Positions 1-64,000 of a stretch of 64,000 bases of DNA are shown piece by piece. Both the position numbers and the translations under genes were made by a program. How positions within the stretch are numbered: position 1 is the first letter of the stretch; every line of letters begins with the position of its first letter. The DNA is taken from sequence record NC_050154.1; one strand, given 5' to 3'. The DNA comes from Escherichia phage D6. The notes beneath the pieces are model-generated. The model worked only from the letters and a program-made list of their open reading frames with translations, was not told the DNA's origin and did no database searches.

Positions 1-98
1 CAATTATTTAAAGTTATAAAATGCCGATTTTTTTTAATCCATCATAGATTGATGATGACCAGTAACACGTTGCCTTCATGGTCTTTAATTAGCGAAGT

Positions 99-127
99 GT
101 GGTTTCTACGGTTGGTTTTCTAAAATT
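99..127 (+). promoter_or_regulatory. Tandem operator-like motifs (tggtttctacgg, ggttttctaaaatt) about 100 bp upstream of the 227..1264 gene
   Basis: Shares the core TTTTCTAAC seen at 4630, 9075, 10323, 11366, 21267 and 54208; position matches the autoregulatory operators upstream of P1 c1. Confidence 0.4.
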
Positions 128-197
128 GATGACAAAAAATCACAGTTCGATCCTTTACTCACTCTGTTATTCGACATAAATTTGTCATAGTAATTTT

Positions 198-210
198 ATG
201 TTAGAAAACT
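198..210 (-). promoter_or_regulatory. Inverted copy of the operator-like motif (plus strand atgttagaaaact) 17 bp before the ATG at 227
   Basis: Reverse complement agttttctaacat matches the dispersed core; sits over the expected promoter/RBS region. Confidence 0.4.
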
Positions 211-226
211 AAATCGAGTAGGAATA

Positions 227-1264
227 ATGAGTAAGAAGTCGATCGAGAAAGAGTACAAACGGTTCCTGCAAACCGCTGAACGGTGGAAAGAGCTGGTGGT
301 CGCAAACTCTGTTTTCCATGATACCAGTTATGCTGGCGAGGAATTCCGCCATGTTGCATTAACGCATGACCAAAACATATTAGAAGAAGCTGAAAAATGT
401 CTTGCTGAATGGAAAGCCTTCGTTGACATGTGCCGCGATGCCGACGGCAAAGCGTCGAACATTGTTGAGTCTGTATATTCTCCGATCCCATTCATCATTG
501 AGGACACCAATCAAAGCACGCATGTCGTTGTGCAAAGCGCTACAACAACACGTACATTTACACGTGAACAATTGCTAAAAAAATACGACAAAATCATAAA
601 GAAAAGCCTGAAAAATAGGGTTTTTTCTCAAATCGTAGGTGCTCTTGAAGAAGAACAGCGCTTCTTTGAAGCTGAGCCTGAAGGCGAGATCTACCGGGCG
701 CGTAAAGAGGCATATACAGATGTTGTGCTGACAACAAACATCGAAGGCAGCAATGCCCTTTCTCGCTTTAGAGTTGGCGCACATGGCGCATTGGTTTTCG
801 CAAGACTACCGAAGACAACGATCCCCGTTGTCAATAATGTTGGTGAACGCCGGAGCATTACAATTTATTCTGGCGTCGAATCGGTACCTTGCAGCCTTCT
901 CGGCGATTTTAACTTATATCGTGTTCGTGACCTGGAAAAACACCAGCCAAGCTACGTTGCGAAGTCGTACATCTTAAGGAACATCGATATTCGCAATGAA
1001 AGCCTTAAGCAGAAATCCGCTAAGATGCTGGAGGATGCCGATCCGGCTATTCGCCATATCATTGAGCGTAAGATACGTACATCACGTGAAGCAATGGCAA
1101 GGCTGGATAAAATGGATCTGGAATTGTTAGACGTAATGATGGCCTCTGGAGACGACCTGACCGGCATTAAACTGAATGAAGCTCGTAAAAAATACGGCAA
1201 AGCAATCGAAGAACGTTACGGATACACATTCCCCCAAACGCAGTACGCCGCGAAGCTCTGGTAA
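227..1264 (+). CDS. Hypothetical 345-aa protein; candidate immunity repressor (c1-position analogue), function unproven
   Basis: ATG start; convergent with pacB as c1 is in P1; two operator-like motifs immediately upstream; no domain recognisable by eye. Confidence 0.4.
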   Translation: MSKKSIEKEYKRFLQTAERWKELVVANSVFHDTSYAGEEFRHVALTHDQNILEEAEKCLAEWKAFVDMCRDADGKASNIVESVYSPIPFIIEDTNQSTHVVVQSATTTRTFTREQLLKKYDKIIKKSLKNRVFSQIVGALEEEQRFFEAEPEGEIYRARKEAYTDVVLTTNIEGSNALSRFRVGAHGALVFARLPKTTIPVVNNVGERRSITIYSGVESVPCSLLGDFNLYRVRDLEKHQPSYVAKSYILRNIDIRNESLKQKSAKMLEDADPAIRHIIERKIRTSREAMARLDKMDLELLDVMMASGDDLTGIKLNEARKKYGKAIEERYGYTFPQTQYAAKLW

Positions 1265-1271
1265 TCACAAC

Positions 1272-1291
1272 CGGCCCCGCATCGCGGGGCT
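1272..1291. terminator. Bidirectional hairpin terminator between the convergent 227..1264 gene and pacB
   Basis: ccccgc-atc-gcgggg stem-loop followed by T-rich tract. Confidence 0.5.
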
Positions 1292-2800
1292 TTATATATC
1301 CAGATCCGGCATTTCGATATCCGCCAGAACCTGATCTCGGAAAGTTGCCATTTCGGCACCAATATCTTCATTAGCAGGCACATAGTCCACCAGCATAGTG
1401 AAGCAGTAGGTATCCCATCGGTCAGGCGATTTGATGTTTAGCTTTTGCCGCATGTGCTCTTTGCGCATCATCGCCATTTTCCCTTCTTCATTCAGTAAAA
1501 AGGGGATTTTTGACGCTTGCTCTGCCGTTTTAGGGTCACTGTCTATCCGCATACGCCCTGACTTTATGGCATCACGCGCCATAATATTTGCGTAGGCACG
1601 CTGATTAACAAATCGCTCCCTGTCTTTGTTCGCAAACATGGGTTTTCCCCACCGAATACGTACCGGGTTCGCACCACGACGCACCAACTGCGCACACGTA
1701 TCAGAACCAAAACCATCAGCATCAACCGCGATTGTTATATTCGGGTATTTTTCCGGCGTACATTCGTTATATATGAAGTCAGCAAAGGCCAATGGGTCCA
1801 TAGTGCCAGACATCTCCATTACCTTAAAGTTAACAACGCGCCGCTTATCCCTGTGACCTGATACCTTGCAGATGTTGAGGACCGACTTATCTCGCCCATT
1901 ACCAACGTCAGCCGTTGCCACCCATCCCCAGTTTTTCTCCAACAACACCTTGCGGCGAGCAGCGCGATCGCATTCATCACGACCAAGCAAATAGCCGTTA
2001 ATTTCTCGTGGGAACTGACCAAGCACCTTGACCATGTACTCAATAGAATCGCGCCCGCCATATTCCAGAAGCTTCTGCTTGATGAATTGTGGTGTGACGA
2101 ACGGTGATTCTTCCGAGTTAAGAACAATTGCTGTCCAGATCCCTTTCGGGTTGTCTGGGGTTTTTGCTTGAGAATGGTGCGAATCGTAGAAATAACCACT
2201 TGGCCTTGTTGGCTGGGATAGCATCAACATCCGGTTATCTTCTTCAGTAAGAGCACCGGTCATTACGCCGATCGCCTTATCAGATATACCAGATGCTTCA
2301 TCCAGAATTAGAAGCAAATGTGCCGCGTGTTCCCCCGCCAGCGCTTCTTCGTTGCCGAGTCGATAACCTTTGCAGAGAACTTCCCAAATCCCCTTACGGG
2401 AGCGCTCATAAAACATGGTGTCAGAGAGGACAAAATAGGTCTGCAACCACCCATGACGCTTAACTGCATTCGCCCAATACTGTTTAACGTATTTGAATAC
2501 GCCTGTTTTTACCTGGCCTATCTTGTTAGCAACAATGATGACACGGGCATCGGGGAACAGGATCATGAAAATCAACAGCAACATCGCGGTAAGGGACGAC
2601 TTCCCCGTTCCGTGTCCGGACGTGACGGTCGTCCTACTCCCCGTTTCCTGCACGGACTGAATGATCTGCTGCTGCTGGTGGGAGGGGAACATCCCAAAAA
2701 TATCGACAACAGCTTGGGTAAAGTTGTAGCGGTATTTGATTACCATATCGCGCCAGCGTGGATCGCTGGTGACGCATTTAATCTTGCGCCCTCCAGCCAT
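1292..2800 (-). CDS. pacB: Terminase large subunit (PacB-like)
   Basis: 502 aa; Walker A GHGTGKS; start ATG overlaps the upstream gene stop (TAATG); P1 PacB-like size. Confidence 0.85.
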   Translation of the reverse strand: MAGGRKIKCVTSDPRWRDMVIKYRYNFTQAVVDIFGMFPSHQQQQIIQSVQETGSRTTVTSGHGTGKSSLTAMLLLIFMILFPDARVIIVANKIGQVKTGVFKYVKQYWANAVKRHGWLQTYFVLSDTMFYERSRKGIWEVLCKGYRLGNEEALAGEHAAHLLLILDEASGISDKAIGVMTGALTEEDNRMLMLSQPTRPSGYFYDSHHSQAKTPDNPKGIWTAIVLNSEESPFVTPQFIKQKLLEYGGRDSIEYMVKVLGQFPREINGYLLGRDECDRAARRKVLLEKNWGWVATADVGNGRDKSVLNICKVSGHRDKRRVVNFKVMEMSGTMDPLAFADFIYNECTPEKYPNITIAVDADGFGSDTCAQLVRRGANPVRIRWGKPMFANKDRERFVNQRAYANIMARDAIKSGRMRIDSDPKTAEQASKIPFLLNEEGKMAMMRKEHMRQKLNIKSPDRWDTYCFTMLVDYVPANEDIGAEMATFRDQVLADIEMPDLDI

Positions 2801-4164
2801 TAATCATCCTCCGGCGGTTCTATCGCGATATCATCATCTCCGGCGTCATACCCTGCATCAGATGCATCATAATCACCGTAAATATCAGCCGTTGCCGAAG
2901 GGTCAATATCCAGCTCTTCGTCGTTGGCCTCGAATTCTCCAGCTTTACGCTCGCCATTGCGGTCGTAATCTCCGCACCCCAATTCTTCAACAATGGTTGC
3001 CACATCCGCCCGGCGCTCTGCCAGCCATTGCGGATGGTTAGCCTGAAGCGTCGCAAACTCCCTCGCCTCTTTGTCCAGCTGTTCATCATCAACATCATTG
3101 ACGTCAGAAACAGGTGGTTCGAGAAGAGTGATAGCTTTCGCCGCGCGCGCCGCGAGGATAGCCGGGACGCTGACCCCCTGGCGCTCGATGTATTCAGCAA
3201 CACCGATATCATCCAGTTCCTCGCGCTCACGCATACGTATAGCGGCGGCGATAACTCTGGCAGCGCGTGCGTCAGCGCCAATGCGATATTCAATCTCTTT
3301 GCCACGCTGTTCGGCCTGTAGGCGTGCTAATTCGAGTTTTTCTCTGGCCTCAGCCTCTTTGAATGCTTGCTGGCGAGCGCTCTGACGAAGCTTTTCATCC
3401 CCCTGTCGCAGCTTTTGTTCGGACTGATATATAGCTGCCAACCTACTGATAAAATCATTCATGTAGTAGGCCGCGTCACTGATTAGACCGAGAAGGCGCT
3501 GCCCAGGGTGCATTCCTTCTGGCTCTTTATCGCCCAAGGCGTCTATTTCCGCCTGTAGACGTTCGGCCTCCTGATCAACAATGCTTTGATACTGAAGTGC
3601 GCGCTCTTGCGCCATTTGAATTGCTAACCGCAGGTGTTCTTCTGCGCCGTTCTTCATCATATCGCGAGCCACATTCGTAGTGGGCAATGTGGCACGCTGC
3701 ACAGCACCGCCAGGGATCATTGCTGAAGATCCCTCAATTTTTGGGGCGCTTTTATCTTCTTCGGGGATCATTTTCGCCATTTTTTCGCGCAATGATCTCC
3801 TGACAGATTCTTTTATCTCATTGTTATTATTGGTATTACTTTCATGATCCGAAGTTTTCTTTCTTGGCATACTTCGGAAAGAACCTGCACCCTGCGAATT
3901 GTCAATTTCTGTAAATTTTGTTTTTTCTGCACCCTCTTCCAGCTTTTTTGTTGCTCTTCCCGCCCGTTTTTTTTCAGGTGATTTGGTGCTTTTTTTTGTT
4001 GTCTTTACCTGCGACCGCACCTCATTTTTTTTCATATTGAGATGCTTTCTGGCTGTATTGAAGCTAAGGCCATGCTCCTCACAGTATTCCTTTACAGTGA
4101 TCCCTTTTTCTTCACGCAACGCTATAAAGCGGGCGCGGTGCTCCTCCCAATTAACCAGACTCAT
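2800..4164 (-). CDS. pacA: Terminase small / pac-recognition subunit (PacA-like)
   Basis: 454 aa; N-terminal HTH-like segment (KEYCEEHGLSFNTARKHL); acidic C-terminus; translationally coupled to pacB. Confidence 0.55.
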   Translation of the reverse strand: MSLVNWEEHRARFIALREEKGITVKEYCEEHGLSFNTARKHLNMKKNEVRSQVKTTKKSTKSPEKKRAGRATKKLEEGAEKTKFTEIDNSQGAGSFRSMPRKKTSDHESNTNNNNEIKESVRRSLREKMAKMIPEEDKSAPKIEGSSAMIPGGAVQRATLPTTNVARDMMKNGAEEHLRLAIQMAQERALQYQSIVDQEAERLQAEIDALGDKEPEGMHPGQRLLGLISDAAYYMNDFISRLAAIYQSEQKLRQGDEKLRQSARQQAFKEAEAREKLELARLQAEQRGKEIEYRIGADARAARVIAAAIRMREREELDDIGVAEYIERQGVSVPAILAARAAKAITLLEPPVSDVNDVDDEQLDKEAREFATLQANHPQWLAERRADVATIVEELGCGDYDRNGERKAGEFEANDEELDIDPSATADIYGDYDASDAGYDAGDDDIAIEPPEDD

Positions 4165-4553
4165 AAAGCAACACCACGCTTTTTAACGGCGGCATTCCAC
4201 AGCTTATTCGCCATGTCCACCAGCTCTCGTTGCTCTTTTCGCGCCTGTTCGACTGATTTCCTGCTACAGTTTTTAACCAGTAAGCTACCGTATTCAGGCG
4301 TGCGCCCGCGCACCTTGAACTGATATCCGTTCAGACCATGTAGCCAGTATTTTCGTGGATACACACGATCATCCAGCTCACAGATTGCCCTGCTTGAACG
4401 AACAAAATGACGAATGATGTTAGTTACACTTACTCGTGAAACATGGAGATGAGGGTATTTTTCTTTGGCGAGAGTGGTAATTTCAGTGACTGTCAGATAG
4501 CAGTCAGCCCTGATCATGATATCCGCAATTTCTGCGCTGCTGATTTGTTCCAT
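4161..4553 (-). CDS. Hypothetical protein in the late-promoter-activator position (Lpa-like?)
   Basis: 130 aa; overlaps pacA start (ATGA); operator-like motif 77 bp upstream, as for C1-controlled lpa in P1. Confidence 0.3.
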   Translation of the reverse strand: MEQISSAEIADIMIRADCYLTVTEITTLAKEKYPHLHVSRVSVTNIIRHFVRSSRAICELDDRVYPRKYWLHGLNGYQFKVRGRTPEYGSLLVKNCSRKSVEQARKEQRELVDMANKLWNAAVKKRGVAL

Positions 4554-4629
4554 TAATCCCCCGGGCAGGAAATGACCGAGGGGATGATAATGAGAATGTT
4601 AAAACTGTATAGACTGGTAAAAAGATGAT

Positions 4630-4643
4630 TGTATTAGAAAATT
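4630..4643 (-). promoter_or_regulatory. Operator-like motif (plus strand tgtattagaaaatt) upstream of the 4161..4553 gene
   Basis: Read in the gene's direction it is aattttctaataca; ~30-bp block closely resembles the reverse complement of the site at 54208. Confidence 0.45.
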
Positions 4644-4661
4644 AATATTAAATACCTAATG

Positions 4662-5054
4662 CTACCAGCGAGACAAACGAACAACATGTTTCACTTTTGC
4701 GATCCACTTTCCGCGATAACTATTGATTACGGCCTGTGCCAGCTTCAAATTGGCTTCAAAATCAGCCTTACTACCATCAGACTCCACCAGCATTCCTCCA
4801 TCTATTTCTGGTAAACATAGATAATCCTGCTCAACCTGCAGCGGCATTGATGGCTCTCTGAATGGCGTTACTTGCTCTGCTTTCCAGCGAAATCTAACCC
4901 TCATCCCCCTGGTGGTCATTACTAGATAGCCTGTTATAGTGCTTTTATGGCCCACATCAGTACGCGTGGCATTGCATGACACGATCTTACAGTTAGCGAT
5001 AGACCACTCCATATTGGTGGCCTGTTGAGTGCTTAATTTGGTAGTCCCGTACAT
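4662..5054 (-). CDS. Hypothetical protein
   Basis: 130-aa ORF; overlaps the upstream gene by start/stop coupling. Confidence 0.35.
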   Translation of the reverse strand: MYGTTKLSTQQATNMEWSIANCKIVSCNATRTDVGHKSTITGYLVMTTRGMRVRFRWKAEQVTPFREPSMPLQVEQDYLCLPEIDGGMLVESDGSKADFEANLKLAQAVINSYRGKWIAKVKHVVRLSRW

Positions 5055-5629
5055 CAGAAAGCCTCCCAGTCAGTCGCGATAATATCCACACCAGTTGCAA
5101 ACCAGTCTGTCTGCGCCTGTAAATCACCATTCATCATTACCAGGCGAGGCATCACCATCACATCGCACCCTTCCACAATATCGAATGCCTCTTCCGGCAA
5201 GAATTCGAAGAGCTTTTCTTTGCTGCCAATGCTGCCACGGAACATCGATATATAGCTCCCTTTAGGCCATGATGTCCGCCGGGCATCAAGCCCTTTCATC
5301 ATCCAGTAAAAAGCCGAGGAAAAAGGGATATTCTTTTTGCCAATGATTACATTATTCGCTTCTGTGTACTTCAGGAACTTAACTAACCTTACCATTGACT
5401 CGGATAACGCAACGTATGGCTCATGATTGATTGCTGACACGCTTACACCGTGCAATCCAACGCTTACCACTGTCATATCGCCGCTCTGTGCGGTTTCGAT
5501 ATTGACGCCTTTGCGAACTAATGAGGCGTAAAGTTCCTCTCGCTTTTGGGTCCAGCGTTCACGCTTCCCTATGAAGTCACTCAAAATGAGATCTTCTTCT
5601 GCATATGCGTTATCGTTCGCCATTAACAT
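5054..5629 (-). CDS. Hypothetical protein
   Basis: 191-aa ORF with ATG start; no recognisable motif. Confidence 0.35.
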   Translation of the reverse strand: MLMANDNAYAEEDLILSDFIGKRERWTQKREELYASLVRKGVNIETAQSGDMTVVSVGLHGVSVSAINHEPYVALSESMVRLVKFLKYTEANNVIIGKKNIPFSSAFYWMMKGLDARRTSWPKGSYISMFRGSIGSKEKLFEFLPEEAFDIVEGCDVMVMPRLVMMNGDLQAQTDWFATGVDIIATDWEAF

Positions 5630-6083
5630 AACGTCTCCTTTTTTACACGCGCGACTATCCCCCGGAAGTGCCGGTAGTGATGTCGTAACTTCGTATTAAT
5701 TAAGGGGTACAGCCTGAGCGGCTATATGATGAATTGAAAGGAGTTGTGGCGGTGGTGCCTCCACCTGCCAGGTTAGCCACTCCTGGCGACGTCACTTATC
5801 AGAACGTAGTGAATGAAAATGGCTTCGTCACGAGCGCATAGCCGCAATTACCACAACGGAAACGGCGCTCACGCTAATTAAACGCCTTTTCCTGTTGTGC
5901 GCCGTGCTCTTCCGGCTGTCACACCGAATCGCCAGGATGGTGAATCCTCGGTCCGACGATATGAACGGGGCTTGCACATTCCGGCTACCTGGTTTGTTGC
6001 CTGAGCTAGGGGAAAAGGTAACCCCTTTAACGTCACCAGACCGCTAACGACGCATGTGCCAGACGCCGTGTTACAACCAAATA

Positions 6084-6159
6084 TGGTGGCCCCTACCTGA
6101 CTTGAACCGGTGACCGTGCGATTATGAGTCGCCAGCTCTAACCACTGAGCTAAGGGGCC
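6084..6159 (-). tRNA. tRNA with anticodon CAT (Met or lysidine-Ile2)
   Basis: Hand-folded cloverleaf: acceptor GGCCCCT/AGGGGCC, D-arm GCTC..GAGC, anticodon loop CTCATAA, T-loop TTCAAGT, encoded CCA; one mismatch each in anticodon and T stems. Confidence 0.55.
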
Positions 6160-6168
6160 AATTAGTTT

Positions 6169-6279
6169 TTATTTTCGACGCCTGAGATTCTTCGCTACTT
6201 GTTCTACTCCGTATACGATCACAAGCAGAAATAGCAAAGACCATCCAGGGTTCTTATCAATATACGTCCAAAAATCCAT
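6169..6279 (-). CDS. Small hydrophobic protein (36 aa; tciC-like position)
   Basis: Hand-translated micro-ORF below the ORF-track cutoff; ATG overlaps upstream stop (TGATG); one predicted TM helix. Confidence 0.3.
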   Translation of the reverse strand: MDFWTYIDKNPGWSLLFLLVIVYGVEQVAKNLRRRK

Positions 6280-6443
6280 CATGAGTTCCTGAACGCAGCT
6301 TTAATAATCGGCAATAGCAATACCACAGCTACTGAAACCAGTGCCCCATCAGCCAACACCGACATCACTTTGCTGGTGAAATCCACCAGCACGGACAAAA
6401 CGAGAAAACCAATGGCGCACGCAATACGCGCCTTGCCAATCAT
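6279..6443 (-). CDS. Small membrane protein (54 aa; tciB-like position)
   Basis: Hand-translated micro-ORF; ATG overlaps the TerB-like gene stop (TAATG); two hydrophobic segments. Confidence 0.3.
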   Translation of the reverse strand: MIGKARIACAIGFLVLSVLVDFTSKVMSVLADGALVSVAVVLLLPIIKAAFRNS

Positions 6444-6877
6444 TACAGATAATCTTCCACACGAAGGCCCAAACGACGGCCTACTTCTTCCAGTACTTTG
6501 TGTTCTGCTGGCTCGATTTCACCGTCCGCTTCTGCAATCGTCAGCATGTTAACGAATACTTCTTCCGCTTCTTTTGGATCATTTTTGATATCTTCAATTT
6601 CGCGAAGGATATTCATGCGACCAACACGGAAACCAGCTTCCAGTTGCTCAGTAAAACGGGTGATTGTTGCGGTAATTTCGTTGCCAAAATGACTTAAGCG
6701 AGGATTAGAGCGGACAAGCTGATCAAGTTTCGCTGTTTCTTCCTTTTCGATTTCACCATCTGCGGCAGACACCAACAAACAGCCACCGATAATGGCCTCC
6801 ATCAGATCGCGATTCTCAACCCTTTTCAGCTCTACTTTTGCTGAAGCGACTTTCTTACCGAAAAATTTACCGAACAT
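6443..6877 (-). CDS. TerB-family protein (TciA-like)
   Basis: 144 aa; duplicated acidic EADGEIE motifs typical of TerB; P1 carries TerB-like tciA next to its tRNA genes. Confidence 0.55.
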   Translation of the reverse strand: MFGKFFGKKVASAKVELKRVENRDLMEAIIGGCLLVSAADGEIEKEETAKLDQLVRSNPRLSHFGNEITATITRFTEQLEAGFRVGRMNILREIEDIKNDPKEAEEVFVNMLTIAEADGEIEPAEHKVLEEVGRRLGLRVEDYL

Positions 6878-7144
6878 TGGTTATCCCTCAATAAACATGA
6901 CGTATTTATTAGGTTGCGGTGCCTGGTGCCTCCAGGTGACGTTAACCAGTTAACAATTAACGCCGGGATTTTTGACTTAACCACTAAGGAGGATTGTTTT
7001 AACTGTTCCGCGTGCGCTTAGCCGCATTCACCGCAATGGTAAGAGCACTTGGCTGGCTGGGCGGCGATGACGCCTGTACGCATTTGGTGATCCGGTTCTG
7101 CTTCCGGCATTCGCTTAATTAGCCAAATACTCTTAACGTTGCGC

Positions 7145-7231
7145 TGGCGGAGAGTAATGGAATCGAACCATCATCGCTTGCGCAATGGGACGGTTTTCAA
7201 GACCGCTTGAGCACCATGCGCCCTACTCTCC
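7145..7231 (-). tRNA. Atypical type-II tRNA-like gene (anticodon TGA, Ser?) or pseudo-tRNA
   Basis: Perfect 7-bp acceptor GGAGAGT/ACTCTCC with encoded CCA; anticodon arm GCGGT-CTTGAAA-ACCGT; variable arm with GCAA tetraloop; T-arm GATGG-TTCGATT-CCATT; D-arm not canonical. Confidence 0.4.
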
Positions 7232-7378
7232 GGCCGTTGTGGTGGCCGGTACTGAATCTCCGGCATACGGTGCAGCCAATTAGGACTACGGACGATCACC
7301 GCTCGCGAAAGGGAAGATTTGCGGCCGCATTTCCCTAACATCCAAGAAAGCTATCGCATCAGCCTGCGAATCCACCAC

Positions 7379-7466
7379 AACGTTGAGAACACTGGTTGTC
7401 ACGCTGCAACGCAACATTTATTCGTAGATTGGGATATGACCCCGTTACGCCAGTGTTCTCAACGTT
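7379..7466. repeat. Long-stem hairpin H1 (17-bp perfect inverted repeat, 54-nt loop)
   Basis: aacgttgagaacactgg ... ccagtgttctcaacgtt. Confidence 0.7.
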
Positions 7467-7608
7467 GTAGTGCCGGTTACGGTTCCGGCCAGGCCTCTTC
7501 CTCAACGGGGTGTTCTCCGTACGGACTACCGTTTATTGGTCGTTCCTGCGGTTTATGTTGTGAAGCCAGATGCTTATCTTCTGGTTGCTTCAAAGAGCTG
7601 CACTTCAT

Positions 7609-7695
7609 CACAACGGTAAGGGTACTTCGTAGGGATTCGAACCCTCTGCCAAGCTCGGCGATCTCCGACGTCGCAAAATACCCTTACCTGTTGTG
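7609..7695. repeat. Long-stem hairpin H2 (16-bp stem with one bulge) enclosing a T-arm-like GGTTCGAATCC element
   Basis: cacaacggtaagggta ... tacccttacctgttgtg; internal agggattcgaaccct; directly adjacent to tRNA-Thr; does not fold as a complete tRNA. Confidence 0.6.
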
Positions 7696-7696
7696 C

Positions 7697-7772
7697 TGGT
7701 GCCGATTAACGGACTCGAACCGCTGACATCCTGCTTACAAGGCAGGCGCTCTACCAACTGAGCTAAACCGGC
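7697..7772 (-). tRNA. tRNA-Thr (anticodon TGT)
   Basis: Clean cloverleaf folded by hand: acceptor GCCGGTT/AATCGGC, anticodon stem CCTGC/GCAGG, loop CTTGTAA, T-loop TTCGAGT, encoded CCA. Confidence 0.9.
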
Positions 7773-7774
7773 AT

Positions 7775-7850
7775 TGGCGATGGTGGATGGATTTGAACCA
7801 TCGACCCGTTGATTAACAGTCAACCGCTCTAACCGCTGAGCTACACCATC
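7775..7850 (-). tRNA. tRNA-Asn (anticodon GTT)
   Basis: Clean cloverleaf: acceptor GATGGTG/CACCATC, anticodon stem GTTGA/TCAAC, loop CTGTTAA, T-loop TTCAAAT, encoded CCA. Confidence 0.9.
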
Positions 7851-8353
7851 ACTTGCCGGGTACGTCTCCGGCGAGGGCTTCCACCTCCGTATGCTTTTCG
7901 GCGCACCGCGCCCTGGCTGCAATTCGGTAACAGGGGATGCACAACCCTGGCTTCCAGCGTGATTAGCGCCTTCAGCATGACGGGATATACCCGTTACAAG
8001 AAATTCCCCCAGGATGCCATTAAGCAATGGCTGTTACGCGGGAGGGACGTAACAGGTAAGGGCGCTGACCAGAAAGACCTGACCCTTCTCATTCATCTGG
8101 TTAATCACACCAGCGCCCTTGCCTGTTATGCCTCCCCGTTCCCTAATACACAGACGGGGACACTCTGCGGTCGATTTTTTGACGGGGGACGACTCATACC
8201 CCGTGGCGTCTGGCTTCTTAGGCCGCTACCATCATCAGATCATCGTTTGCATTTACTTTAATGGTCGGTTTCTAAACCGCCGCAAAGTCGCTAACCATGA
8301 CGAAAACCCTAAAAAAGCCCACCCGAAGATGGGCAAATACGCTACATCTCACA

Positions 8354-8432
8354 CAAGAAAGAAGCCGACTGCCTGAGCTGGATTCACTTTCAAATGCCCG
8401 CTGAAAGGGATCACAAGTCGGCTTCTTTCTTG
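8354..8432. repeat. Long-stem hairpin H3 (17-bp perfect inverted repeat, 45-nt loop)
   Basis: caagaaagaagccgact ... agtcggcttctttcttg. Confidence 0.7.
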
Positions 8433-8648
8433 ATGCGGCACTCTCTCCGCCCGTCACCGCTCTGTCTCGGTTGTCGCGTTTGCCACGCCAGCCATAACGA
8501 GGTTTAAAGTCTTTGCACGTTCCCATCACTCGACTGCCGTCTGTGGCTGTTCGTTGCAGCGGGGGTGCCTCCCCCTGGGGATATCCCCGGCCTTACCCCA
8601 TTCTTTCAAGACACAATGCAAGGCCACATCCGCATAGGTGCATTACCG

Positions 8649-8713
8649 CAACATTAAGGAGACTCAGGGCAAAAGGTAACCGCCACAAAAATCCCTATGC
8701 CTCCTTAATGTTG
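8649..8713. repeat. Long-stem hairpin H4 (13-bp perfect inverted repeat, 39-nt loop)
   Basis: caacattaaggag ... ctccttaatgttg; loop contains aaaaggtaacc, also present at 6013. Confidence 0.65.
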
Positions 8714-8941
8714 AAGATGTGCATTGATGATTAGATGCAGCATGTACCGTTACTCTCTGCCGGACCATCATCAATGAACACCTTAAAAAGACCTTCCGTG
8801 GCTCAACATGTATTGTCGTTTACTCCGCAAAGTGCTCTCTCTGAAACCACTTTCCGCACTAAACCTGCTGAACTTTGGCCTGCACGGTGCCAAAGCGTGC
8901 TCTTGCATTACTATACTTTTCTAACACTTTAATTTGTTAAA

Positions 8942-9015
8942 TGCTGGTGGGCGAACAATAACCAATAAGTGACTATCAAGCCCAGCAAGCGAAACGTGGG
9001 TACCGCCCACCAGCA
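8942..9015. repeat. Long-stem hairpin H5 (12-bp perfect inverted repeat, ~50-nt loop)
   Basis: tgctggtgggcg ... cgcccaccagca. Confidence 0.65.
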
Positions 9016-9074
9016 AGGAAAATTCTATGTTAAGTTACCTTCACAATCAATACATTCGAATTGTGATTTTAGAT

Positions 9075-9087
9075 TTCTAACACATTA
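9075..9087 (+). promoter_or_regulatory. Operator-like motif (tttctaacacatt) at the 3' end of the 407-aa gene, facing the ORF-free hairpin region
   Basis: Core matches the dispersed motif; preceded by gtgatttta as at the 54208 site. Confidence 0.4.
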
Positions 9088-10308
9088 TTTCCCGTAAAGA
9101 TCTTCTACACCCCCATTATTCTTATCCCATTCGTTCGCCCATACCCGGCAAGCGTCAATGATTTCCTGACGACGATCTCCTTGCATGAACGGAATGCTTT
9201 CATGGAAACAGCTTGGAATGCAGGCCACACTGAATACAGTATCAAACTCCGTCTGCTTGATTGCCTCCAGCGTCTCCGGACGCATTTTTAATTCATCGAT
9301 TGGCGCATCCTTAGAGTCCATAATCCGGCGATATAAGCACGGAAAATCCGTCTCCAGGTACGCCATAATTTTATCTGCGAGACATTCGTCTATGTCGGTA
9401 TTCCAGTCCTTTTCGAAGCCCGGCAGGCGATAGTAAAGCGGCGTTCCCCATACCGATGGGATCACATCCATCGTTAACAGGCGATTGGTTCTGATTTGTT
9501 GATGGTAATTAGCCGTCAGCAGTGCTTCGCCACGCTGCCCAGTTTCCGCAACCAGGCCGTGCGGATACTCATGGATGTAGGCAATGGCATCCCGCCCATC
9601 ATACATAAGTGGAAATGTCTCTGGTCTTTGTCCCATGCCACAAGCACGGTTCAGATCGTGACCAAGCTGTGAGCACTCTCGCTTTAATGTTTCGATAATG
9701 CTCTGCGCTGTAGCCAACTTTTTACGCAGTGTGACGCCTTCGCCTTGATAATCAATGCATTGCTGATTGAGCTTGGTTAAACGCTCTTTTAGTTCCCGGC
9801 GCTCTCTTTTCAGCGTGCGGTTATCCTTCTCCGCAACATCCAGCCGCTTTGTCAGGCTTGGCGGATAGTCTTTTTTGTAACGGTTCAAATCGGCTTCGGC
9901 AGATTTACGCAGTGTATTTGCCTGTTCAAGACGCGCTTCCAGATTGCCGATCTCATTACGCATATTCGCGGCAAATTGATTAACTGCATCACCCAGGCTT
10001 TCAACTGTCGCTGATACGCCTGTGACTTGTGAAAAACGGATCAAGCCATCATTAACGGCTTGTTGGTATTCCTCAAACTGATCCACCAGCTTATTGTAAT
10101 CAACTGCCCCATCATCAAGCAGCTTGTTGATTTCCGCCACCAGGTTATCTGTAGTGGCAATGACACTCTCGTGCAGTCGCTTTGACAGGTCATCACCAGG
10201 ATTCCGTTTCTGTATAAGAGCGATTTGTGTGCGCAGCGTTTCAATTGCTGTCGAGATAATTTCCAGATTAGAAGTATCAGTGTGTTGACTCATTGCTGTT
10301 CCCGTCAC
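9085..10308 (-). CDS. Hypothetical coiled-coil protein with a C-terminal globular domain carrying an HExxH motif
   Basis: 407 aa; N-terminal ~200 aa heptad-rich; HEYPH in AIAYIHEYPHGLVAE; several conserved-looking Cys; operator-like motif ~15 bp upstream of the start. Confidence 0.4.
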   Translation of the reverse strand: MTGTAMSQHTDTSNLEIISTAIETLRTQIALIQKRNPGDDLSKRLHESVIATTDNLVAEINKLLDDGAVDYNKLVDQFEEYQQAVNDGLIRFSQVTGVSATVESLGDAVNQFAANMRNEIGNLEARLEQANTLRKSAEADLNRYKKDYPPSLTKRLDVAEKDNRTLKRERRELKERLTKLNQQCIDYQGEGVTLRKKLATAQSIIETLKRECSQLGHDLNRACGMGQRPETFPLMYDGRDAIAYIHEYPHGLVAETGQRGEALLTANYHQQIRTNRLLTMDVIPSVWGTPLYYRLPGFEKDWNTDIDECLADKIMAYLETDFPCLYRRIMDSKDAPIDELKMRPETLEAIKQTEFDTVFSVACIPSCFHESIPFMQGDRRQEIIDACRVWANEWDKNNGGVEDLYGK

Positions 10309-10322
10309 TTTGTTAAATTAGT

Positions 10323-10335
10323 TTTCTAACATATT
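10323..10335 (+). promoter_or_regulatory. Operator-like motif (ttttctaacatat) immediately upstream of the 407-aa gene start
   Basis: Core match; lies between the upstream terminator and the start codon. Confidence 0.45.
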
Positions 10336-10375
10336 TTATTAGTTTGATGACGGTATCGGAAGATGCAATAAACAA

Positions 10376-10400
10376 AAAACCCGCTAATTGGCGGGTTTTT
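10376..10400. terminator. Rho-independent terminator (bidirectional)
   Basis: aacccgc-taatt-ggcgggtt followed by TTTTT, flanked by A-run. Confidence 0.6.
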
Positions 10401-10406
10401 ATGCAA

Positions 10407-10721
10407 TTACTGTGTTGCAGCCTGATAAATAAGATACGCGATAAATACAGGTACGATGGCCCATTGCAGCAATGAAAGTAGCCTCATTACTGTTATTGGG
10501 GTAACTCCATCCACGTATTGTTTCTCTGACATTTTCCCTAACCAACTAACCGACAACAGTGCCGAGTTTTCACCCAATTCCAGCTCTCTGAGAGCTTCAC
10601 GGATTAACGGCGCTGTCACAGCCTGAACCGGTGTGCTCAACGTGATACTCCGCGTCCTCCCCGCATCGTCAGCGAACGCCAGACTCACATAATATTTTTT
10701 GCTCAATGTACAAACTCCCAA
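10407..10721 (-). CDS. Hypothetical protein with C-terminal hydrophobic segment
   Basis: 104-aa ORF; C-terminus LLSLLQWAIVPVFIAYLIY is TM-like. Confidence 0.3.
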   Translation of the reverse strand: MGVCTLSKKYYVSLAFADDAGRTRSITLSTPVQAVTAPLIREALRELELGENSALLSVSWLGKMSEKQYVDGVTPITVMRLLSLLQWAIVPVFIAYLIYQAATQ

Positions 10722-10903
10722 TCATCAGCGCTTGCACTTTCCGGGGTTATGTGAACCTTATCGCCAGTAACAATATTGCGAGCTTCAAAACTTCCATTGA
10801 TACGTTTCGAGATCTCAATACATAGAGCCTGCTGCCATGAGCGACGACGAGCGATAGCATTAGTTCCTGCAGGGATAAGTTCTGCCACGTTATGTAAACG
10901 CAA
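10703..10903 (-). CDS. Hypothetical small protein
   Basis: 66-aa ORF overlapping neighbours in operon-like fashion. Confidence 0.25.
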   Translation of the reverse strand: MRLHNVAELIPAGTNAIARRRSWQQALCIEISKRINGSFEARNIVTGDKVHITPESASADDWEFVH

Positions 10904-10917
10904 AACGATTTCTCCGT

Positions 10918-11412
10918 TTAATCAAGACAAACATACTCCGTGATAGCTTTTATGGCTTCAGCGGCACTGCGCGCCTCAAAGCAGTAGTAACCGGCTTCTG
11001 TGAGGCGAGTCATCCAGACGAGTTGTTCGGGAGTCAGGCGATTTCTCCCATGTTTCATCTCAATGCGCATTCCGTGGTATCCCCCACAAGCAAGGTCTAT
11101 AGAAAGATCGGGATATCCCTTCTTTTGGCCCTCTGCCACCATTTTTATTGCCGTCCTTATGCCTCGCAGGCCACCGTTTGGAGTGGCGTGAGTATGCTCA
11201 TACACATAACGCATATTGCGATACATCCAGTCCAGGACGCGAACCTGCTCGTAATGCTCATGGTTCCTTTTGATTAGATCTGGGTTTTTCTCCAGTTCTC
11301 TAAGAGCTGCGGCATGTGGGGATGTTTCAGAATATTCACTGCGACGCCTTCTCTTTCGCGCTATTTTTCTAACACACCCATTGATAGTAAATATGCGAAA
11401 TAATAACAACAA
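10918..11412 (-). CDS. VRR-NUC domain nuclease-like protein (start codon uncertain)
   Basis: GYPDL ... LACGGYHGMRIEMK signature; an operator-like motif sits inside the annotated 5' end, so the true start is probably downstream. Confidence 0.55.
   Translation of the reverse strand: MLLLFRIFTINGCVRKIARKRRRRSEYSETSPHAAALRELEKNPDLIKRNHEHYEQVRVLDWMYRNMRYVYEHTHATPNGGLRGIRTAIKMVAEGQKKGYPDLSIDLACGGYHGMRIEMKHGRNRLTPEQLVWMTRLTEAGYYCFEARSAAEAIKAITEYVCLD
11366..11377 (+). promoter_or_regulatory. Operator-like motif (ttttctaacaca)
   Basis: Exact core match; upstream of the VRR-NUC coding core. Confidence 0.4.
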
Positions 11413-11548
11413 CGTTAGATTTGTAAAACAAGAGAGATACTACTCAAGGATGGTCTATATGCAACAGGTCGGATTTGCTTTTAGAGTAAAGAGCGACCTT
11501 AATCAACAAGGAGGGTAAATCGCATGGCATTTACCCAACCTGTTATTT

Positions 11549-11809
11549 TTAAAGGGTTATTTTATCCTGTTCGGATAATTCTTTGATTGTCTTGTCGATT
11601 GCGATCAACCAACCTTCATAGGTTAAATCATCAACAAGTTCTACCAACTTATCATCGGTGTGAGGAAAGTATATCCAGCTCCAGTTCGCAGGGTTTTCTG
11701 CTTTTCGCAGCGTAAAAACCTTCTTGTATCGGTGGAACTCAAGGATATACCCCTTCGATATGGAATATTCCTTTAGGTCTTCGACCGTAAACCTACGATT
11801 CTTTCGCAT
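11549..11809 (-). CDS. Hypothetical protein
   Basis: 86-aa ORF downstream of darB in the same orientation. Confidence 0.35.
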   Translation of the reverse strand: MRKNRRFTVEDLKEYSISKGYILEFHRYKKVFTLRKAENPANWSWIYFPHTDDKLVELVDDLTYEGWLIAIDKTIKELSEQDKITL

Positions 11810-11811
11810 GG

Positions 11812-12246
11812 CTACCCCATAATTCGATATTTCTCTATAGACTCGTCGTAACTTGTGTACACGTATGGCTCTGTATCATCGGCATAAGGTGCGACTTCCA
11901 GAGCATGAACAGGATTGTATACCGCGTCATTTTCCAGGCGATCGCTCGAATACAGATGCCCAGCCAAAACCGTAAGCGCCGGGCGACTCATTTTGTAGAT
12001 CTCTGCCACATCACTATCTACCACTTGTCCAAATGATATGTCGCCGCGCTCCAGCAATAACGTTTTAAGCGCAGGCCACCACGGCCCATAAAGGTGATAA
12101 AGCTGTGGATCTCGTTTCAGCCTTTCCACCATGCCATTCAGATATGCATCCAGAAACGCCTCTTCACTCCTGCCATTGAGCGCCTGCGGCAAAATGTCCT
12201 CAAGGTAGGATTCCGTCGGTTTTACAGTGTCAATTAATGTCGTCAT
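11812..12246 (-). CDS. Hypothetical protein
   Basis: 144-aa ORF immediately downstream of darB. Confidence 0.4.
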   Translation of the reverse strand: MTTLIDTVKPTESYLEDILPQALNGRSEEAFLDAYLNGMVERLKRDPQLYHLYGPWWPALKTLLLERGDISFGQVVDSDVAEIYKMSRPALTVLAGHLYSSDRLENDAVYNPVHALEVAPYADDTEPYVYTSYDESIEKYRIMG

Positions 12247-12282
12247 TCAAATTCGGCCCCGGTTGGGGCCGCTCCTTATCTG

Positions 12283-15200
12283 TTAGGCCGCATCGGCGAT
12301 TATTTTACGCAGTTCATCTACCGAGTAACGCGTAGATACCATCCATGCAGGACGGTCAAAGTTCACATCAGCAACCGGGTTTGCTTCAAAATTCCAGAAA
12401 CGCCCGCCAATCTTCTTAATCGCGTCTTTGGCGTTCCGTATTGTCGAGGAACCTGGTTGGTCGGCAATGAGATAAACCGCGCCAACGTCCTCGCTGACGC
12501 TCCACCAGCGCCCGCGAACACGCGCCTTAGCGCGAATCGGCTTATCATTAACCACAATGATATAGTCATCATTCGCCGCTTCATCAGCTCTGGCTTCAGC
12601 CACTGCCGCCTGCTCTTCTCTTTTGCTTTCAGCCTGCTCAAGCCTTTCCGCGATCTCTGATTCAGTGGCCCCGCCGTTTTTCAGCGATACATAGTCCTGC
12701 CACGTTGACGATTTGAGCGTATCCGGCAACTCATTCACATAGTCGCCGTCTTTCAACTCACGGGCGCGGCGGGTAGCCATTTCGACCAGGCGATTAACAG
12801 AAACAGCATCAGCAAAATCGTCCTTACTAATGTGTTTTTCATCAAATGCATTGATGACAGCCCCCACCTTAATCCACTGTGCTGCCGGTGATTCCAGGGG
12901 GTTATCAGCCTGAACAATGGCGAGTTTCGCTCCATCTACCCCATTATTCGCCAGCTGTTCCAATGCCGTCCATCCATCTGCATCACTGAGTGATTTATAT
13001 TGCTCAAACAATGCATCGCGCCAGGCCACCAGCGCAGAACGTGTTTTTTCGATCTTCGCCTTAATTTTCGCGATCTTGACCTGATTAAACATCCGTTCAA
13101 TATCATCGATATTGCTAAAGGCTTTCATCCTGCCCTGGAATAAACGGTATGCCAGCACGGTCCTCCAGAATGATTCCAGACCTTCTCCGGACGGTTTGCG
13201 GAACAAGCTAAGAATATCTTCAGAAGTGACTTTATTAAGCGAACGACCTGACAGACCACGCCCAGCCATCCAGTTTTCGAACTCCTGGGTAACATCATCC
13301 ATCGTTGCCTGTGCGCCCCATGCCTGCATTCCCTGGGTGTAATCATACCCATACAATGCCTGGAGGAATCCCTCGCCGTCCACGATATTCAGCGGGTTAT
13401 CACTGGCTTGTATTTTTGCCACTTCACGCTTCAGCGCCTCGTCGTTGCCATCAGGATATATCCATCGCTCAGGTGCTATATCCGATGCTCGCCCGATTTT
13501 TTGGCCTATCACGCCATCATAGGCCGATGACAGCGCGATCTGACCATCATCTGTGCGATATGCCCAGTATTTAATAGCTGACCCACCGCCCCATGCATTA
13601 CCAGGTTTACCAGCAATAACATTCATTACCCCATTGCGAATAGCATCATAGAACTGATCGCGAGTAAGTATTGTTGATAGCTGGTGGCACTGAACACCAC
13701 GCGCAGCCGTTGCGCGCGATTCAGCTACCCCCTCTTCAAAAGTTACCGCTTCAATCACAGAGTCAAACGGCAATGTAACGATTGCCCCCGGTGCTCGAGC
13801 GTAACGACTTGCTCTATCCAGCCAGGCGATACGGCAGAGGTATTGTGCTTTTTCACCGTCAATTTTTTCCACCCGGACAATCGCTGTTGTTTCGCGATCA
13901 TCAATGACTGCACGGTAATAACTACCTTTATGCAACAGGATATTCTTGTCAGTGCGCATATATTCCTGTGGGTTCTGAATAACATCGATACTGATATCCA
14001 GCACACCAGACTTAATAGCGCGCTCCACATCACCACGAGAGCGTTTCATTATGGTATCCGCGTCTTTTGCCCTGGTGATCGCAAACCGCAGCACCCGCGC
14101 ACGTTTTCTGTAGCTACTCAACTGCTCAAGCGCGTATTTTTGCCCATTCCTGTTCGTACCCGCTTTTATCAGGTCGTCAAGATTTCGCTGGTAATACTCT
14201 ATCTGTTCCATCGCGCTTTTCAGTTCTGTCTCCATCATGCCGATATCTTTTCCGGCGGCGTTTGCCGCTTTCAGGTAGATATCGAGAGCATTGTTGGCCT
14301 CGCGCTGTGCTTTCAGTTTCAGACGTTCTTCACGCTCTTGCGCCTGGCGAGCCATGATTGCGCGGCGTTCTTCCGGGTTTGCCGCCAGCATAATGGCGCG
14401 TTCATCAGCATCATCCGCATCACCATTGGCGATCTCTGACATGTCGGAGGTCATCACCATCTTGATCCAGTCTTTCTTACGTTTAAGCGTATCCAGACGG
14501 AAGTCATCGAATGTGCCTTTGCCACAATAGTAGTGAACATTGACCTTTTCTTGCGGTGAACCTACGCGCGCACCGCGCCCATTTCGTTGGTCGATACTGG
14601 CTGGTGTCCAGGGTAGTGTCAGGTGGTGGATATCGGTTGTCCCGATGTGCAGGTTAATACCTACTTCAGCCTTCTTGTTACAGATTATGATGCGCGTGCG
14701 ACCTTCGTTATAGTCGGCGGCAATACCTTCCATGCCCTCAAGGCCAGCATCATTTTTAGCGGAGAGATAATCCTCATATTGGGCAAGTTTGCTGTAGTAG
14801 GTTTCCCATGCCCCTTCTTTGTATTCACCGTTTTTGTTTGGAGTAGGTTCGGTCGGCTTATTCACCTTCTTCAGTTTGATGCCACCAGCCTGGCTAACTG
14901 TCGTCGCATTGATAATGCCAATCTCCTGCTCCGGCATTTGCAGTGCACTGGCGATAATACGGCGCAGCTTCTGGTGCTGGGCTTTTTCATCAATAAAGAC
15001 GATCTGCTTACCGTTCTTCAGACCTTCACGAAGATTTTCGATCAGCGCGGCATACTTCGGCGGGATGGGGTGCGATACCTGCTGCATATCAATGCCGGCA
15101 GCCGCAATGGCCTTCAGTATTTCAGCTTCCAGTTCAATGCTGGCACGTATTTCAACATGCGTCGGATGTTCACTAAAAGCGGTCTTCACTACCTTGCTGG

Positions 15201-18200
15201 TACGCGTACTGACCAGCCCGCCAGCGCCGTCTTCCTCGGCCTCATCAACATCATCTGCCACTTTACCGCCAGCTACTTTTGGCAAGGCATCAGCAATAGC
15301 TTTTACCTGGTCTGCAAGCTCAACGGGGAACTGGAATGTAATCGCACTGGCATACAGATCCGGGTCTATAGCAACCTTATCCATGTCACGGATGATGGAG
15401 AAGATGAAATCATCCGGTTTGTCGTTAGTGATATGCCCGTTTTCATCGACTGTCAGCTCATCATTGCGACTTAACTCCTGAGCACGCTTACGAAGCTCTT
15501 CATAAGCAGTCTCCTGCTCCCCTGTCATCGGGATCTGCAAGGTGTTCTCGATGATGTCGGGAATTTTAACCGTCGCTCCGACATCTGCAGCAGTCTTCAG
15601 AGTGGCCCAACGATGGAAAATACCACGCAGGCCGTCAAGGTTCTGGAAGCCCACCAGCCCCTGCTTCTCTTCCACTTCCCCGGAAATTTTCTGGACCTGA
15701 ACTGTGGCTGTTTTGCCAAACACACGAACGAAATCATCAGGCGTAATGATGCCCATACGCATCCACTCTTCCTGCGGAATGACAGTAGACAGCATGTTGA
15801 AGGCATCAATCGGACTGTTCACCAGCGGTGTTGCCGTCAGCATGACTACACCACGCCCGTTGTTGCGTTTCATCATGTACGCAGCTTTTACAGCCATGTC
15901 GCGGGCCATCTTGGATACTGCCGGGTTAGGCAAATATGCCAGTTGTCCCGCTTCACGCCCGGCATTAAAGGAGTTGCGGTAGTTATGCCCCTCGTCGGCA
16001 ATCACGCTATCGAAGTTCATATCCTCAAAGTACGGGATATTTTGCTTCTTCGTTGTACCGGTATTCGCGGCCTGATCCTTAATCTTGTTCTTCTTCTGCG
16101 CATCACGGTGTTTACCGGACGCCAGGTCAAGACGCCCCATTTCCACAGCATTAAAGACAGCTTGCTGTGAGTTCTCCTCGATGGTTTTTTCTCGTAGCGG
16201 GATAGACGCGAATTGTTCTTTTGTCATGATGACCGTTCGCCAATTTGACGACGGGATCATGTTCATACGCTGAACGATAACGGCGCTGGAGGACTCTTTC
16301 ACAACATTTCTGGTAAGAGGCTGCCCGTTACTGTCGAGGCGTGGTTCGCCATTTTCATCAAGCACCGGCGCGGTCAGAATATTTCCGCTGTCATCACGAA
16401 CTTCATCCAAACCGATAAACATCATATTGGCGAAGGCATCAGCACTGTAGAAACTCTGTGCCTCGTGATACCAGTTCTGATAAACCGCCTTCGGAACAAC
16501 AATACACGTGCGTTTAGTGCGACCTGTTTCGAAGTTATACGCCTCAAGCGCAAGCGCGGTCGTGGTTTTACCCAGCCCGGTACCAAATCCCATGATGCCA
16601 CGCCCATCTTCTGACAAGCGCCGAACTTCTTCATTCTGATAAGTCAGAGGAATGCGCTTTCCACTAATCCCTTCCAGGCCAAGCGGTGCGTCAGAATGTG
16701 TGAACGGAATGAAACCATTGAATGCGTCGTTATAGTCACGGGCTATCTGATCCGCCTGCGGGTGGGTGCGTAACCAGTCGTTAAAGCTAACTTCCAGTTG
16801 AGCAATTTTATCCAGGTACTCGTTAGCGTTCTGCCCACGCGGTTTAACACCGTTCAGGTAGTTTTCTAACTGGTTCAGGAAGCCGTCTTTATTGTTGGCC
16901 TTCTTGAACTCATTCCCGTTTTTGCCGTTTACGGTTCGTAGCTGATAGCCGGTAAATACCCCGTCCTTACCTTCGTAATCGTCCGGAGATACCAGAATGC
17001 CATCGACGACCTTCAGATCAGGTTCAGTGTACTTAAACTCGTCATAGCCCTGCTCTGCCAAGAACTCTTTTATCAAGCGGCGATCCAGCCAGCGGGCATT
17101 CAGATTAACGGTGACTTTATTTAGTGGCGTGAAAATGCGTTTCTCTTCGATTTTCGCCAACTGACGCTCAAAGTTCGCTTTCTGCTCACCTGTTGACGCA
17201 TCACGCCAGCCCACCAGCAGTGCTGTTTTGGTTGCAACATCGCCGCTGGTGGCGCGGTCCATCGGCAGCAGACAGCCATACCCATCAATAGCGATATCAT
17301 CAAATTTCGCCAGGTATTCAAGGACCGCGTCGTCGTCCTCTGGCAGTTCACCAGCAAACGCCTCACGAAAGTCGCCCAGCGTTATAGGATTAAGGGCTAC
17401 ATCACTAAAAAGATGTGCTATCACTTGTTCAGGACGTGTAAAGTCAATACCGGCAGCACCATCCGTTACATCAAGTCGCCCTGCCAGAAGGTCAGAAGTG
17501 GAACCATCCTGTTTCACATTGCCAGTGAACGTCATCCAGTTTTTAGCGCCAGCTTCAGCAAGCCCATTCAGCTTAATGGCGTGCGGTGGTCCATACTTCG
17601 CAACTTCTGCTGCCGCCAGGCGGGATGCATCTGCCAGTTTGTCATCAACGTTCACACCCAGGTTACGCAAATCAAGTGCCTTGTTGATCAACTGACCTAT
17701 CAGCGCACCGCGCATAACGCGCTCCCTGTCTTTTTCTCGCTGCTTGCCAGCAAAGCGAATCATTGCTGCCACTTCATCACTGACAACCGATGGATAGTCG
17801 GACGCGATCGCCGATATCTGGTCCCATGACAAAGCCAGAATCCCGTTTGTTGACTGGAACGCGATCTGCAGATCGCCAAACGTCGAAACACCATATCGAC
17901 TTACATCAAGCGCGGAGGATTTGGTTGTCGTGTCCTTAACCCATTTCAGACCATCAAACTCATGCCAGATACCGCCTACAAGGCGTTTATCGCCCACTTT
18001 CGCGCCCTGCCATGCCTGAGTAGTTACGCCGAGCAAATCCCAATTGATGCGACTATCAAAGCGACGAGATAGCGCGGTTTTCATCGACTCATTGGATACA
18101 CGACCGTCTTTTTTCACCACCAGGGTATTGCGGAAGCTGGTACGTTCCATGTCGCCGTAAACAAATCGCTTCCCTTCGGTTGTAAACCATTTTCCTTTGA

Positions 18201-19119
18201 GGAAGGTATCCCAAAGGACGTTTGCCGATTTGAGTGTTGAATCATCCGTGTCGGGGATCATCTCCAGGAAGGTTTCCGGGTGTTTACGCAATACCCATAC
18301 GTCCACCACGGTATCTGTACCGGATTCGCTGAACGTACCAGAAGGCATACGATGTGCGCCCAAAAATTCCGCTTTACGGCTGACTTTATCGCGCAATTTT
18401 TTATATTTCGCACCATCGGTCATGCCATTCGGCACCACCAATACGATAAGCCCACCAGGCTTAACCTTGTCGATCGTGCGCAGCACAAAGTAATTGCCAA
18501 CGTTCTTCTCGTTTGCATATGCCGGATCAAGACCGGCGACACCGGAACGCCCTTCACCAAACGGTACGTTACCAACAGCGTGATCATACATTGCGTCTTT
18601 CGCCGCCAGCGCCTCAAACGCCCCGATATTCACATCGTCTTCCGGGTGCAAAAGCTGGTTTATTCGACCGGAAATCGGAGACAGTTCGGCGCTGGTCATT
18701 ATCATGCCCTGCCGTTTTGTCTCCTGGAAAATACCTGTGCCCGCTGATGGTTCCAGTACGTGCCCGCCATCAATACCGTAGTCAGCAAACAGATCCCATA
18801 TACCTTCAGCCATAAACTGTGGCGTGTAGTATTCGTATTGGCTGCCCTCACCATCTGTCAGGCCGCCTTCACCGGTATACCCGGCAAGAATCTGACGTTG
18901 TTCGTCAGTTAATTTCGCCCCATCGAAGCCGGGCGGAAGGGAATTAAGAAGATTTACTGCGGCATTATTTGCTGCCCGGCGTGTTTTCTGAATACTGACG
19001 CCATCGGCTTTCCTGACGCCAAAGGTCGCAACAGCACGTAATTTATGCAACCGACTAACAATTTCAATCAGTTCGCCTAAGCTGGAGGCTTCACTGATTG
19101 AATGAAGTAGTTTGTCCAA
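12283..19119 (-). CDS. darB: DarB-like antirestriction protein (N-terminal adenine-methyltransferase domain plus superfamily-2 helicase)
   Basis: 2278 aa; MTase-like NVPFG and SAM-binding region; helicase motifs GFGTGLGKTT and DEGH; TTG start with strong RBS (GAGGGGG); size matches P1 DarB (~2255 aa). Confidence 0.8.
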   Translation of the reverse strand: MDKLLHSISEASSLGELIEIVSRLHKLRAVATFGVRKADGVSIQKTRRAANNAAVNLLNSLPPGFDGAKLTDEQRQILAGYTGEGGLTDGEGSQYEYYTPQFMAEGIWDLFADYGIDGGHVLEPSAGTGIFQETKRQGMIMTSAELSPISGRINQLLHPEDDVNIGAFEALAAKDAMYDHAVGNVPFGEGRSGVAGLDPAYANEKNVGNYFVLRTIDKVKPGGLIVLVVPNGMTDGAKYKKLRDKVSRKAEFLGAHRMPSGTFSESGTDTVVDVWVLRKHPETFLEMIPDTDDSTLKSANVLWDTFLKGKWFTTEGKRFVYGDMERTSFRNTLVVKKDGRVSNESMKTALSRRFDSRINWDLLGVTTQAWQGAKVGDKRLVGGIWHEFDGLKWVKDTTTKSSALDVSRYGVSTFGDLQIAFQSTNGILALSWDQISAIASDYPSVVSDEVAAMIRFAGKQREKDRERVMRGALIGQLINKALDLRNLGVNVDDKLADASRLAAAEVAKYGPPHAIKLNGLAEAGAKNWMTFTGNVKQDGSTSDLLAGRLDVTDGAAGIDFTRPEQVIAHLFSDVALNPITLGDFREAFAGELPEDDDAVLEYLAKFDDIAIDGYGCLLPMDRATSGDVATKTALLVGWRDASTGEQKANFERQLAKIEEKRIFTPLNKVTVNLNARWLDRRLIKEFLAEQGYDEFKYTEPDLKVVDGILVSPDDYEGKDGVFTGYQLRTVNGKNGNEFKKANNKDGFLNQLENYLNGVKPRGQNANEYLDKIAQLEVSFNDWLRTHPQADQIARDYNDAFNGFIPFTHSDAPLGLEGISGKRIPLTYQNEEVRRLSEDGRGIMGFGTGLGKTTTALALEAYNFETGRTKRTCIVVPKAVYQNWYHEAQSFYSADAFANMMFIGLDEVRDDSGNILTAPVLDENGEPRLDSNGQPLTRNVVKESSSAVIVQRMNMIPSSNWRTVIMTKEQFASIPLREKTIEENSQQAVFNAVEMGRLDLASGKHRDAQKKNKIKDQAANTGTTKKQNIPYFEDMNFDSVIADEGHNYRNSFNAGREAGQLAYLPNPAVSKMARDMAVKAAYMMKRNNGRGVVMLTATPLVNSPIDAFNMLSTVIPQEEWMRMGIITPDDFVRVFGKTATVQVQKISGEVEEKQGLVGFQNLDGLRGIFHRWATLKTAADVGATVKIPDIIENTLQIPMTGEQETAYEELRKRAQELSRNDELTVDENGHITNDKPDDFIFSIIRDMDKVAIDPDLYASAITFQFPVELADQVKAIADALPKVAGGKVADDVDEAEEDGAGGLVSTRTSKVVKTAFSEHPTHVEIRASIELEAEILKAIAAAGIDMQQVSHPIPPKYAALIENLREGLKNGKQIVFIDEKAQHQKLRRIIASALQMPEQEIGIINATTVSQAGGIKLKKVNKPTEPTPNKNGEYKEGAWETYYSKLAQYEDYLSAKNDAGLEGMEGIAADYNEGRTRIIICNKKAEVGINLHIGTTDIHHLTLPWTPASIDQRNGRGARVGSPQEKVNVHYYCGKGTFDDFRLDTLKRKKDWIKMVMTSDMSEIANGDADDADERAIMLAANPEERRAIMARQAQEREERLKLKAQREANNALDIYLKAANAAGKDIGMMETELKSAMEQIEYYQRNLDDLIKAGTNRNGQKYALEQLSSYRKRARVLRFAITRAKDADTIMKRSRGDVERAIKSGVLDISIDVIQNPQEYMRTDKNILLHKGSYYRAVIDDRETTAIVRVEKIDGEKAQYLCRIAWLDRASRYARAPGAIVTLPFDSVIEAVTFEEGVAESRATAARGVQCHQLSTILTRDQFYDAIRNGVMNVIAGKPGNAWGGGSAIKYWAYRTDDGQIALSSAYDGVIGQKIGRASDIAPERWIYPDGNDEALKREVAKIQASDNPLNIVDGEGFLQALYGYDYTQGMQAWGAQATMDDVTQEFENWMAGRGLSGRSLNKVTSEDILSLFRKPSGEGLESFWRTVLAYRLFQGRMKAFSNIDDIERMFNQVKIAKIKAKIEKTRSALVAWRDALFEQYKSLSDADGWTALEQLANNGVDGAKLAIVQADNPLESPAAQWIKVGAVINAFDEKHISKDDFADAVSVNRLVEMATRRARELKDGDYVNELPDTLKSSTWQDYVSLKNGGATESEIAERLEQAESKREEQAAVAEARADEAANDDYIIVVNDKPIRAKARVRGRWWSVSEDVGAVYLIADQPGSSTIRNAKDAIKKIGGRFWNFEANPVADVNFDRPAWMVSTRYSVDELRKIIADAA

Positions 19120-19270
19120 AGGATTTCCCCCTCTAAACCGTAAAAAATTCCGCTATGCGGTACGGTTGAGAGGGTATGGAGAATGTTATTTTCAGGGGGA
19201 CGATACTACCGTCAAAATCACATACTCCCCATAGTTTGCCTACTTATTAACCCATGACCGGGAGAAAAAT

Positions 19271-19756
19271 ATGGCAAACATTGAACCTCGCTGGCTAATT
19301 GAAGCCCGTAAGCACATTGGCCTGACTGAAATAAAAGGCGCTAAACACAACCCTGAAATCGTTCAGTTCTGGCGCGACATCAAGCGCGGCGGAATTAAAG
19401 ACGATGAAACGCCGTGGTGCGCAGCATTTGTCGGTGCAATGCTGGAACGTGTAGGCATCCGCTCAACAAGATTTGAGTCGGCAAAATCCTATCTGGATTG
19501 GGGCGAGAAATTAGATACACCGGCATACGGATGTATCGTTGTATTTACCCGCGTAGGCGGTGGGCACGTAGGCTTCGTTGTCGGACGCCGCGCCAATGGC
19601 GATCTGCTTGTCCTGGGTGGGAACCAGGGGGATGCGGTTAATATTCGCGCATTCCCAACATCAAGAGTGTCTGGCTATCGCTGGCCTGCTGGCGAACCAC
19701 GCAATACCGCTCTGTTACCAGTCGGAGACGCAGCAACCTCAACTAATGAGGCATGA
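19271..19756 (+). CDS. NlpC/P60-CHAP-type peptidoglycan hydrolase-like protein (TIGR02594-like)
   Basis: 161 aa; catalytic-type Cys (ETPWCAAFV) and His (GGGHVGFVVG) spaced as in CHAP/NlpC-P60 enzymes. Confidence 0.5.
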   Translation: MANIEPRWLIEARKHIGLTEIKGAKHNPEIVQFWRDIKRGGIKDDETPWCAAFVGAMLERVGIRSTRFESAKSYLDWGEKLDTPAYGCIVVFTRVGGGHVGFVVGRRANGDLLVLGGNQGDAVNIRAFPTSRVSGYRWPAGEPRNTALLPVGDAATSTNEA

Positions 19757-19780
19757 AAAAAGCCCCGGCCAGGCCGGGGC
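19755..19780. terminator. Hairpin terminator (T-run on minus strand) ending the icd/ant-like operon
   Basis: gccccggc-cag-gccggggc preceded by AAAAAA on plus strand. Confidence 0.55.
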
Positions 19781-19788
19781 ATCACGCT

Positions 19789-19989
19789 TCAAGTCACGAT
19801 CCAATCATTACCGACTATATCAGCCGTCGATAAATCAACTTCCCGGATCTGGAGTCCATTAATACAAAACCATCCGGTAGTAGAGTAATTATCAGGCCAG
19901 GCCCATACACCAACACTCCATGCTTTACGGCGGCACACTTCAGCCTGTCCTTCCCTGATTTTTTTTACCGCCTGCATGATGTCCATCAC
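19789..19989 (-). CDS. Hypothetical small protein
   Basis: 66-aa ORF, start overlaps stop of the upstream gene. Confidence 0.3.
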   Translation of the reverse strand: MMDIMQAVKKIREGQAEVCRRKAWSVGVWAWPDNYSTTGWFCINGLQIREVDLSTADIVGNDWIVT

Positions 19990-20693
19990 TCACCTCCCCA
20001 ACCGATCACCTGGAATTGCCCCATTTTGGGGTGATACCAGCGTTTTCCTCGGTGTTCAGCCTCCGACATCATCCGGTTAAAAGCATTCATGAAGGGAGAT
20101 AAGGCCACGATGGAACGACGCGACAATACCCCCTCTGGAGTTAAAAACTCATGCGTATCGGTGGGAATCCGGTAAGCGTTGACCAAGTTGCGACATTTGG
20201 CTTCGGTCAGGCCACATTTCGCCGCCAGCTGGCGGTAGCCAATGTAGCCTTCCGGCATATTGCCCTTCTTGATTTGCTCGACGGTTTCAGCGACCTGGCT
20301 AACCTTTGACTCAACAGCATGAAGCCGCTTTTGCTGCTGAACTGCATTTGCAGCCATTGCGGCGATCATCTCTATTTCGGTCAACGGCTGGCGTACTTGT
20401 TCTTCCAGTTCGCGCCAGCGGTCCACCAGCCGGGCGGTAAATTCGGGAGAAAGCTGCGCAACGACAATGATACTGTCACGCTTGCCTTGCTCGCCTTCGA
20501 AGACGTAGTGTGAATTTTTAACTTTAAATCCTAAGTTATTGATATTTTCGGAAACCTCCATTGGAGGAAGTGGAATAACACCTGATTTACTCAAGCGTTC
20601 AATAGTGCGTTTAACGTTATCCGGGCGACTTCCCACCAGCTCCGCGATCTCAATGCTGGTCATTGATGGCTTTTCAAGAATGCAGATTTCCAT
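19986..20693 (-). CDS. Antirepressor-like protein (Rha/ORF6N-type N-terminal domain)
   Basis: 235 aa; SIEIAELVGSRPDNVKRTIERL resembles phage Rha/Ant N-termini; strong RBS GGAGG; sits where ant sits in the P1 c4-icd-ant operon. Confidence 0.45.
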   Translation of the reverse strand: MEICILEKPSMTSIEIAELVGSRPDNVKRTIERLSKSGVIPLPPMEVSENINNLGFKVKNSHYVFEGEQGKRDSIIVVAQLSPEFTARLVDRWRELEEQVRQPLTEIEMIAAMAANAVQQQKRLHAVESKVSQVAETVEQIKKGNMPEGYIGYRQLAAKCGLTEAKCRNLVNAYRIPTDTHEFLTPEGVLSRRSIVALSPFMNAFNRMMSEAEHRGKRWYHPKMGQFQVIGWGGE

Positions 20694-20917
20694 CAGTGTG
20701 CCTCCGCAATTCCGGGATTGGTAATATTGCGATACCAGGGATTAGTGTTTGGTTGTGGGGAAGTAGAGAAACGACCAGTAAGAACACCATACTGATCAGG
20801 GATCAGAGAACGGGCTTCTTTTTCGGTTGCGGCAATTGCGAAGTGATCGCAGTGTTTTTGCAGGGAGTGGAAACGCCAGATGAATTCTGGGCGTGAGCAA
20901 GGATTGGCATTAACCAT
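20693..20917 (-). CDS. Icd-like small protein (position and size analogue)
   Basis: 74 aa (P1 Icd is ~73 aa, from memory); start codon lies 11 nt downstream of an antisense-target element; coupled to the ant-like gene (ATGA overlap). Confidence 0.35.
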   Translation of the reverse strand: MVNANPCSRPEFIWRFHSLQKHCDHFAIAATEKEARSLIPDQYGVLTGRFSTSPQPNTNPWYRNITNPGIAEAH

Positions 20918-20974
20918 AGTTACGGCCTCGTAAGTTGATAAACAACCTGCGACCCGCTGTCAAACAGGTGGCAG

Positions 20975-21015
20975 GACGTGACAGGGTTGACAGACTGGCA
21001 CTTACGAAACCAGCA
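20975..21015 (-). ncRNA. c4-like antisense RNA core (boundaries approximate)
   Basis: Transcript would carry CGUAAGU and CUGUCAA, complementary in the correct antiparallel order to two repeated target pairs (GUUUGACAG ... ACUUACG) at 21112..21134 and 20928..20965, the latter overlapping the icd-like RBS. Confidence 0.4.
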
Positions 21016-21266
21016 GGCCGAAGCCTCCCCATCACGCCCCACCATAATTCGGGCGTAACGTGGTTTTACGGACACAAAAATACCGCAATATCGGAAATGT
21101 GCGGTTGTCCGCGTAAGTATTCAGGCTGTCAAACCCGGTCGCAGAATTTGCTACGACGGCATGAATATAAGCCTGAAAACATGGAAGATCAACTAAAAAT
21201 TTCAGCAATGGATGACTTCAGTCGATGATGCAGATCATACATTCCGATTTAGAAACAGCAAATTAA

Positions 21267-21284
21267 TTTTCTAACACAAATCAT
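21267..21284 (+). promoter_or_regulatory. Operator-like motif (ttttctaacacaaatcat) upstream of the c4/icd/ant-like operon
   Basis: 18-bp identity with the site at 54208..54225. Confidence 0.5.
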
Positions 21285-21330
21285 CGAGCGAGCATTTTCC
21301 GATCATTGGGATGTTTTGTAGACACACAGG

Positions 21331-22293
21331 TCATCCCCTAAATCCCGCAGGGATTGACCAATCCTCACGGTCAAATTCAGACCGATAGCCACGCTGTTTC
21401 ATCAGGTCAAAGGCTTCACCAATGGTTGCACACCCCTGGGAGCCAGAATAATCCATTGAGAAATCCAGGGCACTGGATTGTTTAGGCTTATTCACTGCGG
21501 TAGCGGCACTACGTATCCATGCAAATTTTTTTGCCAGCTTTTCAGCGGTACGATACAGAGCCTGCCGTTTTGCGTGCCCCTCGTCTGAACGACGCTTTGC
21601 AGCTCTCGCTTTTGCCGCCGCCAGGCAGTGGTTGGTATGTTCTTCCCTGATTACTGGTTTTTTATCCAGTACCACGTTATCCGTTTGAGAACTATCTGCT
21701 GGTGAAGCCTTTGGCTGAACCGCGCATGATCTTTCTCTTCTTTTGGCTATAGAGTGACTCTTATTTTCTATTGGCTGTTCATTTTGAACATGGGGGGACT
21801 TGTTCAATTTGAACAGGGGGTTCCCAGTTTCAAAAAAATAACGAACCTTTGAAATCAACTGCTTAACCAGTTTTGTGGCGTTGGCAAATTTGATGCCCTG
21901 CTTACCCCCTATCTCCATTGCTACATGAATGAAGTGGAGAAATTGTGTCGTAAACCGATATACGTTACACACCTGGGCATTGTTATTCGCTACCTGATGT
22001 TGCTTAACAAGCATTCCGCACTTCGTCGCTTCAGTAAATGCCCGGCGCACAGTAGAAATACTGCGCCCTGTAATCTCAGACATATCAGCATATGAGCGAC
22101 GGATCATGTATTCATCGGTAGCCCCTGCAAGGTTGGCGAACTCGGCAATAATGGCGCTATGTGAAGGGGAAAGAAGACCGCTATGACGAGCAAAAAAACT
22201 CAACTGATGACCTTTGATTTTTTTGTGGTATTCAGTGTTGTTTTTATACTCAGAAGTGTTGAAAGTTACTGAAACTGAATTTAAAATATTCAC
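21331..22293 (-). CDS. HTH-containing hypothetical protein (possible replication or regulatory protein)
   Basis: 320 aa; HTH-like MSEITGRSISTVRRAFTEATKCGML; basic C-terminal half. Confidence 0.3.
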   Translation of the reverse strand: MNILNSVSVTFNTSEYKNNTEYHKKIKGHQLSFFARHSGLLSPSHSAIIAEFANLAGATDEYMIRRSYADMSEITGRSISTVRRAFTEATKCGMLVKQHQVANNNAQVCNVYRFTTQFLHFIHVAMEIGGKQGIKFANATKLVKQLISKVRYFFETGNPLFKLNKSPHVQNEQPIENKSHSIAKRRERSCAVQPKASPADSSQTDNVVLDKKPVIREEHTNHCLAAAKARAAKRRSDEGHAKRQALYRTAEKLAKKFAWIRSAATAVNKPKQSSALDFSMDYSGSQGCATIGEAFDLMKQRGYRSEFDREDWSIPAGFRG

Positions 22294-22354
22294 CAGATAG
22301 TTCCGTGAAAAAATCTATCTACCGTATAAATCTATGCCAGTGGATTTATACACC

Positions 22355-22388
22355 AAAAAGCCGCTTCTCAGCGGCTTTTGCTTTTTTT
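22355..22388. terminator. Bidirectional rho-independent terminator downstream of the protease gene
   Basis: gccgc-ttctca-gcggc followed by T-run; A-run upstream. Confidence 0.6.
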
Positions 22389-22493
22389 GGCAATCGCTAC
22401 CGGAGCAGTGACCGCGATCCTACTCGATCACATCGGACAGGATCAACAGTGTATATAAATACACTATGTTAGCAATTTAATTTCATACAGCGG

Positions 22494-23492
22494 TTATGCC
22501 CGTCGCGAAACGAAGAGTAATGGGGTAGTATTTTTGCTCTCCTTCGGCGATAACTCCGGCTCTTTCTTGCCTGATATCGGCAAGCCATAAGTCGCATTTG
22601 CCCCCATAGATTCAAGCATCGCAGCCACTATGCGAGCATCATCTTCAGACTGCATACGGCAGAGCGCCCGACGCTGTTCTGCGCTGATAAAAACAGGCAT
22701 TTCCTGGATAGCGTCACGCAAAATCCGGCGGCATTGCTTTGCATTTTCCCCCTGGCTTTCCATCATCGCTGTTTGAGCGCGCAGCTTATCTCGAAGCTGT
22801 ATGTTTTCCACTTCAAGGAGCATCAATTCTGATTCCAGGGCTTCACGATGTGCAGATTCGAGCATGGCTTGCTGATTTTTCATTGCTGAAAAGTGGTGAA
22901 CCAGATCCGTAGCAGCGTTATCGGTAAAACCTTGTTCGATAAGTGCTGCATGAATAGCCGCATCGCGCTCTTCTGCTGATTCAAGCATCAGGCTTTTCTT
23001 GTCGAGGCTGATATAGTTAGGCACAGTTACGTAATCAAAGCCGTGGAAAGACTTTACCAGGGATACCGATGAATCTGGACCAGATGTAGCCCACGACCAA
23101 CCACCAGCACCAGAATTAATCATGCCCTGAACAATACGCCCGGTGTCTGTATCCAGTATTTCCTGCGTATGAGTAACAATGCCGTTGTCGTCAATCGAAA
23201 TGTCGATAGTCCTGTTTGACGGCACGTTCTCCAATACAACAGGCTTCCCATCTACCATCACAACAGAGACTTCCGGCAAGTTCAGGCTTTTCGTTTTGTT
23301 ATAGTGCATCGCCCGGCGACCATGACCGTAATAACCATACATCTCACCCAGCGCGATACGCTCTTTTGTTTCTGGCGAGTTGAATGTGTCTCGTACCGAC
23401 TGAATGACGTAATTTCGGTTGTTCTGCGGTGTGTGTTTGCGGATTTTCTCTACCAGGGAGAAGCGATCCGTAACAGTATTCAGTGATTGCAT
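22494..23492 (-). CDS. Prohead protease/scaffold-like protein (Pro-like)
   Basis: 332 aa directly downstream of the portal-sized gene; GYYGHG motif; C-terminal coiled-coil-like region. Confidence 0.45.
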   Translation of the reverse strand: MQSLNTVTDRFSLVEKIRKHTPQNNRNYVIQSVRDTFNSPETKERIALGEMYGYYGHGRRAMHYNKTKSLNLPEVSVVMVDGKPVVLENVPSNRTIDISIDDNGIVTHTQEILDTDTGRIVQGMINSGAGGWSWATSGPDSSVSLVKSFHGFDYVTVPNYISLDKKSLMLESAEERDAAIHAALIEQGFTDNAATDLVHHFSAMKNQQAMLESAHREALESELMLLEVENIQLRDKLRAQTAMMESQGENAKQCRRILRDAIQEMPVFISAEQRRALCRMQSEDDARIVAAMLESMGANATYGLPISGKKEPELSPKESKNTTPLLFVSRRA

Positions 23493-23505
23493 TATTTCCC
23501 TCCGG

Positions 23506-25188
23506 TTAATTGCTCATCACAAATTTTGCAAAGTTTATTAACTGTTCTGGCGTCCAGTTTTCCGGATCGTCACCGGACGACAACGGCGCGGATTCGTACA
23601 TACCATGCTCGTTGTTTTGCTCTGATTCATTCGCCTTAAACTCTTTGATCATGGTGTTGAGAGTGTCATCGTCGATGTGCAACTGCTCAGTGAACAGATA
23701 ACGCATAAACGCGTCGCTACCAGCCAGTTTCGGGTTGTTCTGGATCTGGTCCATAATTTGGGAGATGACAGCAACAAAGTTGGCGCGTGCATCCAGTTCT
23801 CGGTTTTCCTCTTCCTGGATAGCAGTGTTCATTGAGTTGAATTGCACGTCATAAGGGCGGTTTGTTTCGGTGTAAACCTTGCCGTATTTATAAGCGAGGT
23901 GAATGTCCAGAAGCCGATAAATAGTTCGCTGGGCGGCCTGTCTGATCCAGTTCGCACGCAATGCAGCCTGGATAGCAGTTTGCTGCCAGCCGCCTTCTCC
24001 AAGCCCTCCGCTCATCTGATCAGCCCAGCCAAGCATTGTTGCGTCAATGCCGAGGCTTGCAGCAAGCTGCCGGAGGTGAAACATAACGTCTTCGATACCA
24101 CTGATATCTGCGGGTATGGATTGCGTATCAATGGTGATGCCGTTCTTCCCGTCTCCCATAACAGGTATCAGATGGTTAAGCACAGTCGGAATAGCGTTGG
24201 CATTAATCGACCTTTGCGCCACCAGGTCACTATGACGCTTCAATGCCTGGCTGACGCCACGCGTATAGTTCGCCGCATTAACCGGGTCCAGTGTGTTCGT
24301 CGTAAGAGCAATCAGGCGGTCAATTTTGGCTGCATTATTTCGCGTTGATTTCAGCGCGGCGAGCGAAGCACATAAATTAAGGTAAGGTTCATAGCTGTAT
24401 TCCAGGAATGAAGTTCCGTAATTCTGCGTCTCCATTAACGGCTTATCAGCCTGATCACTTAACAGTGAGTACCCTTTTGTGCCGTAGCTAACCGGAATAA
24501 CTTTATGCTGTGGCGTCCAATAGGGATTTTTCATGGAAACCAGATTCCACGGTTCGGTTATTACTCTGCGCAAACTATGCGTATCCAGAATGTAATCACC
24601 ACTGAAACCTACCAGCTGGCTACCACGATAAAACTCCTGGACGAAGTGTGGCAGAGTGTAATAACTGGACTCAATGCCTGTTATCCCCCTGCCCTGTTCA
24701 GCATAAGGTCGGACATAAGACACCCCAAAGATAGCCATAATCATGGCCCATGAAGGAAGTCCGTCATTAATCATCGCCCCCAAATCAGCGGTTAACTCTT
24801 CACATCTACTTACTGCCTCAGCATCGGAACCATCCTTTGGCGAAAGGATGAATGCTTGTCCGGTTTTTTTTGAAGGCGCAAGCGCATGTGCAATGTGAAT
24901 GTTTAAAGCCGTCGAGATAGTCGGGCTTTTAGCCATCGTTTCCAGGATGTTGTACTTTTGCAGGCGCTCGCCGGGCAGTTCAGCGGATAAAGAAATTGAA
25001 TCTGCTGCACTCGTCATGCCATCGCTGTTGCTCCCCAGTATACCTGGACGTAAAGCAGACAGGCCGGAACGAGCAACGACACTATGCCCGCTCGTAAAAA
25101 CGACCGGATCGGCGGGCGTAACATCACCACCGTTGAAGGCTTTCTTCAATGCTGACAGAAAGCCTTTGTTTTTGTCTTTCGTTGCCAT
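23506..25188 (-). CDS. Portal protein (Prt-like)
   Basis: 560 aa; immediately upstream of the protease-like gene; size and position as P1 prt. Confidence 0.5.
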   Translation of the reverse strand: MATKDKNKGFLSALKKAFNGGDVTPADPVVFTSGHSVVARSGLSALRPGILGSNSDGMTSAADSISLSAELPGERLQKYNILETMAKSPTISTALNIHIAHALAPSKKTGQAFILSPKDGSDAEAVSRCEELTADLGAMINDGLPSWAMIMAIFGVSYVRPYAEQGRGITGIESSYYTLPHFVQEFYRGSQLVGFSGDYILDTHSLRRVITEPWNLVSMKNPYWTPQHKVIPVSYGTKGYSLLSDQADKPLMETQNYGTSFLEYSYEPYLNLCASLAALKSTRNNAAKIDRLIALTTNTLDPVNAANYTRGVSQALKRHSDLVAQRSINANAIPTVLNHLIPVMGDGKNGITIDTQSIPADISGIEDVMFHLRQLAASLGIDATMLGWADQMSGGLGEGGWQQTAIQAALRANWIRQAAQRTIYRLLDIHLAYKYGKVYTETNRPYDVQFNSMNTAIQEEENRELDARANFVAVISQIMDQIQNNPKLAGSDAFMRYLFTEQLHIDDDTLNTMIKEFKANESEQNNEHGMYESAPLSSGDDPENWTPEQLINFAKFVMSN

Positions 25189-25272
25189 GAATCACCGCAA
25201 ATTGTTTCCAGTTTTGCGGCAGCATAATCAGTATGTGATTTGATAGGAGAGTTTTATTGGTGCTGTTAATGA

Positions 25273-25605
25273 TTACTTACACGCTTCCCTGCCCACATAG
25301 TCAGCGATGGAACCACTTACAATCCCCCCCATTTTGGGATCAGGTTTTGAATTTTTCATCTGTTCAAGCGTCTCCCCAGAACCAAGATACTTCACTTCAT
25401 TTGTCATGCAATTATATATTCTCTTCGAATATGCTTTCCCAGATGGGCCTTCCCTTTTTGTAATGATAGTTTTATATTCACCTTCACGACCAATATCCAG
25501 CACTGTATAAGTAGCTTTTGGATCAGAAGGGATTTTTATCTTATAGGGCGCAGCACAAACTGATGCAGAAGCTAATAAAGCACAAACCAGGATTATATTT
25601 CTCAT
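25273..25605 (-). CDS. Secreted small protein with signal peptide (possible MliC/PliC-like lysozyme inhibitor)
   Basis: 110 aa; signal peptide MRNIILVCALLASASVCA; SGSIADY resembles the MliC SxSGAxY motif; lies in an AT-rich island. Confidence 0.35.
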   Translation of the reverse strand: MRNIILVCALLASASVCAAPYKIKIPSDPKATYTVLDIGREGEYKTIITKREGPSGKAYSKRIYNCMTNEVKYLGSGETLEQMKNSKPDPKMGGIVSGSIADYVGREACK

Positions 25606-25649
25606 AACTATACTCCATGTTATAAATTATCAAAGCTAAGTAAGTAAAA

Positions 25650-26207
25650 CTAATCTGGATCAACAATAAGTTGTGAAACCTTCGCTGCAAGTCTTATATA
25701 GCGTTCAGCTTCATTTCTGGTGATTTCAAAATCCAGAAAGTGCGCGGCTTCATTTCTTAGCGAGCGAAGCCGTTTTAACAGCAAAGCAGCGGAATCTTCA
25801 AGTTTTCCTTCTTGAATCAACCAGTCAATGAATAGTTCTGGATTCCGTTTCGGCTTTAACCCTCCCTGTATAAAACCAGAGCGCCCGGCAGCCTCCTCTA
25901 CCATCAACCATGACTCCATAATAGCAGCTCTAGGTGAAAAATCAGCAATTCTCTCTAATTGTGCGATTTTATTTATATATTCAGAGTTATTATTACCATT
26001 GTTAATATTTCTATTCCCAACTGATGCTTCTGTTGCTAATACTTCTGCTGCGGTTAGTCCCGCATTAAACTCAGCTTCAGCTACTCCAATCTTGAATCTA
26101 CTCAGACGTACTATTAACTCCTTAATATCAACCCCATACTTATTAACAAACCACACAAACACCAATGGCCATGCAAGAGCTGAAACCAAATCTGTAAATG
26201 ATGACAT
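25650..26207 (-). CDS. Membrane-anchored HEPN-like protein (candidate toxin / abortive-infection effector)
   Basis: 185 aa; ATG start; N-terminal TM helix (LVSALAWPLVFVWFV); C-terminal LRSLRNEAAHF fits the HEPN R-x4-H motif; about 30% GC against ~45% in flanking genes. Confidence 0.4.
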   Translation of the reverse strand: MSSFTDLVSALAWPLVFVWFVNKYGVDIKELIVRLSRFKIGVAEAEFNAGLTAAEVLATEASVGNRNINNGNNNSEYINKIAQLERIADFSPRAAIMESWLMVEEAAGRSGFIQGGLKPKRNPELFIDWLIQEGKLEDSAALLLKRLRSLRNEAAHFLDFEITRNEAERYIRLAAKVSQLIVDPD

Positions 26208-26332
26208 CGGTTATCCTCATTCATTATATTTTCAGCTAGTTTACATATTATTAAACAGGAACAAAAATGAATTATGCGCCCATCTTCAGATATGTGATGA
26301 ACGCACAGAAAGAGCATTAAGTTACATTGATG

Positions 26333-27709
26333 TTACCCAACAGAGGTTGGCTCAAACATAGAAAAAATTAACCCTTTACCTTCGCCAAACTCAGTCTCAA
26401 TTTCATCAGAAACGGCAGATAAAATGCTACGCAGATCGACATCTCCGCCGCCGAACATATCGCCTAACGCTTGTTGTTGGTGAATAAGTTCATCGTTAAT
26501 TTTTTGCGCCAGTTTCTTGAAAGCGGCCCCCATTCGCTTAGCGCTTCGGTTGTTGGCAACAATAAACAGAGCAAGCGCTTCTGCTTCCGGAGTGCTATCT
26601 CCAAACAATCCACGCTGTGCGATCACCTCTTCTACTGCCTGACCGTTATCTTTTGCTTCACGAACAAGGTTAATTGCTTCCTGTAGCGCTGCAATAGCCT
26701 GTTTATCCAGACCATTCAATTGCTCTATACCGTCTACCAGTCCGGTTACCGTGTCATGGTGAACATCGCCAGACAGCGACTGCATTTGCGCAAAATCGCT
26801 GGCTGCCGTATTTAATGCGGTCAGGATATTACGCATTTCCGGATCTGGCTCTTCCGACACCAGCCGAACAAGCCTTTCATCCTTGTACGCTTTGGCAAAA
26901 ATTGCATTCTGGATGCGATCGATAAGCTGTTTCGTGGGACGCCCATCGGCAGTAAGCAAGCCTGCCGTCGCTGTATCGCCAATTTCGCGCAAAAACGCAC
27001 GAATAAACGCATCATTGGACCGCGCCAGCAGATTTCCATCATCTGAAGGATTAAATAGCGCCATGACGCTCTCAGTGAGAAATTGCGCATCCGCATACGC
27101 TTTTTCACTTGCTGCCATCTCTTGCAGATCGCTAATGTTTGAATCGCGGGCAAATTGAGCGCGGTCTACATCTGTGAGTCTTTCTCGCACCAGTACGGGC
27201 ATAGACATTTGCGAAATTTCGTCAGGATTCAGACCAAACTCTTTCGCATGGTCGATCAGGTACTGGCGATACTCATCCGCCTGTCCTTGCTCATAGGCAC
27301 GCCAGATACCCATACTCCTTCCGTTGCCGGATTCAACAACGTTGTCCGGACCAACTATCGGCGCTCCGTGGCTGCTCATACCGGAATCCATTAATTGTGC
27401 CGGGCGTAAATCGGAGGCAATACGGTTAACCTGGAGTTTGCTGGATAGCCGGGTACGATCTCGTGGTTGGAGTTCTTCCGGGAAGGCCGGGTTAATCGTA
27501 CCGTCAAGGTTGTTCGAAATGATCAGACTGCTGGCATCAACGACCTTAAAAGCCGTCTTTACCTCTGCACCTTTGCTGGTGACTACGTAGCTACTTCGCC
27601 CCAGGCGTGTTTCTTTCCTCTCTAATGAAGAAACCAGAGCAATGACGCTGTTAATATCTGCGGCCTCGGAAAGCGCAGAAGTAACTGATTTGTTCAAAAT
27701 ACACTCCAA
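26333..27709 (-). CDS. Hypothetical virion-associated protein (Ddr-like position)
   Basis: 458-aa ORF downstream of the darA-like gene. Confidence 0.3.
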   Translation of the reverse strand: MECILNKSVTSALSEAADINSVIALVSSLERKETRLGRSSYVVTSKGAEVKTAFKVVDASSLIISNNLDGTINPAFPEELQPRDRTRLSSKLQVNRIASDLRPAQLMDSGMSSHGAPIVGPDNVVESGNGRSMGIWRAYEQGQADEYRQYLIDHAKEFGLNPDEISQMSMPVLVRERLTDVDRAQFARDSNISDLQEMAASEKAYADAQFLTESVMALFNPSDDGNLLARSNDAFIRAFLREIGDTATAGLLTADGRPTKQLIDRIQNAIFAKAYKDERLVRLVSEEPDPEMRNILTALNTAASDFAQMQSLSGDVHHDTVTGLVDGIEQLNGLDKQAIAALQEAINLVREAKDNGQAVEEVIAQRGLFGDSTPEAEALALFIVANNRSAKRMGAAFKKLAQKINDELIHQQQALGDMFGGGDVDLRSILSAVSDEIETEFGEGKGLIFSMFEPTSVG

Positions 27710-27791
27710 CTATAGAGAAAGCTGTGAGTGTAAAAAGAGTGTGATTTATGTGAGAACAGAGAAGTGAAAGGGGCATTTCACCCCCTTTTGA

Positions 27792-28166
27792 TTACCCGGC
27801 ATAACCGTTGGCTTTCACCCAGCTTATGGTCTGCTCTTTAGCCTGCTCCAACGTAAGGAATTCACCAACATAGTTTGAGATCCCACGCAGCGCATCAATA
27901 AATTCCATTTGTGTGGACTTTGTGAACACGCCGCCCAGGAAGTCAGTCACTATCTTAGGAACTTCATCTGCAACAGGATCAGACTGTGGTTGTGGTTGCG
28001 GTTCCGACATCGGTTGAGCGGCAGTACCCAACCCCAGTTTAAGCATCAGATCAACAATCTGCTTACCAATGGCGACGCGTTGTAATACTGGCGCGGTTTT
28101 CTGCGCCTGCATTAAATCTGATAGCTCTTTACCCAATTTCAGACGGTCTAAAACAGAGATAGTCAT
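27792..28166 (-). CDS. Hypothetical protein (DdrA-like position)
   Basis: 124 aa, start/stop coupled to the darA-like gene. Confidence 0.3.
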   Translation of the reverse strand: MTISVLDRLKLGKELSDLMQAQKTAPVLQRVAIGKQIVDLMLKLGLGTAAQPMSEPQPQPQSDPVADEVPKIVTDFLGGVFTKSTQMEFIDALRGISNYVGEFLTLEQAKEQTISWVKANGYAG

Positions 28167-30142
28167 TAAGCACCTCCCTGCTGAATTTCAGCCAGAATGT
28201 TGATCAGGTAGTCAACTGCTGCGCCAACCGTTGATTCGTTCTCGTCGTATCGACCAGCACTGATAAGAGCGTTTGCAGCTTCCTGCACATGGTCAAGTTC
28301 GGCACTGATTACCGTCAGATCGCGAGATGTAAACTGCACCGGGACGGATTTAAGGTACTCCAACGCTTTATCTGCTTCCTGATCAGCTTCAGTTGCCGCT
28401 TCTTCAGCGTCTTCCGGCGTTGGCTGTTGCTCTGGTGCTGTTTGTGGGTGTGATTCTGGCTCAACTACAGGTGCTAATTCAGGATCTGGCGTTACTTCGT
28501 TTGAATGATTTTGAAGGGCGTTATATACGTCCATAATGAAAAGGTTCTCCCCATCACCAAGTGGATACGCCACGTTTGGAAACGCTTTGCGGAAAAGAAT
28601 TTTCACTTGCGCCTTGAATGTTTTCAGGTCACTGCCAAACAGGTCTACATAGCCATCAATATGTTTCGACATGCTGGACACAACCAATTGGCCTGCAAAA
28701 TCTTTCAGCTCATCTTCATCAGGAAGATAGAGCAACTCGTACTGGCTGACTTCTTCATCTGTCAGTTTACGGTCATACGTAATGATACCGTGACGAGCAT
28801 ATTCGTAATACTGATCAGCCTGGTCAGGACGATCAAGCACGGCTTTATTTCCATCCGGCACAGCACCAACACCAGCCGGGCGAGATAGAAGTGCATAGTG
28901 GTATTTACCTACATCCTGGCTCTCTGGTTGTGATACTGGGTTCGTCTCGGGGTCTGTCTGTGGTGGTTCGGGGTCTTCCTGCTGGCCTGGTAACACATCA
29001 ACTTTATATTTATCTGCGTTATGCTCTCGGTAGGCTTTAAGTAATTTGGTTGCAGCATCTGCCAAACTGCCTCCTTTGACAGCACTGGCATTAATACTGA
29101 ATTTACCTTCAGGTGCTACTATCGTAACGAAATTGTCACTGCCGGACGTGACATAATTAACTTCAGCGCCATTATCCAGCACTGTTTTTCCGTCAATGGC
29201 AAGATTATGTTTTACATGTCGCAGCTGGTCGCTAAACGCTCGTTCTTTCGTTTTTTCACCTTTAGCAGACAACAATTTATCGCGTGTTGCTTGTAATTCC
29301 TCGTTGATGGCTTTCTGGGCATCAAGTTTTTTTTGCATCTCCGTAAGAGCAGCACGCTTTTCAGTCAGCCCACGTTGCGCAACTTCCACCTGATCAATCA
29401 TTATTGACCGTTCTTCTGCCAGTTTATCTGCTTCATTGAGATAACTCTCAATATCTGCCTTCATTTTGTCCTGGCGCTCTTTTGCTTTCTTAAATTTTTC
29501 GCTGTTACGCTCAATCAAATTAGATAGCGCCTGGCATACCTGGCTTAAAGAAACATCTCTCCCACCAATCGGGGCGACAACGTGAGTTACGTTACGCTTA
29601 TTAAGTAAAAACTGAAATGCAACAAGCTCGTCGTTACTCTTTATTTTTGCCCCGTCAGCTGTTGGAGAGTGGAAAATTATGCTTGTACTCTGCCCGTCAG
29701 TAAGCGGTATCTGCGCGGTCAAAACAGGGATATTAGCTACCCGACGTACACGACCGATAATCGCACCACCAATACAATTACGTCCATTTTCATCGGTCCC
29801 AGCTTCATCAGTCCCTGCCATAATATTCGTACCATTCAGGCCACGATTCAGCGCACGGACGAAAGCTCGCATTGTTTGAGCTAACCGAATTCTGGTTGTA
29901 GTTATGGACTCAAACATAGCTTCGTCAGACACAACCAGAATTTCATTGCCCATATAGGCAAGCTCAATATCTTCTAAGGTCGCCGCCTCAAAAATCAGGT
30001 CATCTTCGCTTAATTCTTCTGAAGACCAGCGACTTGGCATATAGCCGGGGATCGTATCAGCAAAAGTAGACTGAATATTAATTCGTAAAGGATTGTTAAT
30101 CATGCTCATCCTCCAGGCGCGCGATTTCTTCTTTAAGAGCAC
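28166..30142 (-). CDS. DarA-like antirestriction/head-internal protein
   Basis: 658 aa (P1 DarA ~639 aa); downstream of holin/antiholin-like genes as in the P1 lydA-lydB-darA operon; acidic Pro/Glu-rich segments. Confidence 0.4.
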   Translation of the reverse strand: MLLKKKSRAWRMSMINNPLRINIQSTFADTIPGYMPSRWSSEELSEDDLIFEAATLEDIELAYMGNEILVVSDEAMFESITTTRIRLAQTMRAFVRALNRGLNGTNIMAGTDEAGTDENGRNCIGGAIIGRVRRVANIPVLTAQIPLTDGQSTSIIFHSPTADGAKIKSNDELVAFQFLLNKRNVTHVVAPIGGRDVSLSQVCQALSNLIERNSEKFKKAKERQDKMKADIESYLNEADKLAEERSIMIDQVEVAQRGLTEKRAALTEMQKKLDAQKAINEELQATRDKLLSAKGEKTKERAFSDQLRHVKHNLAIDGKTVLDNGAEVNYVTSGSDNFVTIVAPEGKFSINASAVKGGSLADAATKLLKAYREHNADKYKVDVLPGQQEDPEPPQTDPETNPVSQPESQDVGKYHYALLSRPAGVGAVPDGNKAVLDRPDQADQYYEYARHGIITYDRKLTDEEVSQYELLYLPDEDELKDFAGQLVVSSMSKHIDGYVDLFGSDLKTFKAQVKILFRKAFPNVAYPLGDGENLFIMDVYNALQNHSNEVTPDPELAPVVEPESHPQTAPEQQPTPEDAEEAATEADQEADKALEYLKSVPVQFTSRDLTVISAELDHVQEAANALISAGRYDENESTVGAAVDYLINILAEIQQGGA

Positions 30143-30731
30143 GTGTCTTAGCTACTTCCTGAGACAAGGCAGCTTTAACATTACCCGTATCTTGCATTAC
30201 TTTGTCTGACTTGCTCTGGAGTTTAGACAGTTTGTCGTTAGCATTAGCGATATCTTCACGGAGTGCATCACGTGATTCTTTCGCTTCAGCTAATTTCTGA
30301 GCGTTAGATTTAACTCCCTGCCGCTTCTTATTTCCGTCATCAATATTTTTTGCTGCACGAGCAAGTTTTCGAGCTAATGACTTCTGGAAAGAAGTTGCTC
30401 CACGATTAAATAAAGCCGCAAGAGATTGCCCCAAAGCCGACATTGTTTTTACTGGCTTGAACGGTACTGTTTTACCATTCAGTTTGATCCCAGATATATC
30501 ACCGGTATCGTTAACCTGAACTTCCATTGTCTGTTCATCAATACCAATAAGGGTAAACGTGCGCGTCATGATCCCATCTTTCTTCCTGCCATTACTTGCA
30601 GGGATCACCCTCGCTATCTTGTAACCACCTTTGCTGATTTCTTTGACGAGTTTTGACAGCCCCTTTTCGTTTAACTCATCATAATTAAGAAGAACATAAT
30701 TATTTTTATTTGACATCCCAGTCTCCTTCAC
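30096..30731 (-). CDS. Hypothetical protein (Hdf-like position), coiled-coil C-terminus
   Basis: 211-aa ORF between antiholin-like and darA-like genes. Confidence 0.3.
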   Translation of the reverse strand: MKETGMSNKNNYVLLNYDELNEKGLSKLVKEISKGGYKIARVIPASNGRKKDGIMTRTFTLIGIDEQTMEVQVNDTGDISGIKLNGKTVPFKPVKTMSALGQSLAALFNRGATSFQKSLARKLARAAKNIDDGNKKRQGVKSNAQKLAEAKESRDALREDIANANDKLSKLQSKSDKVMQDTGNVKAALSQEVAKTRALKEEIARLEDEHD

Positions 30732-31152
30732 GCTTTTCGATCGTAAACTGGCGCTCTATGCAGTCATTGATAGGGAAAATGCGATAAAGCGGATTCAGTC
30801 GGCAGTTACCGTTAGTCAATGTGACTTTCAGATCCCACTTCGTTGGCTCAAGATATTTCGTATCGATGAGCAAATACTCTTCTCTCTCACCGCGTTTTGA
30901 GGCGTCAACTGGTCGCGTTTTCCCTGAAATAACCACAGATGGATTTTTCAGGTCTTGCAACCAATATTCGATTTGAGCATTGCTCACCCAGCTTCGCTTA
31001 ACACGTAGCGAAACAGGAAATGCTATAGCGGATTCTTTCACTACAGCGTCACCAATACTCAAAATCTCAACACTCTTGCGACGAAAAATGAAACGGTCAA
31101 TGATGGCAACAAATGCCATGATAAAAATGAAATAATTTCCAAAGTTACCCAT
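30706..31152 (-). CDS. Antiholin-like protein (LydB-like), one N-terminal TM segment
   Basis: 148 aa; N-terminal hydrophobic helix; directly follows the holin-like gene. Confidence 0.35.
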   Translation of the reverse strand: MGNFGNYFIFIMAFVAIIDRFIFRRKSVEILSIGDAVVKESAIAFPVSLRVKRSWVSNAQIEYWLQDLKNPSVVISGKTRPVDASKRGEREEYLLIDTKYLEPTKWDLKVTLTNGNCRLNPLYRIFPINDCIERQFTIEKREGDWDVK

Positions 31153-31478
31153 TATTTCTCTCCACCTTTTCCCCCATTCGCTATTACGCTTAAGAGATTC
31201 AAGACGTTACTAGCTCTGGACTTCAAGCCCTGTAAAATTTCACTACCGTTGTTACTGGCAATCAGAACAACGCAGAAAATGATACCTTCAGGCCATTCTT
31301 GGCTAACCGCCACCCCATACCCCGCAAGCCCGGCTGTTACCGCAGTAAACAATTCACTCGCAAGATTGAGCAGGGACGCAGAAATGCGCCCGTCTCTAAC
31401 TCCGAGAAGGAATACGCCGGTTCCACTTAGTAGGGATGTTATGACTACTACAGCCAGATTTTCATAATCTGCAAACAT
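31152..31478 (-). CDS. Holin-like protein (LydA-like), three predicted TM segments
   Basis: 108 aa with three hydrophobic helices and a charged C-terminus. Confidence 0.45.
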   Translation of the reverse strand: MFADYENLAVVVITSLLSGTGVFLLGVRDGRISASLLNLASELFTAVTAGLAGYGVAVSQEWPEGIIFCVVLIASNNGSEILQGLKSRASNVLNLLSVIANGGKGGEK

Positions 31479-31556
31479 ACCCCTCCAGAAATAACATCTA
31501 ATGCGCCACTAACTTAGTCAGTTTGTTATTTCCTTACAGGACATCTTCTAGAATCT

Positions 31557-31579
31557 CCCCCCTTAACATACAAGGGGGG
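31557..31579. promoter_or_regulatory. GC-rich palindrome that would sequester the cin RBS
   Basis: cccccctt-aacatac-aagggggg; the GGGGGG run is the only SD-like sequence, 5 nt before the cin ATG. Confidence 0.35.
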
Positions 31580-31583
31580 ACAT

Positions 31584-32144
31584 ATGCTTATTGGATACAT
31601 TCGCGTATCAACTAATGACCAAAACACCGCTTTACAACGAAACGCCCTTGAAAGCGCAGGATGTGAGCTAATTTTTGAGGATAAGGCGAGCGGCAAAAAG
31701 GCTGAACGCCCAGGGTTAAAAAAGGTTCTGCGTATTCTTTCCAGAGGTGACACCCTGGTCGTATGGAAGTTAGATCGCCTTGGGCGCAGCATGCGTCACT
31801 TGGTTGTGCTGGTGGAAGAGCTGCGTGACAGAGGCATTAACTTCCGGAGTCTCACTGACTCCATCGACACCAGTACACCAATGGGGCGCTTTTTCTTTCA
31901 CGTAATGGGTGCGCTGGCAGAAATGGAACGTGAGCTTATCATTGAACGTACACGCGCTGGACTTGATGCAGCTCGCGCAGAAGGTCGTATAGGTGGGCGT
32001 CGGCCTAAATACCAAGAAGAAACATGGCAGCAAATGCGGCGATTGCTGGAGAAGGGCATCCCTCGTAAGCAGGTTGCAATCATCTATGATGTGGCTGTTT
32101 CCACGCTTTATAAGAAGTTTCCGGCATCATCATTTCAATCCTAA
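31584..32144 (+). CDS. cin: Cin-type serine DNA invertase
   Basis: 186 aa; near-identical N-terminus to P1 Cin/Mu Gin/Hin (MLIGYIRVSTNDQNT ... GDTLVVWKLDRLGRS); catalytic Ser in RVSTNDQ. Confidence 0.9.
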   Translation: MLIGYIRVSTNDQNTALQRNALESAGCELIFEDKASGKKAERPGLKKVLRILSRGDTLVVWKLDRLGRSMRHLVVLVEELRDRGINFRSLTDSIDTSTPMGRFFFHVMGALAEMERELIIERTRAGLDAARAEGRIGGRRPKYQEETWQQMRRLLEKGIPRKQVAIIYDVAVSTLYKKFPASSFQS

Positions 32145-32160
32145 ACCTTGGTTTAAGAGA
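32135..32160. promoter_or_regulatory. cix-type crossover site (left)
   Basis: aaaccttggtttaagagaa with AACCTTGGTT centre typical of cix/gix/hix sites; overlaps the cin stop codon. Confidence 0.6.
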
Positions 32161-32762
32161 ACTCGGTACCAGTGGTGAAAAGATCCCCCTGTTGAGTACG
32201 GCTAACACATGGAGTGCGCGCCAGACTTTCAATGGCGGGATCACCGGGGCGCTGATAGGGAACGCCGACACCGCGACGAAATTGAAAACAGCCATAAACA
32301 TTAATGGCGTCAGGTTCGATGGTTCGGCTGACATTAATATCAATACTCTGGTATCGCGTGGTCGCGTAACGGCTCTGGGGGCGAATGCACAGGGGACATC
32401 CGGGATTCAGCTGTATGAGGCATACAACAATGGCTATCCTTCCCCCTATGGCAATGTGCTTCACCTTAAAGGTGCCACCGCTGCTGGCGAAGGTGAATTA
32501 TTCATTGGCTGGAGTGTCTCGAGCGGTGACCATGCGCCCGTACATATCCGTTCGCGGCGTGATATTGATTCTGCCAACTGGTCTGAATGGGCACAGGTCT
32601 ATACGTCAAAAGATTCAGTTCCCGGCGTTAATGCCAAAGGGAATCAGGATACCTCTGGTAATGCGGCTACAGCGACCAAATTGCAGACGGCGTGTACTAT
32701 CAACGGTGTCTCGTTTGATGGTTCTAAAAACATTGAGCTAACGGCGGAAGATTTAAATCTTG
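32146..32762. repeat. Left inverted repeat of the C segment
   Basis: Encodes LLSTANTWSARQTFNGGITGAL ... ELTAEDLNL, mirrored at 35800..36413. Confidence 0.8.
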
Positions 32763-33712
32763 AGCAAACCGTAGAATTAGCCGCAGGAGCATTGCAGAAA
32801 AACCAGAACGGTGCAGATATTCCGAATAAAGATAAATTCATACAAAACACAGGGGCCTGTCGTGCATTTAGCGGTCAGACTGATATCGATGGTTCACAAG
32901 GTGAATGGTCGACAGTTGCATTTATCTCGTGGCTGGAGAATAACGGAGCTTTCCGACATCCATACTGGATGTGTAAAGGGTCATGGTCCTATGCCAGAAA
33001 CAGGGTTATTACGGATACCGGTTGTGGAAATATCTGCCTTGCCGGAGCCGTGATTGAGGTTATGGGAACCCGCGGCGCAATGACCATACGCGTTACCACG
33101 CCGAGCACGTCCAGCGGTGGCGGAATCACTAACGCTCAATTCACTTATATTAATCATGGTGATGCTTACGCTCCTGGCTGGCGACGAGACTACAACACGA
33201 AAAACCAGCAGCCTGCATTTGCTTTAGGGCAAACAGGACGCAGGGTCGCAAATGATAAAGCTGTTGGCTGGAACTGGAATAGCGGCGTTTATGATGCAGA
33301 TATCAGTGGCGCATCGACATTAATCCTCCACTTTAATATGAATGCGGGGAGTTGCCCTGCTGTACAGTTCCGCGTGAATTACAGAAATGGCGGTATCTTT
33401 TATCGTTCAGCGCGTGATGGTTATGGCTTTGAAGCTAACTGGTCAGAGTTTTACACCACAACACGCAAACCCTCTGCGGGAGATGTTGGTGCATATACGC
33501 AGGCAGAATGTAACTCAAGGTTTATTACAGGTATTCGCCTTGGCGGTCTGTCATCTGTTCAGACATGGAATGGTCCTGGCTGGTCTGACAGGTCAGGTTA
33601 TGTCGTTACTGGTTCAGTTAACGGAAACCGTGATGAATTAATTGATACAACTCAGGCAAGGCCAATTCAGTATTGCATTAATGGAACGTGGTATAACGCG
33701 GGGAGTATTTAA
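32192..33712 (+). CDS. Alternative tail-fibre variable segment Sv' (promoterless, silent in this orientation)
   Basis: Shares the N-terminal ~200 aa with the S variable part and then diverges; no independent start codon. Confidence 0.7.
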   Translation: MSTANTWSARQTFNGGITGALIGNADTATKLKTAININGVRFDGSADININTLVSRGRVTALGANAQGTSGIQLYEAYNNGYPSPYGNVLHLKGATAAGEGELFIGWSVSSGDHAPVHIRSRRDIDSANWSEWAQVYTSKDSVPGVNAKGNQDTSGNAATATKLQTACTINGVSFDGSKNIELTAEDLNLEQTVELAAGALQKNQNGADIPNKDKFIQNTGACRAFSGQTDIDGSQGEWSTVAFISWLENNGAFRHPYWMCKGSWSYARNRVITDTGCGNICLAGAVIEVMGTRGAMTIRVTTPSTSSGGGITNAQFTYINHGDAYAPGWRRDYNTKNQQPAFALGQTGRRVANDKAVGWNWNSGVYDADISGASTLILHFNMNAGSCPAVQFRVNYRNGGIFYRSARDGYGFEANWSEFYTTTRKPSAGDVGAYTQAECNSRFITGIRLGGLSSVQTWNGPGWSDRSGYVVTGSVNGNRDELIDTTQARPIQYCINGTWYNAGSI

Positions 33713-33714
33713 TT

Positions 33715-34248
33715 ATGATGCACTTAAAAAATATTACTGCTGGCAACCCTAAAACAAAAGAGCAATACCAGCTAACAAAGCAATTTAACATCAAATGGCT
33801 TTATTCAGATGATGGAAAAAACTGGTATGAGGAACAAAAGAATTTCCGGCCAGACACTTTGAAAATGGTCTATGACCATAACGGCGTTATTATTTGTATT
33901 GAAAAGGATGTTTCAGCAATTAATCCGGAAGGCGCAAGCGTCGTTGAATTACCTGATATTACAGCAAATCGCCGGGCTGATATTTCGGGTAAATGGATGT
34001 TCAAAGATGGCGTAGTGATAAAGCGAACTTATACCGAGGAGGAACAGAGGCAGCAGGCAGAGAATGAAAAGCAAAGCCTGTTGCAACTTGTCAGGGATAA
34101 AACCCAGCTATGGGACTCACAGCTACGGCTGGGTATCATTTCCGACGAGAATAAACAAAAATTAACCGAGTGGATGCTCTATGCGCAGAAGGTCGAATCC
34201 ACAGACACCTCCAGCCTGCCAGTAACGTTTCCAGAACAACCAGAATGA
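33715..34248 (+). CDS. Tail-fibre assembly protein U' (silent alternative)
   Basis: 177 aa; highly similar to the minus-strand U ([22 protein letters not shown] ...). Confidence 0.75.
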   Translation: MMHLKNITAGNPKTKEQYQLTKQFNIKWLYSDDGKNWYEEQKNFRPDTLKMVYDHNGVIICIEKDVSAINPEGASVVELPDITANRRADISGKWMFKDGVVIKRTYTEEEQRQQAENEKQSLLQLVRDKTQLWDSQLRLGIISDENKQKLTEWMLYAQKVESTDTSSLPVTFPEQPE

Positions 34249-34251
34249 AAC

Positions 34252-34278
34252 AAGGCCCGCTATCGGGCCTTAATTTTT
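34252..34278. terminator. Bidirectional hairpin between convergent U' and U
   Basis: ggcccg-ctat-cgggcc followed by T-rich tract. Confidence 0.5.
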
Positions 34279-34807
34279 ATTCAGGCTTTTGTGGCCATTC
34301 AGGATTTGCCGTATCCACACGGCTGACCAGAACACTGTAGCGTTCCCATGACTCCAGTCGTGCGCGTTCCTCATCCGTCGCCATATTCAGTCTGACAGCG
34401 CGTTCCAGTGGCTGAATAACGTTTTCTGCTTCGGAAAGTAACGCGGCCTTTTGTGATTCGGCCTGTTGTTGTTGCTCGTCTGCCGTATAAATCCGTTTAA
34501 CCACAGCTCCGTCCTTAAACATCCACTTCCCTGAATCATCGGCACGACGATTGGCTGTTATATCTGGAATCTCAACGACGCTAAAGCCTTCGGGATTAAG
34601 CGTTGAGGCATCTTTGGTTATGGCAACAATAATATTATTTTCGTCGTATACAATCTTTATGGTGTCGTCCTGAAAGTTATTTACTTCTTCATACCAGTTT
34701 TTACCGTCTTCGGACCATAACCAGATAACATCAAAATTCTTTGTTAGCTGATATTGTTCTTTCGTTTTAGGATTTCCAGACTTAATATTTTTTAAATGCT
34801 GCATCAT
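34277..34807 (-). CDS. U: Tail-fibre assembly protein U (expressed orientation)
   Basis: 176 aa Tfa-like protein directly downstream of S. Confidence 0.75.
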
Positions 34808-37633
34808 TTACACCTGTGCGACGTTATACCATGTGCCATTGATGTATTTTTGTATTGGCCTGAAGATGGCTTCATCATCGCCATCTACTTCACCAATGAT
34901 TCTTAATCCGGTAATTGCGTGTCCGGCTTTTTCATAACGACCACCACGCGCCATCAATTGAACAACACGTGTGCCAAGTCGGACATCTCTCACATAGCGT
35001 GAGTCAAAATTGCCATAATTGCCGGGAATAACTTGCGCACCACAAAGCCAGTTACCGTTATTATCCATGTACGCCTGACCATCGGTGCCATTGGCTGTCC
35101 TTGAGTTATTAATCATGTAGATGCCAAATTGCTTGTTCCCCAGTCCACCTATCATGAACTTTCGGTCGGCGTGATTCTGGCGAAGTAACGCCTGAGCGCT
35201 ATCAGTGTTAACTATATTTTTCCCAAAGATAGCGTTGTTATCGCGCATCTGAATCCACATACCATTACTGCTGTTAATAGCAAAACGGTCTGAAAGTGTC
35301 TCCCCTGAAACATTAAGACCACGTCCCATCGAAACAGCGCCAGTAGCGTTATTAATCCATAATGGCCTTAATCCGTTATAAGTCCCCATGTTGTCACCGG
35401 AGTTTGTCAACATGAAGTATGTATTTGAACCATCATTACGAATAAAGAATCCGTAATTACCATAAGCAATACGTAGGCCGTTTGCTGATTTTGATATGAC
35501 TTCGCCATTTACAATGGCATTGACAAGAACATACAAAGCATCCCATTTAAGATTCATCAGGTCTTTTGTTGTGGTACTTTGTTTGCTTCTCCATTTGAAA
35601 TATTCATTGCCGTTGTCGCCTGTCTCAAACCACATGTATGAATCAGTATCGCTGTCGGCATCATTTTTAAAACCAATCTTCGCCCAGTCAGTATTCCGAA
35701 TCCAGGCAAGGATTGAGTCGTTTTCAAAAGTAAGTCCACCGGACAAGGTATCGCCTGTCTTTTGAACCGCGTTATCAGCCTTGTTTACCGTTTCCTGTAG
35801 ATTTAAATCTTCCGCCGTTAGCTCAATATTTTTAGAACCGTCAAACGAGACGCCGTTGATAGTACATGCTATCTGCAATTTGGTCGCTGTAGCCGCATTA
35901 CCAGAGGTGTCCTGATTCCCTTTGGCATTGACGCCGGGAACTGAATCTTTTGACGTATAGATCTGTGCCCACTCGGACCATGCCGCAGCAGTGCTATCTC
36001 TTTTGGATCGAATGAAAGCAGGTGCATGAGCGCCATTTGTGCCACTCCAGCCAATGAATAACTCACCTTCGCCAGCAGCGGTGGCACCTTTAAGGTGAAG
36101 CACATTGCCATAGGGGGAAGGGTAGCCATTGTTGTATGCCTCATACATCTGCAATCCAGTAGCAGCACCTTGCGTTGTACCGGTAAGCGCAGTAACGCGT
36201 CCTCTAGACGTAATTGTTGGTATCGAAATGTTCGTAGAACCATCGAACCTGACGCCATTAATGTTTATGGCTGTTTTTAATTTCGTCGCGGTATCGGCGT
36301 TCCCTGTCAGCGCCCCGGTGATCCCGCCGTTGAAAGTCTGGCGTGCACTCCACGTGTTAGCCGTGCTCAACAGGGGGATCTTTTCACCGCTGGTACCGAG
36401 TTCTCTTAAACCAAGGTATTGGATAACGGCCAGTGTGCTTGTTTTAGCCAGAATATCGCGACCGACTGACGTTAAATCAGTCTGCGCTACCGTATCCTTA
36501 CCGGTGAAATAAGGCAGTTTGTTTGCACCAGTCGCAAGGCCAGCGAGCGCGGTTAAAGTTGCATCCAGAGGCTGTTTGCCTGCCAGCGCATTTGTCATTG
36601 TTGTCGCAAAGTTCGGGTCATTACCAAGTGCTGCGGCAAGCTCATTCAGGGTATCAAGAGCTTCTGGTGATGAACCAACCAATGCGGATATGGCAGCTCT
36701 TACATAAGCGGTCGTAGCAATCTGCGTGTTATTCGTACCCTGTGCAGCGGTAGGCGCAGTAGGTATTCCCGTTAATGCAGGACTTGCTAAAGGAGCTTTA
36801 AGAGCCAGAGCATTGTTGATAGTTGTGCTGAAATTCGGGTCGTTATTGATCGCAGCCGCTATTTCTTTCAGCGTGTCCATCGTTCCCGGAGCACCATTGA
36901 TAAGCGCATTTATAGCAGCATAGACAAAGGCCGCATTTGCGATCTGTGTGTTGTTTGTACCGGGTTCAGGTGTCGGCGAAGTCGGCGTACCTGACAGATG
37001 CGGACTATCGAGCGGAGCTTTTGTATCAACCAAATCATGGAGAGTTTTGACAGCCAGAGGTGTAGCCGCTTTTCTTTCTTCTGTACTGCTTATTTCATTA
37101 GAGAATTCGACACCAACAGCACGGTTAACCCGGTATTTAAGCACAATCATTTCTTTAGTCACAGCCGTTGCGCCGTTAGGCACGATAACTCGACATAATT
37201 CAATTTGATTCTGCCCAATAGTATTGTCCGTACGCGCGTAAATTCTTGCAGCACTGACAGAAGATGCGCTATCTACCTGTGTCGTTTTTACACCATGTTC
37301 AAAATTGGCTTCCAGCACAATAATGTTGGTAGCCCCAGCCTTTACCGAGACAGTCACATCTTCTATTTGCTGAACGGATATCTGAACATTATTTACATCT
37401 ACTGAAGCAGCCCCTTTACCTTCTGAGTTTTCAGAAGTTATACGAACACTCAACCCTGTGCCGGGAACTGGTTCAAATCCACAGTAAAAGCCAGGCAAAA
37501 CAATATTTTTAAGTTTTCTGTTAAGAGCCGAACTACTATAGAGTTCGAAATATTGAACATCAGCAAGCAAAGGCTGTGAGACACCAGAGGATAGTGTCAT
37601 TATGTTGTTCGTTTTATCAGCCCCCATAATCAA
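34808..37633 (-). CDS. S: Tail fibre protein S (constant part fused to the currently selected variable part)
   Basis: 941 aa; spans cixR; C-terminal half includes the inverted-repeat region. Confidence 0.8.
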   Translation of the reverse strand: MIMGADKTNNIMTLSSGVSQPLLADVQYFELYSSSALNRKLKNIVLPGFYCGFEPVPGTGLSVRITSENSEGKGAASVDVNNVQISVQQIEDVTVSVKAGATNIIVLEANFEHGVKTTQVDSASSVSAARIYARTDNTIGQNQIELCRVIVPNGATAVTKEMIVLKYRVNRAVGVEFSNEISSTEERKAATPLAVKTLHDLVDTKAPLDSPHLSGTPTSPTPEPGTNNTQIANAAFVYAAINALINGAPGTMDTLKEIAAAINNDPNFSTTINNALALKAPLASPALTGIPTAPTAAQGTNNTQIATTAYVRAAISALVGSSPEALDTLNELAAALGNDPNFATTMTNALAGKQPLDATLTALAGLATGANKLPYFTGKDTVAQTDLTSVGRDILAKTSTLAVIQYLGLRELGTSGEKIPLLSTANTWSARQTFNGGITGALTGNADTATKLKTAININGVRFDGSTNISIPTITSRGRVTALTGTTQGAATGLQMYEAYNNGYPSPYGNVLHLKGATAAGEGELFIGWSGTNGAHAPAFIRSKRDSTAAAWSEWAQIYTSKDSVPGVNAKGNQDTSGNAATATKLQIACTINGVSFDGSKNIELTAEDLNLQETVNKADNAVQKTGDTLSGGLTFENDSILAWIRNTDWAKIGFKNDADSDTDSYMWFETGDNGNEYFKWRSKQSTTTKDLMNLKWDALYVLVNAIVNGEVISKSANGLRIAYGNYGFFIRNDGSNTYFMLTNSGDNMGTYNGLRPLWINNATGAVSMGRGLNVSGETLSDRFAINSSNGMWIQMRDNNAIFGKNIVNTDSAQALLRQNHADRKFMIGGLGNKQFGIYMINNSRTANGTDGQAYMDNNGNWLCGAQVIPGNYGNFDSRYVRDVRLGTRVVQLMARGGRYEKAGHAITGLRIIGEVDGDDEAIFRPIQKYINGTWYNVAQV
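35800..36413. repeat. Right inverted repeat of the C segment
   Basis: Reverse complement of 32146..32762 at high but imperfect identity. Confidence 0.8.
36399..36426. promoter_or_regulatory. cix-type crossover site (right)
   Basis: ttctcttaaaccaaggtattggataa, mirror of the left site with the same AACCAAGG centre. Confidence 0.6.
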
Positions 37634-38076
37634 CCCTCAACTTGCTCGATTGTCATGAGAATACTGTAACGTTTACCTTTATAGAGGGTATCTTGCTGGG
37701 TGCAAAGCACACCAAAAGCCCGTTCCTCAGCATCAACAAGCACAAGCGTGTTAAAATCGTAAGGCGTGTTATCCGGCATTCTTTCTTGTGGGAAGGCTGC
37801 ATTGATAGTGATAATCCCATCCACGCTGGACAATATCAGATCGGACACAGCAAACTGTTGAGCGTCACTCAATTTAAAATCGAGTGGAATGTCCGCTATA
37901 TTCCAGCCTCCTGCACCATTAGCAGTTACCAGACTAGATTTGCACCAATACGCCTTAGAGATAACAAAACGCGCACCTTTGCCGATCGCCGACTCAGCGC
38001 GGCGTGAATAATAGTAGGAAAGCAATTGTGCCTTATACAGGCGGTTACCATCTCTTGCCTTTAAATTTTCAGCCAT
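37630..38076 (-). CDS. Tail fibre / baseplate-associated protein (R-like)
   Basis: 148 aa; immediately upstream of S. Confidence 0.4.
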   Translation of the reverse strand: MAENLKARDGNRLYKAQLLSYYYSRRAESAIGKGARFVISKAYWCKSSLVTANGAGGWNIADIPLDFKLSDAQQFAVSDLILSSVDGIITINAAFPQERMPDNTPYDFNTLVLVDAEERAFGVLCTQQDTLYKGKRYSILMTIEQVEG

Positions 38077-38170
38077 ACGAACATAGCTCCTTCATAAGCA
38101 ATGAACCAAAGGAGAGTATGCTCAGTTTGTGATTTCCGTTGTTCTTCCCCCAAATGCGGGGGAGGAATTA

Positions 38171-39016
38171 TTAAACAGGTTGAAGGTGGTAATCCAAAGG
38201 CCACGCATCGAGTGGGGTTACATCAAGATGTAATTGCTTTTCTGCCGTTCGGTTCGGTATGGCGTTAAGAGAAATATTGTCTACCTGGCAGGAGGTATCA
38301 CTACGGGATAGCATATCAGCCATACTCTCAGTAACATAAACACCTTCAATTACCGAAACATCCGTAGACAAGCAATTTAGTATTTCTGCCACTTCAGGGA
38401 ATACAGCACTAAGCCGAAACGAGACGCCATCAAAAACAATATGCAATGGCAATAAAGGGGCTATTACTGTTTCGAAGTCAGATAACAATTTCTGTACAGC
38501 GGCTTCTTTATCCTGCTCTCCATATGAGCGATATAGCTTGTTCTGATCAACAACGACCAGCCCCCTTGATGTCAGGAAGAACTCACCGAATTGAGCCTGT
38601 GCCGTAGGTATTTCTATTTCGGTCGCAAAATATGAACCATAGGGGTGTTTTTCTATATTTACAGGTGCATACAGCGGTTCCCAACTAACAGGAATACAAC
38701 CGAATTCACGCCAGAATGTCTGCTCAATTGGCAAGATAGTGCCTTTAAAGTGCACTTCATCTAAACGTTGTGCCAGCAGCATTGGCCTACGAGCCTTATC
38801 TTTTTCAGTGATAACGAAAAAACGCCCGTATTCAGCAATGCGGGCATCCATGTCCTCACTGTCCATAGTGAAGAAGGATTTTCTGTTACTTATTCTTGTT
38901 AATATTGGTTCTACTGCCTCATTCCAGACATCCTGTAAAGCGTCTATAAATGCACTCCAGAGATGTGAATCCTGTTTTACTTTAGTTAATCGTTCCTTAA
39001 GCCAATTATCTTTCAT
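38171..39016 (-). CDS. Baseplate protein (gene 16-like position)
   Basis: 281-aa ORF between baseplate J-like and R-like genes. Confidence 0.35.
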   Translation of the reverse strand: MKDNWLKERLTKVKQDSHLWSAFIDALQDVWNEAVEPILTRISNRKSFFTMDSEDMDARIAEYGRFFVITEKDKARRPMLLAQRLDEVHFKGTILPIEQTFWREFGCIPVSWEPLYAPVNIEKHPYGSYFATEIEIPTAQAQFGEFFLTSRGLVVVDQNKLYRSYGEQDKEAAVQKLLSDFETVIAPLLPLHIVFDGVSFRLSAVFPEVAEILNCLSTDVSVIEGVYVTESMADMLSRSDTSCQVDNISLNAIPNRTAEKQLHLDVTPLDAWPLDYHLQPV

Positions 39017-39026
39017 GCTAACCTCA

Positions 39027-40457
39027 TTACGGGTAAGAAATGCTGAACGTTGAAGATTTCACGTCAAGATAAATGAAGTCATTAAAGTAAACTGCATCTT
39101 TCATATTTTGTATTGTTATGTCATAAGAGAGAAACATATCCAGCGACTCTATTACTCGCCAAATATCTTTAACTTTTACCTGTGCATAACATTGCTGAGA
39201 ATCATCATCACTCTGTAGTAATAAACTGAATGATGACGAATCACGACCAAAATTTTCTTCCAACGCTGCTTTAATAGCATTTTGAGCGTCGTCTATCAGA
39301 ACATTTTTACGTGCAATACCTGTAAATTTTATAGTAAATGGTTGTTCATTTGTATCTACATACTCAAACCGCTTGTTCAACTCATTTGGAACATTCTCTA
39401 GAGCTTTCAGTATTTCTGATTTTAGCTGAGCCTGGCTTACACCTGGCTTATGTCCGCAAAAGAAAATCTTGTTGATGTTTCGAACGTCAAACCCAGTTAT
39501 TTTCTCTTGCAACGCTTCGCCCCAAACGTTCAACCATGAAGTTCCATGAACAACATTCTGAATGAATTGGCGATAATCACCGCCCCATACCACTTGTTCA
39601 TCGTATGCAACATAATACTGAGCACGATTTCGAGTTTCTTCTGTAGTTTCCATACCACTACCACCGGTAATGATCGAATCAGTTTTAAACTCTAGTGACT
39701 CCACATATTGAGCGATATTTCCAGCCGGTTCTAACTTTTGTCCTTCAGCCAAAGTATAGTCGCCAAGGCTAGCCATAACATCGATTCGAACCTGACAGCC
39801 TGCTGGAGGCATCATACCCATAGAACCATCACCAAACTTGACTCCAAGTTGTTCTGTAGGTTTATATGCCAATGAATAGTGCTTACTCTTGTCTCTGGAC
39901 ATTCTAAATAATGGGTTATATGTCCATTTTTCTTCTACGCCATCTGTAATAACATAAACATCCAGGCTAGAGACTTCTTTTGTTAATTCTCTGGAAAGCA
40001 ACAATGTCAGAAATAAAGTTTCCTTCTCAATATCAAATGTAACGCTAACAGCTTCATGCTGTTTAGTTTCTACGCCAGAAACAGTTCCTCCAGCAGGAAT
40101 TACAACACTGTTAATAATTGCCAAAGGTGTTTGGTCATTGGCAAGCAATTCAGCCCCGGCTGGTAACGTAATATCCCGATCAGTTTTATTGGTTATAGAC
40201 GTTGTTCCGTATGAAGCACTAACAAATCGCCCTACGTAGCTACGGTCTTCAGCAACCGCTAAAATACTTGAGCGGCGCGTAGCCGTTGAAATAAGTCCCT
40301 CAGTGAGGCCGCGGCTTGCAAATGTACGGGCAATATAAATAAGCTGTGATCCGAATATAGCGTGCATCTGCACAAACTGACTATTTACAAATCGTGACCA
40401 CCATGTGTTTTCATTTAACTTGGCGTTAAATTTGTCCAGTAATTCTGTAATCGTCAC
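39027..40457 (-). CDS. Baseplate J-like protein (BplA-like)
   Basis: 476 aa downstream of the W/gp25-like gene; classic myovirus baseplate order. Confidence 0.45.
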   Translation of the reverse strand: MTITELLDKFNAKLNENTWWSRFVNSQFVQMHAIFGSQLIYIARTFASRGLTEGLISTATRRSSILAVAEDRSYVGRFVSASYGTTSITNKTDRDITLPAGAELLANDQTPLAIINSVVIPAGGTVSGVETKQHEAVSVTFDIEKETLFLTLLLSRELTKEVSSLDVYVITDGVEEKWTYNPLFRMSRDKSKHYSLAYKPTEQLGVKFGDGSMGMMPPAGCQVRIDVMASLGDYTLAEGQKLEPAGNIAQYVESLEFKTDSIITGGSGMETTEETRNRAQYYVAYDEQVVWGGDYRQFIQNVVHGTSWLNVWGEALQEKITGFDVRNINKIFFCGHKPGVSQAQLKSEILKALENVPNELNKRFEYVDTNEQPFTIKFTGIARKNVLIDDAQNAIKAALEENFGRDSSSFSLLLQSDDDSQQCYAQVKVKDIWRVIESLDMFLSYDITIQNMKDAVYFNDFIYLDVKSSTFSISYP

Positions 40458-40828
40458 GCGCCCACCCCACTTGATTTCTGCATAACAATATCCATGCTCC
40501 CACCTTTCGCATAAAAACTAATTAATAAAGAATCTTCAGAAATTGATGTGCAACGAATCCCCTGCACATCCAAACCTGGCAAGTCTTGTCGTAGTTTTTT
40601 CATCATTCTCCCTTCAATAGCCACTTCAACTATGTGCGAAGTTTCAGAGCCGAATGGTTCATGCTTAAATTCTTCCATTGGATTCCCCCAAGAGGGTAAA
40701 CCATAAACACTCCCTTCAGGGGTTCGTAGCCACTCGTCAAGTCGGGCCATCCATGCTGCGGAACTTCCTTCTGCAATAATGACACCGCTCTCATTCGTTT
40801 GAAGTCTTGCGTCTATTTCATAAAGCAT
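40454..40828 (-). CDS. Baseplate wedge gpW/gp25-like protein
   Basis: 124 aa; directly downstream of the tape-measure gene and coupled to the J-like gene. Confidence 0.45.
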   Translation of the reverse strand: MLYEIDARLQTNESGVIIAEGSSAAWMARLDEWLRTPEGSVYGLPSWGNPMEEFKHEPFGSETSHIVEVAIEGRMMKKLRQDLPGLDVQGIRCTSISEDSLLISFYAKGGSMDIVMQKSSGVGA

Positions 40829-40833
40829 CTTTA

Positions 40834-43800
40834 TTAATCCTCAAGCAGAGCATCCAGCGACGGGTCATTAATAGTTGTGCTAGCACGTGGTCGCGGTTGC
40901 GGCTGCGATGTTTTGACAACCTTATCCGGATCGCCTTTTGTATTGTTCTTGTTCACATTCAGAAGATCGTTCAGGATAGAGCAGATGTTATCCAGCGCCT
41001 TCAACATAGCAGGATCGTTATTTATAGTGTCAGTAGTTAATGGTTGTCTTATTCCGCTTCGTGCGAGATCTGTTACAGTAGGAAGCTGTGGTGGCATAGC
41101 AAGAAAAGGTTCTTGCACGGCTGACGCAGAGCCAAATATGGCATTATTGGCTTCGTTTGATATACCTCTAATGCTATCTGCGGTTTGTTGAATACCATTA
41201 TTCAGCCAACTACCGGCGCTCCTGGTAAGCGGGCTAATAGCCCTAGCAATTGTTGAGTTCTGCCCAGTAGCCTGATAAACCAAATCATTAACAATGCCAG
41301 TGCCATCTACCCCACCAATAAGTCGTGAAACGTTATCGCCAATTGCAGGTAACACAGCAGAGCTAATACGTTTCAGACCTGTTAATGACGAGTCAAACAA
41401 AGAGCCAAGCACCCCCTTATCTTCACCATCAATTACCTTGTATCCATTGTCATAAACTGGAATCCCCCTTGAGTTTACAGGGATTTTTTCACTCTCACTT
41501 GCCGAAGAAACACCGGAAAGAAGATCCACTGAAGGCATATCGCGTTCAGCTTTTGGTCTTTTTTGTAAAGCGTCTCTTATATCAGTTACCTGGCTTGCTT
41601 TTTGAAATCCAAAAGATTTACCGGTTAAGCTGGATATCTTTTCAGTAAGAGCCTGATCCATTCCTTTCGCTTTTTCGGAAAGCGAAGATATAGAACCAAA
41701 CGAAGTCGCCGACGCAAAATCCTTAATCAGGCCAAGGCTTGTACCAGCAAGGCTGGTAGCCGCACCTCCAAATAAATTACCTACCCCGCTGTCATTTATA
41801 GCGATTAATCTCTCAAGCAGACTTGATGGAGAGCCAGTATTAACATCAACGTTCTCTGGATTAATCGGTTGCGATTGATTGCCTGTTTTTTGTGGCTTTT
41901 TGACTGCCTGGGCATATTGTGCAACCTCAATTGGCTGTTGTGTTGCTGTCGGAACGGCATTCAAAACTGGTTGAGCTGGAGATTTTCCATTAACATATTT
42001 TATCTTGCGACCAACACTATATTGCGAATCGCGGGCAATTAGCTGACCACCATTTTCTTTCTGAATTTTATTAATCCGCGCCAATGTTTCGTCAGAGAAT
42101 TGTCCCTCCCATCGACCAGTATTTGTGTTAAATGCCCCAAGAGCATTCTTTATGAACTCATTGTTAACCGCCGGGTTTCCACCTTCTTTCGTCGCTATTG
42201 CACGAACTAATTGCGTCATAACCTCTGGGTTGCTGACGTCTATTTTTTCATTAGGCGAGACGCCAAGATATTTGCTGACGTTATCAATATATTGATTAGT
42301 ATTGTTCTCCTTTGGGGGTGCCCATTTGGAAATAATACTGGATACCGTCTGTAGCTTCTGATACCCAGCAGCGGCGCTGGTGCCGTTGTAATAGCTTGAC
42401 ACCTGGTTTGCCAGCGCCCTGATCCCTTCTTCAGGCGTGTTAAATCGCGCAAAACGTTGTTCACCTTTTGCATTTGGTGCTTCCAGCGTCGCCCCTTCCT
42501 GATTAGCGAAAACAAGGTTGCCGAGATTATTATTCCGGTAATTGCGGTTTTTGGCGTTGCTGCCACCAATATTCAGATCCGCTGCAATGGTGTTGCTGGT
42601 AGGGGCATTAAATTCAGCCGGGGAAGTATACCCGTGCTCACCAACACCATCTTCACCATCACGCCCGCCTTGTAGCTGCTCACCTAAAGAATGAATCGCA
42701 TCGACAGTTTTTTTGGTGCCGTCTTCAACAGCTTTTTTTACTTGTTTTGTGTTTTCGTCAGTGGATAAAAATGTATCCTTAAGGCTACCAAAAACAGATT
42801 TTGTGATATCTACCGCGCCGTTAACACCACGAGCAATATCTCCGGTATCAAAATTCTGAAGTTTTTCACCTGCTCTTTCAAATCCTAGCGCAGAAATTCC
42901 TTTCCCTATCAAGTTTGTTGCGCCCGACACCAAGCCCCCCATATCGAGCACATTAGCTGTTGCGTAAGCCGTTTTTTGCTGTTCGGATACAGCATCATCG
43001 TCACTTAAACCAAAGGCTGCCTTTTGCGCCTCTGTATCTGTGTAACCATCTATGGCGTCATATCCAGCCATTGCCAGCGAACCGATGATAGGGACCGCTC
43101 TTGCCGCAGTGGATGCTGCTGATTTAACTCCTATTTTTGCAGCACTTTTGAGGGCTACAGATTCAGTTTTTTTCTTTGCAATGGCTTCGCCGGTTTTAAT
43201 GGTGGCATCTTCAGCCACAACACCAGCTGACTTCACGGCCTTAGCAGTATTTTTTGTTTCCTTTGCAATCCCCTTTGATGTATCGCTGATAGTGCTTACA
43301 TCTTTGGGTTTGCTGATCTCATTTTTAACTACTTTTGCTGCTCCGACACCAGTGCCAGCTGCAGCGCTACCGGCAGCAACTTTTTCGCCAACGGAGAGTG
43401 CTTTTTTCCCAAGATTGCGGCCTTTCCTTTTCGATTTATTCCGTTTATTTTTTCCCGTTTGATCACCAATATTGATTTTATTTCTTCTGCTTGCTCGATT
43501 TTTCCAGAGATCACTTAAGCCGAACTTATTTCCAGAAGACACTGATTTCCGAAGCTTAACTATCTCGTCAGAAACATTTTCCAGACCATCAATTATTTTG
43601 TTGTCATTGGTCTGAAGGATTTTGGTTTGCTCTTCTACTGCTTGTGCGGATTTTGTCTCAACAGCGTTATTGAACGCTTTTGCAGATGTTGCTTTTTGAG
43701 AATTCACCGCCGCCGGATAAGTAATTACTGGTGATATCGCTTTCGAGGTTGATGTTTCTTTTTTCCCCTTTTCTACCCATTCTTTAAGAGATTCTGCTTT

Positions 43801-44616
43801 ACCTGTGATCTCTTTAGTTATGTCGTACATGCCTCGAGCCGCCATCCATAACGGCCCACCAGCACCGACACCAGCTGCATTTGTTAAAGACTCTTCACTG
43901 GAAGACTGATTGCCATCTACCCCCATAATGGAACCTAGCTTTCTGAGAAAGCCAGCTTGTAATTTTGCGTCGGCTTTACGTGCGTTCTGCAATTCTTTTT
44001 TTCTGGCTATATCCTCATTGCTTTTTTGGGATACAAAACGTCCATTACTATCCCGCAGCGGGCCTTTTAGACTTTGGGGGGATTGTGGTTCAAGAGGGGC
44101 TGAATTAGCCGCTACCGGTATAAAACCGTCCGATTTTCGGATGGTCTGACGTGATTGCACGGAGCGAACACTTTCTGGTGTGTTCGTTGCAACGATAGCG
44201 CGGTCCACGGTTTGGTTTATCGGTGCCCTTTCCTTTTTAGCAGGGAGACGTTTTTTATATGGGTTAGTTTGGGCATCTCTAACGCTATCAGATGTACTTT
44301 GCTCGTAGTCTTTACGCCTGCGTGATAGTCTGTTGCTAACTCTGCCTTGCTTTTCGTCCTGTTGAGTTATGGTGCCTACCCCAGAAAGAATGGCGTCTTT
44401 TACCTCAGCAAGAGCTTTAAGTTCGTTTGTGCTCGCCTCCTGAATAGCGTCAATTATTGCGATACGGTCTTTATTCTCTTTCAAAATAACCTCTCTTTTA
44501 CCAGCGCGATCAACGTTTCCCGGCTTGAGCTTTGTATTTTTCTTCCAGGGCTTTTGACATATGGAGTGCTCGCCATTGCGGTAATTGTTCAACGTCGCTA
44601 ACGGGCTGATATCCAT
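40834..44616 (-). CDS. sit: Tape-measure / structural injection transglycosylase (Sit-like)
   Basis: 1260 aa; Ala/Gly/Ser-rich repetitive body; central region resembles lytic transglycosylase domains; position before baseplate genes. Confidence 0.55.
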   Translation of the reverse strand: MDISPLATLNNYRNGEHSICQKPWKKNTKLKPGNVDRAGKREVILKENKDRIAIIDAIQEASTNELKALAEVKDAILSGVGTITQQDEKQGRVSNRLSRRRKDYEQSTSDSVRDAQTNPYKKRLPAKKERAPINQTVDRAIVATNTPESVRSVQSRQTIRKSDGFIPVAANSAPLEPQSPQSLKGPLRDSNGRFVSQKSNEDIARKKELQNARKADAKLQAGFLRKLGSIMGVDGNQSSSEESLTNAAGVGAGGPLWMAARGMYDITKEITGKAESLKEWVEKGKKETSTSKAISPVITYPAAVNSQKATSAKAFNNAVETKSAQAVEEQTKILQTNDNKIIDGLENVSDEIVKLRKSVSSGNKFGLSDLWKNRASRRNKINIGDQTGKNKRNKSKRKGRNLGKKALSVGEKVAAGSAAAGTGVGAAKVVKNEISKPKDVSTISDTSKGIAKETKNTAKAVKSAGVVAEDATIKTGEAIAKKKTESVALKSAAKIGVKSAASTAARAVPIIGSLAMAGYDAIDGYTDTEAQKAAFGLSDDDAVSEQQKTAYATANVLDMGGLVSGATNLIGKGISALGFERAGEKLQNFDTGDIARGVNGAVDITKSVFGSLKDTFLSTDENTKQVKKAVEDGTKKTVDAIHSLGEQLQGGRDGEDGVGEHGYTSPAEFNAPTSNTIAADLNIGGSNAKNRNYRNNNLGNLVFANQEGATLEAPNAKGEQRFARFNTPEEGIRALANQVSSYYNGTSAAAGYQKLQTVSSIISKWAPPKENNTNQYIDNVSKYLGVSPNEKIDVSNPEVMTQLVRAIATKEGGNPAVNNEFIKNALGAFNTNTGRWEGQFSDETLARINKIQKENGGQLIARDSQYSVGRKIKYVNGKSPAQPVLNAVPTATQQPIEVAQYAQAVKKPQKTGNQSQPINPENVDVNTGSPSSLLERLIAINDSGVGNLFGGAATSLAGTSLGLIKDFASATSFGSISSLSEKAKGMDQALTEKISSLTGKSFGFQKASQVTDIRDALQKRPKAERDMPSVDLLSGVSSASESEKIPVNSRGIPVYDNGYKVIDGEDKGVLGSLFDSSLTGLKRISSAVLPAIGDNVSRLIGGVDGTGIVNDLVYQATGQNSTIARAISPLTRSAGSWLNNGIQQTADSIRGISNEANNAIFGSASAVQEPFLAMPPQLPTVTDLARSGIRQPLTTDTINNDPAMLKALDNICSILNDLLNVNKNNTKGDPDKVVKTSQPQPRPRASTTINDPSLDALLED

Positions 44617-44630
44617 ATAGAGTCAGGTTG

Positions 44631-45452
44631 TTAATAATGGTTAGCCATCCATTCAGATCTAATTGATGGGATAAACTCTCTATTGAGAAAGGGGACGTAC
44701 AGTGTGGTTGTCACATCTGCACCCTCCTTAGCGTTTTTGCAATGTTGCGGAGGCAGGATCAGTCGGCTTGTGCCTCTCTCAATAGACATTTTCAGGCCGT
44801 GGCGTAGGTCTTTTTGCATAAGCTGTATGCGAGCCACAAGCGGAGTAAATTCGGTTTCAAGCGCCATGCTTTCAATGATGTCAAAGCGTCGGTTAGCGGC
44901 CTGCGTGAAGTCCTCCGGATCGTCTTCAAGCGCCGTGCATAAAGCGAGTTCAGCAATTCGCATCCGTGCCACGCCAGCACTGTATTCGGGGCTTTTCATA
45001 TCAGGAAGTGACGCTCGCATTCGTTCAAGGAGTTCCGCGCCTTTCCCGGTTAATGGTTTAAGTATCCAGTCAGTTGGTATTCCATTTACTGGTACGTTGG
45101 TTTTCACGTAAGGAGGTACAGTGAGTATTTCTACTGTTTGGGCCAGGTCGCTCAGGTTAATATCTGCATGATGCGTATTACCGCAGTGACTGCACTCATA
45201 GGAGTAGGTCATTACTGCATCGGGGCGCGAATTAACAAATATCCACCAAAGAGCAGTTCTGCGATCCTGAACTGTCCAGTTAGCACTGTCGTTAATTTCA
45301 CCATCCTGCATAGAGTTAAGGTACTCTGTAGTAGTTGCCTCATCTTCTGCCGGGTTCAGGTCAGAATATTTCAGCGCATCCTTCACGGTAGGGGCGTGGA
45401 ACTGAATTTCTGTCTCAGGACGGGAAGGCAATGGGAATTTTGGAATGTTCAA
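44631..45452 (-). CDS. Tail-assembly-associated protein with Zn-ribbon (PmgB-like position)
   Basis: 273 aa; CSHCG motif; first gene of the tail operon. Confidence 0.3.
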   Translation of the reverse strand: MNIPKFPLPSRPETEIQFHAPTVKDALKYSDLNPAEDEATTTEYLNSMQDGEINDSANWTVQDRRTALWWIFVNSRPDAVMTYSYECSHCGNTHHADINLSDLAQTVEILTVPPYVKTNVPVNGIPTDWILKPLTGKGAELLERMRASLPDMKSPEYSAGVARMRIAELALCTALEDDPEDFTQAANRRFDIIESMALETEFTPLVARIQLMQKDLRHGLKMSIERGTSRLILPPQHCKNAKEGADVTTTLYVPFLNREFIPSIRSEWMANHY

Positions 45453-45698
45453 TTATTCCTCCGAAAAGCAGGTATCTGTTCATTTTCCAGAGGATAGGGA
45501 GTGTGTGATTTGCGATGGGGATTGAATGAAGATCTTTGCCGGTCGAGAAGCGATTATTGAGGGTGATTTTTACACCTTAAGTGACGCTACTCACATATCC
45601 ACAGAGTATTTTTATAAACCTTTTTCCATTTTTAATCCTTTTTAGATCCTTTTTAGGCGTCGCTGGAGCCAGTAGTGGCGCGGGCTGTAGAGGAGGCT

Positions 45699-45816
45699 GG
45701 TGTAAGATTTGCCCTCAATTAAATACGATCGGTGTAAGATTTGCCCTCAAAAGGTGTAAGATTTGCCCTCAAAAGGTGTAGTAATTGCCCTCAAAGTGAT
45801 GTAAAAATTGCCCTCA
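45699..45816 (+). repeat. Five direct ~20-bp iterons upstream of repA (origin / incC-like)
   Basis: ggtgtaagatttgccctcaa x3 then ggtgtagtaattgccctcaa and gatgtaaaaattgccctca, at ~22-bp spacing. Confidence 0.8.
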
Positions 45817-45840
45817 CCATTTGAAGGATCACACAGGGTT

Positions 45841-46596
45841 ATGAACAGAGCGGAATTAACAGCAAAAGCCGTCAGCCTGATTGAGTCAGCGACACCTATT
45901 AGTCGTAGTTTGGCACAAGCCAATGAGATCACGGAGGCTGCTTATCACCTGACTCGCGACCAAAAGCGACTGTTGTTTATTGTGGTGGGAAGACTTCGCT
46001 ATGCTTCTAAGGATGGCGTTCTTGGTTCAGGTGCCTGTGAGTTGACGGTCAACGAATATGCAGAGATGTATAATTTGCCCTCTGCTGAAGCCAGCAAGGA
46101 TATTCGTAAGGCCATTTCAGGTCTTAGCGAGAAGAAAGTTACGATATATAACCCTGATGAATCGACCGAATCAGAAGACAGTTATGAGTCTTATCCTTGG
46201 ATGATTAAGGATGCCTATTCACCACGGCGCGGGACTTACATTATTCATCTTAATCCATATCTCATGCCGTTTTTTACTCTGCTTGATAAGAGATTCACAA
46301 GGCTGAATTTTACCGAAGTATCTCGCCTTACAAATCCTTATTCTATGCGGCTTTATGAGTCCTTATGCCAGTACAGGAAGGATGATGGAAGCGGCTTTGC
46401 CATACTTGGCGTCGAATGGATGCGGGAGCGTTATGGGTTACCAAAAAGCTATCAGCGGTATGCCGAATTTAAGAGAAGTTTTTTAACGAAGGCTGTAGCA
46501 GAGATTGAAAAAAATACAAAAATGAAAATAGTCTTCTCAGAGGTGACGGAAGGCGGCAAAGTTACCAGGATAAAATTTACCTATCAGCAGTCTTAA
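45841..46596 (+). CDS. repA: Iteron-binding plasmid replication initiator (RepA-type)
   Basis: 251 aa from the first ATG (track ORF begins at an upstream TTG inside the last iteron); flanked by iterons on both sides as in the P1 R replicon, but different iteron sequence. Confidence 0.6.
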   Translation: MNRAELTAKAVSLIESATPISRSLAQANEITEAAYHLTRDQKRLLFIVVGRLRYASKDGVLGSGACELTVNEYAEMYNLPSAEASKDIRKAISGLSEKKVTIYNPDESTESEDSYESYPWMIKDAYSPRRGTYIIHLNPYLMPFFTLLDKRFTRLNFTEVSRLTNPYSMRLYESLCQYRKDDGSGFAILGVEWMRERYGLPKSYQRYAEFKRSFLTKAVAEIEKNTKMKIVFSEVTEGGKVTRIKFTYQQS

Positions 46597-46889
46597 GGGC
46601 AATTTTTACACCCTTCTCAAGGTGTAGAATTTGCCCTTAACGATCGGCAATTGAGGGCAATTTTTACATCTTAATTGCATGTATCTTGTTATTAGCAAGT
46701 TGTGTTTTTATATAACGTATTGATATATAAGGGTTATGTAAAAATCACCCTCAACCAATATCGTGCGTATCGTGCATTCTTATTGCGCTTTTTTATTATC
46801 ATTCACTGTGTTAACTGATTGATATTATTGAAATGTGTAAAGAATGCCTTCATTACAGATGAATTGATGATGTAAAAAATGCCCTCAAA
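46593..46889. repeat. Downstream iteron array in mixed orientation (incA-like copy-control locus)
   Basis: ttaagggcaatttttacaccc, ggtgtagaatttgcccttaa, ttgagggcaatttttacatc, tatgtaaaaatcaccctcaa, gatgtaaaaaatgccctcaa. Confidence 0.7.
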
Positions 46890-46977
46890 ATTGCGCTACC
46901 TTCCCTACCCGCTATCGTTGAGGGCGTGGGTGCTGACGGGAAATGAGCAACCCTCCAGCACACATAATTAAAGCGCT

Positions 46978-47685
46978 TCAGAATTTAATCACTCCACTCA
47001 CAGCTCCCTTTAACGCACTTGTAGCCATGCCTGCGGCACCGTTGACCAAAGCAGAAACACCTGAGCCTGCGGATGTGTATTTCTGGAAAGTGATTGGGTA
47101 TGACAAGAACTCTGACACCTGATCACGTGAGCGAGTGATTTCCCCAAGTTGTGTAGGAAATACGCGCATTTCTTCTTCCAGTTCTTTTCCGCCGTCCTGA
47201 GTTACCCGGTAGACACGGATTTTCATCAGATATTCCGGAGGAAGGTTTATTGTTCCATCAGGATTTGTTACACGAGAACGACGCTCTTTGAACCAGTCCA
47301 TGATCTTGCCATCTTCGGTATCCCTCACGGTCATAGTGACCGGTCCGGCGCTAACATAGGTTGGCTTGCTGAATTCTACGCTGCCGATCACCTTGCTTTC
47401 TGTCTCGATGTTCCCACTGCTGTAGGTGATATCCTTCACGAACATATCGAAGCCGTTCAGACCATCCACTTCAACGGTCCACTGCCACCCCTGGGCGTAA
47501 CGGATACGCATAGCGGCAGCAACAATATTTTTCCCGTAGGCAATATCGCTACTGTAATTCCCGCTTACCCCGCCGCCTGATATGGCTTTATCAAGAATGT
47601 CGCTAATGAGGTTGCTGGTGAATGATTTCGTGTTAAATGACAATGCGGTGGTCAACGTTCTACCAACGCTGCTGAAAATACTCAC
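46978..47685 (-). CDS. Hypothetical structural protein
   Basis: 235-aa ORF at the end of the head/sheath operon. Confidence 0.3.
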   Translation of the reverse strand: MSIFSSVGRTLTTALSFNTKSFTSNLISDILDKAISGGGVSGNYSSDIAYGKNIVAAAMRIRYAQGWQWTVEVDGLNGFDMFVKDITYSSGNIETESKVIGSVEFSKPTYVSAGPVTMTVRDTEDGKIMDWFKERRSRVTNPDGTINLPPEYLMKIRVYRVTQDGGKELEEEMRVFPTQLGEITRSRDQVSEFLSYPITFQKYTSAGSGVSALVNGAAGMATSALKGAVSGVIKF

Positions 47686-47700
47686 TCTGCGCCTCCAGCG

Positions 47701-48252
47701 TTAAAAAATGGTAGCCCCCGGAATAATGGCCCGGTTTGAGGACATTTTTTCCTCAATCTCCTGCACGCGGGCATATAGCGTGGCTTCATCGGGCAGATCG
47801 GAGTAGTCAAATTTCCCGTCGATGGATGCTCTACGCTGCCGGGCGACATTTCTTACGTTGATAAGCGCCTCCAGATATTCCTCCAGCATTCCAATGATTG
47901 CAGGAGGCACTTGCCATTCATCCAGCTTTCTGTCGCGTAGATTAACCAGATACAGCATTCGAAAAGGCCAGCGTTCTGAACCTGTTAGCTCTAATTCAAT
48001 AAAGCCGGATAATTCATCCGAATAGACCAACAGGCCGTTGTTGTCGGTAACATGAACCAGAGAGAGATAATCTTCTGGCAACGGGATTGCAGTACCACCA
48101 GCTCTTTCAAGTTTTAACGTTTTCACTACCCCTGCCCTGTCCTGATACGTGGTCAGAGCTTTGATCAGGAATGCTTTCAACGTTTCTTCTTCACGCACAA
48201 GCAGCGGATTAAATCGCTCTTTAACGCTTTCTAATAATTCAATTGGTGTCAT
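47701..48252 (-). CDS. Hypothetical structural protein
   Basis: 183-aa ORF. Confidence 0.3.
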   Translation of the reverse strand: MTPIELLESVKERFNPLLVREEETLKAFLIKALTTYQDRAGVVKTLKLERAGGTAIPLPEDYLSLVHVTDNNGLLVYSDELSGFIELELTGSERWPFRMLYLVNLRDRKLDEWQVPPAIIGMLEEYLEALINVRNVARQRRASIDGKFDYSDLPDEATLYARVQEIEEKMSSNRAIIPGATIF

Positions 48253-48306
48253 TGTTGCCTACAACTCAATAACAAGGATGTTCCCGCCACAAGGGCGGGA
48301 TAGGGA

Positions 48307-48798
48307 TTATTCCGCCCAGTTGTAAACAATGCGCAGGGAAGGTTTAACGACCGCCGTTACGTCTTCGGATGAGAAGTCCACGGCGTCGGAATACACTTTG
48401 CAATGAGAATATGTGCGGATCAGACCTTTATGGTTACCGCTATTCGATTCAGCCGCCGCCTGTAAGGTAATTTCCAGATATTCTTTTCCGTATACCATCT
48501 GTTTTACAGCGGCGAGAACTGCGCCTTCGATAGTTTCCGCGCATGTGACCTGAAATTCACCAGAGTTGCGTAATGGTCCGTGCTGGTTGAATTTCATGCC
48601 ACCAGGGGCGTAATCCTCCACATCTTCACGTGTCATTTCTGGTAACTGAGCTGTACGAACTAGTACAGACAGATGTTCGTAACCCTTAATGGTCATCCAA
48701 TATTCAGAACCAATAAGTTTTTCGCCTGCAGCCAGGTTTTTATTAAACCGGGATTTTAGAAAGGCCATATCGGCTTTTGTATTTGCAAAACCGGACAT
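48307..48798 (-). CDS. Hypothetical structural protein (possible tail tube)
   Basis: 163 aa; size and position downstream of the sheath-like gene. Confidence 0.3.
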   Translation of the reverse strand: MSGFANTKADMAFLKSRFNKNLAAGEKLIGSEYWMTIKGYEHLSVLVRTAQLPEMTREDVEDYAPGGMKFNQHGPLRNSGEFQVTCAETIEGAVLAAVKQMVYGKEYLEITLQAAAESNSGNHKGLIRTYSHCKVYSDAVDFSSEDVTAVVKPSLRIVYNWAE

Positions 48799-48806
48799 AA
48801 ATACTC

Positions 48807-49397
48807 CTACACAAAAACAGATGAGATATTGCTACGGTTGATCGATGTGTTACCGCTGCATTGCAGGGTTACCGTGTTATGAGTGAAATAGCCTTCCGGT
48901 GTGCGCGGGGCGTCCAGTTGGTAACTCACGCTTTTGATAACAACGTCGGTAAGGGCTATGTTCCTACCTATGTTTAACGTTACTGTCTCCGGGCGACGAC
49001 CGAATGGCGCTACATTGTTCAGTTCCGGCGATTCCATCTTCAGCAATGCTGTAATGGCTGCGTTCACTTCAAGTTGCGCATTCACTGTCGCCATGAAATC
49101 AATTACCAGATTAAATTCAGGCGGTTGCTGACCTTCCCAAACAAGCATTGAGTTGAAGAGGGTTTTTGTTGTTACGCCGGTTGCGGTCTGAAGCGTATCT
49201 GCAAGAGAGCCAGCCGCAGCGCTAATACCGCCAAGCAAACCTCCTACTGACTGGTTTTCAAATGGTGATTGCCACATTGATGACAGTTCTGCGGTAGATC
49301 CTTCACCGATATAACCGACGACCATATCCTCTGAAGAGAGGATATAAACCTTCATTAACGGACTTATTCCGTCAGGCATTATCGCGCCGCAAATCAA
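48807..49397 (-). CDS. Hypothetical structural protein
   Basis: 196-aa ORF. Confidence 0.3.
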   Translation of the reverse strand: MICGAIMPDGISPLMKVYILSSEDMVVGYIGEGSTAELSSMWQSPFENQSVGGLLGGISAAAGSLADTLQTATGVTTKTLFNSMLVWEGQQPPEFNLVIDFMATVNAQLEVNAAITALLKMESPELNNVAPFGRRPETVTLNIGRNIALTDVVIKSVSYQLDAPRTPEGYFTHNTVTLQCSGNTSINRSNISSVFV

Positions 49398-49446
49398 ACG
49401 CTATTTCTCCCAGGTAGAGGCCACCTTTGCAGGCGGCCTGTGTCAC

Positions 49447-50187
49447 TTACAAACCGCGTTTTTTGCGAATGCGCATTGATTTTTTGCGGTTGATATTCGC
49501 TACGGATGTATGTGCTTTGCGGCGTGCTTTTTTCAGCGCCTGTTTTTGCAATGACGTCATGCGGCGAGGACGCGGGCGTTTACGGATGATGGTAACCTTG
49601 CCATCACGAACCACTTTTTTACGTACCGCTTCCAGCATTGCGCTATCACCACCAGCAACGGTGTAAATGGCAATAGCTGTTTCCATCATGTCGGTGTCGC
49701 TTTCGGAAAGAGCGTCATAAACACGTTCGGCAGCTGAGTCATCTTCATCGTCGATCATTTCGGTTACATCGTCCTGATCAGCGCCAAGCGCAACAGCTGC
49801 ATCAGCAAGAGCTGCGAGAGCATCGTTATAAGCATCGATTTGCTCATCGGTGAAATCGGTGTCTTCATCGATATCAGCCAGGCCAGCCATAGTGATTGCT
49901 AATGCATCAAATGAGTCAGCCTCCGGATCACCATCTTCAACCCAACCAGCAAGCATGGAAGCTGCCAGGCTGCGCATATCACCTTGTGCACGGGATTCAA
50001 CCGCTTCCATCATCGCGGTTTCAATGTCGTCTTTGGGCTTTGGTTGAGTGTCCTTTCCTTTCTGTCCTGCGCTTTCCAGCATGGCGTTATCATTATTGTC
50101 CTGCGTGGATTTATCACCGCTTTCAAAGCAGCCAGAACCGAAAATCGCACGCATAAAAGGATCAGCAGTATAATTTTTCATATTCAA
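49447..50187 (-). CDS. Acidic protein with basic C-terminal tail (scaffold or internal-protein-like)
   Basis: 246 aa; Asp/Glu-rich body, RKRPRPRR and KKARRK C-terminus. Confidence 0.3.
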   Translation of the reverse strand: MNMKNYTADPFMRAIFGSGCFESGDKSTQDNNDNAMLESAGQKGKDTQPKPKDDIETAMMEAVESRAQGDMRSLAASMLAGWVEDGDPEADSFDALAITMAGLADIDEDTDFTDEQIDAYNDALAALADAAVALGADQDDVTEMIDDEDDSAAERVYDALSESDTDMMETAIAIYTVAGGDSAMLEAVRKKVVRDGKVTIIRKRPRPRRMTSLQKQALKKARRKAHTSVANINRKKSMRIRKKRGL

Positions 50188-50224
50188 ACCTCTCTCCCCC
50201 GCATCATTTAGCGGGGGTTATAAA

Positions 50225-51883
50225 TCAGCGCATCAGAATTGGCTTACCGACGATTCGGCGAGCTGTACCGGTCGGACAAACAGACCAGGACACTTCCCAC
50301 AGATCGATGTCCTTTTGGACAACCTGAACAACATATGGATCTTCACCCTGGGACTTGTCACGTGGAGTAACCAGCGCACCGGCTGCAACGTAACGGTCAA
50401 GCAATTCAGTCATTGCTTTCATTAGCGTTTCTTTGGTAATGCCATCCGGTTCGTGCTTAATCGCCTGAGCTACTTCATAGAAATCTCTGGCGATGGCGTT
50501 CATCAAGGAAGACACATGCTGGAATCGCAGATAGTTGTTTTTGCTGTAAGTTGTTAAAGAGTCGTCAATGTAAACGGACCCGTCAGCAGCAACTGAAACT
50601 GGATTAATGCGCGCAAGAACGAACGCTTCACGATCAACTGCACCGATATTTGGAATTCGGGCAATGTTCTGTCGATCAATAATCGCGCGTGATATACCTG
50701 CCGGTGCGTAATGCCAACCACCAACATCCGGTACCAGCGCCACTCCTTTTGCTTTCGCTACGAATGCGTCGCAGCTAATGCCATAGACGACATTCATTCC
50801 AGTGAAAGTATCTCGGCAGGAGAGCGGGAAGTAGTAACGGCTTGGTTGATGTGAGCCGCCAAAACTATGGCTTTTCGCTTCTGAAATAGCGTTTTCAGGT
50901 GTCTGGTTGCCCTTCAGGTCATAGAACATGTCTACGCGAACATCTTCAGCCAGCTTTTTGATTGCGGCTAAGGCGGATGCGTCATAACAACCCAGTGACA
51001 GCAATGCGGTGTAATTAACCTCTGAAGCTTCGAGAACCTTTAATGCTTCCAGATAGTCTTCAGTGTCAATTTCGGACAGATCTCCATCAGTACCACCTTC
51101 AAAAGCTACATCCTCAAAAATGAGTTGAGCAGCGGATGCTTCTGCATTATCTGCCAGTACGGCACCAATGCGAGTGGACTGGCTTTCAAGCAGTGTCGGA
51201 ATCCATGCTGGTTGGCCCATGTCGTTAGTGCCTTCTGGATTGAAAGACACTTGGTGGCTTTCCAGCACCTCAATGGACCCATCGGTTTGTTTTTCTTTCA
51301 GCGTCAGCGTAAAGAGTTCGCTTTCTTCATCATCGCGAGTTAGTGATAACGTGCGATTTTGAGATGCATCACCATCTTTGATGAAGAATAATGCCTTCTC
51401 TTCACCTTTAATCTGGGGCGTCTCTTTGGGTGTGAAGGACACTGATTGAGTCGTTGCAGTTGAAGCAACACCAACGCTTAATGTGTCACCTGGATTTACT
51501 GTGGTTTCAGTAGGTTCAACGGAAAGTTCTTTGCTCGCCTTTGCCGCTTTTGCTTTGCCCACAACGGAAACAGAAATACCCGGCACCTTCATGTCTTTAG
51601 CGCAAACTCGAACGACATATCCAGATCCGCCTTTTACTGCACGCTCCACGTGGCGATATGGTTCAAATGCCGCGCCCTGGCGAGGGTGAATCGGTGAACC
51701 TAATACGCTTTGATAAGTCGTATCGTCAACTTTCAGTACCTTACCCGGTGCGCCACGACGCGATATTACAAGCCCAGCAAAGACGGATGCGCCACCGCTG
51801 GTATTGGTGAGGGTAGCGTCAGCATTTACTGACATTACAGCAACGCCAGCTGCCTGCCCTACCGAAAAACTAATCTTATTCAT
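50225..51883 (-). CDS. Tail sheath-like protein
   Basis: 552 aa (~59 kDa); size and position as P1 gp22. Confidence 0.4.
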   Translation of the reverse strand: MNKISFSVGQAAGVAVMSVNADATLTNTSGGASVFAGLVISRRGAPGKVLKVDDTTYQSVLGSPIHPRQGAAFEPYRHVERAVKGGSGYVVRVCAKDMKVPGISVSVVGKAKAAKASKELSVEPTETTVNPGDTLSVGVASTATTQSVSFTPKETPQIKGEEKALFFIKDGDASQNRTLSLTRDDEESELFTLTLKEKQTDGSIEVLESHQVSFNPEGTNDMGQPAWIPTLLESQSTRIGAVLADNAEASAAQLIFEDVAFEGGTDGDLSEIDTEDYLEALKVLEASEVNYTALLSLGCYDASALAAIKKLAEDVRVDMFYDLKGNQTPENAISEAKSHSFGGSHQPSRYYFPLSCRDTFTGMNVVYGISCDAFVAKAKGVALVPDVGGWHYAPAGISRAIIDRQNIARIPNIGAVDREAFVLARINPVSVAADGSVYIDDSLTTYSKNNYLRFQHVSSLMNAIARDFYEVAQAIKHEPDGITKETLMKAMTELLDRYVAAGALVTPRDKSQGEDPYVVQVVQKDIDLWEVSWSVCPTGTARRIVGKPILMR

Positions 51884-51950
51884 GCTGGTTCTTATCCTCT
51901 AAAGCGAGAGAACGAGGCAAGGCTACCCACGGTTAATGGGCAGCCTCTGA

Positions 51951-52229
51951 TCAGGATTCGCTTACCGTGAAGTTGTCGCCTACGGTTACTTCTTTCGTAG
52001 TTGGTTCAACACTGACGGCGCTTACGCTTTTAGGTGCCTCCCTAACAGTGACTGTGCACTGTGCGGTTTTATTGCCGTCATTTGTTTTGATTGTCAGCAC
52101 TGCCTGCCCGGCCTTAAGAGCGGTACATGTAGTGCCATCAACCTGGACAATTTCAGGGTGATCTGACTCAACAGTGAAAGATTTGTCTGTTGCGTCAGAT
52201 GGCGTGATAGTTACTTGAATGTTTGCCAT
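51951..52229 (-). CDS. Ig-like (Big_2-type) domain protein
   Basis: 92 aa; TITPSDATDKSFTVESDHPEIVQVDGTT ... TVTV pattern typical of bacterial Ig-like folds. Confidence 0.35.
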   Translation of the reverse strand: MANIQVTITPSDATDKSFTVESDHPEIVQVDGTTCTALKAGQAVLTIKTNDGNKTAQCTVTVREAPKSVSAVSVEPTTKEVTVGDNFTVSES

Positions 52230-52376
52230 TCTTTTCTCCTGAACGCCCCTTATTCAGGGGCGTGTTTTTGCCTTACTTCTGCTTTGTTTTTTTCTGTGCC
52301 TTTGAAGTGTTCGCGGCGATAGTTTCACCTTCATCTACGTCAAGTGACGTTGGTGATACCGACACGTTCGCCACCA

Positions 52377-54074
52377 TCACTTTTTTTCGTTAACCTTGCC
52401 TGTCAGCATGTCGATAGCACCTTCTTTGGCACGAGTCAGACGCAGGCGGGTGAAGTAGTTTTCACCGTTGCGAGGATGTACTTCGTTGATGGCACTGCCC
52501 CAGAGAGTGGTACGGTTAACGAGAGACGGATTGGTTTCGTGCACGTAAGGGATTGCTGGGACTGCATCACCAGCAATCAGACCGGCTTTACCGATGCCTT
52601 CGCCACGCCCATAGAAGAAGATGTCATCCAGCCCGAAGTCATATCCCTGTGCCTGGAATTGCTCACAGACAGGTTGCGGCACTTCGTAAATACGAATCGT
52701 GCCAAACAGGGTGCCGATGTACTGTACATACGGCGACTGAACGTAACCTGGTGCGATCTGGAAGTGCTGTGGAGGCAGAGAGCGCAGGAAGTTCGCGGCG
52801 TCACCACCAGCAAAGCCGCCACGAATACCCGTTGTCAGGGTACGATTTGCCATTTCTTGAGACAGAGCGTTTACTACGTGACGCAGGAGGCCGACCCAGG
52901 ACTCATAGTTTTGAGCTTCCGGCAGAGCCACATCAAATTCACGACCATAAACGGTATGGAATACCAGGGTGCGCAGACGCATGATGTCGGTTTCATGGGA
53001 GATCCAGTTACGCATCGCGGAGAACTGAAGTGCCGCTAATTCAAGGCCGTGCTCACGGCTTAAATCGGATGCGGACATTACCGTGTGTTCGGAAGCAATT
53101 ACGTACTGGGACGGACGAACTTCGTACTTACGCATAGCCTGGTTGATCACCGGAATCAGGCTTGGATTGCGCTCGATGTTAATTTCGACCTGAACAGCAA
53201 TTTCAGTACCTTCTGGCGGAGCCTGGGTAAATGTAATGTCAATGACACCAGTGTCATAGGCAACTTTGGCAGTCGCTGAGAAAGCATTACCTTTGCTGTC
53301 TTTAGCATTGAAATAAAGGTTGCCATCGCCGTCGTCAACTTTGGACGGTTTGCGGTTGATCAGCAGTTTGTTATAACCAGCGCGAAGCGGGCAGGATTGT
53401 CCCTCAAAATTTTGGATGTCGAACTGGAAGGTTTTGGTGCTGCCATCCCCTTTAGTGGAAAGGGTATACAGGCGCTTCATTTGAGAATAAACACCAGCTG
53501 ACTGCATATTCAGTTCGTCACCTTGTTTGAAGGTGCCGAATTTTGTGCCTGCTACGTTGACCAGTTCATAAATATTTGACTCGTCACGATCACAAGGAAC
53601 AAAAGTACAGGCATCACTGGTAGCAGCGCCCAGAGAGGCAGGCAGAATTAGAGCAGCATATTGAGCAACTTTCATTACGCCGTCAGAGCTACGCATTGAT
53701 TGCGCGACAGACTCAAACATTGCCTTACCCGTGCCTTCATGGGTATCACTGGCACATTCAGTCATCAAGCGTTCAAGAGCCATGTGTGCGTTCGCCAGGA
53801 TGTCACTTGCCGGGTAATGACCATGTTGACGTTTATACTCATGCAGAGACATAGCCCACCCACCAGTGATCTGACGAGCGACCTCTGGATTTACGCCTTC
53901 AAACATAGGCACTTTCTGGATTGCTTTATCCAGGTTTTCCATCATTACTGCCTGGTCAGCAATCATGTTTCCTGCTGCATCGGTGGTCGGATCGACGGTC
54001 ATAGCCATGACGCTTGCCGCCCGATTCATAATCTCGCGCTCGCGATCACGAGCTGGCTGAATGTTTTTATTCAC
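52377..54074 (-). CDS. Major capsid-like protein
   Basis: 565 aa (~62 kDa), as for P1 gp23 precursor; first gene of the head/sheath operon. Confidence 0.4.
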   Translation of the reverse strand: MNKNIQPARDREREIMNRAASVMAMTVDPTTDAAGNMIADQAVMMENLDKAIQKVPMFEGVNPEVARQITGGWAMSLHEYKRQHGHYPASDILANAHMALERLMTECASDTHEGTGKAMFESVAQSMRSSDGVMKVAQYAALILPASLGAATSDACTFVPCDRDESNIYELVNVAGTKFGTFKQGDELNMQSAGVYSQMKRLYTLSTKGDGSTKTFQFDIQNFEGQSCPLRAGYNKLLINRKPSKVDDGDGNLYFNAKDSKGNAFSATAKVAYDTGVIDITFTQAPPEGTEIAVQVEINIERNPSLIPVINQAMRKYEVRPSQYVIASEHTVMSASDLSREHGLELAALQFSAMRNWISHETDIMRLRTLVFHTVYGREFDVALPEAQNYESWVGLLRHVVNALSQEMANRTLTTGIRGGFAGGDAANFLRSLPPQHFQIAPGYVQSPYVQYIGTLFGTIRIYEVPQPVCEQFQAQGYDFGLDDIFFYGRGEGIGKAGLIAGDAVPAIPYVHETNPSLVNRTTLWGSAINEVHPRNGENYFTRLRLTRAKEGAIDMLTGKVNEKK

Positions 54075-54207
54075 GGTTAAGCCCTAAATTCGGGCGCGGC
54101 GTGAAGGTTCTTTTGACGGGCTAACAATACCTACTTTGTGATTTAGTCAATAGGTTTAGTAAAATAAAATCTATTAACACTCATGTTGTTATGTGATTTA
54201 ATTTTGG

Positions 54208-54225
54208 TTTTCTAACACAAATCAT
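54208..54225 (+). promoter_or_regulatory. Operator-like motif (ttttctaacacaaatcat) 8 bp upstream of the 54233 start
   Basis: 18-bp identity with the site at 21267; preceded by gtgattta. Confidence 0.5.
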
Positions 54226-54232
54226 TAGAGTT

Positions 54233-54625
54233 ATGGCGTATCGAATCTTTGTTTCGTATAAAAATGGCGCTAAGAGCCACTCTCTGAACACAACAAGTCG
54301 CTTTCTTGTTGAGGCGCAGTTGGCATCAATTCTTGCCGAAAGTGAGATACTCTCGCTCGCTGAACGGATCGTTATCCAGTTTTCTGGTAGAGATATACTC
54401 AATGCCCCCGCCCTCACTCCGGCCTCCGAAGTTATGGAATCAATTAAATGGCCTGTATGCGGATGTCCTGCCAGGGTTGAAGAGCCGGTAACAGCAACGC
54501 TCTACATGCCGAAAGCAGTAAGAGATTGGCTTGCTATGGTTGGTAATGGGAAAGTCAGTGCTGGACTTCGCAAGTTAATTGAAATGGCAGATATTCCTGA
54601 GTTAAAAAATGCATGGCGACAATGA
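54233..54625 (+). CDS. Hypothetical protein, possible DNA-binding C-terminus
   Basis: 130 aa; ATG start; CGCP motif; C-terminal KAVRDWLAMVGNGKVSAGLRKLIEMA. Confidence 0.35.
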   Translation: MAYRIFVSYKNGAKSHSLNTTSRFLVEAQLASILAESEILSLAERIVIQFSGRDILNAPALTPASEVMESIKWPVCGCPARVEEPVTATLYMPKAVRDWLAMVGNGKVSAGLRKLIEMADIPELKNAWRQ

Positions 54626-54641
54626 GTAAACAAGGGACAAA

Positions 54642-55100
54642 ATGAGTCACGTTAACCCATCAAAAACACAATATCGCTTAATGCTGGCGATCGCGTCAGC
54701 TATACCAACCAGCCTGAATCCCCCGGCAGGCTATCCCGCTGTTGTTGATGATTGTTTTCAGTATTACGGAGAAGACATCCTGAGCCAGTCAAAAGCGCTC
54801 AAGCAGTTATGTAAGGCAGGTATTCTTCACTGTATCGGAGATCCGGACGATTTTGTTGTTATGCTGGCGGATCGTGACTCTTTTCTACTGTCCTGGAAAG
54901 CTGGTGCGCGCGAAGCACGTTTGGGGAATGGTATTGGTTACATAGACTATAGCGATTGTCCGCTGGCATTTGCTGGTGGATATATGCATTGGCATGAGCG
55001 AAATAGGGGCCGTCAGCGTCAGTATCGTTTGAGTGACTTTAACGTCTGTCACGGTTTCGAAGAAGCTGACAGCCAGGACATCTGGCTTCAGGAGCCTTGA
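54642..55100 (+). CDS. Hypothetical protein
   Basis: 152-aa ORF 17 bp downstream of the previous gene. Confidence 0.35.
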   Translation: MSHVNPSKTQYRLMLAIASAIPTSLNPPAGYPAVVDDCFQYYGEDILSQSKALKQLCKAGILHCIGDPDDFVVMLADRDSFLLSWKAGAREARLGNGIGYIDYSDCPLAFAGGYMHWHERNRGRQRQYRLSDFNVCHGFEEADSQDIWLQEP

Positions 55101-55420
55101 TCCCCCTTCCCTTCCCAAATCTCCCTGTTTCTTTGGTTATTCAGTGCGTTTCGTTGGTTGCATTCGTCGATCGTGCTGAATAACTGTTCAGCGTATGTCG
55201 GATACTTGTTTAACAGCACTGGCGTGTCTTCTGGCACTAAACAAGGGGAGTAATCAATCAGATTTGCCTGCGGCTTGCTGGTGGCTTCTACGGTAATTTT
55301 CACTGGCACGCTGGTTGATGGCTTTTGCCCGTTCCCGCTGCATCCTGATAACGTCATCAGGCACACGCACATCGTTAATCCCAGCACGGCGTAACGCATT
55401 TTCAAGGCGAGTGATTTCAT
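55088..55420 (-). CDS. Outer-membrane spanin lipoprotein (Rz1-like), overlapping the i-spanin gene out of frame
   Basis: Lipobox LSGC after a hydrophobic signal; Pro-rich mature region with Cys; RBS GAGAGGAAAG before ATG at 55420. Confidence 0.55.
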   Translation of the reverse strand: MKSLALKMRYAVLGLTMCVCLMTLSGCSGNGQKPSTSVPVKITVEATSKPQANLIDYSPCLVPEDTPVLLNKYPTYAEQLFSTIDECNQRNALNNQRNREIWEGKGDQGS

Positions 55421-55727
55421 TCTGGCTTTCCTCTCGTTGTTTGATTAGGTTGGCATTCAGTTCTGCTGTTTTGCGCTGGTACTCCTTTTCCAGTGCTTTA
55501 ATTCTTTCGTTTTCGGTCAGCATGGCTGAGCGAGCGTTCTCACTTAACTGTAATGCGGTAGAAAGCGTGTTGTTCGTGCTTTCCAGTTGTGATTTTGAGT
55601 CTTCAAGCGATCGGACATACCTGATGTGTTCGATAACTGCCGTCGTTGTTCGGTAAATTCCAGAAATGGCTAAAAGCGCAATTACAATCAAAATTATCTT
55701 TTTCAAAACCATCCTCTTCAGGTTCAT
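55254..55727 (-). CDS. Inner-membrane spanin (Rz-like)
   Basis: 157 aa; N-terminal TM helix followed by coiled-coil periplasmic domain; contains the Rz1-like frame. Confidence 0.55.
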   Translation of the reverse strand: MNLKRMVLKKIILIVIALLAISGIYRTTTAVIEHIRYVRSLEDSKSQLESTNNTLSTALQLSENARSAMLTENERIKALEKEYQRKTAELNANLIKQREESQNEITRLENALRRAGINDVRVPDDVIRMQRERAKAINQRASENYRRSHQQAAGKSD

Positions 55728-55782
55728 TTTCGGTGTTAAACATGTACCAAATTACATCCTTTTGTGTGCCTAAGTGGTGTTG

Positions 55783-56589
55783 CTATGGTTCCTTTTTGGT
55801 GTTCTTTTGGAGCGCATCGATAACGCCTTGTGGCATGATTAAACTGATTGCCGGACTCATTACTGCATCATCCAGTAGAGAACCAGTTAACGTGATGGCG
55901 ACAGCGTTCTCTAAACCTTTGGTTGCCTGAGTGGTTGACGTTTTAATGCGACCTGTAAGGGCTACGACACTCTCACTTGCTGAGTTAATTTCGGAGAGTA
56001 AAGCTTCGGCGGCTGTCACTGCTTCCCGTAAAGCATCAATTTCATCCTGAGTAATGACTGGAGCCTGAGCGCCCCCAGCACCACCCTGTCCACCATTGCT
56101 ATCACCACCACCAGCACTTCCGGCAGCTTCAATTTTTGCGTTAATGGCGTTCATGGCGGTTTTCAGAGCATCAAGTTTTAGCGCCGTCAATGCGTCCGTT
56201 AGAGATTGCGGAATGGAAACATTCCCCATTCCCTCAACAAGGGCGAAAGCAGGTATGGGGGTCAGCTCGTTACCTTTTGCGTAGCATTCCCAGCCAATCT
56301 TCATCTGTAACAGCTCTGATGGCTTGGTGTATGGGGAAAGAGAATCAGCCAGTAATGAAGACGCTTTGCTGGCCTCATTGAGCTGTTCAGAAAAGCCAAG
56401 CAATTGAGTAGTCCAGGCCGAAACAGAATCAGGATAGGTTTTATCGGCGTGAACTATTCCCTGTATGGCGCTGGCGAGCGATGAGGCTTTTACAGAAGCT
56501 GCTCGGCTTATGGTTATAGATTCTGGTGTAGAGATACCGGCATCTGACAGAATTTTGAAGGCTTTAACTTCACCTATTGAATCAAGCAT
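55783..56589 (-). CDS. Hypothetical Ala/Gly-rich protein
   Basis: 268 aa from ATG at 56589 (overlaps PAAR stop, TAATG); the track's longer ORF uses an upstream alternative start. Confidence 0.35.
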   Translation of the reverse strand: MLDSIGEVKAFKILSDAGISTPESITISRAASVKASSLASAIQGIVHADKTYPDSVSAWTTQLLGFSEQLNEASKASSLLADSLSPYTKPSELLQMKIGWECYAKGNELTPIPAFALVEGMGNVSIPQSLTDALTALKLDALKTAMNAINAKIEAAGSAGGGDSNGGQGGAGGAQAPVITQDEIDALREAVTAAEALLSEINSASESVVALTGRIKTSTTQATKGLENAVAITLTGSLLDDAVMSPAISLIMPQGVIDALQKNTKKEP

Positions 56590-56873
56590 TATGCAACCTG
56601 AAAAATATCCTCGCCGTTGGCGATAACAGAACCACAAGAAAGCAGATCGCCTACACAGACAACTCCCTTTCCACCTATCGAAAACCATGCTCGCGTCGAT
56701 ACAGCTGCCCCTGGATGTGCACTGTTACCGTCAGTGTGACTGGGAAACATGGCACCATCTACAACAACTGGCTTACCGTTAACGGTGAACCAGGGAACGG
56801 TTTCAGCTACCAGTCGCGGCGGAAATCCTCCGTGACCAGAACAAAGGGTGTCGCTGGTGGCTATTGCGCTCAT
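56589..56873 (-). CDS. PAAR-domain spike-tip protein
   Basis: 94 aa; CSGHGGFPP and VCVGDLLSCGS pattern typical of PAAR; strong RBS AGGAGG. Confidence 0.7.
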   Translation of the reverse strand: MSAIATSDTLCSGHGGFPPRLVAETVPWFTVNGKPVVVDGAMFPSHTDGNSAHPGAAVSTRAWFSIGGKGVVCVGDLLSCGSVIANGEDIFQVA

Positions 56874-56957
56874 TCTTCACCTCCTGGTTATCCTTCTATT
56901 GTCATCACTTTGTTATTTCGTCATTCAAACGGAGAGTTAAATTTCGGAATATTTTTG

Positions 56958-57116
56958 TATTCTCAATTCGCTCTCAAATTTATCTCACTATCAGACCATC
57001 ATTCGGTGGGTGATTAAGATATTCTCAAAATAAACTCAACAAGCGCCCTTTTTTATCTCGTTTGGTGTGGATTTTTGGGGGCTTCTCTTTTAAAATTACA
57101 TTTTGATTCTCAAATG
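56958..57116 (+). repeat. parC-like centromere region with repeated TTCTCAA(A) motifs
   Basis: tattctcaattcg, gctctcaaattt, atattctcaaaat, tgattctcaaatg upstream of parM. Confidence 0.4.
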
Positions 57117-57139
57117 TGTCTCAGAAGTGGAGCAAGAAG

Positions 57140-58096
57140 ATGCGCATTTTTATCGATGATGGTTCAACCAATATCAAAATGCTGTGGGAGCACGACGGGG
57201 AAACTCGCACTCACATCAGCCCTAACAGCTTTAAGCGCGGATGGTCAGCAACATTTGGTGCGGGCAAGCCGTTTAACTATGTCATTGACGACGAAAAGTA
57301 TTCATACGACTTGATATCGCCAGATGTTCTGCCGACGAATAATGTGGAATGGCAATACAGCCCGCTTAACGTCCTGGCTGTTCACCATGCCCTGCTGACA
57401 AGCGGTATTGAGCCGCAGGAAGTAGAAATTGTGGTCACGCTGCCTCTGGCAGAGTTTTACGACGACGACGCGCAATACAATCTCGATAACATCGAGCGCA
57501 AGAAAGCCAGTCTTATGCGCCCCGTCACGCTGAATAAAGGCAATGTATTCACTATTAAGAAAGTTACGGTACGCCCGGAGTCTATCCCGGCGGGAATTAG
57601 CCTGTGCGACAATCTGAACCCTGCCCACTCTGTTCTTATCGTCGATTTGGGTGGAACTACCCTTGATGTTTCAATGGTCGCTGGACAAATGACGGCAGTT
57701 TCCCGTGTTTTTGGCGATTCGAATCTTGGTGTATCACTGGTCACCAGGGAAGTAAGGCAAGCACTTGCAAGGGCCAATACCGAAACGTCAAATTACAATG
57801 TTGATCAGCTCATTATTAACCGCCACGATGAAGATTATCTGAACGACAATATCAATGACCCATCAGCGATTGGTGATGTGAAAAAGGCCATTGCCGCAAG
57901 CATTGACCGTCTGCGTACCCGCGTTCTTGATGTGATTGGCGACTTTAAAGGATATACGCATGTCATGGTGATCGGTGGTGGCGCACCGCTGGTGGCAGAT
58001 GCAATTCGCGAGCAAGTTAATATTCGTGATGACCGTTTCTTCGTGGCGGATGACCCGCAACTTGCTCTTGTTCATGGCCTGAAAGCAATCGGTTAA
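57140..58096 (+). CDS. parM: Actin-like plasmid segregation ATPase ParM (StbA)
   Basis: MRIFIDDGSTNIK ... ISPNSFKRGW ... VAVHHALLTSG closely parallels plasmid R1 ParM; ATG at 57140 with GGAG RBS. Confidence 0.85.
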   Translation: MRIFIDDGSTNIKMLWEHDGETRTHISPNSFKRGWSATFGAGKPFNYVIDDEKYSYDLISPDVLPTNNVEWQYSPLNVLAVHHALLTSGIEPQEVEIVVTLPLAEFYDDDAQYNLDNIERKKASLMRPVTLNKGNVFTIKKVTVRPESIPAGISLCDNLNPAHSVLIVDLGGTTLDVSMVAGQMTAVSRVFGDSNLGVSLVTREVRQALARANTETSNYNVDQLIINRHDEDYLNDNINDPSAIGDVKKAIAASIDRLRTRVLDVIGDFKGYTHVMVIGGGAPLVADAIREQVNIRDDRFFVADDPQLALVHGLKAIG

Positions 58097-58102
58097 CGAG
58101 GT

Positions 58103-58447
58103 ATGTCCATGTCTCAGGAACGTAAGAAAGTGATGATTTATCTTCGCCCAGAGGCTTATGCCAATGAAAAGGCGGCGAGCGAGAAGATAAAAAAACATAG
58201 CGATATGGCAAGAACTGCATTGTTGGCAGGGCTTGCGCTGGGAGAAGTCGATAGCAGGCTTCCAGGATTACTGGCTTCCCTGCTGACCGAAGACAATAAC
58301 CCGGAGCTGATCCGAAAAATGCTGGCATCCTTCTTGGAACTACCAGCTGCGGTTGAGGAGCGCCCTGCCTCCATTGAGCCAGTGAAGGAGCAATTTGTTG
58401 CCAAAAGCGCGTCGGCGCGCAATCTGGCTGACTCTCTACCTGATTGA
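58103..58447 (+). CDS. parR: ParR (StbB) centromere-binding adaptor
   Basis: 114 aa; RTALLAGLAL matches R1 ParR RAALTAGLAL; directly downstream of parM. Confidence 0.7.
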   Translation: MSMSQERKKVMIYLRPEAYANEKAASEKIKKHSDMARTALLAGLALGEVDSRLPGLLASLLTEDNNPELIRKMLASFLELPAAVEERPASIEPVKEQFVAKSASARNLADSLPD

Positions 58448-58465
58448 CAGAAGATGTGCTGGTTT

Positions 58466-58490
58466 AAGGCTGCAAATTGCAGCCTTTTTT
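58466..58490 (+). terminator. Rho-independent terminator after parR
   Basis: aaggctgca-aat-tgcagcctt followed by TTTT. Confidence 0.65.
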
Positions 58491-58500
58491 ATGCCTTAAT

Positions 58501-58570
58501 GGTGTCTAATTAGTGTTAATCTGGCACCAGTTAGGTGCTGTTATGGTGCAATTTTGTATCTGGTTCCAAT
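58501..58570. repeat. GGTGC/GGTTC-type repeats at ~11-bp phasing upstream of parA (putative centromere/operator)
   Basis: ggtgtc, ggcacc, ggtgct, ggtgca, ggttcc spaced about one helical turn apart. Confidence 0.4.
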
Positions 58571-58734
58571 TTGGGGCTGCTTTCGTGTTAAATAGGATGC
58601 AATATAAGGTGTATTTGGTCTGATTGATGTTATACTTTGCCAAACATTCATGACTCCATTATAGAGCCTGTCCCGCATCAAAAAGGCTCTTATCTGGAAC
58701 CGTTTTGATACCAAAATCACACCGAGGAACGGAT

Positions 58735-59376
58735 ATGATTATATTGGTAGTCAGCCAAAAAGGTGGCTGTGGAAAATCAACCACAAGCGTAAACATCTGT
58801 GCGGAGCTTGCCCGCGAAAATAAGGATGTAGTGTTACTAGATGCAGACAAGCAAGGAACAGCTGCCCGCTGGGCAGCTGACCGTAACACGGCAGAGGTTT
58901 CTCCTGTAATTCATTGTGTCCAGAAGTTTGGTAATATTCGAGAAACACTTCTCGATCTGGATAAGCGTTATGAATTTGTAGTTGTTGATACAGCCGGGCG
59001 CGATAGCAAAGAGATGCGTACAGGCATAACCGCTGCAGATATTGTGTTGGTCCCATTCAGACCATCTCAACCAGATTTAGACACGCTGGCACACTTTGTT
59101 GAAGTGTTTGAAGAGGCTTTGGACCTGATGCCTAATCCTAGCATCAAGGCGTTCGCAGTCTTAACAATGGCCCCATCCAATCCGGTTGTGAATGAAACCA
59201 ATGAGGCCAAAGAGTACCTGGCTGAATATCCGCAACTGAAGTTGCTGAAAACCATCATTCGTGATCGTAAGGTTTACCGCGATTGCATGGCTGAAGGGAA
59301 GGGCGTTGTTGAGATGGACAACGGGAAAGCTAAAGGTGAAATCCAGATGTTGGTTAAGGAGTTATTAAGTGATTAA
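58735..59376 (+). CDS. Small ParA-family partition ATPase (type Ib)
   Basis: Walker A KGGCGKST; 213 aa from ATG at 58735 with GAGGAA RBS. Confidence 0.75.
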   Translation: MIILVVSQKGGCGKSTTSVNICAELARENKDVVLLDADKQGTAARWAADRNTAEVSPVIHCVQKFGNIRETLLDLDKRYEFVVVDTAGRDSKEMRTGITAADIVLVPFRPSQPDLDTLAHFVEVFEEALDLMPNPSIKAFAVLTMAPSNPVVNETNEAKEYLAEYPQLKLLKTIIRDRKVYRDCMAEGKGVVEMDNGKAKGEIQMLVKELLSD

Positions 59377-59656
59377 GCCTCGTAAATCGGTAAAAGCCCC
59401 CGAAGTAAAAGACCCTGATCTTGAACGCCGAATTGAGGATTTTGCCAGTAAGGCTGATTTGGTGCCGGGTGAGCAACCAGAAGACAACAAAGTGCTCGAT
59501 AAGGACGCTCCACGTGATTTTAAATCTATTCGTGTTGGTTTCAATGAATACGAGTACCAAGTACTTGATGCGTTAAGTAAAAAGCATAATCGCAGCAAAT
59601 TGAATATGATCCGCCATGCTATCCTCATGTTAGCGGAGTCTGAGGAAGCAAAATAA
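59369..59656 (+). CDS. ParG-like centromere-binding protein (ribbon-helix-helix C-terminus)
   Basis: 95 aa; GTG start with AAGGAG RBS overlapping the parA stop; C-terminal IRVGFNEYEYQVLDALSKKHNRSKLNMIRHAI is RHH-like. Confidence 0.5.
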   Translation: MIKPRKSVKAPEVKDPDLERRIEDFASKADLVPGEQPEDNKVLDKDAPRDFKSIRVGFNEYEYQVLDALSKKHNRSKLNMIRHAILMLAESEEAK

Positions 59657-59690
59657 AGTCTTTCAGGTTGGTTTTAGAACTTAAAAAGTC

Positions 59691-59760
59691 TTGAACCAAA
59701 GGTGCACCAATACACCACTAATTTGGTGCACCTTTACATCCTTTTTGGTTCCAATTGTGT
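59691..59760. repeat. Second block of GGTGCACC / TTGGTTCC repeats downstream of parG
   Basis: Palindromic GGTGCACC twice (25-bp spacing) plus ttggttccaa; includes a terminator-like hairpin. Confidence 0.4.
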
Positions 59761-59924
59761 ACCATTTGTCATTAATTTACTTATGCGCAAAAGTGGGCTT
59801 CATGAAAAAGCTCATTATTGAAATAACGATAGAAAGCAATTTCTAATCAACTAGTGGTTGTCAGCCTATTCGGCTTATAAGATCATACGCTGTTATACGT
59901 TGTTTACGCTTTGAGGAATCCACA

Positions 59925-61586
59925 ATGAGTGAGGCAGAAGCCCGCCCGACTAACTTTATTCGTCAGATCATCGATGAAGATCTGGCCAGTGGTAAGCACA
60001 CCACAGTACATACCCGTTTCCCGCCGGAACCGAATGGCTATCTGCATATTGGTCATGCGAAATCTATCTGCCTGAACTTCGGGATCGCCCAGGACTATAA
60101 AGGCCAGTGCAACCTGCGTTTCGACGACACTAACCCGGTAAAAGAAGATATCGAGTACGTCGAGTCGATTAAAAACGACGTTGAATGGTTAGGTTTTCAC
60201 TGGTCTGGCAACATCCGTTACTCCTCCGATTATTTTGACAAACTCCATGCCTATGCTGTTGAACTGATCAACAAAGGCCTGGCGTATGTTGACGAACTGA
60301 CGCCGGAACAGATCCGCGAATACCGCGGCACCCTGACGCAGCCGGGTAAAAATAGCCCGTACCGCGATCGCAGCGTTGAAGAGAACCTGGCGCTGTTCGA
60401 AAAAATGCGTGCCGGTGGTTTTGAAGAAGGTAAAGCCTGCCTGCGTGCGAAAATCGATATGGCTTCGCCGTTTATCGTGATGCGCGACCCGGTGCTGTAC
60501 CGCATTAAGTTTGCTGAACACCACCAGACTGGCAACAAGTGGTGCATCTACCCGATGTACGACTTCACCCACTGCATCAGCGATGCGCTGGAAGGTATTA
60601 CGCACTCTCTGTGTACGCTTGAGTTCCAGGACAACCGTCGTCTGTATGACTGGGTACTGGACAACATCACCATTCCTGTTCACCCGCGCCAGTACGAATT
60701 CTCGCGCCTGAATCTGGAATACACTGTGATGTCCAAGCGTAAGCTGAACCTGCTGGTGACCGACAAGCACGTTGAAGGCTGGGATGACCCGCGTATGCCG
60801 ACCATTTCCGGTCTGCGTCGTCGTGGTTACACTGCTGCTTCTATTCGTGAGTTCTGCAAACGCATCGGCGTGACCAAGCAGGACAACACCATTGAGATGG
60901 CGTCGTTGGAATCCTGCATCCGTGAAGATCTCAACGAAAATGCGCCGCGCGCAATGGCGGTTATCGATCCGGTGAAACTGGTTATCGAAAACTATCAGGG
61001 CGAAGGCGAAATGGTCACCATGCCGAACCATCCGAACAAACCGGAAATGGGGAGCCGTCAGGTGCCGTTTAGCGGTGAGATTTGGATTGATCGCGCCGAT
61101 TTCCGCGAAGAAGCTAACAAGCAGTACAAACGTCTGGTGCTGGGTAAAGAAGTGCGTCTGCGTAATGCTTATGTGATTAAGGCAGAACGCGTCGAGAAAG
61201 ATGCCGAAGGTAATATCACCACCATCTTCTGTACTTATGACGCCGATACCTTAAGCAAAGATCCGGCAGATGGTCGTAAAGTCAAAGGTGTTATTCACTG
61301 GGTGAGCGCGGCACATGCGCAGCCGGTTGAAATCCGTTTGTATGACCGTCTGTTCAGCGTGCCGAACCCAGGTGCTGCGGATGATTTCCTGTCGGTGATT
61401 AACCCGGAATCGCTGGTGATCAAACAGGGCTTTGCTGAACCGTCGCTGAAAGATGCGGTTGCGGGTAAAGCATTCCAGTTTGAGCGTGAAGGTTACTTCT
61501 GCCTCGACAGCCGCCATTCTACGGCGGAAAAACCGGTATTTAACCGCACCGTTGGGCTGCGTGATACCTGGGCGAAGTTAGGTTAA
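59925..61586 (+). CDS. glnS: Glutaminyl-tRNA synthetase
   Basis: 553 aa; HIGH motif (HIGH at residues ~40-43), VMSKR motif; near-identical along its length to E. coli GlnS as I recall it. Confidence 0.95.
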
Positions 61587-61611
61587 TAGGTATTTCGCCA
61601 CATAAAAAAGT

Positions 61612-61636
61612 AAACGCCGCTACTGCGGCGTTTTTT
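61612..61636. terminator. Bidirectional rho-independent terminator between glnS and dam
   Basis: aacgccgc-tact-gcggcg followed by TTTTTT; A-run upstream. Confidence 0.7.
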
Positions 61637-62540
61637 ACTTCATTATTGCAATTATATCGTTAGCAACTACACGTGTTGACGCCTTGCAGGACACCGACCG
61701 TCTGGCTGCCATATGATGTACTTTAAACCCGTTTCCTTCATATAGTTCACGGATGTTTGGCGCACCACTATTTGTTATCACTACCTTAGCGCCGCGCTGG
61801 TGGGCTTCCACCAATAGAGATACCAGCCGTTTCTGTTCGTCGAAACGGAAGCTATTTCCTGAATAACTGGTAAACCCTTCTGTATCCGGCAGCGGTTCAT
61901 ACGGCGGATCGCAAAAAATCACATCGCCTTCACCAGCCGCCTCGATGACGCCAGCAAAGTCACCTGATACAAAGGACGTGTTTTTGAGTACGTCATCAGC
62001 CAAAAATGCCTCCATCTCTGCATGTGGGAAGTAGGGCGCTTTGTATTTGCCATACCCCACGTTGAACTCGCCATTTTGGTTGTACCGCGTTACGCCATTA
62101 AAACAGTGCCGATTAAGGTACAAAAAGGCGGCAGCATGATGTAGCTGGTCATACTTTCCTCTGTTAAATGCCTCACGCACTTCGAGGTAAGCGTCAGCGT
62201 TGTTGTAATTTTGGAAAAAACTATATGACAGCGTGACGAGCGAATGTCCTTCTCGCTGCAATGTCTGATAGAAGTTAATCAGGTCACCGTTAATATCATT
62301 AAGCAGGTTGTGGCGAAATCCTGCATTCGTAAATACGGAACCGCCACCAACGAATGGTTCTATTAACCGCTTACCGTGTGGTAGATGCTCAAGCACTGTA
62401 GGCAATTCTGAGAATTTACCACCTACCCATTTGAATATCGGACGCTCATATTCATCCGGAGTCCGAATGGTGCGCATATAGCTAATTTCAGCCATCGTAT
62501 CCTGTTTTTCTATGGCTATGCTTGCTATAGATTTACTCAT
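61635..62540 (-). CDS. dam: Dam-family N6-adenine DNA methyltransferase
   Basis: KWVGGK, FLYLNR, EFNV and DPPY motifs aligned to E. coli Dam; ATG at 62540 overlaps the upstream gene stop (ATGAGTAA). Confidence 0.8.
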   Translation of the reverse strand: MSKSIASIAIEKQDTMAEISYMRTIRTPDEYERPIFKWVGGKFSELPTVLEHLPHGKRLIEPFVGGGSVFTNAGFRHNLLNDINGDLINFYQTLQREGHSLVTLSYSFFQNYNNADAYLEVREAFNRGKYDQLHHAAAFLYLNRHCFNGVTRYNQNGEFNVGYGKYKAPYFPHAEMEAFLADDVLKNTSFVSGDFAGVIEAAGEGDVIFCDPPYEPLPDTEGFTSYSGNSFRFDEQKRLVSLLVEAHQRGAKVVITNSGAPNIRELYEGNGFKVHHMAARRSVSCKASTRVVANDIIAIMK

Positions 62541-63213
62541 AGAGCACCCCCTTATTCGCTTCGAAAACTGCCTTTGCGAATCCATGTGGAGTAGCACTTC
62601 GAAAATTAGCCCTGTCAGGCCCTGGTGGCGCGGCATGGATTCTGTTATCTGGCTTGCCTAATGATTCGTCCATTAGGGCATCAGGCATGACAAAGCCCTG
62701 GCCGCTCCAGAGGCATGTTTTTTTGGTGTAGTTATCTTCCTGACAATATGCAGTGAAGAAGTAAGGGTGAAAGATGTGATCTGGCTTACGCCAGAATGTC
62801 GATATTTTGCTGACCGGATTTTCAATCATGTACGGACAACCGATCATCTTTGCAATGTCATAACACTGCCAGACAACCTGCATTGCTTTGAACTGGAAAA
62901 CCGGATCTTTATTAGCCTTGTCCGAAAACCAGCGCGCGCCGGAAACAGCCAGGTCAGTACACGGTGGGAACCCGGCCAGAAACACGATGCGCTGCAAATT
63001 CTTACGGAGAAAAGCGTATACTTCATCGCTATCGATGATCGCACTAATACGCGTCAGAACGGCACCTGATTGCATCCGCTCGTCACTGGTCGATAAGTGC
63101 TGTGGATCGACGATAGCGGCATCGACACCGTATTCCAGCCAGGGGGCAACCATTGCCCCCGTAAAATCACAAAGACTCACAACAAGCGGTCGGTTATTAT
63201 CGTTCTGCTTCAC
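62533..63213 (-). CDS. Compact C5-cytosine-methyltransferase-like protein (start uncertain)
   Basis: [12 protein letters not shown] (PC motif IV-like) and YMIENP (ENV motif VI-like); candidate GTG start at 63213 with GGAGG RBS; too short for a full C5-MTase with target-recognition domain. Confidence 0.4.
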
Positions 63214-64000
63214 CGCCAATGGCCTCCACCAGCGCGTTAAACAGTGCAGATAATTCGCCCGTAAAGAGCACGAAATCAGCATCAAATCGTTGTGCTACAT
63301 CCTCCCGGTCGATATCGTCGTTCTGGTCATAGAGATCATCACAGAATGTCAGGGCTTTGATACTCATATCATCGTTGACTCTGAACGACGCGCGGTCCAT
63401 CCAGTTAATTGCAACGGTCGTAGCTACTTTCCCCGCCTCAATGTGAGACATAATCTCGTCGGACTGTAGATCAACTTTGTTGCAGCGAACGGCACCACCA
63501 TTATCGAGCAGACCCTTTAATGTGGCGTCTTCACCTGCTGTAAATCCGGCAGGGAAGCCGTTTTTAAACCACTCGGTCATTGTAATTTCCAGCGGTTCGC
63601 GTGGTGTGAATGGAATGACAGGCAGGCTGCCGAGCGATTTTCGCAATAAAGCCAGCTGGTCCTCTGCCTTTTTGGCGCTGCTTGCCTCAACGAATACCAG
63701 ATGGTTTCTGCGGTCGATCAGGATTTTGGCGAGTGATTTTCTCGTGAAAGCACGAGGAAGAAGAGAGTGAAGCACTTCATCCTTCAGCGAATCTTTTTCG
63801 GTCTTCTTCAGCTTTCTGTCTTGCTCTTCTTCAAGTGTCAGGATTTTTTTCTGTAACTCTTCTTTGAGCACTTGAGAAGGTAGGATTTTTTCCTCTCGTT
63901 TATGCTGTATCAGAAGAAAACCCTGGTATTCATGGGTGAGGTTGTCACCAAGAACGGAGGTCCAACCAGCTTTAGCCATATCCTGAGAACCGCATGGGGT
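63197..64000 (-). CDS. rdgC: RdgC-like recombination-associated protein (5' end beyond window)
   Basis: EEKILPS ... [21 protein letters not shown] ... [20 protein letters not shown] matches E. coli RdgC over its C-terminal ~260 aa; P1 carries a homologue (hrdC) next to dmt. Confidence 0.85.

What the first reader, a model, noticed from the sequence alone, without database searches (positions are those of the whole stretch)
55088..56873. PAAR protein, unknown 268-aa protein and an Rz/Rz1-type spanin pair in one operon
A PAAR spike-tip gene is start/stop coupled to an Ala/Gly-rich unknown protein and followed by an i-spanin whose gene contains the o-spanin frame (lipobox LSGC). Linking spike-tip and lysis functions in one transcript is unusual, and the spanins are about 24 kb away from the holin/antiholin genes.
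Basis: partly seen in the sequence, partly recalled or inferred. Interest (0 to 1): 0.35.

Follow-up and report, generated by a model that had tools for sequence, protein, structure and literature searches.

The report
P1-type spike-tip plus spanin late operon
This is the D6-group version of a four-gene late operon long annotated in phage P1 (upfC-upfB-ppfA-mlp: tail spike tip, tip-attached protein, and two outer-membrane lysis proteins), so the odd-looking mix of tail and lysis genes is an inherited feature of this phage lineage and not a new system.

Summary
The four minus-strand genes are real and lie exactly at 55088-56873. They are a 94-aa PAAR protein, a 268-aa protein whose ATG overlaps the PAAR stop (TAATG), a 157-aa i-spanin and a 110-aa o-spanin with lipobox LSGC. 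One detail is wrong: the o-spanin gene starts inside the i-spanin gene but runs 166 nt past its stop. That is the overlapped (P2 lysB/lysC-like) architecture, not the embedded lambda Rz/Rz1 one.

The window is a roughly 90-kb P1-related phage-plasmid of the D6 subgroup (P1g2). The cassette matches P1 upfC-upfB-ppfA-mlp gene for gene and in the same order: 57%, 27%, about 20% (not significant) and 31% identity. The "unknown" 268-aa protein is therefore a UpfB homologue. A 2026 cryo-EM study assigns P1 UpfB to a "tripod" of three trimers on the UpfC spike tip, though only by fitting a predicted model into medium-resolution density. P1 lysis genes are already known to be scattered over unlinked operons.

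New here is a candidate late-promoter box, AAATMACA-N7-NANNNT. It has 9 sites in the window against 0.46 expected, all upstream of late genes. One lies 25 nt before the PAAR ATG, and the box recurs before the PAAR gene in all distant relatives examined. Tail and lysis genes most likely share a transcript simply because both are late genes.

Low novelty, low interest.

The parts
56898..56918 (-). Candidate late promoter: box AAATAACA (56918-56911), 7-nt spacer, -10-like GACAAT (56903-56898), 25 nt upstream of the PAAR ATG
   Evidence: The pattern AAATMACA-N8-A-NNN-T has 9 sites in the window against 0.46 expected. All 9 are intergenic and point at a gene start 18-52 nt downstream (coordinates). 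The same box lies 43-50 nt before the PAAR ATG in L004-L008. No second site lies inside the cassette. Function is inferred, not shown.
56880..56885 (-). Shine-Dalgarno AGGAGG, 6 nt before the PAAR ATG
   Evidence: Read directly from the sequence.
56589..56873 (-). PAAR spike-tip protein, 94 aa, orthologue of P1 UpfC and T4 gp5.4
   Evidence: Pfam PAAR_motif 28.5 bits against a cut-off of 27. PHROG 281 at E 1.7e-28. 57% identity to P1 UpfC. PDB 9vyi_A (UpfC) at E 7e-35 and 5iv5 (gp5.4) at E 1.8e-4.
55783..56589 (-). UpfB-like protein, 268 aa, probable spike-tip-associated 'tripod' protein. Its ATG shares one base with the PAAR stop (TAATG).
   Evidence: 27% identity over the full length to P1 UpfB, E 3e-23. 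PHROG 1559 at E 1.4e-110. All-alpha AlphaFold2 model, pLDDT 80. The gene is always coupled to the PAAR gene in P1g1 and P1g2 relatives. The role is taken from P1 cryo-EM (PMC12810830).
55254..55727 (-). i-spanin, 157 aa (152 aa if it starts at Met6, 55712): N-terminal transmembrane helix followed by a periplasmic two-helix domain
   Evidence: PHROG 214 'Rz-like spanin' at E 7.6e-16. Hydrophobic segment at residues 6-25. AlphaFold2 model: helix 2-114, linker, helix 124-153. The C-terminal AG..R.P..IRMQRE motif is shared with relatives and with P1 PpfA.
55088..55420 (-). o-spanin lipoprotein precursor, 110 aa, in the +1 frame. It overlaps the i-spanin gene by 167 nt and extends 166 nt beyond it.
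   Evidence: Lipobox LSGC with Cys27 and Ser at +2. 31% identity to P1 Mlp, E 6e-9. PHROG 456 at E 1.2e-5 and PHROG 17138 at E 2.7e-52. GAGG lies 8-11 nt before the ATG. Conserved in L004-L007 and in P1.
30706..31478 (-). Unlinked part of the lysis system: LydA-type holin (31152..31478) and LydB-type protein (30706..31152), behind their own late-type box at 31511-31531
   Evidence: PHROG 1527 holin at E 8e-39 and PHROG 1898 'lysis determining protein' at E 3e-69. Promoter motif.
19271..19756 (+). Candidate endolysin (TIGR02594-family protein), a third unlinked lysis locus, behind a late-type box at 19215-19235
   Evidence: PHROG 1259 tail lysozyme at E 8e-47, plus weaker endolysin PHROGs. RefSeq annotation. 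Promoter motif. The endolysin role is inferred.
4161..4553 (-). Lpa-like late transcription activator, the probable reader of the late box
   Evidence: PHROG 1704 'Lpa-like transcriptional activator' at E 2.8e-60. It lies next to the pacA-like gene, as in P1. Binding to the box is inferred.

Best explanation
The region is the D6-subgroup (P1g2) orthologue of the phage P1 upfC-upfB-ppfA-mlp late operon.

One late transcript probably starts at the box and -10 element at 56918-56898, which an Lpa-like activator is inferred to read.

1. It first encodes a 94-aa PAAR protein. By homology to P1 UpfC and T4 gp5.4, this protein caps the trimeric tail spike as a single sharp tip.
2. Translationally coupled to it is a 268-aa all-helical UpfB homologue. 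By analogy with the P1 cryo-EM assignment, it assembles as trimers hanging on that tip.
3. [quoted passage not shown] Once the holin (31.2 kb) and endolysin (probably 19.3 kb) have acted, the spanin fuses the inner and outer membranes as the last step of lysis.

The tail and lysis genes share a transcript because both are needed late. No functional interaction between them is required.

Shown here: the ORFs, their homologies, the conserved gene order, the coupling, and the enrichment and conservation of the promoter-like motif.
Inferred: the transcript, virion location, oligomeric state and lysis function.
For: Homology, gene for gene and in the same order as P1: PAAR/UpfC 57%, UpfB 27% at E 3e-23, o-spanin/Mlp 31% at E 6e-9. 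The i-spanin has the same domain plan and shares a C-terminal motif with PpfA. The P1 gene order comes from its GenBank record.

Lineage: the window shares identical RefSeq proteins with NZ_CP066033, which PMC10879196 names as a member of the P1g2 (D6) group. P1-type Lpa, PmgB/C/G, Hdf and LydA/B families are present.

P1 literature:
- UpfC was built into cryo-EM density as a monomeric spike tip, and UpfB was assigned as three trimers on it (PMC12810830).
- ppfA and mlp are regarded as the spanin genes, in an operon unlinked to the other lysis genes (PMC9025707).

Operon structure:
- PAAR and UpfB-like are coupled through TAATG.
- Only a 55-nt gap precedes the i-spanin.
- No terminator-like site lies between the genes, apart from one weak chance-level match inside the PAAR gene.
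- No internal late-type box is present.
- In relatives L005 and L006 the UpfB stop overlaps the i-spanin start.

Promoter motif: 9 sites against 0.46 expected, and no shuffle out of 100 reached 9. The box is conserved upstream of the PAAR gene in five loci whose surrounding intergenic sequence and neighbouring genes differ.

Spanin features: transmembrane helix, lipobox, +1 frame, helix-linker-helix model.
Against: - No transcript data exist for this element.
- P1's own annotation shows no late promoter before upfC. It predicts sigma-70 promoters inside upfB for ppfA, so the spanins may have an additional or separate promoter.
- The -10 element here (GACAAT) is the weakest of the nine sites.
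- The i-spanin start has no good Shine-Dalgarno sequence.
- UpfB's virion role in P1 rests on an AlphaFold3 trimer fitted into medium-resolution density. The P1 virion mass-spectrometry paper never mentions UpfB in its main text.
- Spanin function has not been tested experimentally, even in P1.
- Window i-spanin against P1 PpfA is not significant by BLASTP (E 0.11).
Confidence: 0.85

Rival explanations
1. The 268-aa UpfB-like protein is not a virion component. Instead it is an accessory envelope or lysis factor that works with the downstream spanins, and the PAAR gene is merely the upstream neighbour.
For: The P1 virion LC-MS/MS paper does not mention UpfB in its main text. The P1 tripod assignment is a model fitted into medium-resolution density. 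In relatives L005 and L006 the UpfB stop overlaps the i-spanin start. Deleting upfB in P1 gives no plaque defect.
Against: The protein has no signal peptide or transmembrane segment (maximum 17-residue hydropathy 1.25; soluble all-alpha model), so it would stay in the cytoplasm. In all enterobacterial relatives its ATG is coupled to the PAAR stop. In distant Vibrionaceae relatives it sits beside the capsid gene with no spanin next to it. Spanins elsewhere need no third partner (PMC6139136).
Confidence: 0.08
2. The four genes form a functional envelope-crossing module. The tip complex (PAAR plus UpfB) and the spanins interact or are co-dosed, for example by using the same outer-membrane target on entry and on exit. 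That would explain why the cassette stays intact while its flanks change.
For: The cassette is intact in P1 and in five P1g2-type loci even though the neighbouring genes differ (ParM, ParA, Rep, toxin-antitoxin). The genes are tightly packed with overlaps.
Against: The expected copy numbers differ greatly: 1 and 9 copies per virion in the P1 model, against spanins made for the whole cell envelope (established knowledge). The linkage is lost in the Vibrionaceae relatives. Shared late timing explains co-transcription without any interaction. No known spanin needs a tail protein.
Confidence: 0.04
3. The o-spanin frame is a chance ORF and the lysis reading is wrong.
For: The RefSeq annotation does not call it. 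The Pfam hit is below threshold (O_Spanin_T7, 16.3 bits against 25).
Against: The frame is open and has the same lipobox (LSGC) in P1 and in four relatives at 33-55% identity. Cys60, the PED motif and the YP.Y motif are conserved. It matches P1 Mlp at E 6e-9 and PHROG 17138 at E 2.7e-52, and it has its own ribosome-binding site. o-spanins are commonly missed by gene callers: 196 of 528 systems (PMC6139136).
Confidence: 0.01

Closest known systems
Phage P1 upfC-upfB-ppfA-mlp operon (GenBank AF234172, positions 63354-65063)
   Same: Same four genes in the same order on one strand. The PAAR proteins have the same length (94 aa) and the o-spanin precursors too (110 aa). Both have overlapped spanins and an LSGC lipobox. 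Both lie beside plasmid-maintenance genes and far from lydA/lydB and the endolysin gene.
   Different: Sequences are diverged (57%, 27%, about 20% and 31% identity). P1 has upfA and repA downstream, whereas here there are convergent unknown genes downstream and parM upstream. P1 has no annotated late promoter before upfC and uses the box AAGTNACTT, which this element does not use.
T4 gp5.4 and T6SS PAAR spike-tip proteins
   Same: PAAR fold family. A small single-domain protein of about 95 aa that caps a trimeric beta-helical spike.
   Different: Sequence similarity is only distant (E 1.8e-4 to gp5.4). It scores far below NCBIfam's T6SS PAAR cut-off (34 against 124 bits). No effector extension is present.
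P2 LysB/LysC, the overlapped class of two-component spanins (Kongari et al. 2018)
   Same: The o-spanin starts in the +1 frame inside the i-spanin gene and ends beyond it. The components are a type II i-spanin and a lipoprotein o-spanin.
   Different: The genes are not in a lysis cassette with the holin and endolysin. The i-spanin has no cysteine, so only the o-spanin has periplasmic cysteines.
Lambda Rz/Rz1 (embedded spanins)
   Same: Same protein topologies and the same presumed membrane-fusion function.
   Different: Here the o-spanin gene is not contained within the i-spanin gene. The proteins are larger (mature o-spanin 84 aa against 40 aa in lambda). The genes are unlinked to the holin gene.

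Membership tests
PAAR spike-tip proteins (Pfam PF05488; P1 UpfC, T4 gp5.4) | Matches the PAAR_motif profile above Pfam's gathering score | tested here: met
   28.5 bits against a cut-off of 27, E 1.8e-6.
PAAR spike-tip proteins (Pfam PF05488; P1 UpfC, T4 gp5.4) | Sequence homology to spike-tip proteins whose structure has been solved in place | tested here: met
   PDB 9vyi_A (P1 UpfC) at E 7e-35 and 5iv5_ZA (T4 gp5.4) at E 1.8e-4.
PAAR spike-tip proteins (Pfam PF05488; P1 UpfC, T4 gp5.4) | Sits as one copy on the tip of the trimeric spike in the virion | not testable with these tools
   Needs virion proteomics or cryo-EM. Inferred from P1 (PMC12810830).
UpfB ('tripod') family (PHROG 1559) | Full-length sequence homology to P1 UpfB | tested here: met
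   27% identity over 263 residues, E 3e-23. PHROG 1559 at E 1.4e-110 over the whole profile.
UpfB ('tripod') family (PHROG 1559) | Gene lies directly after the PAAR gene and is coupled to it | tested here: met
   TAATG overlap in the window. Start/stop overlap in L004-L008 and adjacency in P1. Not met in the distant Vibrionaceae members.
UpfB ('tripod') family (PHROG 1559) | Forms trimers attached to the spike tip | not testable with these tools
   Only a monomer could be modelled, and there is no solved structure to compare with. In P1 the assignment itself rests on a fitted prediction.
Two-component spanin, i-spanin subunit | N-terminal transmembrane helix (type II) followed by a helical periplasmic domain with a linker | tested here: met
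   Hydropathy 2.53 at residues 6-22. Model has helix 2-114, linker 115-123 and helix 124-153. PHROG 214 at E 7.6e-16.
Two-component spanin, o-spanin subunit | Lipoprotein signal with lipobox Cys and no Asp at +2; a small periplasmic domain | tested here: met
   L24-S25-G26-C27-S28. The mature protein is 84 aa. The lipobox is invariant in six sequences.
Two-component spanin, embedded (lambda Rz/Rz1) architecture | o-spanin gene lies wholly inside the i-spanin gene | tested here: not met
   The o-spanin extends 166 nt beyond the i-spanin stop.
Two-component spanin, overlapped (P2 lysB/lysC) architecture | o-spanin starts inside the i-spanin gene, out of frame, and ends beyond it | tested here: met
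   +1 frame with a 167-nt overlap. Definition from PMC6139136.
Two-component spanin (function) | Needed for outer-membrane disruption at lysis; the two subunits form a complex | not testable with these tools
   Not verified experimentally even for P1 ppfA/mlp (PMC9025707).
P1 Lpa-dependent late promoters | 9-bp inverted repeat AAGTNACTT about 4 nt upstream of a -10 hexamer | tested here: not met
   The window has 1 site without a -10 element, which is chance level. A different box, AAATMACA, takes the equivalent place: 9 sites against 0.46 expected. An Lpa-like gene is present.

The most novel reading that the evidence does not exclude
The PAAR, UpfB-like and spanin genes are kept together because they act together as an envelope-crossing module. 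For example, the UpfB-like protein could have a second role with the spanins, or the tip complex and the spanins could share an outer-membrane target. This would explain why the cassette stays intact and tightly overlapped while its plasmid-backbone neighbours are reshuffled.
Probability: 0.05. Interest if true: 0.5.

Novelty: new member of a known kind. Interest (0 to 1): 0.15.

Why it matters
The result mainly improves annotation. In about 120 PLSDB plasmids, and on plasmids in 101 of 5426 complete E. coli genomes, these genes are labelled 'hypothetical', and the PAAR gene is sometimes labelled 'alanine racemase'. The o-spanin is not called at all. They can now be named UpfC-like spike tip, UpfB-like tip-associated protein, i-spanin and o-spanin.

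The strict PAAR/UpfB coupling across diverged relatives gives independent genomic support for the recent, still tentative, structural assignment of UpfB to the P1 spike tip.

The candidate late-promoter box suggests that the D6 subgroup's Lpa-like activator reads a different sequence from P1's. That would be useful for engineering these phage-plasmids.

None of this changes current understanding of tails or lysis.

Tried and rejected
- Megablast of the region against the phage collection found nothing. Phage D6 itself (MF356679 / NC_050154) is not in the collections. Assignment to the D6 group therefore rests on NZ_CP066033 and PMC10879196.
- The Lobocka 2004 P1 genome paper and the Gilcrease and Casjens 2018 D6 paper are not held. 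I could not check whether the late box or this cassette is already described for D6.
- P1's late box AAGTNACTT is absent here.
- The sigma-70 and terminator scan gave only chance-level hits. No terminator lies after the o-spanin, and folding of the downstream RNA shows no U-tract hairpin.
- The 268-aa protein has no Pfam, NCBIfam or PADLOC family.
- It has no PDB relative by sequence; the only hits are Gly-rich linker artefacts.
- It has no PDB relative by fold: best E 0.03, TM below 0.3, all generic helical bundles.
- In BFVD the only matches are weak ones to DUF7217 phage proteins (E 3e-3 to 1.3, TM 0.3-0.6). No family member hits DUF7217 by sequence and no paper mentions it. I kept this as a lead only.
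- The search for related loci with the wide alignment failed because it has no conserved stretch. Single distant members found nothing in viral contigs or in phage records.
- The defence-system reading was rejected: there are no PADLOC hits beyond coiled-coil noise.
- The chance-ORF reading for the o-spanin was rejected on conservation.
Full report
**What is in the sequence**

On the minus strand between 55088 and 56873 there are four genes.

- A 94-aa ORF (56589..56873) follows a strong ribosome-binding site: AGGAGG, then 6 nt, then ATG.
- A 268-aa ORF (55783..56589) begins with an ATG that shares one base with the preceding TAA (TAATG). It has no ribosome-binding site of its own.
- After a 55-nt gap comes a 157-aa ORF (55254..55727).
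- A 110-aa ORF (55088..55420) lies in the +1 frame. It starts inside the 157-aa gene, behind its own GAGG.

The 94-aa protein passes Pfam's PAAR_motif threshold (28.5 against 27 bits).

The 157-aa protein has an N-terminal hydrophobic helix at residues 6-25. It matches Rz-like spanin PHROGs (E 7.6e-16). Its model is the classical Rz plan: helix 2-114, a short linker, then helix 124-153 (pLDDT 87.6).

The 110-aa protein has a lipoprotein signal ending in L-S-G-C27 with Ser at +2. It matches o-spanin PHROGs.

The o-spanin shares 167 nt with the i-spanin gene and then continues 166 nt past its stop. By the definitions of Kongari et al. 2018 (PMC6139136), this is the overlapped architecture, which is the commonest class (228 of 528 systems). 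It is not the embedded lambda Rz/Rz1 arrangement.

**What the element is**

The region has no near match among deposited phage genomes. It is 80-99.9% identical to 121 non-mobilizable plasmids of about 90 kb from E. coli, Salmonella and Shigella. It also occurs, always on plasmids, in 101 of 5426 complete E. coli genomes.

Annotation of one such plasmid and PHROG scans of the window show a P1-type gene set:
- pacA/pacB-like terminase genes next to an Lpa-like activator;
- portal, a 565-aa capsid protein and sheath;
- PmgB-, PmgC- and PmgG-like proteins;
- an invertible tail-fibre segment;
- a LydA holin, LydB and an Hdf-like protein.

The maintenance genes, however, are RepB and ParM.

The window shares identical RefSeq proteins with NZ_CP066033. 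PMC10879196 names that plasmid, together with phage D6, as a member of the P1 subgroup 2. The window is therefore a D6-group phage-plasmid. D6 itself is not in the collections available here.

**Comparison with P1**

P1 carries upfC, upfB, ppfA and mlp in the same order on one strand.

| Window protein | P1 protein | Result |
|---|---|---|
| PAAR | UpfC | 57% identical over all 94 residues |
| 268-aa protein | UpfB | 27% identical over its full length, E 3e-23 |
| o-spanin | Mlp | 31% identical, E 6e-9, same LSGC lipobox |
| i-spanin | PpfA | not significant (E 0.11); same plan and a shared C-terminal AG..R.P...R..RE motif |

P1's spanins are overlapped in the same way (mlp 63354-63686, ppfA 63520-63942).

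The literature already covers the roles.

- UpfC was predicted to be the T4 gp5.4-like spike tip, and its deletion has no plaque phenotype (PMC9024508).
- It has since been built into cryo-EM density as a monomer on the gp5 spike trimer (PMC12810830). The deposited chain, 9vyi_A, matches the window protein at E 7e-35.
- The same study assigns UpfB to a 'tripod' of three trimers anchored on the tip. However, it does so by fitting an AlphaFold3 trimer into medium-resolution density.
- The main text of the P1 virion mass-spectrometry paper does not mention UpfB, so this role is plausible but not secure.
- ppfA and mlp are regarded as the P1 spanin genes, 'in yet another unlinked operon', and are not verified experimentally (PMC9025707). 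That paper swaps the i- and o- labels; Mlp is the lipoprotein.
- All four P1 genes score as non-essential (PMC10695390).

**The 268-aa protein**

An alignment of 25 homologues shows three parts:
- a conserved N-terminal domain with an invariant LLQMKIGWEC..KGN core;
- a hypervariable Gly/Ala/Pro-rich linker;
- a conserved C-terminal region (NAVAITLT...AIS.IMP.GVI.AL).

The AlphaFold2 model is confident and all-helical (pLDDT 80, pTM 0.72), with the linker disordered. There is no signal peptide or transmembrane segment.

It has no relative in the PDB by sequence or by fold and no Pfam family. It has only weak structural resemblance to DUF7217 proteins of large myophages.

The family is small. 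A profile search of 1.84 billion representatives found 74 clusters, nearly all 240-265 aa long.

**Conservation of the cassette**

In four relatives whose UpfB-like protein is only 38-49% identical to the window's (L004-L007; L008 is a short second contig that carries the same UpfB-like protein as L007), the order PAAR, UpfB-like, i-spanin, o-spanin is kept.

- The PAAR stop and UpfB start overlap in every case.
- The UpfB stop and i-spanin start overlap in L005 and L006.
- The spanins are always overlapped and carry an LSGC lipobox.
- The flanking genes differ from locus to locus: ParM, ParA, Rep or toxin-antitoxin genes.
- One metagenomic relative (L004) has an in-frame stop in its i-spanin.

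In much more distant Vibrionaceae elements, the UpfB-like gene sits directly upstream of the capsid gene with no spanin beside it. There the PAAR gene is either 1.5 kb upstream behind four small genes (L011) or not found in the 10.8-kb locus fetched (L010).

The spanin linkage is thus a trait of the enterobacterial P1/D6 lineage and not a general rule.

**How it is probably transcribed**

P1's late box (AAGTGACTT in LP23) is absent from the window.

Comparing the regions upstream of genes revealed AAAT[C/A]ACA followed, 7 nt later, by a -10-like hexamer. The pattern AAATMACA-N8-A-NNN-T occurs 9 times, against 0.46 expected, and none of 100 shuffles reached 9.

All nine sites are intergenic and point at a gene start 18-52 nt downstream (coordinates). 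The genes they precede are:
- a large SNF2-type gene;
- the endolysin candidate;
- the portal gene;
- a head-region gene of unknown function (26333..27709);
- the holin operon;
- a tail-fibre assembly gene;
- the operon that begins with the PmgB-like gene and the 1260-aa gene behind it (40834..44616);
- the capsid gene;
- the PAAR gene, at 56898-56918.

The same box lies 43-50 nt before the PAAR ATG in all five relative loci. The surrounding intergenic sequence is otherwise unrelated in L004-L007 (L008 duplicates L007). In L007 the box also lies before the capsid gene.

No further site lies inside the cassette. No convincing terminator lies within or after it. The o-spanin's 3' end overlaps a convergent plus-strand ORF by 13 nt.

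I infer a single late transcript read by the Lpa-like activator (4161..4553). This has not been shown. P1's annotation predicts sigma-70 promoters for ppfA inside upfB, so an extra spanin promoter cannot be excluded.

**Verdict**

The gene identities and the operon reading are right. The 'unknown' protein is a UpfB homologue. The mixture of spike-tip and lysis genes, and the scattering of lysis genes over three loci (19.3, 31 and 55 kb), are inherited P1-lineage traits already in the literature.

The simplest explanation for co-transcription is shared late timing.

The element is a new member of a known kind. The modest additions are:
- better annotation for a widespread plasmid family;
- genomic support for a PAAR-UpfB partnership;
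- a candidate D6-group late-promoter box distinct from P1's. I could not check whether the D6 genome paper already describes it.

Noticed in passing
window 19171-19191(-), 19215-19235(+), 25221-25241(-), 27727-27747(-), 31511-31531(-), 38115-38135(-), 45491-45511(-), 54124-54144(-), 56898-56918(-): A candidate late-promoter box, AAAT[C/A]ACA followed 7 nt later by a -10-like hexamer, occurs 9 times against 0.46 expected. Every site lies upstream of a late-type gene. It differs from P1's Lpa box AAGTNACTT, which is absent here. An Lpa-like activator gene lies at 4161..4553(-). I could not check whether this is already described for phage D6.
   Followed up: partly
window 56972-56987, 57023-57038, 57108-57123: Three direct repeats, TCTCAAAnnnnnCTCA, lie in the 242-nt gap between the PAAR gene and the divergent parM gene. 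They are probably the parC centromere and ParR-binding sites of the ParMR partition system, and they sit just upstream of the PAAR late-promoter candidate.
   Followed up: no
window 59925-61586(+): A full-length glutamine-tRNA ligase gene (glnS, 553 aa) is carried by this phage-plasmid, according to the RefSeq annotation of the near-identical plasmid NZ_CP122910.1.
   Followed up: no
window 57116-58447(+) and 58705-59656(+): Two partition systems lie side by side: ParM with a small ParR-like protein, then a ParA-type AAA ATPase with a 95-aa partner.
   Followed up: no
window 54642-55100(+) against 55088-55420(-): The o-spanin gene and a convergent 152-aa gene of unknown function (PHROG 8101) overlap by 13 nt at their 3' ends. 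No terminator-like structure lies between them.
   Followed up: partly
GenBank plasmid records, e.g. CP082672.1, CP123682.1, CP057742.1 (region equivalent to window 56589-56873): Several submitter-annotated records label a gene in this four-gene region 'alanine racemase' exactly where RefSeq records say 'PAAR domain-containing protein'. That looks like a mis-annotation of the PAAR gene. No record seen annotates the o-spanin.
   Followed up: no
L004 4762-5283: In one metagenomic relative (JGI 3300053491, 84-kb contig) the i-spanin reading frame is broken by an in-frame stop after codon 99, while the o-spanin stays intact. This is either a pseudogene or an assembly error.
   Followed up: partly
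L010 5001-7680 and L011 3168-7690: In Photobacterium-type P1-like elements, the UpfB-like gene lies directly upstream of the 565-568-aa capsid gene. The PAAR gene is detached (L011) or was not found in the locus (L010), and there are no spanins nearby.
   Followed up: partly
window 55783-56589(-), model m500a09d07f76: The UpfB-like model weakly resembles DUF7217 proteins of Pectobacterium phage Wc4, Serratia phage 3M and E. coli phage FEC14 (Foldseek probability 1.0 for the best hits, TM 0.3-0.6, E 3e-3 to 1.3). There is no sequence-level match. This may hint at tip-associated proteins in other large myophages.
   Followed up: partly

What the first reader, a model, noticed from the sequence alone, without database searches (positions are those of the whole stretch)
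56958..59760. Two partition systems side by side: ParMR (type II) and ParA/RHH (type Ib), each with its own repeat block
P1 itself uses a single type Ia ParA/ParB system next to repA. Here an actin-type ParM/ParR pair with TTCTCAA repeats upstream is immediately followed by a small Walker-type ParA and an RHH protein flanked by phased GGTGC-type repeats, and neither is next to repA. The redundancy suggests module acquisition from other plasmids and might affect incompatibility.
Basis: partly seen in the sequence, partly recalled or inferred. Interest (0 to 1): 0.45.

Follow-up and report, generated by a model that had tools for sequence, protein, structure and literature searches.

The report
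Two plasmid-partition cassettes in tandem
This stretch of a D6-like (distantly P1-like) phage-plasmid carries two complete, intact DNA-segregation systems side by side, an actin-type ParM/ParR and a Walker-type ParA with a small ribbon-helix-helix partner, each with its own 11-bp-phased repeat arrays; the combination is a known and common design, so it is a correct but ordinary finding.

Summary
The window is a D6-like plasmid prophage: this region is 99.9% identical to pYU39_89, and about 120 E. coli/Salmonella plasmids carry the block.

Window 56959-59770 holds these parts:
- About 8 phased 11-bp CTCA iterons (parC).
- parM, 54% identical to R1-type ParM.
- parR.
- A conserved terminator.
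- About 19 degenerate GGYRCC hexamers on an 11-bp register, split by a conserved extended -10 promoter.
- A 213-aa ParA with a deviant Walker A motif, 43% identical to pB171 par2 ParA.
- An overlapping 95-aa gene.
- A second array of about 10 hexamers.

The 95-aa protein is published as "Cop" or "hypothetical". It has a C-terminal ribbon-helix-helix fold, an invariant basic N-terminus, and always follows a small ParA in distant relatives. It is best read as the centromere-binding partner.

All four genes are intact and under strong purifying selection (dN/dS 0.01-0.15). The block is conserved in place in diverged relatives. The Rep3 origin lies about 10 kb away.

Type II plus type Ib double loci are known (pB171) and are reported in 971 PLSDB plasmids. 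The modestly new points are the tandem rather than divergent layout, an unannotated partner family, and a mosaic, much more diverged ParA cassette. Function in stability is inferred, not shown.

The parts
56959..57127 (+). parC-like centromere and operator of the ParMR cassette. It holds about 8 iterons of 11 bp (core CTCA, best copies TTCTCAAAT) in three clusters: 56959-56991, 57021-57064 and 57106-57127. A putative -10 box TAAAAT lies at 57091-57096, between clusters 2 and 3.
   Evidence: CTCA positions and enrichment come, and the lag-11 autocorrelation z = 22. The invariant alignment columns coincide with the CTCA cores, and L007 and L010 each carry an insertion of one 11-bp unit. The promoter is inferred from conservation only; the consensus scan did not report it.
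57140..58096 (+). parM, an actin-like segregation ATPase of 318 aa.
   Evidence: Pfam StbA_N 9.5e-70 and the ParM C-terminal domain 3.5e-55. PDB R1 ParM 3.7e-111. It is 54% identical to an R1-type ParM and 43% to a pB171-type ParM. dN/dS is 0.009-0.022. The actin-fold motifs DDGSTNIK, DLGGTTLD and IGGGA can be read directly in the translation.
58109..58447 (+). parR (stbB), the adaptor that binds the iterons; 112 aa.
   Evidence: Pfam Plasmid_stab_B 3.4e-11. pB171 ParR structure 2jd3, 1.6e-6. It is 31% identical to an R1-type ParR. dN/dS is 0.08-0.15.
58466..58492 (+). Intrinsic terminator hairpin (AAGGCTGCAAATTGCAGCCTT followed by a T-run) that closes the parMR operon.
   Evidence: Top terminator hit in the scan. 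It is almost invariant in the five orthologous loci, with one substitution in the loop of L011, while the flanking sequence diverges.
58497..58723 (+). Upstream array of the ParA cassette, parC1-like. About 12 degenerate GGYRCC-type hexamers with A/T-rich spacers lie on an 11-bp register (58497-58622). A conserved extended -10 promoter TGTTATACT follows (58628-58636). About 7 further units follow (58652-58723), ending just before the RBS.
   Evidence: The 11-bp register is visible when the sequence is printed 11 bases per line. Autocorrelation z is 14, 9 and 6 at lags 11, 22 and 33. Core spacings are multiples of 11. L008 carries an 11-bp unit insertion. TGTTATACT is invariant in all five loci, and the longer TTGATGTTATACT is kept in four of five, with one substitution in L011. 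Promoter function is inferred.
58735..59376 (+). parA, a small type Ib Walker-type partition ATPase of 213 aa with no N-terminal HTH domain.
   Evidence: NCBIfam ParA_partition 7.3e-48, 162.8 bits, below the curated cut-off of 180. Pfam AAA_31, CbiA, MipZ and VirC1. PDB ParF of TP228 1.5e-18. It is 43% identical to a pB171-type par2 ParA. dN/dS is about 0.02. The deviant Walker A motif KGGCGKST and the Walker B motif VVVDTAGRD can be read in the translation.
59369..59656 (+). Gene for a 95-aa protein that is the putative centromere-binding partner (ParB/ParG-type). It has a basic N-terminus (MIKPRK, R5 invariant), helix 16-29, a linker, and a C-terminal ribbon-helix-helix domain at about 50-92. 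GenBank and the literature call it 'hypothetical' or 'Cop'.
59665..59770 (+). Downstream array of the ParA cassette, parC2-like. About 10 units lie on the 11-bp register, including two palindromic GGTGCACC cores (59701, 59725), GGTTCC (59747) and TGTACC (59758).
   Evidence: Inverted repeat of 13 nt with 100% complementarity, 59698-59710 against 59723-59735. Autocorrelation z is 5.4 at lag 11 in the window alone, and 8 and 10.5 at lags 11 and 22 over five loci. Equivalent arrays of 11-12 units lie downstream in L007, L010 and L011, where they end at a terminator.

Best explanation
The region is a double partition locus of a D6-like plasmid prophage. It consists of two self-contained, separately transcribed segregation cassettes in tandem.

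Cassette 1 is a type II ParMRC system of the R1/pB171 kind:
- ParR dimers (N-terminal RHH) coat the roughly 8 CTCA iterons of 11 bp upstream of parM. This represses the promoter embedded among the iterons.
- The ParR/parC complex caps ParM actin-like filaments, which push sister plasmids apart.

A conserved intrinsic terminator separates cassette 1 from cassette 2.

Cassette 2 is a type Ib system:
- The 95-aa RHH protein binds cooperatively to degenerate GGYRCC hexamers spaced 11 bp apart (one helical turn, so all on one DNA face).
- There are two arrays. One is upstream and straddles an extended -10 promoter, so binding would also autorepress. The other is downstream.
- Through its basic N-terminal tail the protein would stimulate the nucleoid-bound ParA ATPase, giving equipositioning of plasmid copies as described for pB171 par2 and TP228 ParFG.

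Shown here: gene identities, intactness, purifying selection, the fold of the partner protein, the repeat architecture and its conservation, conserved synteny, and distance from the Rep3 origin.

Inferred: DNA binding by each adaptor to its array, the promoters and autoregulation, ATPase stimulation, and that both cassettes contribute to prophage-plasmid stability.
For: Protein identities.

RHH partner:
- Family-wide RHH hits.
- Alignment to CopG.
- Confident AlphaFold2 model of residues 50-90.
- Invariant R5, K52, R82 and conserved M1, K3, R4.
- Conserved parA-partner gene pair with overlapping stop and start in distant gammaproteobacterial contigs.

Repeats: 11-bp periodicity with z up to 22, the register, unit-sized indels, and core spacings that are multiples of 11.

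Terminator.

Selection and intactness: dN/dS 0.01-0.15 with no internal stops. The block is full length in 104-120 PLSDB plasmids and in all diverged relatives.

Precedent:
- A pB171-type double locus with arrays upstream and downstream of parAB was found in pE21845IncF.
- parC1+ and parC2+ constructs are used in PMC4270457.
- The type I RHH plus type II combination is reported in 971 PLSDB accessions (PMC13245405).
- TP228 parH-OF is an array of 12 + 8 degenerate boxes with AT spacers upstream of parFG (PMC3130281).
- R1 ParR binds 11-bp repeats, and ten repeats flank the promoter (PMC9426499).
Against: - No experiment on this locus was found in the papers I could read.
- The hexamer cores are degenerate. 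In the window itself the upstream array gives only a weak periodic signal (z about 2-3.5).
- Neither promoter passed the simple sigma-70 scan.
- The partner protein has no detectable sequence similarity to ParG, omega or pB171 ParB. Its role rests on fold, synteny and context.
- NCBIfam's ParA_partition score is below that model's curated cut-off.
- Both systems being needed for stability is not implied by sequence. In SCP1, only one of two functional systems mattered under laboratory conditions.
Confidence: 0.85

Rival explanations
1. Only one cassette (most likely ParMRC, the more conserved one) is the working partition system. On this reading the ParA/RHH pair is functionally redundant, or serves mainly another role, such as transcriptional control or exclusion and incompatibility against competing D6-like plasmids.
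For: parM and parR are 96-99% identical in DNA among four lineages. parA, the RHH gene and their arrays are only 53-88% identical and are mosaic. This shows different evolutionary regimes. In SCP1 only one of two functional par systems was required under laboratory conditions (PMC13245405).
Against: parA and the RHH gene are under purifying selection as strong as that on parM and parR (dN/dS 0.02-0.09). Both are retained in every relative examined. The same GGYRCC core is kept in all alleles, so there is no sign of specificity switching. The architecture (array, promoter, parA, partner, array) is that of a complete type Ib system.
Confidence: 0.12
2. The 95-aa RHH protein is a CopG-like copy-number or transcriptional repressor, as in the published annotation 'Cop', and is not a centromere-binding partition protein. 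The ParA would then be an orphan.
For: [quoted passage not shown] The profile aligns with CopG of pMV158, although at E 0.22 only. RHH proteins are frequently repressors.
Against: The gene is translationally coupled to parA and lies about 13 kb from the Rep3 initiator and its iterons. Across a family of at least 123 clusters, the members inspected always follow a small ParA. The protein has a roughly 50-residue N-terminal extension with an invariant arginine, as type Ib centromere-binding proteins do (PMC3130281 and PMC3074162). Arrays of about 10-19 sites on both flanks far exceed a simple operator.
Confidence: 0.03

Closest known systems
Double par locus of E. coli plasmid pB171 (par1 = ParMR type II, par2 = ParAB type Ib; Ebersbach & Gerdes 2001, cited). 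An example was examined here in pE21845IncF (L017).
   Same: It has the same combination of one type II and one type Ib system directly adjacent. ParA is 43% identical (5e-59) and ParM is 43% identical. ParR matches the pB171 ParR structure. The ParA partner is a roughly 91-95-aa protein with a C-terminal RHH-type sequence and an N-terminus beginning M-V/I-K. Repeat arrays lie both upstream (around the promoter) and downstream of the parA-parB pair (parC1 and parC2).
   Different: The cassettes here are in tandem on one strand and are separated by a terminator. Each has its own upstream array. In pB171 they are divergent around a shared parC1, so the ParR/ParB cross-talk at a common region is not built in here. 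The partner protein shows no significant similarity to pB171 ParB (E 0.14). hhalign finds only a weak 28-column N-terminal match with probability 7.6%. The repeat sequences are unrelated: a GGYRCC core on an 11-bp register here, against TCACA-type repeats in pB171. The host replicon is a phage-plasmid rather than a conjugative IncF plasmid.
ParMRC of plasmid R1 (type II prototype)
   Same: ParM is 54% identical to an R1-type ParM over the full length (PDB 1mwk 3.7e-111). ParR belongs to the StbB/Plasmid_stab_B family. The centromere is built of 11-bp direct repeats placed around the promoter upstream of parM; R1 has ten 11-bp repeats flanking the promoter (PMC9426499 text and reference 5).
   Different: ParR is only 31% identical. 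The iteron sequence is unrelated: a CTCA core here, against A/C-rich ACCCA-type repeats in the R1-type pHN3A11. There are about 8 units in clusters of 3 + 3 + 2 rather than 5 + 5. The closest parC grammar found elsewhere is in the MOBH plasmid pT270A.
ParF/ParG/parH of plasmid TP228 (type Ib prototype with a solved RHH centromere-binding protein)
   Same: ParF is the best solved-structure match of this ParA (1.5e-18 over the full length). The partner is a small protein with a flexible N-terminal tail plus a C-terminal RHH domain. The centromere plus operator is a long array of degenerate short boxes with AT-rich spacers upstream of the operon, split into a distal set and a promoter-proximal set: 12 + 8 in TP228 against about 12 + 7 here.
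   Different: No sequence similarity to ParG is detectable, even with a family profile. The boxes here are hexamers on an 11-bp period, against ACTC tetramers separated by 4-bp spacers in TP228. This locus has an additional downstream array.

Membership tests
Type II (ParMRC) plasmid partition system | Actin-fold ParM ATPase | tested here: met
   Pfam StbA_N 9.5e-70 plus the ParM C-terminal domain 3.5e-55, both well above their cut-offs. R1 ParM structures match at 3.7e-111 over residues 1-318.
Type II (ParMRC) plasmid partition system | Small ParR adaptor encoded immediately downstream of parM | tested here: met
   Pfam Plasmid_stab_B 43.3 bits against a cut-off of 25. pB171 ParR 2jd3 matches at 1.6e-6. 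The gene starts 13 nt after the parM stop.
Type II (ParMRC) plasmid partition system | parC: direct repeats upstream of parM, around the promoter | tested here: met
   There are 7 CTCA and 1 CTCG cores on an 11-bp phase, all on one strand. Autocorrelation z is 22 at lag 11. The cores are conserved and indels are unit-sized. The promoter position is inferred only.
Type II (ParMRC) plasmid partition system | ParR binds parC, and the locus stabilises a plasmid | not testable with these tools
   This needs EMSA or footprinting and plasmid-loss assays.
Type Ib (small ParA + RHH centromere-binding protein) partition system | Small deviant Walker A ParA lacking the N-terminal HTH domain of type Ia | tested here: met
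   The protein is 213 aa and the Walker A motif KGGCGKST begins at residue 9. It aligns end to end with ParF, which is 206 aa, and with pB171-type ParA, which is 214 aa. The NCBIfam ParA_partition hit covers model positions 1-203 but scores 162.8 against a cut-off of 180.
Type Ib (small ParA + RHH centromere-binding protein) partition system | [quoted passage not shown] | tested here: met
Type Ib (small ParA + RHH centromere-binding protein) partition system | Centromere of iterated short sites upstream of the operon, overlapping the promoter | tested here: met
   About 12 + 7 units on an 11-bp register lie around the conserved TGTTATACT. The signal is weak in the window alone and strong across orthologues.
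Type Ib (small ParA + RHH centromere-binding protein) partition system | Partner binds the repeats and stimulates the ParA ATPase through its N-terminal tail | not testable with these tools
   The only indication is conservation of M1, K3, R4 and R5, with R5 invariant in 64 sequences.
pB171-type double par locus | Type II and type Ib cassettes directly adjacent on one replicon | tested here: met
   parR ends at 58447 and parA starts at 58735.
pB171-type double par locus | Divergent transcription from a shared central parC1 region | tested here: not met
   Both cassettes are on the + strand, each has its own upstream array, and a terminator lies between them. Compare the divergent layout in L017.
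pB171-type double par locus | ParB (par2) homologous to pB171 ParB | tested here: not met
   BLASTP E 0.14. hhalign probability 7.6%, N-terminal 28 columns only.
TP228 ParFG | Partner homologous in sequence to ParG | tested here: not met
   No PDB ParG hit at E up to 10 with the single sequence or with two family profiles.
CopG-type copy-number control (published annotation 'Cop') | RHH repressor encoded with, and acting on, the replication initiator operon | tested here: not met
   The RHH fold is present, but the gene overlaps parA and lies about 13 kb from the Rep3 initiator and its iterons. Family-wide synteny is with a small ParA.

The most novel reading that the evidence does not exclude
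The 95-aa partner defines a so far unnamed family of type Ib centromere-binding proteins. The family has at least 123 clusters at 50% identity, mostly from gammaproteobacterial plasmids and metagenomes. No Pfam model covers it and every source name is 'hypothetical'. Its centromere grammar is distinctive: pseudo-palindromic GGYRCC hexamers at exactly one helical turn (11 bp), placed on both flanks of the operon. In D6-like prophages this cassette is a recombination hot spot. It is mosaic and only 53-88% identical in DNA, next to a 96-99% conserved ParMRC. That pattern could reflect selection acting on ParA-partner pairing, or on compatibility between co-circulating prophage-plasmids.
Probability: 0.35. 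Interest if true: 0.4.

Novelty: new member of a known kind. Interest (0 to 1): 0.25.

Why it matters
D6-like phage-plasmids are common in E. coli and Salmonella; more than 100 complete plasmids in PLSDB carry this block.

Knowing that they carry two complete segregation systems helps explain their persistence. They also have two toxin-antitoxin pairs and a Cre-like recombinase. The par sites would also be the sites to test for incompatibility with other plasmids.

The practical corrections are small but useful:
- The gene published as 'cop' or 'hypothetical' is best annotated as the ParA partner (a ParG/ParB-type RHH protein).
- The three repeat arrays give defined candidate centromeres for experiments and for engineering stable vectors.

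Conceptually the finding adds nothing new. Double type II plus type Ib loci have been known since pB171 and are reported in about a thousand plasmids.

Tried and rejected
1. The INPHARED phage collection gave no match to the par block with either megablast or blastn. The element was identified through PLSDB and the literature instead.
2. Tandem Repeats Finder at minimum score 30 did not report any of the three par arrays, and the repeat finder split them into short families. The arrays only became clear from k-mer autocorrelation and from printing the sequence 11 bases per line.
3. The sigma-70 consensus scan did not report either proposed promoter. Both remain inferences from conservation.
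4. Sequence searches of the 95-aa protein against the PDB gave no ParG, omega or pB171 hit. The first AlphaFold2 run, with 10 close homologues, was poor (pLDDT 59.7). A 64-sequence alignment was needed.
5. The pB171 accessions NC_002142 and AB024946 are not in the collections. I located a pB171-type locus with the ParR fragment shown in the PDB alignment.
6. The key papers PMC64986 (pB171 double par locus) and PMC5800970 (D6 genome) are not held. I therefore cannot say whether the D6 paper already describes two systems.
7. I considered that the diverged ParA cassette alleles carry different centromere specificities, as a way to escape incompatibility. This is not supported: the same GGYRCC core and 11-bp register occur in all five alleles, and the beta-strand FKSIRV(G/S)F is almost invariant.
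8. The IncK/Z ParA-adjacent small protein (L014) is unrelated to this family.
9. Rfam found nothing meaningful in 56000-60500.
10. G+C content gives no sign of recent acquisition of the par cassettes.


Full report
**What the element is**

The 2.9-kb region matches 123 PLSDB plasmids by megablast. Of these, 104 match over at least 80% of the query, and 121 are non-mobilizable; those listed are about 75-96 kb and come from E. coli, Salmonella and Shigella. It matches nothing in the phage collection, even with sensitive blastn.

The best hit, at 99.9% identity, is CP011430, which is pYU39_89. PMC6799933 describes that plasmid as a D6-like plasmid prophage that is 99% identical to phage D6. Structural genes elsewhere in the window are only about 72-75% identical to P1, and only over short stretches. 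The window is therefore a D6-like (P1-g2) phage-plasmid, not P1 itself.

**Genes**

I used the RefSeq starts of the near-identical NZ_CP122910.

- **ParM, 57140-58096.** A full-length actin-type ParM. Pfam gives 9.5e-70 and 3.5e-55. R1 ParM structures match at 3.7e-111. It is 54% identical to an R1-type ParM and 43% to a pB171-type ParM.
- **ParR, 58109-58447.** A member of the StbB/ParR family. It matches the pB171 ParR structure 2jd3 at 1.6e-6.
- **Terminator, 58466-58492.** A strong intrinsic terminator. It is almost invariant in five orthologous loci, with one loop substitution in L011, while its flanks diverge.
- **ParA, 58735-59376.** A 213-aa ParA with a deviant Walker A motif and no N-terminal HTH domain. 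Its best solved relative is ParF of TP228 (1.5e-18). It is 43% identical to the par2 ParA of a pB171-type locus. Its NCBIfam ParA_partition score of 162.8 bits is below that model's cut-off of 180.
- **95-aa ORF, 59369-59656.** It overlaps the parA stop codon by 8 nt.

**The 95-aa protein**

It has no Pfam hit. The indexed search found only close homologues. An exhaustive profile search found 123 cluster representatives of 55-130 aa. A second indexed search found 134 proteins; every source name among the 120 listed is 'hypothetical', and only one carries a precomputed Pfam domain (NikA-like).

The family alignment shows four features:
- a conserved basic N-terminus (M1, K3, R4, with R5 invariant);
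- a short helix (IE-FA--AD);
- a variable linker;
- a C-terminal block, FK-IRV-FNEYEY--L----------RSKLN-IR-AI.

Several lines of evidence point to a ribbon-helix-helix fold:
- Family members hit RHH Pfam families: NikA-like in 16 of 60, RHH_1 in 13 of 60, plus DUF6290, RHH_7 and TraY.
- The profile aligns end to end with CopG, although weakly (E 0.22).
- With a 64-sequence alignment, AlphaFold2 gives pLDDT above 90 for residues 50-90, as an extended segment followed by two helices.

In Hahella and Methyloprofundus contigs and in an environmental Enterobacteriaceae plasmid, the homologue directly follows a roughly 209-aa ParA. [quoted passage not shown] That label does not fit well: the Rep3 initiator and its 22-bp iterons lie about 13 kb away. 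Fold, tail, translational coupling and synteny all point to a ParG/ParB-type centromere-binding partner.

**Repeats upstream of parM**

The real unit is an 11-bp iteron with a CTCA core. There are seven CTCA, all on the + strand, at 56962/73/84, 57024/35 and 57109/20, plus CTCG at 57057.

Across five orthologous loci, the invariant alignment columns coincide with these cores. L007 and L010 each carry an insertion of exactly one unit. 4-mer autocorrelation peaks at lag 11 with z = 22.

**Repeats flanking parA and the RHH gene**

The parR-parA spacer and the region downstream of the RHH gene also show 11-bp periodicity. z is 14, 9 and 6 at lags 11, 22 and 33 upstream, and 8 and 10.5 at lags 11 and 22 downstream. 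Printing the sequence 11 bases per line shows a degenerate hexamer close to GGYRCC with A/T-rich spacers.

- About 12 units precede a conserved extended -10 box, TGTTATACT (58628-58636).
- About 7 units follow that box, up to the RBS.
- About 10 units lie downstream, at 59665-59770.
- Spacings between strong cores are mostly multiples of 11, and L008 has a one-unit insertion.
- In the window alone the upstream signal is weak (z 2-3.5). The call relies partly on the orthologues.

**Integrity and history**

All four ORFs are intact, with dN/dS of 0.009-0.15 against four relatives. The block sits between the same neighbours (the PAAR gene upstream, dam and rdgC downstream) in all the diverged relatives I examined. 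Its G+C content matches the surroundings. It is therefore ancestral to this lineage rather than a recent insertion.

The two cassettes evolve differently. Among four lineages, parM and parR are 96-99% identical in DNA. By contrast, parA is 75-84% identical, the RHH gene 71-78% and the arrays 49-88%, apart from L007 and L010, which share one allele through the RHH gene. Similarity patterns between pairs of loci are discordant, which indicates recombination inside the type Ib cassette. The same hexamer core occurs in all alleles, so I see no evidence for switched centromere specificity.

**Comparison with known systems**

*pB171.* Double loci that combine type II and type Ib systems are known from pB171 (cited). 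A 2026 survey counts type I RHH plus type II in 971 PLSDB accessions. I recovered a pB171-type locus in pE21845IncF. Its cassettes are divergent around a shared parC1. Its ParB shows no significant similarity to the protein here, and its repeats are unrelated.

*R1.* R1-type parC iterons are also unrelated in sequence. A MOBH plasmid, pT270A, has similar CTCA iterons.

*TP228.* TP228 parH-OF is an array of 12 + 8 degenerate boxes with AT spacers upstream of parFG. It is the closest analogue to the upstream array here.

*Earlier descriptions of this lineage.* The separation of partition from replication in the D6-like group is already published. The four genes are listed in PMC6799933 as one 'partition system'.

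**Verdict**

Both the observation and the interpretation are right. The locus is a new member of a known kind.

What may be new is modest:
- the tandem, insulated layout;
- the unannotated partner family;
- the 11-bp hexamer arrays on both flanks;
- the mosaic divergence of the ParA cassette.

Function in plasmid stability, DNA binding, autoregulation and incompatibility are inferred and remain untested. I could not read the original D6 genome paper. It may already describe part of this.

Noticed in passing
window 59925-61586: A full-length glutaminyl-tRNA synthetase gene (glnS) sits directly after the downstream par array. Its G+C content is 0.52-0.54, against about 0.45 for the par region. 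PMC6799933 discusses it as a cargo gene and says it is present in all D6-like genomes. However, the diverged relatives L010 and L011 lack it. In those two loci, and in L007, the array ends at a terminator, and in L010 and L011 dam follows.
   Followed up: partly
window 57140-59776 compared with L007, L008, L010 and L011: There is a sharp change in divergence at the parR-parA spacer. parM and parR are 96-99% identical in DNA among four lineages, but parA, the RHH gene and both arrays are only 49-88% identical. The pairwise patterns are discordant: for example, L008 resembles the window downstream but resembles L011 in parA. This is a recombination mosaic confined to the type Ib cassette.
   Followed up: partly
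window 45731-46596: The plasmid replication module lies here, embedded among tail and baseplate genes. It consists of a Rep3-family initiator (WH1 and WH2 domains, 45808-46596) preceded by 3.9 copies of a 22-bp iteron (45731-45816) and an A/T-rich 11-bp repeat (45625-45656).
   Followed up: partly
L016 2370-2500 (plasmid pT270A, NZ_MW298662.1): A conjugative MOBH plasmid carries a parM that is 66.8% identical in DNA. Upstream of it are very similar phased CTCA iterons (ATTTCTCAAATTAATCTCAC...) and a TAAAAT box. It is a candidate for parC-mediated cross-incompatibility with D6-like prophages.
   Followed up: no
L002 (plasmid of Enterobacteriaceae bacterium Kacie_13, CP045667.1) 700-6900: The closest non-D6 relative of the ParA (66.8% amino-acid identity), together with an 86-aa partner, lies next to a RepB initiator. 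A type Ia ParA/ParB pair lies on the other side of that initiator. This is a different kind of double par arrangement, type Ia plus type Ib.
   Followed up: no
window 59369-59460 compared with L017 1560-1646 (- strand): The N-terminus of pB171-type ParB (MVKKPSQQALNRAAVTVEQAEALAQRLA) weakly resembles the family consensus here (MVKRRep...pt-eqIEAFAs-AD). The RHH domains show no similarity. This could be a shared ParA-contact motif, given that the ParAs are 43% identical, but the statistics are weak (hhalign probability 7.6%).
   Followed up: partly
window 56589-56873 (- strand): A PAAR-domain protein gene (Pfam PAAR_motif 1.8e-6) lies immediately upstream of parC. It is conserved at this position in all relatives and is presumably a tail-spike tip protein of the phage.
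   Followed up: no
window 61635-62636 (- strand) compared with L008 8264-10552: The D12-class adenine methyltransferase next to glnS is a 333-aa ORF in the window. In L008 it is called as a 762-aa protein that combines DNA_methylase (C5) and MethyltransfD12 domains. The methylase module is therefore variable or fused among relatives.
   Followed up: no

Follow-up and report, generated by a model that had tools for sequence, protein, structure and literature searches.

An Escherichia-type glnS gene carried as cargo by D6-like plasmid prophages

We find that a D6-like plasmid prophage carries, between its partition operon and its dam gene, a second copy of the Escherichia chromosomal glnS gene with its native promoter. 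We think it probable that this Escherichia-derived cargo gene gives extra dosage of glutaminyl-tRNA synthetase (GlnRS), with a modest and conditional benefit. The gene appears to have entered the element once, long ago, and to have exchanged segments with resident chromosomes ever since.

The gene content of the element marks it as a D6-like plasmid prophage, a relative of P1, in which glnS is a cargo gene ("moron"). The region in question of the window (the whole 64,000-nt stretch of DNA that was analysed) is 100% identical to plasmid unnamed6 of E. coli ETEC1706 (NZ_CP122910.1, 90.9 kb, circular). That plasmid has annotated virion and packaging genes (pacase, portal, sheath, tail fibres) as well as Ref, Icd, phd/doc, higBA, a Cre-like recombinase, RepB, parM, parA and four tRNA genes; two toxin-antitoxin systems are thereby present on a low-copy plasmid. 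In addition, positions 59300..62000 are 99.9% identical to pYU39_89 (NZ_CP011430.1) from Salmonella Typhimurium YU39, which Silva et al. (2019, PLoS One, PMC6799933) classed among the D6-like plasmid prophages. We assign the element to this family because of the P1-type gene set on a circle of ~90 kb and the identity to pYU39_89. A search with 24 kb of the window against a phage collection from which the D6 genome is absent returned no near match. The element also bears an anti-defence gene annotated as Tad2.

The captured segment and its surroundings

Comparison with the host chromosome, which the preliminary description had proposed as the way to define the junctions, fixed them clearly. By blastn, a stretch of 1746 nt of the window is 96.8% identical to K-12 (Table 1) and nothing beyond it is homologous; the limits obtained with the O157, Nissle and WP4 chromosomes were similar. 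In the alignment, the 5' junction lies 88 nt before the glnS ATG and the 3' junction two codons before the stop. The 5' start of homology falls approximately where the chromosomes of different E. coli phylogroups become alignable upstream of glnS. Base composition differs across the region as well: glnS has 52.2% GC, compared to 43-47% for parA, orf95 and dam, and 35% for the element-native intergenic DNA. Judged from these alignments, the captured cassette is minimal, consisting of the native promoter and the glnS open reading frame minus its last two codons, and the reading frame closes in element DNA.

Table 1. Features of the glnS region and of the element in window coordinates
Feature	Position	Strand	Basis or remark
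tRNA genes Met/Ile-CAT, Ser-TGA, Thr, Asn	6084..7850		about 52 kb from glnS
Partition operon (ParA-family ATPase, 58735..59376; 95-aa partner ORF, 59369..59656)	58735..59656	+	NF041546
Element-native intergenic part, 35% GC	59657..59836	.	holds 13-bp palindrome
Escherichia chromosomal glnS-homologous segment	59837..61582	+	blastn vs K-12; multiple alignment
Native glnS sigma-70 promoter, TTGTCA-17-GATCAT (predicted)	59858..59886	+	promoter scan; conserved in copies aligned
glnS CDS	59925..61586	+	553 aa; HIGH at residue 41, VMSKR 268-272
K-12/O157-chromosome-type patch, ~500 nt, read as gene conversion	60995..61496	+	triplet analysis
Bidirectional intrinsic terminator common to glnS (+) and dam (-) (predicted)	61612..61633	.	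both-strand scan
dam, Dam-family N6-adenine methyltransferase	61635..62636	-	convergent with glnS; TIGR00571

The product of the gene is a GlnRS of the host type. It is identical to K-12 GlnS at 548 of 553 residues, and it scored 1067.9 bits against the glnS equivalog profile TIGR00440 (cutoff 425.8), with profile positions 1-524 of 524 aligned to residues 28-551, a full-length match. The class I aminoacyl-tRNA synthetase (aaRS) motifs are present (HIGH, residue 41; TVMSKRK, 267-273), and the changes relative to K-12 are V97I, Q106K, I112V, L466Q and V552L, together with the absence of the final Glu. The C-termini differ among copies: chromosomal GlnS ends in AKVGE, the window protein in AKLG, and the protein of the D6-like plasmid of E. 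fergusonii in AKVEG. By its sequence the product is an ordinary GlnRS that shares 99% of its residues with the host enzyme and has intact catalytic motifs, and this identity to a characterised enzyme suggests that it would charge tRNA-Gln. These results bear out the earlier claim of a full-length, E. coli-like GlnS, and an identity to E. coli of 99% at the amino acid level and 97% at the nucleotide level rules out a divergent, phage-native enzyme.

The regulatory sequences around the gene have two different origins. The preliminary description credited glnS with its own promoter, ~200 bp of upstream non-coding sequence and a strong terminator. The promoter was correctly recognised: the native promoter lies within the captured 88 nt, and its sequence, including the -35 and the GATC-bearing -10, is kept in all aligned chromosomal and plasmid glnS copies. 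A Dam site (GATC, 59881..59884) is situated inside the -10 hexamer. The upstream non-coding stretch does exist, as an intergenic region of 268 nt (59657..59924), but its homology to the chromosome is confined to the proximal 88 nt. The remainder contains a perfect 13-bp palindrome (AAAGGTGCACCAA/TTGGTGCACCTTT, 59698..59735), which in the E. fergusonii element reads AAAGAGGCGTCAA/TTGATGCCTCTTT and is maintained despite changes on both arms; it is probably a par site or operator, or else the terminator of the par operon. A hairpin terminator is likewise present downstream, but it is not glnS's own.

This hairpin has nine pairs, six of them G-C, with T-runs on both strands, and is placed directly after the dam stop codon. 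The 66-nt terminator segment folds at -19.8 kcal/mol on the plus strand and -21.3 kcal/mol on the minus strand (z ~ -3.6 to -3.9). Since chromosomal homology stops before the glnS stop codon, and since D6-like plasmids without glnS have a hairpin there (a different one, in the same position relative to dam), we consider the terminator to be element-native, and co-capture of a host terminator is ruled out. Transcription of glnS would end at this bidirectional terminator of dam.

The neighbouring genes on either side belong to the element. Upstream of glnS are parM/stbB and then parA and orf95, the ParA-family ATPase matching NF041546 (ParA_partition) at E = 7e-48. Downstream, the longest dam open reading frame matched TIGR00571 with 248.9 bits over residues 65-330; the true start likely lies near 62540, which would give a stand-alone Dam of 301 aa. 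In pE2863-2, dam is part of a fused Dcm-like::Dam gene. We rejected a dam frameshift beside glnS, as Dam is stand-alone in the window and fused elsewhere. Partition genes on one side and dam on the other are thus the flanks first described, and the segment is not adjacent chromosome.

We also considered capture by an insertion sequence or transposon. No transposase was found in the par-dam interval, and the sole flanking repeat is a direct repeat with 12 of 13 positions matching, at 59812 and 61640, that is marginally above chance (shuffle p = 0.03). With neither a flanking insertion sequence nor a clear target duplication, we set this route aside.

Distribution, empty sites and the chromosomal copy

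The par-glnS-dam arrangement is widespread. Searches turned up identical junctions in 98 plasmids of PLSDB, whose hosts are E. coli, Salmonella and Shigella; among complete E. coli genomes, 70 have them. The preliminary description had called for chimerism to be excluded and for related phage-plasmids to be checked; these identical junctions, in some hundred independent plasmids, answer both points, and rule out misassembly as well as adjacent chromosomal sequence. Of 5426 complete E. coli genomes, 101 had a D6-like par module, in every case on a plasmid; with none on a chromosome among the 5426 genomes searched, we discounted chromosomal integration via glnS homology.

Not all members of the family carry the gene. 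Using a synthetic query from which glnS had been deleted, we found D6-like plasmids with an empty site, with ~130 nt of intergenic DNA and then a hairpin terminator between the par operon and dam. Three of these were verified directly (Shigella dysenteriae NZ_CP026816.1; E. coli NZ_AP027678.1 and NZ_CP122510.1). About 20 of 122 D6-like PLSDB records lack glnS. This agrees with the complete E. coli genomes, where 101 plasmid-borne sites matched a query with flanks and 81 matched glnS alone. Judged by neighbouring genes, the Shigella empty-site plasmid is nearest to the glnS-plus plasmid of E. fergusonii, while the empty-site plasmids PSS-08-1 and W444 are nearest to the window. Since glnS-plus and glnS-minus forms are present in both backbone lineages, we regard the segment as an exchangeable accessory cassette found in ~80% of the D6-like family. 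The gene is dispensable for D6-like plasmids, as ~20% of them do without it. Among the roughly 60 glnS copies listed, three (H115, H148 and H149) differ in length by 1 or 5 nt and lack a CDS annotation; they may be pseudogenes or reflect errors of assembly.

The chromosome of the carrier strain ETEC1706 retains an intact glnS, with the sequence of the K-12 allele and the native promoter. The plasmid gene is a second copy there, as had been proposed from the start, and not a replacement. Across the 5426 genomes searched, there were 5428 matches to chromosomal glnS.

Age of the insertion and exchange with the chromosome

The D6-like glnS alleles are 95-97% identical in nucleotide sequence to those of E. 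coli chromosomes, ~95% to that of E. ruysiae and 85% to that of Salmonella. Plasmid copies borne by Salmonella are also of the Escherichia type, some of them 99.9% identical to the window; at 85% to the Salmonella chromosome versus 97% to E. coli, a Salmonella origin of these copies is ruled out. We set aside pSa1423-90k (89.8% identity) as a Salmonella-type intermediate, since its 82 gap openings indicate an error-rich assembly.

Synonymous divergence between the window and the D6-like plasmid of E. fergusonii is much lower in glnS (dS 0.23) than in its neighbours (parM, 0.56; parA, 1.19; orf206, 1.50; orf95, saturated). The E. fergusonii plasmid has the same 5' glnS junction as the window. 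Because the junctions are common to backbones whose neighbouring genes are synonymously saturated, we consider the insertion to be old.

A triplet analysis of the window with pE16EC0256-4 and K-12 (59 informative sites) indicated that the window glnS is a mosaic. Informative sites in 59960..60744 and in 61508..61583 are of the plasmid type, and between them lies a patch of the K-12/O157-chromosome type (Table 1); in a max-chi-square test, none of 5000 permutations attained the observed value. A different tract, resembling the WP4 chromosome, is found in the 5' third of the glnS gene of pEc1079_2. The ends of the gene nearest the junctions retain plasmid-specific variants. The simplest reading of these patterns is one old insertion; gene conversion with the chromosome of the resident Escherichia would then have occurred repeatedly, and cassette exchange between backbones may have contributed further.

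The coding sequence has been kept intact through this exchange. The dN/dS ratio of glnS is 0.02-0.03, whether plasmid alleles are compared with one another or with the chromosome, which argues for purifying selection on a gene kept intact across ~100 plasmids; part of this low ratio could be imported chromosomal polymorphism, already filtered by selection on the chromosome. Across the plasmid alleles, we found no fixed substitutions except in the last two or three C-terminal residues, and the plasmid proteins differ from the housekeeping GlnRS by only 3-6 changes, all conservative, with chromosomal segments swapped in.

Possible roles and relation to known systems

How might an extra glnS act? 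The glnS promoter is reported to be repressed by Dam methylation of its GATC (Plumbridge and Soll 1987, as cited in PMC12369378), and RNA-seq of a dam deletion confirmed this repression, with a log2 fold change of +1.08 for glnS (PMC12369378). In the reading we favor, the plasmid gene would be transcribed from its own promoter subject to repression by Dam methylation, and its presence in a lysogen would roughly double glnS dosage. During lytic replication, many copies, transiently under-methylated, would raise the dosage far higher. Higher GlnRS dosage would provide more capacity for charging tRNA-Gln, and the benefit could be to host fitness, hence to plasmid retention, or to phage yield. Given that ~20% of D6-like plasmids lack the gene, we propose that any such benefit is modest and depends on conditions.

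The preliminary description had suggested that glnS might act together with the tRNA genes of the element, an idea that found no support. No tRNA-Gln is found among those genes. Moreover, Gln makes up 3.9% of the element proteome and is not enriched (it is ~4.4% of the E. coli proteome), while Asn, Thr and Ser, which match the element's tRNA genes, are enriched. We see no signal of a specific demand for Gln, since the proteome is not enriched for it and a tRNA-Gln is lacking, and we dropped a special Gln demand or tRNA link as unsupported. A change in GlnRS specificity is unlikely, as is a resistant variant, because no substitutions are fixed outside the C-terminus.

A more elaborate version of the dosage reading would have glnS act as a booster of tRNA-Gln charging, gated by methylation and copy number upon lytic replication, and also as a shuttle of glnS alleles between E. 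coli lineages and Salmonella via conversion. The booster is suggested by the retention of a Dam-repressed promoter beside the element's own dam, and the shuttle by the fact that glnS is a portable stretch of near-perfect chromosomal homology; we judge this combination to be decidedly improbable.

The main competitor of extra dosage is that the gene confers no benefit and hitch-hikes, remaining intact because it is recent and is repaired by conversion from the selected chromosomal copy. Its dispensability, the demonstrable conversion patches and the small number of conservative amino acid changes all fit this explanation. However, the insertion is old, being shared by backbones with synonymously saturated neighbors, and the gene is intact at a frequency of ~80%. 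This extends to Salmonella, whose own chromosomal gene, at only 85% identity, is a partner with which conversion should seldom take place. The conservation of the -35 hexamer and of the GATC-containing -10 is also not expected of a passive passenger, nor is the uptake of their own host's glnS by at least two other plasmid types independently. We regard neutrality as unlikely.

Silva et al. (2019, PMC6799933) suggested a take-over, by analogy with cysS of plasmid pBT1, in which the chromosomal glnS is silenced or lost, so that loss of the plasmid becomes lethal or costly. The pBT1 precedent (PMC6785131) gives this idea substance, and an essential gene on a low-copy plasmid with two toxin-antitoxin systems would suit a theme of maintenance. 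If take-over were the rule, the chromosomal gene should be compromised in carriers, but that of ETEC1706 is K-12-identical with its native promoter, the 5428 chromosomal matches over 5426 genomes give no sign of loss, and about a fifth of the D6-like plasmids lack the gene. Because the ETEC1706 copy is intact, addiction by strict replacement of the host gene is unsupported at the gene level, and we give take-over very little credence.

We also considered that the extra copy protects against an attack on GlnRS or tRNA-Gln, as a surplus target or as a resistant variant. The presence of the Tad2-annotated gene is compatible with such a role, and plasmid-borne aaRS paralogues conferring inhibitor resistance are a known class (mupA/ileS2). 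The D6-like copies do not resemble that class, as they have no clear divergence, with 3-6 conservative differences. A resistant variant is also hard to reconcile with 99% identity to the host enzyme, fixation of only the extreme C-terminus and the swapping of chromosomal segments. The attackers that might be envisaged are a kinase or other toxin, a contact-dependent tRNase, an abortive-infection effector or a natural GlnRS inhibitor; we know of no attacker of GlnRS. Protection in general strikes us as extremely improbable, though dosage of a surplus target may play a part. Thus, extra GlnRS dosage is the explanation that we retain.

The preliminary description implied that a glnS gene on such an element was new, whereas its occurrence in D6-like prophages was already known, having been reported in 2018 and 2019. 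Gilcrease and Casjens (2018, Virology 515:203), as cited in Silva et al. (2019), noted glnS in D6 and D6-like genomes, and Silva et al. (2019, PMC6799933) published both its status as a moron and a hypothesis of fitness or maintenance. Their pYU39_89 has the same gene in the same element family, in a region 99.9% identical, and is not essentially different from the element analysed here. They reported glnS in all D6-like genomes, whereas we found D6-like relatives without it. We found no later literature on the function of D6-like glnS, and a 2026 preprint on an O111:H8 plasmid does not mention the gene. The present analysis adds the precise limits of the captured segment, a bidirectional terminator native to the element, an empty site with ~20% of relatives lacking glnS, the mosaic left by conversion, a carrier strain whose chromosomal copy is intact, and independent captures by conjugative plasmids.

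Plasmid and phage copies of essential translation genes are recognised, yet unexplained. Canals et al. (2019; PMC6333337, PMC6785131) surveyed aaRS genes on plasmids in general. The one case examined in detail is the cysS gene of plasmid pBT1 from Salmonella Typhimurium ST313 D23580, in which the plasmid copy became the essential one (PMC6785131). Like D6-like glnS, it is a housekeeping aaRS gene carried as cargo in addition to a chromosomal copy (PMC6333337, PMC6785131). In contrast, pBT1 is a plasmid and not a phage-plasmid, and D6-like GlnRS is 99% identical to that of the host with no sign of silencing of the host copy. D6-like elements are common, being carried by 101 of 5426 complete E. 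coli genomes and found also in Salmonella and Shigella, and they occur naturally with and without glnS, which makes them a convenient system in which to study the role of a duplicated aaRS. The conversion signal further suggests that the cargo gene is a live recombination partner of the chromosome.

Complete glnS genes are also found on two other plasmids. Citrobacter cronae p.S175-1.4 carries cysS and a glnS that is 89.9% identical in nucleotide sequence to a Citrobacter chromosome, and plasmid unnamed2 of Enterobacter ludwigii CM-TZ4 carries a glnS 92.4% identical to an Enterobacter chromosome. Both are IncI-type conjugative plasmids, which rules out the Enterobacter case as a second capture by a phage-plasmid, and their insertion contexts are unlike that of the D6-like elements; we therefore consider them to be independent captures. 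Other GlnRS proteins in the phage collection, for example from phage genomes of ~640 kb and from an Acinetobacter phage, are at most 57% identical in amino acid sequence. Those of megaphages and uncultured phages look phage-adapted or old, whereas the D6-like copy is near-identical to the host's and looks like a recently homogenised host allele.

glnS on other plasmids

Complete glnS genes are also carried by plasmids outside the D6-like group. An IncI-type conjugative plasmid of Citrobacter cronae (p.S175-1.4) bears a complete cysS together with a Citrobacter-like glnS (89.9% nucleotide identity to that of C. murliniae), with a single small ORF between the two and a higBA-like pair adjoining; the case resembles that of the plasmid-borne cysS of Salmonella pBT1. 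A further independent capture is seen in the 133.6-kb plasmid unnamed2 of Enterobacter ludwigii CM-TZ4, which has genes for a type IVb pilus and TraJ/DotD; its glnS is bordered on one side by a pair of site-specific integrases and on the other by dinQ and a SNF2-related gene of 7.2 kb.

Features of the D6 window and of related or comparable plasmids
Feature	Location	Strand	Remarks
cysS + glnS	C. cronae p.S175-1.4, 2918..6742
Enterobacter-like glnS	E. ludwigii CM-TZ4 unnamed2, 118545..120212		92.4% identity
tRNA cluster	window 6084..7850	-	CAT, Ser(TGA), Thr(TGT), Asn(GTT)
Perfect 13-bp palindrome	window 59698..59735 (inside 59657..59836)		AAAGGTGCACCAA/TTGGTGCACCTTT; directly 3' of parA-orf95 operon
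12/13 direct repeat	window 59812..59824 and 61640..61652		TCATTATTG[A/C]AAT; adjoins both glnS insert ends
Methylase module	window 61635..63285	-	unfused Dam of about 301 aa, likely start near 62540
Gene annotated as Tad2-family	NZ_CP122910.1, 4828..5403
IS91 insertion	NZ_CP122910.1, 43236..44788

Sequences bordering the glnS insert

The palindrome on the parA side of the insert is preserved in the E. fergusonii element as AAAGAGGCGTCAA/TTGATGCCTCTTT, despite changes in both arms, while at the corresponding region of the glnS-less relatives it is replaced by iterated GGTACC..ATTGG-like motifs. It is probably either a partition site or operator, or the terminator of the par operon.

The direct repeat, whose right copy falls within the 3' end of dam, is kept in the E. 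coli D6-like copies but is weaker in E. fergusonii. A repeat of this kind flanking the insert had a shuffle P of 0.03; it may be a relic of the insertion event or have arisen by chance.

Methylase and tRNA genes

The methylase module varies among D6-like plasmids. In pE2863-2, one 2289-nt gene fuses a Dcm-like N-terminal module to Dam, as in P1 Dmt, whereas Dam in the window is unfused and is preceded by an unrelated ORF of 206-250 aa. RefSeq labels the window's version an incomplete pseudogene, a call that looks like an annotation artefact.

Within the tRNA cluster, the CAT tRNA is assigned to Met by ARAGORN and to Ile by RefSeq, and the 87-nt Ser(TGA) tRNA is labelled tRNA-OTHER by RefSeq. 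Compared with the usual E. coli figures, the element's proteome is enriched in Asn, Ser and Thr; this is compatible with codon-demand matching for the element's tRNAs, but not for glnS.

Relatives of the element

The 24 kb of P1/D6-type element at window 40000..64000 had no megablast match among 50,697 phage-collection records; therefore, phage D6 and its close relatives appear to be absent from that collection. In NZ_CP122910.1, the record of the E. coli ETEC1706 plasmid, the element also has a gene whose annotation is Thoeris anti-defence Tad2-family protein, and there is an IS91 insertion close to its replication region.
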